A stretch of 27,337 bases of DNA from a virus, in the IMG/VR virus record IMGVR_UViG_3300014835_000071, positions 1 to 27,337 of that record. One strand, 5' to 3'. The position numbers and the translations under genes were made by a program. Below are positions 1 to 27,337 of this stretch, piece after piece (within the stretch, counting starts at the first letter, position 1; each line of letters begins with the position of its first letter). Below the pieces are notes generated by a model that ran no database searches, was not told where the DNA came from, and was given only the letters and a program-made list of their open reading frames with translations.

Positions 1-1326
1 CTTTCTAATAAAACTATCTTTATTTGTTAATAATTTCAATAAAAATTCTTGATGATCCTTTAACGCAGATAATTCATTTATGCTATTCCAATTTATTTCC
101 TGAAGTGCCGAGTTACTGAGCTGGGTGATCTGTTCCTGATAGGGATCAGTTTCTACATTTTTAATTTTTAATTGCTCAATTAACGTTTGTAAATTATGTT
201 GATGCTGTAACGCTTCAGCTATTGTTCTATAATAGGTCACTGGTTGCTGAATTAACTCACCAATCCCATTCATTTCAGCAACTATCGCAGTGAGGTCAAT
301 ATTAACTTTTTCAAAATATATATAGTTATCAGTTAGATTATTTTCAACTATTGCGGTAATGGCAGCATGATCGTGATCTAGCAATGTTTGACTACATACA
401 TGGCATATTTTATTAGTCATTGAATCTAATTCAATGACGTTTCGATTGACCATTTTTTCTGCTTGTGCTACTGTATCGGAGCATACCGCATGTTCTTTTT
501 TTAATCGTCTGATGTTATTAACTTGGTCATTATAAGCAACGGTGGTACCATGCGTTTCTAATTCAGTCTCGATATCAAGACTTGTTAATTCGGCAATCTC
601 CTTATTGATTTTATTAATGGTGAACGTATGTTGTGTATTCCATGACTGTTGTCGTGTGATTAATGTATCGATACTTTGCTGAATTTTTTCATTTGACTTA
701 GTTGCCGCCTCGATATCAGCATTTTCTTGACAGATTAAATCTTTGGATTGCTTTATTTGTTCTTTTAATACTTCGGCTTTTTCACTCAGTACAGTTATGC
801 CCAATAATTGTTCAATAATAACCCGTTGGTCATTTGCCTTCATGGCAAGAAATGGTTCCGTGTAGGTATTCAATGAAACAATATGCTTAAACATATCATG
901 ACTCATCCCTAGTAAACTGTTCACATCATGCTGGGTTTCTCGCATGTCGCCTTGTGAATCATTGCTTTCAGGTGCTTCATTTAGTTCGTCATTGACATAG
1001 AATTTCATGACATTTGGTCTTCTGCCACGCTCTATTCTATAATTAACATTGTTTTTTGAAAAAGTCAATGATACTAACATATTCTTGTTATTGACACAGT
1101 TTATCAGATTATCTTTTTTAATACTGTTTAATGCTACGCCAAATAACGCATAACTAAGCGCATTGCACAATGTTGTTTTTCCAACTCCGTTCCGGTTGCC
1201 ATCGCCACCTAAGTCTAAATTTTCACCAATTACTAATGTTAAATTTTCTTTATTGAGCTGAACTGCTTGTGTTTGGTTGCCTACACTTAGGAAATTTTTA
1301 ATCGTTAATTCTTTAAATTCAATCAT
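1..1326 (-). CDS. gp46: Recombination endonuclease ATPase subunit, T4 gp46 / SbcC / Rad50-like (3' end runs off the window)
   Basis: Not in the ORF track because it has no stop in the window. Manual translation from ATG at 1326 gives MIEFKELTIKNFLSVGNQTQ...GENLDLGGDGNRNGVGKTTLCNALSYALFG (KNF motif plus Walker A), then a coiled coil and an in-frame zinc-hook CHVC at 394-405. The ATG overlaps the gp47 stop (ATGA). Confidence 0.93.
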   Translation of the reverse strand, partial: MIEFKELTIKNFLSVGNQTQAVQLNKENLTLVIGENLDLGGDGNRNGVGKTTLCNALSYALFGVALNSIKKDNLINCVNNKNMLVSLTFSKNNVNYRIERGRRPNVMKFYVNDELNEAPESNDSQGDMRETQHDVNSLLGMSHDMFKHIVSLNTYTEPFLAMKANDQRVIIEQLLGITVLSEKAEVLKEQIKQSKDLICQENADIEAATKSNEKIQQSIDTLITRQQSWNTQHTFTINKINKEIAELTSLDIETELETHGTTVAYNDQVNNIRRLKKEHAVCSDTVAQAEKMVNRNVIELDSMTNKICHVCSQTLLDHDHAAITAIVENNLTDNYIYFEKVNIDLTAIVAEMNGIGELIQQPVTYYRTIAEALQHQHNLQTLIEQLKIKNVETDPYQEQITQLSNSALQEINWNSINELSALKDHQEFLLKLLTNKDSFIRK

Positions 1327-2339
1327 AATCCGTTGTAAATTCCCAGTAAAATATTGTTATTGAATGATTCAGAATTGATACTTATTATTTGATTTGACAC
1401 AATAGTATCGATGCTTTCGAAAATTGGAGCATCGATGGTGCTATTAATGTCAAACTCTTTTTTCTCTATTATCAAGGTTAATTCACGCAAGTTATATTCT
1501 GACATAAATTTTTCTTTGATAAATTTGGCTTCTTCGAAACTAATTTCAACATCCATTGATACTTTAATATGCTGATTTGGTTTAAGCATATTATCAGCAG
1601 TGTCTAAGAATTGACTAAGTTTTAATGTTCTAAAAGTAGGCTGATTGGGCCACGCATAGTATTGTGGTTGACCATCCCATTCTAGTACCATCATGCCTCG
1701 ATCATCATCCCATGTATCTGCGAAATTATGCGGGAATGCGTTTCCAATATAATGCATATTATTACGAGATTGACGTTTATGAAAATGACCACTGAAGCCC
1801 ATTTCATATTTTTGAAAATTGTCAAGTTGTAATTCAGCATGGTCTGGCATTTGTACCATTGCATTCATGAAAAAATGCGGTAACTCAAAGTGACCAAATA
1901 TATACTTACCACCTTTTTTACCAATTTGCTTCCATTCATCACCAACTAACCACGGACACATCGTCACCCCTTTGATGGTTATTGGGTGAGTGATTACTGT
2001 GATGCCTGGGATATATTTGCCAAATTCAGCAGAATGAATATCTCGTTTATCCTTGAAGTATAAATCATGATTGCCTGGGAAGAAGAAAAATTGTTCAAAC
2101 GCACTGCCTAATTTTTCCAGAATACGTAATGAAGAATCCATTGTAACTACATTCAATGTGTTACGATTGTGATGGAAATCCCCTAGAAATAAACCAGTTT
2201 CACATCCTTCATCTTGTGCTTTTTGTATATACCAATCGATAAAATCTTCACAATCTTTGTTATGAACACTACTGTTAGATTTCAGACCAAGGTGTAAATC
2301 AGTAAATACTGCCGCTTTTTTAAATAAGTTCATAGTCAT
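1323..2339 (-). CDS. gp47: Recombination endonuclease nuclease subunit, T4 gp47 / SbcD / Mre11-like metallophosphoesterase
   Basis: Phosphoesterase motifs DLHLG, GDFHH, GNHD, GHF and SGHFH; directly upstream of the gp46-like gene. The start may be the second ATG at 2333. Confidence 0.93.
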   Translation of the reverse strand: MTMNLFKKAAVFTDLHLGLKSNSSVHNKDCEDFIDWYIQKAQDEGCETGLFLGDFHHNRNTLNVVTMDSSLRILEKLGSAFEQFFFFPGNHDLYFKDKRDIHSAEFGKYIPGITVITHPITIKGVTMCPWLVGDEWKQIGKKGGKYIFGHFELPHFFMNAMVQMPDHAELQLDNFQKYEMGFSGHFHKRQSRNNMHYIGNAFPHNFADTWDDDRGMMVLEWDGQPQYYAWPNQPTFRTLKLSQFLDTADNMLKPNQHIKVSMDVEISFEEAKFIKEKFMSEYNLRELTLIIEKKEFDINSTIDAPIFESIDTIVSNQIISINSESFNNNILLGIYNGL

Positions 2340-2361
2340 CCGTTACTGTGTGATAATATTT

Positions 2362-2380
2362 CCAATTGAATCCCAATTGG
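2362..2380. other. Short intergenic inverted repeat (possible hairpin or protein-binding site)
   Basis: CCAATTG-aatcc-CAATTGG, a 7-bp perfect stem in the gap between the endonuclease gene and gp47. No U-tract follows, so it is not a clear terminator. Confidence 0.35.
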
Positions 2381-2402
2381 CATTTTACTAAGTTGATTCT
2401 TA

Positions 2403-4121
2403 CTATTTCATCAGTTTAAAGACATATTGACCGCAATCCCATACTTTGTCAAACCCATGATTGGTCATATTTTGATTAGCGGTTAATAGTGGGTTAAAAT
2501 TTGCTAATTTATCTTTCATAAGATGTTTCTGCCATTGATAACGTGAACCTGCATATTTTCCTGCCTTTGTAATGTAAAAAAATCCGGGTGGTGATATTGA
2601 AGCTAGTTCAAATCCTAATTTATTATAAACATTTCCAATACTATATCTACGATTGCAATAAGAAATTAATTCATCATTGGTATTCATGTGGTATTTTATA
2701 AAATGCTTTATTAATTTACTGGCACCACCTACTGCCTGTAGTCCAGCGGTAGAACATAATCTCAATAGCTCAAATGTATTTGAACGCTTAGTAAATCTAG
2801 GCTTACCAAAGGTAGCTACCATAACTAATTGCTCATTGATATCAAATAGCCCAATATTAATAGAACTTGAGACATCGCCCTGCAGATGATTGGCATTGAT
2901 AAAATCTTTTTTATTTATATACTGGATATCTTTGACAACAGTCTGTCTGGCATAAATTCGATCACCCAATCCAAGTTTACTATTGATGAGGTTTGTTACT
3001 TGATCCCACTTGGTGTTTAATTCAAAATCCCAAAATTGCAATAATTCAATACCGAGTGCTATACAACTATCTGTTTTTAGCAAATGATATTGTTCAAATC
3101 TATTGAATTTCTCGGAGTGATAGTAACATCCATTGACCTCTATAGCAAGCTTTTTTTCAGGAAAATATAAATCTAATTCTTTTGGTGGAATTATACTTCT
3201 GGTATTATTAACTAATGTAAGTTGTGAAGTACGATAGTATTCATTCAGTCGGCGTTCCAACTCGCTAGCTGGATGATGAACAACTTCAATGCCTAATGAC
3301 TGAAATATTTTACACAAATTACTGGCACTAACGCCAATATCATTTGCTATTTCACCAATAGTTTTACCAGAGTTGTGTTCATCAGTTAACCATTTAACAT
3401 CATTAATTTTGCTGGCAGTATCTGTTGTGTAATAATTATTTCGAAAAGTATCAATACTTTTCGCCCTGATTATTTTATTATTCAGTGGGTTAGCACATCC
3501 ATACCGTGCTATATTTGTATTCTTAACTTTATTTTTAATAATGGCATTGTGCATAGGATTATCAACGCCGTATCTTATGTTATTTGTATTTTTAACTTTA
3601 TTCTTGATAATGTCATTAAGCATAGGATTAATGGACCCATATCTTATGAGATTTGTTTGTGCTATTTTTTGTTTAGTATCAGTTAGTAACATTGTATGTG
3701 TGACATTATATTTTGCTAAATTGGAAAGCCTAACTTGGTCTTTGTATTGTTGGGTTTTGGTATAATGCTCAGCGCCAAATTTACGTAGACTAGTGGCTTT
3801 GACTTTATCCTGCCATTCAGTTGTTTGTGAATGCCATGCTTTGCCAAATGCCAACAGGTTATTCTGTTTGGTAATTTCTATTGAAAATTTAGCAGAACAT
3901 GATTTGCTACAGTATTTCCTATATGCTCGTAAATCAGGATGCCATGCTAACGGCATCCCGCACTTACAATTTGGTATATCAATTGAATTTTGCTTAATAT
4001 GATATATTATCTGTCTGGCATTTTTACTATTTAATTTAGCTGATATTAAATTTATAATGGCATGTTGCGGAATTTTTAGTAGCTTGGAAAATGAAATACG
4101 TTCATCATTTTCCAATGCCAT
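2403..4121 (-). CDS. Free-standing putative homing endonuclease: Zn finger + 23-aa repeats + HTH + Vsr/Hef-like PD-(D/E)xK nuclease + C-terminal GNAT/Mom-like domain
   Basis: CKC...YCSKSC at 3897-3968; six 23-aa repeats at 3459-3872; HTH-like KTIGEIANDIGVSASNLCKIF; SELE...ELDLYFPEKKLAIEVNGCYYHS nuclease motif; C-terminal FINANHLQG...FELLRLCS...GGASKL...SYCNRRYSIGNVYNKLGF...WDCG. The ORF is open to 4184, but ATG 4121 avoids overlap with the sigma gene, so the start is uncertain. Confidence 0.75.
   Translation of the reverse strand: MALENDERISFSKLLKIPQHAIINLISAKLNSKNARQIIYHIKQNSIDIPNCKCGMPLAWHPDLRAYRKYCSKSCSAKFSIEITKQNNLLAFGKAWHSQTTEWQDKVKATSLRKFGAEHYTKTQQYKDQVRLSNLAKYNVTHTMLLTDTKQKIAQTNLIRYGSINPMLNDIIKNKVKNTNNIRYGVDNPMHNAIIKNKVKNTNIARYGCANPLNNKIIRAKSIDTFRNNYYTTDTASKINDVKWLTDEHNSGKTIGEIANDIGVSASNLCKIFQSLGIEVVHHPASELERRLNEYYRTSQLTLVNNTRSIIPPKELDLYFPEKKLAIEVNGCYYHSEKFNRFEQYHLLKTDSCIALGIELLQFWDFELNTKWDQVTNLINSKLGLGDRIYARQTVVKDIQYINKKDFINANHLQGDVSSSINIGLFDINEQLVMVATFGKPRFTKRSNTFELLRLCSTAGLQAVGGASKLIKHFIKYHMNTNDELISYCNRRYSIGNVYNKLGFELASISPPGFFYITKAGKYAGSRYQWQKHLMKDKLANFNPLLTANQNMTNHGFDKVWDCGQYVFKLMK
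3459..3872 (-). repeat. Six tandem 23-aa (69-bp) repeats in the endonuclease, consensus (V/I)KxTNxxRYGxxNPMxNxxIKxK
   Basis: Units TKQNNLLAFGKAWHSQTTEWQDK / VKATSLRKFGAEHYTKTQQYKDQ / VRLSNLAKYNVTHTMLLTDTKQK / IAQTNLIRYGSINPMLNDIIKNK / VKNTNNIRYGVDNPMHNAIIKNK / VKNTNIARYGCANPLNNKIIRAK. Confidence 0.9.
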
Positions 4122-4134
4122 TAACTCAGTTAAT
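4120..4134. promoter_or_regulatory. Palindrome over the putative endonuclease start codon and ribosome-binding region
   Basis: ATTAACT-C-AGTTAAT, a perfect 7-1-7 inverted repeat overlapping the minus-strand ATG at 4121-4119. Confidence 0.4.
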
Positions 4135-4143
4135 AAATCGTTG

Positions 4144-4974
4144 TCATTCGTGTTCCAATCTATGTCTTCTTTCATCTGCCTCATATCCCCCAGAATTTGT
4201 CCTAGTAAAAGATGGATTTAATCCATTCATTTCCAATATATCATCACGTATGTTTTGATTCCTCTTCTCTATATTTATCACTCTGACGAAGGCATTGGTA
4301 CATGCTGCCGTGAAGTAAGCAAATGGGTTATCTGATTTAACTTCATCGAATTGTAGTCCAATTTGTGCTAGTTGTAAAATAGCTTGGCCTTTCATTTCAT
4401 CGTTGTAGGTATATCCACGAACATTTCCTCTAGTTGCGTAGCGTTCACATAGTTTTATCATCATTCTTGCTAGTGTGTCAGTAATTATACCAGCATTTTT
4501 ATCAAAATGTCCAGTAATTAAGTCACCTCGCCAATGGCTTTTGCCGACGCATATTAAAGTATCATTATCGGAATACTTCCAATGTTGAAATGGTTTAAAA
4601 TTCACCTTATCGTGTAAATCTGCTTCTGTTTTTGGATTTTTTTTACGAGTTGAATTAAGTGGTATATGATCATAAGTCATTACTCTGAATATTAAATCTA
4701 TCGTGGGAATTGAAGTATGTTCAAATTCGCATTCACTTATTTTTATCTTTTCACCAGTTGCCTTTCGTGCTGAATAGTCAAACTCGGACATTCGCTTTGC
4801 TTTATTTTTCTGTGCCAACTCGATTATTTGTGTATCGATATCTGACAACTCGGTAACTATTATGTCATATTGATGAAATGATGGTTCTGTAAAACTACAA
4901 TGTGAAGTTTTTGAACGGTGTATTTCTAGCAGCATATCTTTGTTATTAAGGTAATTTTTAGGTGTTCTAATCAT
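4144..4974 (-). CDS. gp55: Late-transcription RNA polymerase sigma factor, T4 gp55-like, with a large internal insertion
   Basis: N-terminal NYLNNKDML and C-terminal RGYTYNDEMKGQAILQL...FDEVKSDNPFAYFT...NAFVRVINIEK match the gp55 pattern. The gp55-gp47-gp46 order is T4-like. An AAGGA RBS precedes the ATG. Confidence 0.85.
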   Translation of the reverse strand: MIRTPKNYLNNKDMLLEIHRSKTSHCSFTEPSFHQYDIIVTELSDIDTQIIELAQKNKAKRMSEFDYSARKATGEKIKISECEFEHTSIPTIDLIFRVMTYDHIPLNSTRKKNPKTEADLHDKVNFKPFQHWKYSDNDTLICVGKSHWRGDLITGHFDKNAGIITDTLARMMIKLCERYATRGNVRGYTYNDEMKGQAILQLAQIGLQFDEVKSDNPFAYFTAACTNAFVRVINIEKRNQNIRDDILEMNGLNPSFTRTNSGGYEADERRHRLEHE

Positions 4975-5012
4975 TGATTTAAGTCCTTTTAAATGATTTA
5001 TAAATTATATAT

Positions 5013-5041
5013 ATTATACTACATTTAGATATTTTTGTCAA
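5013..5041 (-). promoter_or_regulatory. Perfect-consensus sigma70-type promoter for the leftward (sigma/endonuclease/gp47/gp46) block
   Basis: Minus strand TTGACA (5041-5036), 17-nt spacer, TATAAT (5018-5013), about 40 nt upstream of the sigma gene ATG. Confidence 0.9.
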
Positions 5042-5073
5042 CTAAATACTTCATACTATTAGGAATTATTATG
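5042..5073 (+). promoter_or_regulatory. Putative phage late promoter (CTAAATA) plus RBS for the structural block
   Basis: CTAAATA at 5042-5048 resembles the T4 late -10 element TATAAATA. It is followed by ACTATTAGGAATTATTATG; a near-identical arrangement precedes the gp6-like gene. Confidence 0.7.
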
Positions 5074-5892
5074 GCAATTGATACTGGGACATCTATACAA
5101 ACAGCAGTTGGGGCAGTTACTGCTCCAAGTTCTGCGACAAATGCGCTCCAATCAGCGATAGCTTCGGCATCAACCAGTGGGGTAATAAGCGCAGTGCGAT
5201 CTGCTAATATACCCGTTGGTGGTGAAGTAATTCCAGCGTCTGCCGGTGTTGCCGCTAAAGCTTCTTTCGGTAATATACTAGGTAATATACTAGGTGATTG
5301 GCGTGTTAGTTTAGGGCTAGTACTTGGCGATGCCGCTTTTCTTGCAAGTCCAATATTATTACCAATAACTCTGGCAGGTGGTTTAGTTTTTCCATATACG
5401 CCGCAAATTAATATAGGTGCGTCTGCCACTTATGCCACACAGTCCCCAGTGCATTCAAATTCATCATTTAGATCATTTAAAAATAGTGAACCATCGCAAA
5501 TAGAAATCTCAGCACCAATGTACGTCGAGGATGCTGAGCAGGCATTATATTGGTTAGCAGCAGTTCATTATTTGCGTTCATTGACTAAGATGTATACTGG
5601 AACTGGTACCAACACGGGTAATCCTCCACCAATTGTCCGACTGAATGGATACGGACCGTATGTATTTAACCATGTGCCGGTCGTTGTTACTAAGTTTTCG
5701 GTACAATTAAATGCCGATTGTGATTATATCAGTGCTACTGCGCTGGGGGTAGATTTGGGGCATGTACCGACTAAAAGCACACTTGCTATAACTTTACAGC
5801 CAATGTATAGCAAGGATAATGTTCGGAAGTTTAGTCTACAAGCATTTGCGACTGGTGCATATATTTTAGATCCATTTGCGGGGTATATGTAA
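5071..5892 (+). CDS. Baseplate / tail-tube initiator-like structural protein (T4 gp48/gp54-like fold suspected)
   Basis: First gene of the structural block; motifs DWRV, GGLVFPYTPQI, YLRSLTKMY, GNPPPIVRLNGYG, VPVVVTKFSV. ATG 5071 with an AGGA RBS is preferred over the track's TTG at 5035. Confidence 0.6.
   Translation: MAIDTGTSIQTAVGAVTAPSSATNALQSAIASASTSGVISAVRSANIPVGGEVIPASAGVAAKASFGNILGNILGDWRVSLGLVLGDAAFLASPILLPITLAGGLVFPYTPQINIGASATYATQSPVHSNSSFRSFKNSEPSQIEISAPMYVEDAEQALYWLAAVHYLRSLTKMYTGTGTNTGNPPPIVRLNGYGPYVFNHVPVVVTKFSVQLNADCDYISATALGVDLGHVPTKSTLAITLQPMYSKDNVRKFSLQAFATGAYILDPFAGYM
5269..5295 (+). repeat. Perfect 12-bp tandem duplication, in frame (GNIL-GNIL-G)
   Basis: GGTAATATACTA x2 followed by GGT. 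Confidence 0.9.
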
Positions 5893-5893
5893 C

Positions 5894-6196
5894 ATGGCGG
5901 TCAAATATTCAATGAGTAGCCCGTGGTTTTTAACACCAATTACTCAAAATGTATTGGGCATTTTAACAATTAGACCGGTTAGTGCTGAGATTGATGATTT
6001 TTTATATACAATTGAATCTCAATACACCAATCGACCTGATTTATTGGCATATGATCTATATGGTGATTCGAAATTGTGGTGGGTATTTATACAGCGTAAT
6101 TTAGATATAATACAAGACCCAATATTTGATTTCGTGCCAGGAAAACGGATATATATTCCAAAGAAAAGTAGTTTAAAATCAGCATTGGGGTTATAA
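5894..6196 (+). CDS. gp53: Baseplate wedge subunit, T4 gp53-like (LysM-like)
   Basis: YTIESQYTNRPDLLAYDLYGDSKLWWVF...IYIP motif. ATG 5894 lies 1 nt after the upstream TAA. Confidence 0.8.
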   Translation: MAVKYSMSSPWFLTPITQNVLGILTIRPVSAEIDDFLYTIESQYTNRPDLLAYDLYGDSKLWWVFIQRNLDIIQDPIFDFVPGKRIYIPKKSSLKSALGL

Positions 6197-6197
6197 C

Positions 6198-8447
6198 ATG
6201 GGAAATAGTAATAATGCGGCAACTACCGCAGCAGTGGCAGTCGTGACTACATTGGTGAACACTGGTGCCGTTGGTGCGGTAGGTGGTGCTCTGGGTGGTA
6301 TCGGCGGTGCTATAGGTGGCATAGGTGATGTGCTAAAAGATATATATGGCAATATTATAGAAGTGATTACGTCTGTTGGTACAGAAGTTACTGAAATACC
6401 TAAACAAACATTGCCAATGCCAAATGCACTTGACAAGTATGGCTCGTATACTTACATCCTTGGTATTTCTGGATTAACTGCGGAAGAATTAAATGACCCA
6501 GATGGTACTTATATGAAAGCTGGATACGAACTTCCTATATTGTGTAAATCAGCAAATGCAGATCCCGGTAATCGAATTAACACTCCGTATGGCAAATTTG
6601 ATTTTTTTATTGATCATTTAGAATTACACAGTATGATTGGGATGCAAGATGGCCATAATACTAATGTATATGACATATCATTTAAGATAACGGAGCCATA
6701 CAGCATGGGGTTATTTATGATAGCCTGTCAGCAATTGGCACAAGAAACAGGACATAAAAACTTTATCGGAGCACCGTTATTATTAAGTATTGAATTTAGA
6801 GGAAATACTGACGTCCTTGGTATAGGTATCATGAGTAAGGTAGAAGGTATAGACAGGAAAATATCGTTTAGTATAACAAATATAGAAATGGATGTTACTG
6901 CTGCTGGGAGTGTGTACAGTATACGAGCAATGCCAGTCAATCAAAGTGCGCTGGCTGATGCCAATGTGAAGTTAAAAAGTGATGTAACTATTAGCGGCAC
7001 GACCGTTCAGGAAACATTGCAGACTGGTCCGCGTAGTTTACAAGCAACTATCAATGCTAGGCTTAGGGAAATGGTTGAGCAAAAGCTAGTAAGTGCAGTT
7101 GACGAGATACTAATTATATTTCCGCGAAATGTTGCTTCGGCTAGTGGGACAAGTTCGGGGAGTGATGCTGGTGCTACTACTTCATCTACTACGACTGCCG
7201 CTTTGAATAAAAAACTTGGCGTGACACGCAGTACTGTTAACCAAACATTGGTGCAATCTACTGAGGAATGTAATGCACTTGGTGCTGCTAGCTTAGGATT
7301 TTCAGCAGCACGAGCTGGTACCACCCCGATGAGCAGTGTTGACAAAGTATACGATGCTAAATTAGGAGTTAATATTCGTGCCAACAGTGTTATTGATGTT
7401 GAATCAAGTGATTTTAAATTTGCGCAAGATTCGACAATCATTAATTCTATAAATCAGGTATTATTGCAGAGTACTATTGCTGCAACTACTTTTGATAATG
7501 CCAATCTAACACCCGAGGGATATCGGCGTATGTGGCGTGTTGATACTCAAACATATATTATTGGCGAGGAAACTCTTGAACAAGGAGTTCGGCCATTGCT
7601 CCACGTATATCGAGTAGTTCCGTATGCGGCACATTCTAGTTCAATGATGCCGCCGAATACTAGGGCACCTGGATATGACCAATTGAAATCTCAAGTTATT
7701 AAACAATATGACTATATTTACACTGGTAAGAATGTTGATGTATTGAAGTTTGATATCAAAATTAACAATGGATTTCATCGACAGATGCCAGCCGATGGTG
7801 GTTTTAAGTCGCAGGATATAAAGATGACTGCTACTGGCAGCAGTGGTGGTGTCACTCGTAGTTTATTGAGTGCATTGTTAGGTAAGGGTAAATTGCCAAG
7901 TACCACTACTGGAATTTTGCCTAGTATTGTTAGGTATATCAGTACCGGTACTACTTCTGACAAACGTGGCGGCGGTGGATTAGATAATGAAGGAACTCGT
8001 GCAGCTAGAATGTTCATGGATGCAGTGACATTAGGGCATGACTTGGTAATGCTTAACATGACGATATTGGGGGACGCATATTATATAGTTCAGAGTGGTA
8101 CTGGGAATTATACGTCTGCGGCTTCACAATACATTAATTTAAATACTGACGGAACTATGAATTATCAAAATGGTGAAGTGGTGATTGGGATTAATTTTAG
8201 GACACCAGTTGATATAAATCAACTTAGTGGCTTATATACATTTTCCGATACTTTGCCAGTTATGCAATATAGTGGTATGTATAAACTCAATACCGTAATT
8301 AGTACATTTGCCGATGGCTCTTTCACACAAGTACTTCAGGGCCAACGTATGCCACAACAAGAAAATCCAACGGAAGCAACTGCGGCTGATACGTTTAATA
8401 CCAGCGGTGTTGGTGAAATTTTTGATAATGATTGGTGGCCATTTTGA
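6198..8447 (+). CDS. Baseplate hub-like protein (gp27 / VgrG N-terminal-like), 749 aa
   Basis: Lies between the gp53-like and gp5-like genes; motifs FKITEPYSMGLF, YDYIYTGKNVDV, MTILGDAYY and C-terminal YSGMYKLNTVISTFADGSFTQ, typical of hub C-termini. Confidence 0.6.
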   Translation: MGNSNNAATTAAVAVVTTLVNTGAVGAVGGALGGIGGAIGGIGDVLKDIYGNIIEVITSVGTEVTEIPKQTLPMPNALDKYGSYTYILGISGLTAEELNDPDGTYMKAGYELPILCKSANADPGNRINTPYGKFDFFIDHLELHSMIGMQDGHNTNVYDISFKITEPYSMGLFMIACQQLAQETGHKNFIGAPLLLSIEFRGNTDVLGIGIMSKVEGIDRKISFSITNIEMDVTAAGSVYSIRAMPVNQSALADANVKLKSDVTISGTTVQETLQTGPRSLQATINARLREMVEQKLVSAVDEILIIFPRNVASASGTSSGSDAGATTSSTTTAALNKKLGVTRSTVNQTLVQSTEECNALGAASLGFSAARAGTTPMSSVDKVYDAKLGVNIRANSVIDVESSDFKFAQDSTIINSINQVLLQSTIAATTFDNANLTPEGYRRMWRVDTQTYIIGEETLEQGVRPLLHVYRVVPYAAHSSSMMPPNTRAPGYDQLKSQVIKQYDYIYTGKNVDVLKFDIKINNGFHRQMPADGGFKSQDIKMTATGSSGGVTRSLLSALLGKGKLPSTTTGILPSIVRYISTGTTSDKRGGGGLDNEGTRAARMFMDAVTLGHDLVMLNMTILGDAYYIVQSGTGNYTSAASQYINLNTDGTMNYQNGEVVIGINFRTPVDINQLSGLYTFSDTLPVMQYSGMYKLNTVISTFADGSFTQVLQGQRMPQQENPTEATAADTFNTSGVGEIFDNDWWPF

Positions 8448-10237
8448 AAAGTCCAGATAGTAATGCAGTTTCAATTGGACAATCAGTCTCATCACCTGGT
8501 CCATTTTTGGCAGTTGTAGTTGGACATCTAGATCCAACTAGTATGGGAATTCTGGCAGTTGAAATTTTACGACCAGGTTCCGGTAATGCCAAGAACGAAG
8601 GTGAGATACATCAAGTTCAATATATGAGTCCATTTTATGGAGTCACTGGTGAGTATCATACGTTAGCCGATCCAAATGATTACGGCAATACTCAGAAAAG
8701 TTATGGTATGTGGATGATTCCGCCTGATCCAGGGACTACCGTTATTGTAATTTTTATTGATGGTGATCCAAAACGCGGGTATTGGATTGGCTGCGTTATG
8801 GACAAGGGTATGAATTTTATGGTACCGGGACTTGCTGCAACTGCAGCTGTGGTAGAACCGAAGGCAGGTCGTGTGCCAGTTGCTGAATATAATAAAAAAG
8901 TAGCAGGTAATACAGTTGATGCAACTAAGGTAAAAAAGCCAACACACCCATTTGCAGTAGTGTTGACTAACCAAGGATTAGTTAATGATGACATCCGGGG
9001 AATAACTAGCAGTAGTGCTAGACGAGAAGCTCCTAGTATGGTATTTGGTATTAGTACACCTGGGCCAATTGACAAACGGCAGGGGGCAAAACGTGGACCA
9101 ATTGGTCCAAAAGGAAGTCGAGTAACTAATGCGTATATCAGTAGATTAGGTGGTTCTACATTCGTGATGGATGATGGCGATGATAAATTCATACGTAAAG
9201 GACCGGCTAGTAGTGCTAGTCCAATATACGCGGCAATTGAGCAGGGTGAAACCGGTGGTAATAATACCATTCCGCATAATGAATTGGTTAGAATTAGAAC
9301 TCGTACAGGTCATCAAATATTGTTACATAATTCAGAGGATTTGATTTATATTGGCAATGCTGGTGGAACTGCGTGGGTAGAATTGACCAGTAATGGCAAA
9401 ATTGACATTTATGCAAAAGATAGTATAAGTGTGCGTACTGCCAATGATATTAATTTCACTGCCGACCGTGATATTAATTTTAATGCTGCTGGTGATATTA
9501 ATTTTAATGCTGGTATTAACTTTAACTGTACCGCAGTTAATAATTATAACATCATAGCTGGTAGAGATGGGAAATTGAGTACTGGTGGTAGTAGTAATAT
9601 CAATGCGGTTGGTAATCATGTTGAAACTGCTGCAAGAATTCACATGAATGGCCCTCTGGCATTGATAGCAACCCCTGCGAAGTTGGCCAGACGAGCGCCG
9701 CAGGTGGAACCGTGGGCAGAGCATGAAAATTTGGACCCAGTGGCGTTCAATGTATCGAAGAATGGTGCGATAATAAATCCATTAATTCTACCACCGGCGA
9801 CAACTAAAGGTGGTACTACTATAGGTGGTACTACAACTGGCGGCACGACTGAAGGTGGTACAGTTAGCGGTGGTGTGACAGTTAATGGTACGAATACCGG
9901 TGGTATGGTCACCGGTGGAACTACTACTGGCGGGACTACTACCGGTGGAACTACTACCGGTGGAACTACTATGGATGGTAAGATTTCTGGGATTACCACT
10001 ACCGAGAGTATAACTACCGGTGGGACGACAGTTGGTGGAATAACTACGGGTGGAACTACTACTGGCGGTAAGACTACTGGTGGCATCACTGTTGGTGGGA
10101 CAACTACTGGTGGCAAGACTACTACTATGACTGGAACTACTATGACTACTGCTGCTCGTCCTAGTGTACCAGTTGCTTTTAAGCAGTATACTACCAAGAC
10201 AGATACATTTGCGCAAGTAAAGGGAGCTGAAAAATGA
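8435..10237 (+). CDS. gp5: Baseplate central spike, gp5/VgrG-like (OB-fold + beta-helix), no lysozyme domain, with a Gly/Thr repeat insertion
   Basis: OB-fold motifs GPFLAVVVGHLDPTSMGILAV and YGMWMIPPDPGTTVIVIFIDGDPKRGYWIG; RTRTGHQILL; 8-aa beta-helix repeats DINFxAxx; IHMNG tip motif. Needs a non-ATG start (GTG 8435 or TTG 8432) overlapping the upstream gene. Confidence 0.8.
   Translation: MAILKSPDSNAVSIGQSVSSPGPFLAVVVGHLDPTSMGILAVEILRPGSGNAKNEGEIHQVQYMSPFYGVTGEYHTLADPNDYGNTQKSYGMWMIPPDPGTTVIVIFIDGDPKRGYWIGCVMDKGMNFMVPGLAATAAVVEPKAGRVPVAEYNKKVAGNTVDATKVKKPTHPFAVVLTNQGLVNDDIRGITSSSARREAPSMVFGISTPGPIDKRQGAKRGPIGPKGSRVTNAYISRLGGSTFVMDDGDDKFIRKGPASSASPIYAAIEQGETGGNNTIPHNELVRIRTRTGHQILLHNSEDLIYIGNAGGTAWVELTSNGKIDIYAKDSISVRTANDINFTADRDINFNAAGDINFNAGINFNCTAVNNYNIIAGRDGKLSTGGSSNINAVGNHVETAARIHMNGPLALIATPAKLARRAPQVEPWAEHENLDPVAFNVSKNGAIINPLILPPATTKGGTTIGGTTTGGTTEGGTVSGGVTVNGTNTGGMVTGGTTTGGTTTGGTTTGGTTMDGKISGITTTESITTGGTTVGGITTGGTTTGGKTTGGITVGGTTTGGKTTTMTGTTMTTAARPSVPVAFKQYTTKTDTFAQVKGAEK
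9800..10150 (+). repeat. Pentapeptide (15-bp) repeat array, consensus TTTGG, about 23 units
   Basis: TTKGG TTIGG TTTGG TTEGG TVSGG VTVNG TNTGG MVTGG TTTGG TTTGG TTTGG TTMDG KISGI TTTES ITTGG TTVGG ITTGG TTTGG KTTGG ITVGG TTTGG KTTTM TGTTM; identical ACCGGTGGAACTACT copies at 9911, 9941 and 9956. Confidence 0.95.
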
Positions 10238-10677
10238 GTTCAAATGCTAAATTATATGATAAAATATCAATACCTGCGGTTAGAGTTAATCAAGCAGTAA
10301 CATCTAAGATATACAATGGATTCAGTACTGTAAATACCAATGCTGAAAATTTTAGTTTATATGATTATGAATTGATAAAGCAAGATTTATTAAATCATTT
10401 TTACACCAGGCAAGGTGAACGATTAATGAATCCATCATTTGGTACTATTATATGGGATTTATTATTTGAGCCAATGACTGACCAGACCAAGGCACTTATA
10501 TTACAAAATGTCAATGATATTATAAATTATGACCCACGAATAACAGCATCTGATGTGGTAGTTACCGCATACGAGAGTGGGATACAGATAGAATGTTTGC
10601 TGACGTATAGTATTTACAATATGACACAGGCATTGCGATTGCAATTTGATCAAGCTAATGGGTTACTATTGCAATAA
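10234..10677 (+). CDS. gp25: Baseplate wedge subunit / sheath initiator, T4 gp25-like
   Basis: LIKQDLLNHFYTRQGERLMNPSFGTIIWDLLFEP...NYDPRI signature; ATGA overlap with the spike gene. Confidence 0.92.
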   Translation: MSSNAKLYDKISIPAVRVNQAVTSKIYNGFSTVNTNAENFSLYDYELIKQDLLNHFYTRQGERLMNPSFGTIIWDLLFEPMTDQTKALILQNVNDIINYDPRITASDVVVTAYESGIQIECLLTYSIYNMTQALRLQFDQANGLLLQ

Positions 10678-10730
10678 TTAAACCTACTGATAGTTATATT
10701 GTGAACGATGATGTGGTCGTAGTTCAGACG

Positions 10731-10758
10731 CTAAATATAACTATTAGGATTAATTATG
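10731..10758 (+). promoter_or_regulatory. Second putative late promoter (CTAAATA) plus RBS upstream of the gp6-like gene
   Basis: CTAAATATAACTATTAGGATTAATTATG mirrors the 5042-5073 element and lies in the only sizeable intergenic gap of the structural block. Confidence 0.7.
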
Positions 10759-13700
10759 AGCGCAACAGACAGACAGAACAGACTCTTACTAACGGAAGAT
10801 TGGACTAAAATATACCAATCATTTCGTACTGCTGATTTTCAAAGCTATGATTTTGAAAATTTACGCCGGGTGATGATTGATTATATTCGTCAAAATTATC
10901 CAGAGGATTTCAATGATTACATTGAAAGTTCTGAATATCTAGCATTAATTGATTTAATTGCTTTCATGGGGCAAAGTGTGGCATTTCGGGTTGATCTAAA
11001 TGCCAGGGAAAACTTCTTAGAATTAGCTGAGCGCCGAGATAGTGTATTACGTTTAGCAAGGTTGGTTAGTTATAACGCAAAACGTAATACCCCAGCGCAA
11101 GGATTACTTAAATTTTCAACAGTTCAAACTACTCAAACGATCATTGATAGCAATGGTAGAAATTTAGCTGGTCAACATATATCCTGGAACGATCCTTCGA
11201 ATCCAAATTGGCATGATCAATTTATAAAAGTGGTAAATGCTGCGTTCCCATCCAGTCAGCAATTCGGTAATCCGATTGACAAAAATGTAATATCTGGTAT
11301 TCCATCTGAACAGTACCGATTTTCGGGAGTTAATACAGATGTGCCAATTTATAGTTTTACTAAATCAGTTGCCGGTCGCAATATGAATTTTGAAATTACC
11401 AGTACTACATTTAGTAATCAAAATTATATATATGAAGAAGCACCTAAACTTGGTAATAAAATTGCATGCGTATATCGTGACGATGGCCGTGGGTATGGTA
11501 GTACTGATTCTGGGTTTTATTTTAATTTTACACAAGGTATATTGAGTACTGGTACATTTGCAATTGATCAGCCTAGTCGTAGTGAATCTATTAATATTGA
11601 TTCAGTCAGCATTAATGACAGTGATGTATGGCTATATCAAGTGGATAAAAATGGATATGAATCAGTGCTGTGGACACAGGTTCCAAGTTTTGAAGGTAAT
11701 AATGTAATATATAATAGTCTTGTTAAAAGTTTGCGTAATATTTATGGAGTTACTACACGAGTTAATGATTCGGTCAGTTTAACATTTAGTGATGGGACAT
11801 TTGGCAACTTGCCGCTTGGTACATTCCGGGCTTATTATCGAATCAGTAATGGACTGGTGTATACAATCAACCCACGTGATATTCGTAGCATTGCCATTGC
11901 CATCCCTTATTTGTCCAATCAAGGGCAGCGTGAAACATTATCTATTACTATGAATTTGTCCAATGCGGTGGTAAATTCGGACTCTGCTGAATCCAGTGTT
12001 AGCATCAAGGCAAATGCCCCCGCTACTTATTATACCCAGAATCGAATGATTACTGGCGAGGATTATAATATTAGTCCAATGGGCACAAATCAACAAGTAG
12101 TTAAAGCCAAGGCAGTTAATCGAAGTGCTAGCGGAATAAGTAGGTATTTTGACTTAGTTGATCCAACTGGTAAATATAGCTCTACTAATTTATTTGCTGA
12201 TGATGGTGTGATATATACTGAGGAATATACAACTACCGCTAGATTTTCTTACGGTACCAGACCTGAAATTGCAGGGATGATACATAATGTGGTAATTCCG
12301 ATTATTGAACAGTCTGGCGTTAAAAACTTTTTTTATTCAAAGTTTACGAATTATATTACTGCTAGTTTACAGATTGCGTGGAATTCCGTTATAGTTGATT
12401 CAACTTCGGTCAGTGGGTATGTGAGTAGTCCTGCTGGTACTATTTACTCAGTTGGATCGTATACTATTACTGATCTTAAATATCTAACCCCTGGTGCATT
12501 ACTTAAATTTAGTGCCCCAACTGGTTACTATTTCAATTCAAATAAATCAAATGTACTAGAAGCTGGCACTGCCGTGTCAATTGGTGCAGTTACTGAGATA
12601 TGGGCAGCAGTCGTGTCAGTTGCTGATGATGGCCGTGCTGCTGGGTTGGGTAAATTATCATCTGGTGCTGGTCCAATTGTATTATCTATAGTGGTACCAA
12701 CTGGTGCAGTAATTACACAACTTATTCCAGCATGGCGGACTGTTATAAGCAACGCAGTAGTTACCACTATGATAGATTTGATATTTGCAAACAAACCATT
12801 TGGGTTACGTTATGATGCAATAACTCAAACTTGGCAACTTATTTTTGAAACAAATTTAGATGCTATTTCGTTATTTACGTTAGGTAAACAAGGGATTACT
12901 ACTAACAAACAGCAAGATTCCAGTTGGTTTTTGATGTTTACTACCGATAATGAATATTATACTATTACTTGTAGGGAGTCCAGATTTATATTTGAAAGTG
13001 CTGCTCAACTTAGGTTTTACTTCGACAGCGCAACACGAGCGTATGATAGTCGAACCAATTCAGTGGTCACTGATATGATCAATATTCTTAGTGTAAATAC
13101 TATCCCAGATGGAACTCAATCATTTACCCGAGATCTTAAATGGGACATCGTATCTGAATTTATGGGATTAGATGGATATGTTGATTCTAAAAAAATTGTA
13201 ATTATATTCGCAGATACCGACGCTAATGGCGTGGTTGATGATCCTGAGTTGTTTTTGAATATAGTAGCACCAACGAAAAATCAATTGTCCAAATATATCA
13301 TTTTACAAAAATATACCATAACGGTTGGCCAAGAGGATTACCGTTATGTTGATAATTCTTCTAATGTAGTTATTATTAAAAATTCACAATCTGAAGTAGG
13401 ATCATTACTGCAATATACAACTGGTCAATATTTTTATTTCATTGATATTGATGTAGTTAAGCAATTATCATTGCCGACTGGAAAAATGACACCGACATTA
13501 GATTACAAAGTGTATGTTGGTCGTGATAAATTAAAATTTCAATACACACACCGCGCTGATTATTCCTCAAGGATTGACCCAGGTGTAAGTAATATAATTG
13601 ATATTTACATATTGTCAAGAAGCTATGATCTTGTGTATCGACAATGGTTGGCTGGAGCATCAATAGCTAAACCATTACCGCCGAGTTCTAGTGAATTATA

Positions 13701-14211
13701 TAATATGTTAGCGCCGAATTTAAATTTAATAAAATCAATATCGGATGAAATAATTTATCACCCAGTTAATTATAAGATTTTATTTGGCATTACTGCGACT
13801 CCTGAATTACAAGCAATGTTCAAAATAACTAAAACGCCTGGCCAAGTGGTATCAGATAATGATATAAAAGCTAAAGTGATTAGTGCAATTAATCAATTTT
13901 TTGCGTTGGAAAATTGGGAATTTGGTGACACGTTTTATTTTTCAGAATTAGCCACCTACGTGATGACACAAGTAGCCCCGACTGTATCGACATTTGTAAT
14001 TGTACCAAGGCAAGCCGGTCTTAATTTCGGCAGTTTGTTTGAAATAACTTCATTAAGTAATCAATTGTTCATCAATGGCGCGACTGTCAATGATATTGAT
14101 ATAATTTCTGGCGTTACTGGGAGTAATATAAAGGCGATTAGTGGGACAACAGTTGATTCCACCACATTAACACAGCAATCAGTGACAAGTTCACCATATG
14201 GGAGTCTTTAA
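10756..14211 (+). CDS. gp6: Baseplate wedge subunit, T4 gp6-like (baseplate J family), enlarged to 1151 aa
   Basis: DFENLR...DFNDYIESSE...LIDLIA...NARENFLELAERRDSVLRLARLVSYNAKR; FSDGTFGNLP; IKANAPATYYTQNRMITGEDY; C-terminal FGDTFYFSEL. Confidence 0.9.
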   Translation: MSATDRQNRLLLTEDWTKIYQSFRTADFQSYDFENLRRVMIDYIRQNYPEDFNDYIESSEYLALIDLIAFMGQSVAFRVDLNARENFLELAERRDSVLRLARLVSYNAKRNTPAQGLLKFSTVQTTQTIIDSNGRNLAGQHISWNDPSNPNWHDQFIKVVNAAFPSSQQFGNPIDKNVISGIPSEQYRFSGVNTDVPIYSFTKSVAGRNMNFEITSTTFSNQNYIYEEAPKLGNKIACVYRDDGRGYGSTDSGFYFNFTQGILSTGTFAIDQPSRSESINIDSVSINDSDVWLYQVDKNGYESVLWTQVPSFEGNNVIYNSLVKSLRNIYGVTTRVNDSVSLTFSDGTFGNLPLGTFRAYYRISNGLVYTINPRDIRSIAIAIPYLSNQGQRETLSITMNLSNAVVNSDSAESSVSIKANAPATYYTQNRMITGEDYNISPMGTNQQVVKAKAVNRSASGISRYFDLVDPTGKYSSTNLFADDGVIYTEEYTTTARFSYGTRPEIAGMIHNVVIPIIEQSGVKNFFYSKFTNYITASLQIAWNSVIVDSTSVSGYVSSPAGTIYSVGSYTITDLKYLTPGALLKFSAPTGYYFNSNKSNVLEAGTAVSIGAVTEIWAAVVSVADDGRAAGLGKLSSGAGPIVLSIVVPTGAVITQLIPAWRTVISNAVVTTMIDLIFANKPFGLRYDAITQTWQLIFETNLDAISLFTLGKQGITTNKQQDSSWFLMFTTDNEYYTITCRESRFIFESAAQLRFYFDSATRAYDSRTNSVVTDMINILSVNTIPDGTQSFTRDLKWDIVSEFMGLDGYVDSKKIVIIFADTDANGVVDDPELFLNIVAPTKNQLSKYIILQKYTITVGQEDYRYVDNSSNVVIIKNSQSEVGSLLQYTTGQYFYFIDIDVVKQLSLPTGKMTPTLDYKVYVGRDKLKFQYTHRADYSSRIDPGVSNIIDIYILSRSYDLVYRQWLAGASIAKPLPPSSSELYNMLAPNLNLIKSISDEIIYHPVNYKILFGITATPELQAMFKITKTPGQVVSDNDIKAKVISAINQFFALENWEFGDTFYFSELATYVMTQVAPTVSTFVIVPRQAGLNFGSLFEITSLSNQLFINGATVNDIDIISGVTGSNIKAISGTTVDSTTLTQQSVTSSPYGSL

Positions 14212-17200
14212 TGGCTGATAATATAAATCCAAATGCTAGTAAAAATACGGCTTCAACTTTCCTACCTAGAATTTTTAGAACGGACGCAAACAAGAAATTT
14301 TTACAAGCCACTCTTGACCAATTAGTACGACCCGGTACAGTTAAAAAAATTAATGGGTATATTGGTCGCAAAAATTCAAAAGCAACTACTGCTACTGACA
14401 TTTTTATCAATGCTGCCGATGCTACTAGGCAAAATTATCAATTAGAACCAGGGTTGGTGATACAAGATTCATTAAACAATACTACCTTCTTTAAAGATTA
14501 TATTGATTTTATCAATCAAATATCAGTTTTTGGTGGTAATACGGCAAATCATGCTCGGCTGAATGAGCAGGAATTTTATAGTTGGGACCCTCATATTTCA
14601 TGGGATAAATTTATAAATTTTCAAAATTATTATTGGATGCCATTCGGTCCAGATACTATTCGAATTTATGGTCATGAAAAAAATGTAATAAGCACGTACA
14701 CGGTTGTGGTCGAAGCTGAAGGTAATAGCAATGAATATGTCTTTACGCCAAATGGTCTTTCTAGAAATCCAACACTGACATTGTTTCGTGGGCAAACCTA
14801 TACTTTTGAGATCAATGCTCCTGGTAATCCATTTAGTATAAAGACTGCACGGACTGCTGGTGATTATGACCGATATTCACCAGCAGGTTTAACCGGTATC
14901 GCAATTGAGTATGGTACTATTACTTTTACAATACCACATGATGCTCCATCAGTTCTATATTATCAAAGTGAGAATGATCGTGATTTAGGCGGGGTAATTC
15001 AGGTACTGGCAATCAGTGATAATTCATTCATTGATGTAGATGCGGAGATTGTTGGTAAAAAAATATACCAGTTATCAGATGGTACAAAACTTAGTAATGG
15101 TATGAAGGTGTCATTCGGCGGTAAAGTTACTCCGTTAAATTATGCCACTGGAGAATTTTATATAGAAGGTGTTGGCACTGCTATTAAATTAGTACCAACT
15201 GCCATTTTAGAATTAATTAGTTCATATACAGCTTCTCAATCAGTATTGTTTGATTCGCAACCATTTGATAAACAACCATTTAGTGATGCCACTGCCTATG
15301 CTGGTACATCAGATTATGTAGTTATAAATAGATCCAGTAACGATCATAATCCCTGGTCTAGGTATAATCGTTGGTTTCATAAAGATACTATTGAAATTAG
15401 TGCCAAATTTAACGGAAATGCAGTATCCTTAGATCAATCGGCAAGGGCGACTCGTGCCATCATAGAATTTGATGCTAATTTAAAATTATTTAACTTCGGT
15501 ACGGACGCTATTGATGATGTTGATTTAGTTGATAATTTTACTACTGATATATTGTCAGTTATTGAAGGTTCATTGGGGTATAATATAGATGGCATACCAG
15601 TTAGTGATGGGTATAAAATTTTAATAACGGCTGATCCAGATAGATTTGTAAAAAATAAAATATATCAAGTTGAGATGATAGATGTTAAACATGAATCAGT
15701 GAATGGGGTGAGTACATCTACTCAAATTCATTTACGTTTGCTTCATGAGCCAATTGCGTCACAGGTGGTATTGGTTAAGCAAGGTAAGCAAAATCAAGGT
15801 GAGATGTATTGGTATGACGGTGAAAGTTGGCATAAAGGTCAGCAAAAAACTGGATTAAATCAAGCACCATTGTTCGATGTGGTAGATTCGAATGGTATCA
15901 GTTATGGAAATGTAGATACCTATATTGGGTCAAGTTTTACCGGTACTAAATTATTTTCATATAAAATTGGGACTGGTAATACTGATTCAGTATTGGGCTT
16001 TCCACTGTCATACAAAAATATTAATAATATTGGTGATATAGTTTTTAATTTTAATTTATTAACTGACAAATTTGTATATAATAAATTAGCTGAAATTATT
16101 GAACAGACCACTGACGTTGGTTATTTGGTTAATAATATGCCATCTGGTATTACCTTTGTAAATGGCTGGCAAACTTGTGCGGCTAAGTATGTACAAGGGG
16201 CAATTAGAATTTATAATGGCACTGAGCAAACTAACCATTTTGATATAGATATATTTGATAGTATGCCAATGTCAATTGATATTGATGATATTCGATTATA
16301 TATAAATGGTAGCAGAGTGGCGGTTGACCATTATTCGATAATCACTGGTGTAGTTTATTATCAAGTAGTATTGTTGGTGCCAATAACAAGTGGTGATGTA
16401 TTAACCATTAAAGTATTTGCGCCTGAGCCAATTAATTCCCGTGGTTATTATGAAATACCAGTTAATTTGCAATATAATCCATTGAATGGGACATTAGCTG
16501 ATTTTACATTAGGTGAAGTGATAGATCATGTTGATAGCATTATTGATAATATTTACATCAGTGATGCTCAGTTGATTGATAATTTACCGTATGATAAAAC
16601 TGCTAATGATGTCAATCAAGTTACTTTCGTTGGAGTTTTTCCAGGCGTTAGTAATTTGCGAGATTTGGGTAATATCACTCAATATGGAACTCGATTTGTT
16701 CAACATAGTTCTCCTGCTAATTTGTCATTGTACCATATAACCTCTAAGACAAGTAACATTATTAGATCAATAGAAAAAAGTTGTGATGATTATGGCAAAT
16801 TTAAGCATAATTTTATGGTAGTTGCTGAGTCACTCGGTATCGATACTAATCCAGTGGCACACGTTGATTTGATATTGCAAGCCATTAATAAGAGTATTCC
16901 AAATACCTTTCCATATTATTTTAGTGACATGGTTGCTTATGGTGCTCATAACACTACTGTATTGACAGTGGTTGATTATCGAATACAAGCTTATCCATTG
17001 CTTAATATATTTAGCATGGATGAATTATCGGCACGTTCAGTACTCATTTACGTAAATGATATTCAGATATTGTACGATCGTGATTATACATTTGATACGC
17101 AGGGATTTGTCGTAATAACATGTGGGTTGCTTACTGGTGATACGATAATTATTAATGAATACGACAATACTGATGGATGTTTTATTCCAGAAACGCCTAC

Positions 17201-20200
17201 TAAGTTGGGAATTTGGCAAAAGTTCGAACCATTAATTTATCTTGATGATAGTTTGGTAACACCTAGACTATTGATTCAAGGGCATGATGGAAGTTTAATT
17301 CTGGCATATGAAGATTATCGAGATGATCTCATTCTAGAATTAGAGAAACGAATTTATAATAATATCAAGGTAAAATACGACACTAGCATCTTTGATGTAC
17401 ATGCAGTTATTCCAAGTTATAATAGGGCTACCGCATATAGTTTATCGGAGTATAATAATGTATTGGCACCAAGATTTTACAAATGGGCTAAGCTAGTTGG
17501 TAAAGATTTATCTAGATCATTGGGTACTGAAAATTACCGAGGATATGTTACCCCAGATGGGCGAGAAACTCCTGGATTTTGGCGTGGTATATATCGATGG
17601 ATGTTGGATACGGATCGTCCACATATTTGCCCGTGGGAAATGCTAGGTTTTAGTGAAATGCCAGTTTGGTGGACTAGTGTTTATGGTCCAGCGCCATACA
17701 CTACTGATAATTTAATTTTATGGACTGATATCAGTAATGGTACGATAAAAGATCCAATGATGCCAGTTACAAGGTTTCTTAAATTTGCTAAACCATTTTT
17801 ATTAAACCATTTGCCAGTTGATGAACATGGCAAATTAGTAAGTCCAGTGGTTTCGGATATGGCAAATGGTATACCGACTGATATCAATAATGGTGATTTT
17901 ATTTTTGGTGATGTAAGTCCATTAGAATCAGCTTGGCGAAGAAGTTCATATTACCCATTTAGTGTATTGATTACGTCCTTGTTGTTGACACCTGCTGGTA
18001 CATTTGGTGTATTATTAGATAGATCACGTATTGTTCGAAATATAGCCGGTCAATTAATTTACAAGGATACTGGCTTACGAGTAACCTCAAATACTATAAA
18101 ATTACCTAGTATTCAATCTAGTTCAACCCGTGTTCAGACTGCAGGTATAATCAACTATGTGGCTAATTATATTTTAAGTGATAATTTAAAATCTTATAAT
18201 GATTACCAATACGATTTGTCAAATATAACAGTTAAATTAAGTCATCGACTAGGGGCATTTACGAGTCGTGACAAGTTTAATTTAATTCTTGATTCAAAAA
18301 CACCGTTATCAGCCGGTGGTGTGTTTGTCCCACCTGAAAATTATGATATTATATTGAATACGAGTAGTTCAATTAAGAAAATAACATATAGTGGGGTTAT
18401 TATTACTAAATTGCAGGATGGGTTTAGTGTCAGTGGGTATAGTATATCACACCCATATTTTAGTTATTACCCGTGGCAAAAAGCCGGGGTTCTTATTAAT
18501 ATAGGTGGCATTTCTGAAAGTTATATTCAGTGGACTGCAAATCAAGTGTATGCGGCTGGTAAAATTGTTAAATATTCGTCTGAATATTATCGAGTGTTAT
18601 CATTGCATACTACTACTGGTGTATTTAACGCAGCCAATTATCAATTACTTGCATCATTGCCGGTTATTGGTGGGAGATCTGCAATGATACGGCAATTATG
18701 GGATCGAACCGCTCCGATAGTTGTTCCGTATAATACTAAATTTAATTATGTACAAGATGTTGTGGATTTTCTGTTGGGATATGGCGAATATTTAACCGAC
18801 CAGGGATTTGTCTTTGATGAATTTAATTCTAACATGCAGCAAGTTACCAATTGGGAAACCAGTGCGAAAGAATTTTTATTTTGGTCTACACAAAATTGGA
18901 CATATGGTCAAGATAAGTGGAGTGATTGGTTACCTGGGCAATTAATAGTAGCTGGTTCAATCGTCCGATATGATGGTACGTATTACACTGCCGTTAGAAC
19001 GAAGCAGACTGGTTCTATATTTGTCACTAATGATTTCAATAAATTGGGTGCGCTAAGCAATGTTGGTAGTTCAGTAATTTCATTGAGTCCAGCTGCTAAT
19101 AAATTAACTTTTAATACGGCATTGTCTGTAGTGACTGATATTACCGATGACTTTAATGGTTATGAAATCTTCAAAGTCGATGGGCAGCCAATTGCTTATA
19201 ATTTAATAAATTCATATCGGGAAGATAATGCGGTTAGTTATGCCTCTCCTGAAAATGGAATTTTTGGTGCTAGTTTTTATTTAGTTCAAACAGAGCAAAT
19301 TGTTATTATTGATAACCGTACATTGTTTAATGATACCATTTATAACCCAGAAAGTGGGTATAAGCAAGATAGAATCAAAGTGGCAGGTTATATAAGTACC
19401 AATTGGAATGGCTCGTTTGATGTGCCGGGATTCGTATTTGACCAAGCAATTATTAAAAATTGGGAAATGTGGACAAATTACGCAATTGGTGATGTGGTAA
19501 AATATAAGGAATTTTACTATGCTGCTATTGGATTAATTTTAGGCACGGAACATTTTAATCCAATTGATTGGACTAAAATTTCTAAAAAGCCAACTGCACA
19601 GTTATTACCAAATTGGAATTACAAAGCAAGTCAATTTGAAGACTTTTATAGTTTAGATAGTGATAACATTGATACCAATCAACAAAAAATGGCACAGCAT
19701 TTAATTGGTTACCAAAAGCGCCAATATCTTGAAAACATCATTCAAGATGATGTGTCCGAATTCAAATTCTATCAAGGGATGATAATTGAAAAAGGTACGC
19801 AAAATGTACTTAATAAATTGTTTGATGTACTTAGCGTTGATGGCGAAGATAGTTTAACATTTCACGAAGAATGGGCAGTTCGTGTTGGTCAATACGGTGC
19901 CAATGCTGCTTTTGAAAATATTGAATTTATTTTAGACGAAAGTTTATTTAATTCAAATCCGCAAGGTTTTGAATTACTGTCCACTGGTAGTAATTCACAT
20001 GATTTTATAATCAGACAAGTACAATCTGACATTTACGTAACCCCGATTGGTTACGATAATAACCCGTGGCCTATTTTAAAAAATGATACTACTTATCTGA
20101 GATCGGCGGGTTACGTCCGGCTTGATGAAGTGACATTAAATTTGAAATCACTTGCTGATATCCTAGCTGTTGACATAACAAAGCTTGTGACTGGTGATTA

Positions 20201-23200
20201 CATATGGTGTTCATTTGACATTGCTGGTTGGAATGTTTATCGATATACTGATTCCAATATAGTAGTTAATGACGCAATGGCAGTGGGTGATTACATACAT
20301 GTGACAACTTCACGTTTGGTTACACTGCCGATCGGTTCGTATATTAGTATACGACATGTAGCCGGATTTGCTGGTTTTTATAAAATTGAAGATGTTATCT
20401 TAAATGTAATAGTTATCTATGCAGCAGATGCCTCGGTAACTTCGCCATTGGTTGATCAATCATCTATTATGATACATTCATTAGTAAGTCAACGAGTTGC
20501 ATCAATGGATGACATAGATGGAATGTTGCCACCGATTTTGAAAACTGACGAATTAGTATGGTCAGATAATGGCATTGATGGCAATTGGGCTTCTTGGATA
20601 CATACGCCAGTGTATAGCAAGACACAAATTTCAAATCTACATCCAATTAATTTAGAACTATATGGCAAAGCAATTCAAATAAGTAATCGTGGAAATATAT
20701 TAGCAATATCAACTGGTGCTGGTGAAGTTGAAATTTATGATAGGGCCAATCTGATGAATCACTGGGTTCATCGACAGTTGATAAGTGTGCCAATTATAGG
20801 GCATAACCAATATGACTATGATTTAAATAATACACAAGATATAGCAACTGTAATGGCGATATCAGCTGATAATCGATGGTTAGTTACTGGTTCACCAAGC
20901 AGTGGGTATGCAACTATTAATAATAATGGCTATTTGAATGTCGTCGGTGCTAATTATACTGCTTCTTCAATGGCCAATCATGGTGCTGTTTCATTGTACG
21001 AAAAAGACAGTAACAATACATACACATTAGTTAATACAATTTTAAGCAAAGTGCCACGTACTGATGAATATTTTGGTGAAAGTTTAGTATTCAGTGGTGA
21101 CGCTTTGTACATAAGTGCAGGTAGTGCCACTGGTAGCGTGTATAAATTAATCTACTCCACTATCATTCATGTTACTACTAATTACAACCCAGTTGGTAGT
21201 GTGGGAAATGTATTACATCTATCAAGTGTTGCTGGTATTGCGATTGGTATGACAGTTACTGGTAATGGTTTAATTACTGATAAGATTGTGATTAAGGTAA
21301 CTGATTCTATCACGGGACAATTAACAAACTCATCAATTACTGGTAATATATTGACAGTTGGTACATTGACAACCGGTGCTGTCGTAGTTGGGCAGACGAT
21401 AAGTGGTATTGACATTTTGGACGATACTATCATAACCAATCACATTAGTGGCACTGGTGCTGGATCAAAGTGGTTAGTTAGTAGAAATAATTACGAAGTA
21501 CATGATATTGCAATATCATGTACTTATCAGGTACAAACCGTAACTTTAAATGAAGCACCTGAATCTCAGCCTTCAGGTATGATACAATTCAGTACTAATG
21601 AGTGGAAATACGATGATAGTTCCAATCAAAAAAATAACGTGGGACATTCTATAAAATTGGCAAGTAGTATAGTCAATGATGTATTGGCTATTGCTTCGGT
21701 TGATAATGACAATATAGGCAAAGTTAAGGTATATATTACTGACAATTTGCAACAAACTATTGTTGGCAATTCAAAATTTGGCCAAGGTATTTCTATTTCC
21801 GAATTTGGTGATTATATTGTCATATCTGATATCTCGGTAACTGGTAGTATGGTAGAACAAGGCGGGGTTGATATTTATAAACGCATAATAACTAATAGCG
21901 TAATATCATATGACAAATATCAATCATTGACAGTTAAGTATCCAGAAATAGATGGCTATTTTGGTAGTAAGGTATTATTCGGTGATGATTACAAAACTAT
22001 ATACATTTTAAGTTCATTGGCTGATATAACATTGCCGTGGTATCCGACTGATGGTACTACATTTGATAATGGCACCACTGGATTTAGTTTACTTAAAAAC
22101 CTCGATAGCGGTCGCATTGATGTGTATAATAGGTATAATTTAAAATGGGTATATAGCGAAAGTTTGGATACTGCTAATTATGCGGCGGATGGGTATGGTA
22201 ATAGTATGGCAGTTGGGGCAACTAGTTTAGTTGTTGGTGCGCCATACGCACAGGACAGTGCTGTCAAGGCTGGTAATGTATATGTATATAATAAACGAAC
22301 TGATGCTTATAGCTGGGAAATTAACCATTACGGAATTGCAAAACCGGATGTTAGTAAAATTAAACAAGCATTTCTGTACAATAAAGTTACTAGCAAATTA
22401 ATAACTCATTTGGATGTACTTGACCCATTGCATGGCGTAATCCCAAGTATAGCAAATGACGAAATTAAATATAAAGTATTCTATGATCCAGCTGTGTATT
22501 CAATTGGTGAAAGTGCCACTCATACAATTGATGATGGATCTGCGTGGAAGGGACACTATGTTGGGTATCTATGGTGGGATTTGCGAACAGCTAAATTTGT
22601 TAATGGCAATGATGATGACATTGTGTACCGAAATAGTGCATGGCATACATTGGCAACTGGTGCAACTATCGACATATATGAATGGGTTGAATCTACGTTA
22701 TTACCGGATGATTGGGACTTGGATGCTGATACTGACTCTGGGTTAGCTAATGGGGTAAGTGGTACTACTTTGTATGGTAATGCTGCTTATAGTAGTGCTA
22801 CTCATTATGATATTATCAGTAATACTTCAAAGAATACGTATTATTATTGGGTCAAAAATACTAAAATAATTCCATTAAGTTTAACTAGAAAAATATCAGC
22901 ACAGGATGTCGCCAGTCTAATTGGTAATCCTCGTGGCGCCGGGTATCAATATATGGCTTTAACTGGTAGCAATTCATTTAGTTTAGTTAATGTTTCATCA
23001 TTATTGGCACATCGTGATGTAGTGTTGTCAGTTGAATATTGGTTAGTTGATAATACTACACAGAACATTCACACTCAGTGGCAACTATTGAGTACAGATT
23101 CGGCAACGGTAATACCTGCTAAAATAGAGGATAAATTAATAGATAGTTTATGCGGTAAGGATTCGTATGATAGAGTGATACCAGATGACTCATTGCCCGT

Positions 23201-26200
23201 GAAATTGAAGTATGGTATTGAATCACGTCCACGCCAGGGTATGTTTATTAATCGATTTGAGGCATTGAAACAATATGTTGAACAAGCAAACTTAGTATTG
23301 CATGATAATCTAATTTCAGATACTAGGGATTTGAGTAAATTAGAAAGTTATGATATTGAACCACATTTAATTCGTGGGTTATATGACAGCGTAGTTGATA
23401 CTGATCTGGAATTGCGATTTGCTGAAATTAGTTCATTTACCCGTCCGGTGATATCTCCGATTATACAAGATGGTCGCATAGTTGGTATCGAGATAATAAC
23501 CGCTGGTCGTGGGTATATCAATGCACCCTTCATAGAGGTCGCTGGCACTGGTACTGGAGCTATAATACGAGCGGTTATTAATATAGCCGGTCAATTAATT
23601 GGTGCGGTGATTATAAATTCAGGTGTTGGGTATACTGAATATACCTCGTTACTAATTAGGGATTATACCGTATTGGTGCATAATGATTCGTCTACTGGCG
23701 GTTGGACTATTTATTCATATGATCCAATTACTTATGTGTGGTCATTGTTATTGGGTAGGACGTATGATACTAGTAAATATTGGCAATACATTGATTGGTA
23801 TGCAGCTGGTTATAATCAATTTAGTGCAATTATACATTCAGTTTCGACATATGCCGAACTTGATACAATCGTGGTCAACATTGGTGAATTGGTTAAAGTT
23901 AGTACGACCAACGCTGGTACATGGGTACTATTAAAGAAATATTCAATGGTAAGTTCAATTGATTGGACGCACTCATATGCGATAGTTGGTAGCGAACGTG
24001 GAACAATTCAATTAAAATCTTCATTGTATGAATTTGCCCATACTGGTATTGGGTATGATAATTTATTATATGATGGTGGAATTTTTGATAATAGCGCATC
24101 GGCTGAATTAAGAATAATACTAACTACATTGCGGGATGAAATTTTTATTGATAATTTAAAATCTACAAATTTAGATTTATTTTTTACCTGCATACGATAC
24201 ATTTTAAGTGAACAATTATATGTGGATTGGATTTTTAAAACTAGTTTTATTAAAGCAAACCATAATGTTGGCACTTTACATAAGCCTGTTACTTACCGAA
24301 ATGACAACTTAGCAAATTTTGAAGACTATGTGGCGGAAGTAAAACCATATCGAACTACTATTAGGGAATATGTTAGTTCATATAACGCTATAGAAATGAC
24401 TGAAACATCCATTACTGATTTTGATTTACCACCATTTTATGAAAAAAATTCATTAACATTGGTTGATACTACGGTAATGAATGGTGAAATTATGGTAGGT
24501 GACACTATCATTAATGCCTATCCGTGGAAACATTGGCTGGATAATGTTGGATTTATAGTTACGTCATTGGCGATAGTTGATGGTGGTTCTGGATATGTAA
24601 CAGCGCCGATTGTCAATATAGTACAAAATTCTGGCAGTGGGGCAACTGCCCGCGCTTTTATTACAAATGGCATAGTTAACCGAGTGATACTATTAACTCC
24701 TGGCAGTGGATATCTATCGGCGCCGAATGTATATATCACGGGTGGGCTATCAACTACTGGCATTGCTGCTCGTGTTATAGCTACAATTGGGGATAGTGCT
24801 ATACGAACATCTATTATTAAATTGAAATTTGATAGAATATCACGGGCATACTCAATAATTCAGTTGCAAGAAATTGAGACATTATCTGGTACTGGATCAC
24901 GATTGCAATTTTCATTAATATGGGGACCAGATGTGCAAATTGGTACTAGTTCAGTAACTATCAATGGGATTACTGCTTTGCGAGATAATTATAAACTTCG
25001 TGTAGTAAAATCATCAACTAATGGATATGTATCTGGTACTATTACATTTAATGTGGCACCTATTGCTGGTTCAACTATATCAGTTACTTACCTGAAAGAT
25101 TGGTCATTATTAAATTCTGCTGATAGAATTCACTATTATTATAATCCAGGAATTGGTGAATTAGGTAGAGATTTGTCGCAATTAATGACCGGAGTTGATT
25201 ATGGTGGGGTCATAGTAAGTGGATTGGGGTTTGAATTAACCCAAGGCTGGGGTAGTACTCCATTTTATTCAGATAAATGGGATACATCTGATCCGACATT
25301 TGATGACTACATAGTATCAGTTGCTGCTGATACTCGCACATTCACCTTGCCGTATATTCCGTTACCTGATGTCATGGTAAATGTATATCACAATGGGATC
25401 AGGCTTGATGATCCACATTTTGGTACAGTGGGTCAATTAAATAATTTAGCAGTTATGTCTACTTGGGTTGGGAATGGTGAAACATCTACTATAAATATTC
25501 CAACTATTGTTCAGGTATCAATGGGTGACCAATTTATTTTACGTAAAGCTACTAGTGATGGAGCAGTGCCTCCAGCAGAGGCGGATTATGACACTGCGTT
25601 AAGTGGTGGTGATTTAACTTATAATACTGCAACTGGAATTGCGGCGGAAGACATGATTATTGATGGTGATGGCTTTGTGACACCGATGACTAGTCCAGCG
25701 CCTGAAGAAGTAGTGCCTGGTCAAATCGTAGATGCGTTGGCAATTAAGGTATATGATAGACCATTTGGTGGATCTGCGGCTATTAATGTCGATAATTACG
25801 TGGCGAATGGTGTTCAGCATATATTTGCGATATCAACCAGGTTGGATAATCCAGGTGTCGTCATAGTAAAAACTACAACTGGGTTGACAAATCTCATATT
25901 AACACTTGACGTGGATTATAGCATTGATCATAGACATAATCTAGTATCTTTTTTCAATGTGCCGCAACATGGTGTATTAGTTACTATTTTCGGAATTGGT
26001 GTCAATGGTACTAGTATTTTGGATGCAGATTATGTAATTGCTGATGGGCAAGCTACTGATTTCATCACGAAAGCTCCGTGGTTGGCAACTGTTAGTACCT
26101 TGGTGTATGTCAACGGGGAAGTGGCACTGGCGAAAATGGTAAATATTAGTGACAATTTAATTATAAGATTTGAAAATCCACCAGTTATTGGTGATATGAT

Positions 26201-27337
26201 AAGTTATCTTATCACTAGTGAATTGTCCAATTCATTTGCAGTTACTACTGTCGAAAGAGTGGCAGTTGATGGCAGATTTGCTACGATGCCATATGAATTG
26301 GCTTTTTCATTTGGCAATCTTCCAAAAAATGAATCTGCTATGATTGTTAGAGTCAATCAGACTATTCTATTAAGTCCAAACAATAGTTATTATACTATAA
26401 AGAATAATAAACTGAGCTATCAGTTAGATACTACTAAATCAAAACCGTATTCAGTTGGTATAACTGCTATATCAGTAACGGTGGATAATATATTATTAAC
26501 TATTGGGATTGATTATTCAGTAAATTTGAGTGGTATCGTTATTAAATTAACTAAGGTTGCGTATTCAGCACACGTTGGGAAATTACTTACCATTAGTGTA
26601 TCGGAAGAGCATTCGTATGTATATATTCCACCATCAGTTGGACAATCAGCTAAGATTTTGTTTAGTGATAGTTATGACAATACTAATATTGTTGAAATTT
26701 TTGGATCATCTAATAAGGAGGTAATTGATATTCAACGAAGCACTATTACTGTCGATATGCCCATGACATTAATACCTGATACTACTGATTATTATTATTA
26801 TAAAGAAATGACTGGTGGGATATTACGATTGGAACGAGCTGTTATAAGTGACAATTATGTTTGGGTTGTTAAAAATGGTACATTATTGGTTCCGAGTGTT
26901 GATTATAAATTGAATTCAGATAAATCATCCATTACACTTATTAACGATGCTATTGTGTCTGATAAATTTACACTTATGACATATGGCAGTAACATAGTTC
27001 GGCCAGGAATTGCGTATATGCAATTCAAAGATATGCTGAATCGAATTCATTTTAAGCGATTGAATATACATAAGCAAACTAGGTTATTGGCTGATTTACA
27101 TTGGAATGATCTTAGTCTAGTGGTAGCTGATGCTAGTAATTTTGATTTACCAAATCCGGCAATTAACCAACCTGGTATTATTGAAATTCGCGGTGAGCGT
27201 ATTGAATACTTTGCGTTATCCGGTAACACATTAAGTAAATTACGACGCGGGACGCTTGGAACCGGTACACCGGCTGTTCACAATACTGGCAGTTATGTGC
27301 AGGACATTGGCACGAGTGAAACTATTCCGTATTCAGA
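14211..27337 (+). CDS. Giant virion structural protein, probably a gp7-like baseplate wedge scaffold with many accessory domains; more than 4375 aa, 3' partial
   Basis: ATG overlaps the gp6 stop (TAATG) and starts MADNINPNASKNTASTFLPRIFRTDANKKFLQATLDQL. Spot translations across the region stay in this frame to the window end (...LRRGTLGTGTPAVHNTGSYVQDIGTSETIPYS), and the ORF track lists no closed ORF in this frame. Contains FYQGMIIEKGT and EVKPYRT motifs reminiscent of gp7/P2 gpI. Confidence 0.85.
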   Translation, partial: MADNINPNASKNTASTFLPRIFRTDANKKFLQATLDQLVRPGTVKKINGYIGRKNSKATTATDIFINAADATRQNYQLEPGLVIQDSLNNTTFFKDYIDFINQISVFGGNTANHARLNEQEFYSWDPHISWDKFINFQNYYWMPFGPDTIRIYGHEKNVISTYTVVVEAEGNSNEYVFTPNGLSRNPTLTLFRGQTYTFEINAPGNPFSIKTARTAGDYDRYSPAGLTGIAIEYGTITFTIPHDAPSVLYYQSENDRDLGGVIQVLAISDNSFIDVDAEIVGKKIYQLSDGTKLSNGMKVSFGGKVTPLNYATGEFYIEGVGTAIKLVPTAILELISSYTASQSVLFDSQPFDKQPFSDATAYAGTSDYVVINRSSNDHNPWSRYNRWFHKDTIEISAKFNGNAVSLDQSARATRAIIEFDANLKLFNFGTDAIDDVDLVDNFTTDILSVIEGSLGYNIDGIPVSDGYKILITADPDRFVKNKIYQVEMIDVKHESVNGVSTSTQIHLRLLHEPIASQVVLVKQGKQNQGEMYWYDGESWHKGQQKTGLNQAPLFDVVDSNGISYGNVDTYIGSSFTGTKLFSYKIGTGNTDSVLGFPLSYKNINNIGDIVFNFNLLTDKFVYNKLAEIIEQTTDVGYLVNNMPSGITFVNGWQTCAAKYVQGAIRIYNGTEQTNHFDIDIFDSMPMSIDIDDIRLYINGSRVAVDHYSIITGVVYYQVVLLVPITSGDVLTIKVFAPEPINSRGYYEIPVNLQYNPLNGTLADFTLGEVIDHVDSIIDNIYISDAQLIDNLPYDKTANDVNQVTFVGVFPGVSNLRDLGNITQYGTRFVQHSSPANLSLYHITSKTSNIIRSIEKSCDDYGKFKHNFMVVAESLGIDTNPVAHVDLILQAINKSIPNTFPYYFSDMVAYGAHNTTVLTVVDYRIQAYPLLNIFSMDELSARSVLIYVNDIQILYDRDYTFDTQGFVVITCGLLTGDTIIINEYDNTDGCFIPETPTKLGIWQKFEPLIYLDDSLVTPRLLIQGHDGSLILAYEDYRDDLILELEKRIYNNIKVKYDTSIFDVHAVIPSYNRATAYSLSEYNNVLAPRFYKWAKLVGKDLSRSLGTENYRGYVTPDGRETPGFWRGIYRWMLDTDRPHICPWEMLGFSEMPVWWTSVYGPAPYTTDNLILWTDISNGTIKDPMMPVTRFLKFAKPFLLNHLPVDEHGKLVSPVVSDMANGIPTDINNGDFIFGDVSPLESAWRRSSYYPFSVLITSLLLTPAGTFGVLLDRSRIVRNIAGQLIYKDTGLRVTSNTIKLPSIQSSSTRVQTAGIINYVANYILSDNLKSYNDYQYDLSNITVKLSHRLGAFTSRDKFNLILDSKTPLSAGGVFVPPENYDIILNTSSSIKKITYSGVIITKLQDGFSVSGYSISHPYFSYYPWQKAGVLINIGGISESYIQWTANQVYAAGKIVKYSSEYYRVLSLHTTTGVFNAANYQLLASLPVIGGRSAMIRQLWDRTAPIVVPYNTKFNYVQDVVDFLLGYGEYLTDQGFVFDEFNSNMQQVTNWETSAKEFLFWSTQNWTYGQDKWSDWLPGQLIVAGSIVRYDGTYYTAVRTKQTGSIFVTNDFNKLGALSNVGSSVISLSPAANKLTFNTALSVVTDITDDFNGYEIFKVDGQPIAYNLINSYREDNAVSYASPENGIFGASFYLVQTEQIVIIDNRTLFNDTIYNPESGYKQDRIKVAGYISTNWNGSFDVPGFVFDQAIIKNWEMWTNYAIGDVVKYKEFYYAAIGLILGTEHFNPIDWTKISKKPTAQLLPNWNYKASQFEDFYSLDSDNIDTNQQKMAQHLIGYQKRQYLENIIQDDVSEFKFYQGMIIEKGTQNVLNKLFDVLSVDGEDSLTFHEEWAVRVGQYGANAAFENIEFILDESLFNSNPQGFELLSTGSNSHDFIIRQVQSDIYVTPIGYDNNPWPILKNDTTYLRSAGYVRLDEVTLNLKSLADILAVDITKLVTGDYIWCSFDIAGWNVYRYTDSNIVVNDAMAVGDYIHVTTSRLVTLPIGSYISIRHVAGFAGFYKIEDVILNVIVIYAADASVTSPLVDQSSIMIHSLVSQRVASMDDIDGMLPPILKTDELVWSDNGIDGNWASWIHTPVYSKTQISNLHPINLELYGKAIQISNRGNILAISTGAGEVEIYDRANLMNHWVHRQLISVPIIGHNQYDYDLNNTQDIATVMAISADNRWLVTGSPSSGYATINNNGYLNVVGANYTASSMANHGAVSLYEKDSNNTYTLVNTILSKVPRTDEYFGESLVFSGDALYISAGSATGSVYKLIYSTIIHVTTNYNPVGSVGNVLHLSSVAGIAIGMTVTGNGLITDKIVIKVTDSITGQLTNSSITGNILTVGTLTTGAVVVGQTISGIDILDDTIITNHISGTGAGSKWLVSRNNYEVHDIAISCTYQVQTVTLNEAPESQPSGMIQFSTNEWKYDDSSNQKNNVGHSIKLASSIVNDVLAIASVDNDNIGKVKVYITDNLQQTIVGNSKFGQGISISEFGDYIVISDISVTGSMVEQGGVDIYKRIITNSVISYDKYQSLTVKYPEIDGYFGSKVLFGDDYKTIYILSSLADITLPWYPTDGTTFDNGTTGFSLLKNLDSGRIDVYNRYNLKWVYSESLDTANYAADGYGNSMAVGATSLVVGAPYAQDSAVKAGNVYVYNKRTDAYSWEINHYGIAKPDVSKIKQAFLYNKVTSKLITHLDVLDPLHGVIPSIANDEIKYKVFYDPAVYSIGESATHTIDDGSAWKGHYVGYLWWDLRTAKFVNGNDDDIVYRNSAWHTLATGATIDIYEWVESTLLPDDWDLDADTDSGLANGVSGTTLYGNAAYSSATHYDIISNTSKNTYYYWVKNTKIIPLSLTRKISAQDVASLIGNPRGAGYQYMALTGSNSFSLVNVSSLLAHRDVVLSVEYWLVDNTTQNIHTQWQLLSTDSATVIPAKIEDKLIDSLCGKDSYDRVIPDDSLPVKLKYGIESRPRQGMFINRFEALKQYVEQANLVLHDNLISDTRDLSKLESYDIEPHLIRGLYDSVVDTDLELRFAEISSFTRPVISPIIQDGRIVGIEIITAGRGYINAPFIEVAGTGTGAIIRAVINIAGQLIGAVIINSGVGYTEYTSLLIRDYTVLVHNDSSTGGWTIYSYDPITYVWSLLLGRTYDTSKYWQYIDWYAAGYNQFSAIIHSVSTYAELDTIVVNIGELVKVSTTNAGTWVLLKKYSMVSSIDWTHSYAIVGSERGTIQLKSSLYEFAHTGIGYDNLLYDGGIFDNSASAELRIILTTLRDEIFIDNLKSTNLDLFFTCIRYILSEQLYVDWIFKTSFIKANHNVGTLHKPVTYRNDNLANFEDYVAEVKPYRTTIREYVSSYNAIEMTETSITDFDLPPFYEKNSLTLVDTTVMNGEIMVGDTIINAYPWKHWLDNVGFIVTSLAIVDGGSGYVTAPIVNIVQNSGSGATARAFITNGIVNRVILLTPGSGYLSAPNVYITGGLSTTGIAARVIATIGDSAIRTSIIKLKFDRISRAYSIIQLQEIETLSGTGSRLQFSLIWGPDVQIGTSSVTINGITALRDNYKLRVVKSSTNGYVSGTITFNVAPIAGSTISVTYLKDWSLLNSADRIHYYYNPGIGELGRDLSQLMTGVDYGGVIVSGLGFELTQGWGSTPFYSDKWDTSDPTFDDYIVSVAADTRTFTLPYIPLPDVMVNVYHNGIRLDDPHFGTVGQLNNLAVMSTWVGNGETSTINIPTIVQVSMGDQFILRKATSDGAVPPAEADYDTALSGGDLTYNTATGIAAEDMIIDGDGFVTPMTSPAPEEVVPGQIVDALAIKVYDRPFGGSAAINVDNYVANGVQHIFAISTRLDNPGVVIVKTTTGLTNLILTLDVDYSIDHRHNLVSFFNVPQHGVLVTIFGIGVNGTSILDADYVIADGQATDFITKAPWLATVSTLVYVNGEVALAKMVNISDNLIIRFENPPVIGDMISYLITSELSNSFAVTTVERVAVDGRFATMPYELAFSFGNLPKNESAMIVRVNQTILLSPNNSYYTIKNNKLSYQLDTTKSKPYSVGITAISVTVDNILLTIGIDYSVNLSGIVIKLTKVAYSAHVGKLLTISVSEEHSYVYIPPSVGQSAKILFSDSYDNTNIVEIFGSSNKEVIDIQRSTITVDMPMTLIPDTTDYYYYKEMTGGILRLERAVISDNYVWVVKNGTLLVPSVDYKLNSDKSSITLINDAIVSDKFTLMTYGSNIVRPGIAYMQFKDMLNRIHFKRLNIHKQTRLLADLHWNDLSLVVADASNFDLPNPAINQPGIIEIRGERIEYFALSGNTLSKLRRGTLGTGTPAVHNTGSYVQDIGTSETIPYS
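18531..19580 (+). repeat. Three dispersed 40-aa aromatic-rich modules (CBM5/12 / ChtBD3-like) in the giant ORF
   Basis: 18531-18650 WTANQVYAAGKIVKYSSEYYRV...; 18927-19046 WLPGQLIVAGSIVRYDGTYYTA...; 19461-19580 WEMWTNYAIGDVVKYKEFYYAA... Confidence 0.7.
20655..22316 (+). repeat. Seven FG-GAP-like blades (beta-propeller) in the giant ORF
   Basis: LYGKAIQIS..GEVEIY; MAISADNRWLVTGSP..GAVSLY; YFGESLVFSGDALYISA..GSVYKL; VGHSIKLA..GKVKVY; FGQGISIS..GGVDIY; YFGSKVLFG..GRIDVY; YGNSMAVGATSLVVGAPY..GNVYVY. Confidence 0.75.

Follow-up and report, generated by a model that had tools for sequence, protein, structure and literature searches.

The window analyzed here, 27,337 nucleotides in length, spans positions 1 to 27,337 of the IMG/VR record IMGVR_UViG_3300014835_000071. 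The source record is a 108.5-kb fragment, 29% complete according to CheckV, of a T4-like freshwater jumbo phage whose full genome is about 370 kb, as judged by CheckV and by a complete relative of 372 kb. Freshwater and lake metagenomes contain near-identical DNA. A single tRNA gene (Ser, GCT) is located at 106683-106772 of the 108-kb record, and tRNA-Gly was not found in this 29% fragment of the genome.

The record carries one copy of a gene which lies between the genes for gp55 and gp47 and whose product is a Hef-family homing endonuclease, residues 12-591 matching phrog_3339 'homing endonuclease' (E=9e-123). The gene for gp46 (phrog_77) is, together with that for gp47, also among the downstream neighbors. 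An earlier, sequence-only reading had described one ORF with a Cys cluster, repeats, a helix-turn-helix (HTH), a nuclease and a C-terminal domain of ~185 aa between gp55 and gp47, and all of these are present. The span of 2403-4121 given for the ORF can be retained in part: the frame is single and open, but 4121 is the third ATG (Met22), and the residue numbers 409-593 given for the C-terminal domain count from the first ATG at 4184. In near-identical and related copies the gene call begins at the equivalent of 4175 or 4184, with a gp55 overlap of about 32-41 nt. The gene, its parts and its neighbors are as follows.

1323..2339 (-), gp47 (SbcD-like), downstream neighbor (phrog_100, E=3e-62), which adjoins gp55 in empty alleles
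2403..4184 (-), hef-type homing endonuclease gene, 593 aa, a single open frame with alternative ATGs at 4175 and 4121
2406..2960 (-), Mom-family GNAT domain (aa 409-593), from fold search and kept residues
2445..2594 (-), insertion in the GNAT fold (aa 531-580), the putative equivalent of the essential HTH-like insertion of Mom
2970..3269 (-), Vsr-like / EDxHD nuclease domain (aa 306-405), from conserved residues and a profile match
3285..3407 (-), HTH (aa 260-300), three helices in the structure model
3432..3872 (-), six 23-aa basic helical repeats (DUF7487), a putative DNA-binding arm
3894..3968 (-), putative four-Cys zinc ribbon (aa 73-97; C73/C75/C92/C96)
4144..4974 (-), gp55 late sigma factor, upstream neighbor (phrog_12791, E=3e-75)

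Architecture of the Protein

Among 48 homologs, C73, C75 and C92 of the putative zinc ribbon are invariant, as are E336, D338, E349, H356 and K370 of the nuclease domain. The six repeats have a mean pair identity of 6.3/23, compared with 1.6 +/- 0.3 in 5000 shuffles (maximum 3.1), and match Pfam DUF7487 with E=2e-19; for the HTH, Pfam gave HTH_AraC at E=0.009 only, under the cut-off. The family profile matches I-Bth0305I (PDB 3r3p, E=5e-9), and Hef has been placed in the EDxHD/Vsr-like family (Taylor et al., 2011; PMC3239194). The nuclease profile found 17,196 representatives at E<=1e-10, not all of which are Hef. All parts form ordered units in an AlphaFold model of the full-length protein, which has a mean pLDDT of 92.6. 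Taken together, the repeat arm and the EDxHD nuclease would point to one long site rather than many short ones. In some relatives (P0134-P0139 and P0190) there are two nuclease-domain matches per chain of 640-1060 aa, and in two of these chains, P0134 and P0137, the Mom-like domains are degenerate.

The C-terminal domain had been taken as GNAT/Mom-like in the sequence-only reading, and this was confirmed at the level of the fold. Its model (pLDDT 95.6) has a GNAT fold, the best Foldseek match is Mu Mom (8bv8, E=1e-6, TM 0.63) and most of the active-site residues are kept. The VIA comparison with Mom gave Z 14.0 and rmsd 3.7 over 163 aligned residues. Ordinary GNATs are equal in Z with about 130 residues aligned, the alignment to Mom being longer because the insertion is common to both proteins. 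Mom was found by fold search: a single-sequence search of the PDB with the C-terminal domain gave a weak GNAT match only (E=0.05), Mom was absent from the results of a profile search with the domain, and a Pfam search of the protein from 2403-4184 gave no match to Mom (PF25680), which does match 67 of the 105 family members. The hhalign alignment to Mom was weak (probability 13.5%, E=0.002) and was used for residue mapping only.

Five residues of Mom are kept (H433=H58, R475=R111, S489=S124, R513=R151 and Y520=Y159), the first of them placed by motif and structure range, outside the hhalign stretch, and two are changed, with N511 for D149 and L434 for Y59. In Mu Mom R111, S124 and R151 are essential, H58 and Y159 supporting, and D149 and Y59 important (PMC13219725). 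Since D149 and Y59 are not kept, the domain is filed here as a Mom-family fold and not as a proven Mom enzyme. In the family Y59 is never kept, whereas D149 is kept in the majority (D in 57, N in 40 and other residues in eight of 105 relatives). When 150 proteins were picked by the nuclease profile alone, 146 had the Mom domain, nearly whole in 134; among the latter the kept residues are H in 129, R in 128, S in 106, D in 106 (with N at the D149 position in 17), R in 116 and Y in 130. In 16 of the 150 an intact nuclease motif is combined with a degenerate Mom-like domain, and the degenerate versions retain the fold and the terminal WDCG strand. A search for shorter, stand-alone Mom domains gave 11 matches, mostly on short contigs. 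In Hef proteins the Mom domain is both ancestral and conserved, and its dN/dS of 0.09-0.11 (against two orthologs) indicates that it is under purifying selection.

With Mu Mom (8bv8, PF25680) the domain shares the GNAT fold with its insertion and, as predicted for the element, late expression. It differs in having only 16-18% identity to Mom, in its fusion to a nuclease and in a GGAS loop, in place of RNSES, that is nearer to the acyl-CoA loop of ordinary GNATs. A com-like regulator was not seen. The donor of Mom is Gly-tRNA, from which glycine is transferred to the adenine N6 in dsDNA (PMC13219725), and the experiment with acetyl-CoA and Fe proposed in the sequence-only reading is therefore outdated. 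Of the iron triad proposed earlier for Mom (Y59, D149 and Y159; bioRxiv 10.1101/861617), moreover, one ligand is kept (Y159 as Y520) and two are absent.

The pairing of nuclease and Mom-family domain, which had been thought undescribed, is already published and is the ordinary architecture of Hef. The C-terminal domain was found at 890 places in 333 phage records, under the annotations 'Hef-like homing endonuclease' or 'nuclease/acetyltransferase'. The Hef gene of coliphage G8, located in the U5-type nrdA-nrdB position and representing U5 Hef here, aligns end to end with 31% identity over 548 columns, C-terminal domain included. The Hef of U5, as judged from G8, and the Hef-like proteins of G8, Campylobacter Los1, LIMEstone (F-LimX) and AR9 (g146) have the same architecture, C-terminal domain included, and the same nuclease and Mom residues, and the genes are free-standing between conserved genes; U5 hef cleaves the neighboring nrdB (PMC2988022). 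For the Mom-REase fusions of group 2 jumbo phages, which combine a Mom-family GNAT with a nuclease of the REase fold, Iyer et al. (2021; PMC7824862) have proposed the very idea of a cut-and-protect gene, in which Mom protects and the REase attacks. A text search on the pairing returned only that study and the Mom paper, with no experiment on a fused protein, and Silva (2026) does not mention the fusions.

Mobility and the Putative Promoter in gp55

Although the gene type is common and published, its free-standing homing behavior, as it appears from comparison of related phages, and its putative element-linked promoter are new. Three features within gp55 bear on them.

4144..4365 (-), 3' part of gp55 predicted to travel with the element (co-conversion tract), with its boundary at gp55 nt 590-612 in relatives
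4244..4305 (-), 62-nt recoded block, gp55 codons 224-243 (nt 670-731), the putative immune allele of the homing site
4272..4279 (-), putative late promoter motif GATAAATA in gp55 codons 232-235, 95 nt before the first ATG

The mobility of the gene and the existence of empty alleles, both expected by the sequence-only reading, are supported by the gp55-gp47 junctions of 79 relatives, which were picked by gp47 alone. In 65 of them gp55 abuts gp47; the others have a small ORF (seven), a GIY-YIG-like gene with the motif read by eye (four) or the element (three). With the GIY-YIG-like genes, the site becomes a hot spot at which homing endonucleases of unrelated kinds are found. These genes occur in L016, L018 and L020 (about 4260-5000) and in L065 (about 3950-5000) and are without the embedded promoter. 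A small ORF of 60-95 aa precedes gp47 in L008, L013, L032, L033, L034, L037, L065, L023 and L074, following either gp55 or the inserted nuclease; it is absent from the window. Two further local differences were seen: in L102 (5840-6968) gp46 is called as two pieces, of 86 aa and the remainder, and in L298 (5355-6734) gp47 is separated from the next long gene by small ORFs.

Homologs with more than about 42% identity in the C-terminal domain are nearly all at gp55-gp47, in phages with 43 to 79% identity in gp47. On a tree built from sequence outside the transferred tract the carriers need six changes, and a single carrier clade was rejected (p-AU 0.002); judged from this tree, the carriers are polyphyletic. 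Copy number is also variable, from none in one 96%-complete relative to three in another and up to 10-11 intact copies per genome.

Traces of transfer come from relatives at 65% identity and not from the phage itself. L083 and L088 diverge by 9-20 differences per 100 nt as far as gp55 nt 588. Beyond this point, to the end of gp55 and over most of the gene, the value falls to 0-2 per 100, except for one patch in the Mom domain with 3-7 per 100; directly after the stop codon of the gene it is 21 per 100. L086 and L124 share a similar tract, beginning at gp55 nt 612. Since the tract is one-sided, the cut would lie in the 3' third of gp55, and free-standing homing endonucleases are known to cut usually hundreds of bases from their own gene (PMC2988022). 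Read mapping of near-identical lake populations found pieces of the gene in all of them, and the empty allele was not seen there. The data fit a free-standing homing endonuclease rather than a restriction-modification system, as far as comparison of genomes can tell.

The strongest association with the element lies in a silent position. Ile233 of gp55 is encoded by ATA in all 13 carriers and in none of the 58 non-carriers, an association far above that of every other of the 149 conserved gp55 codons, with the limitation that the counts are not independent, although the carriers are scattered among the non-carriers on the tree. The ATA codon gives rise to GATAAATA at 4272-4279. The gp47 columns gave no comparable signal. 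Codon bias as the cause was excluded by the other Ile codons. In the record of this phage the most enriched heptamers before gene starts are CTAAATA (12 vs. 1.0 expected) and ATAAATA (10 vs. 1.7), and the late promoter motif of the phage is [A/G][C/A]TAAATA, mostly located 26-31 nt ahead of the start codon; the genes at 5071 and 10756 are among those preceded by it, with one copy at 5042-5048 (+). The motif is found nearby in 25 of the 26 carrier site copies and in none of the 66 non-carrier gp55 ends (background 0.07). Distant carriers form CTAAATA by means of a Leu codon, and carriers without the embedded motif show GCTAAATA in the intergenic stretch instead, 26 nt ahead of the ATG; in the examined stretch of one carrier, L129, no such motif was found. 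The ATA codon had first been read as a change serving immunity alone or as the loss of a palindrome, and this idea was dropped in view of the genome-wide promoter scan and of the CTA and intergenic variants.

Silent codon changes in gp55 thus create a predicted late promoter that is linked to the element, from which late transcription of the gene would start, presumably with gp55 itself as the factor reading it. Late promoters before homing endonuclease genes are already known, and our literature search found no paper on a promoter made by silent changes within a sigma-factor gene. A promoter inside the gene of the sigma factor that reads it would mean that a selfish gene builds its control element in the coding sequence of its host.

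The recoded block is much longer than the promoter. Its 62 nt are identical in two carrier haplotypes whose flanking sequences, on both sides, differ at about one position in 10, and they show 15-17 differences between carriers and close non-carriers, compared with 3-6 among three of those non-carriers. In a wider set, codons 224-243 have only a modest excess of synonymous difference between carriers and non-carriers (0.61 vs. 0.43 and 0.47), which is partly due to the promoter itself. The block is probably the immune allele of the target. In size it resembles the about 60-bp footprint of I-Bth0305I, which has a similar nuclease and an N-terminal repeat/HTH arm and, unlike the gp55-gp47 element, is intron-encoded, 266 aa long and without a Mom domain (PMC3239194). 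From the other Hef-like genes the element differs in forming its own site-faithful clade, in its probable target gp55, in the six regular 23-aa repeats and in the late promoter embedded in gp55.

Self-Protection and the Role of the Mom Domain

We regard the following account as probable in its entirety: the gene is a free-standing Hef homing element with a late promoter in gp55, a target in codons 224-243, a recoded immune site and an accessory Mom domain. Transcription would start late, from the promoter in the last third of gp55. The zinc ribbon, the repeat arm and the HTH would recognize a long site, most likely codons 224-243 in the gp55 of element-free phages, and in a mixed infection the EDxHD nuclease would cut this site in the element-free gp55. 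Recombinational repair would then copy the 3' end of gp55 and the gene into the cut genome, as the co-conversion tracts suggest, while the carrier would probably be immune by virtue of its recoded sequence. Because the recoded site holds the promoter, autorepression by binding of the protein to this site, as in I-TevI, is conceivable, if speculative. The Mom domain may modify adenine in phage DNA late in infection and protect against off-target self-cutting, other nucleases or host restriction. That it is a working transferase with such an accessory protective role, performing adenine acylation or aminoacylation, is the most likely of its possible functions and slightly more probable than not. 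The likelihoods attached here to an active Mom domain, to immunity based on it and to restriction-modification overlap.

A less probable, still realistic view is that the Mom-like domain, in this copy or in the whole family, is non-catalytic and serves the nuclease as a DNA- or tRNA-binding, folding or dimerizing module. The variation at D149 and the consistent loss of Y59 would agree with this, as would the fold and the terminal WDCG strand that degenerate versions keep and the position of the copy at 2403-4184 below the Pfam Mom model; both Mom (PMC13219725) and I-Bth0305I (PMC3239194) act as dimers. The equivalents of H58, R111, S124, R151 and Y159 are, however, kept in 79-97% of the relatives picked by the nuclease profile, beyond what a scaffold would need.

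More doubtful is the proposal that homing itself is of the cut-and-protect type, the same site being recognized in both alleles, with Mom modifying an adenine of this site in the carrier and only the unmodified incoming allele being cut. It was predicted in print (PMC7824862) and is consistent with the joint retention of both active sites in nearly all copies, including ten out of ten in Campylobacter Los1, with the purifying selection on the Mom domain and with a predicted late expression like that of mom. Against it, the likely site is recoded in carriers, so that self-protection by sequence is possible without Mom. The intron-borne AR9 copy keeps the Mom residues, though the intron should interrupt its site. 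Vsr-like homing endonucleases without Mom exist (I-Bth0305I and AR9 g147), and the 16 relatives with degenerate Mom-like domains keep the nuclease motif. All four points weaken the need for Mom. A diffusible modifier would, in addition, presumably shield the target genome too in a mixed infection. U5 Hef reportedly cuts its own DNA in vitro; if this is right, immunity by sequence is not general, and a role for modification would be favored.

It is accordingly improbable, on the genomes compared, that the Mom domain is the immunity mechanism of the element. Equally unlikely is the wider notion of Hef as a homing endonuclease with a tRNA- or acyl-CoA-dependent adenine transferase that marks its own site or the progeny genome and so decides between self and non-self. 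If true, Hef would be both a sequence-targeted DNA aminoacylase and the first homing endonuclease to owe its immunity to modification.

Least of all do we expect a one-gene restriction-modification or superinfection exclusion system, in which Mom would mark the whole genome and the nuclease would destroy unmarked host or rival DNA at many sites: both domains are intact and Iyer et al. (2021) read the jumbo-phage Mom-REase fusions as restriction systems, but the long repeat arm with the EDxHD nuclease suggests one long site, complete relatives live without the gene, and the gene has the habits of a homing endonuclease: it is patchily present, keeps to one intergenic position that GIY-YIG genes also occupy, is accompanied by co-conversion and can reach 10-11 intact copies in a genome. 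The suggestion in the sequence-only reading of a restriction-modification-like element rather than a plain homing endonuclease is thus not sustained, since distribution, site fidelity, co-conversion and the recoded target fit homing.

The role of the conserved Mom domain in Hef proteins is a question for the whole family. At the locus described here a 62-nt target in gp55 is predicted, the alleles of carriers and non-carriers are matched, and a putative late promoter is linked to the element; the matched alleles make the choice between immunity by sequence and by modification directly testable. In Bacillus phage AR9 (L098, 832-3576) the introns of a single RNA polymerase gene hold two Vsr-like endonucleases, of which only one has the Mom domain, and these form a natural pair for testing it; the DNA of AR9 contains uracil.

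Two observations concern other genes of the window. In near-identical lake strains the Ala/Ser-rich start of the gene at 5035-5892 is shorter by 12 nt, in frame, at 5269 (+). The region 14211-27337 (+) is occupied by one ORF of 4586 aa, which runs off the window, is for that reason absent from the default ORF list and ends at position 27971 of the whole record; an alternative genetic code for this region was rejected because it is a single ORF of that length.
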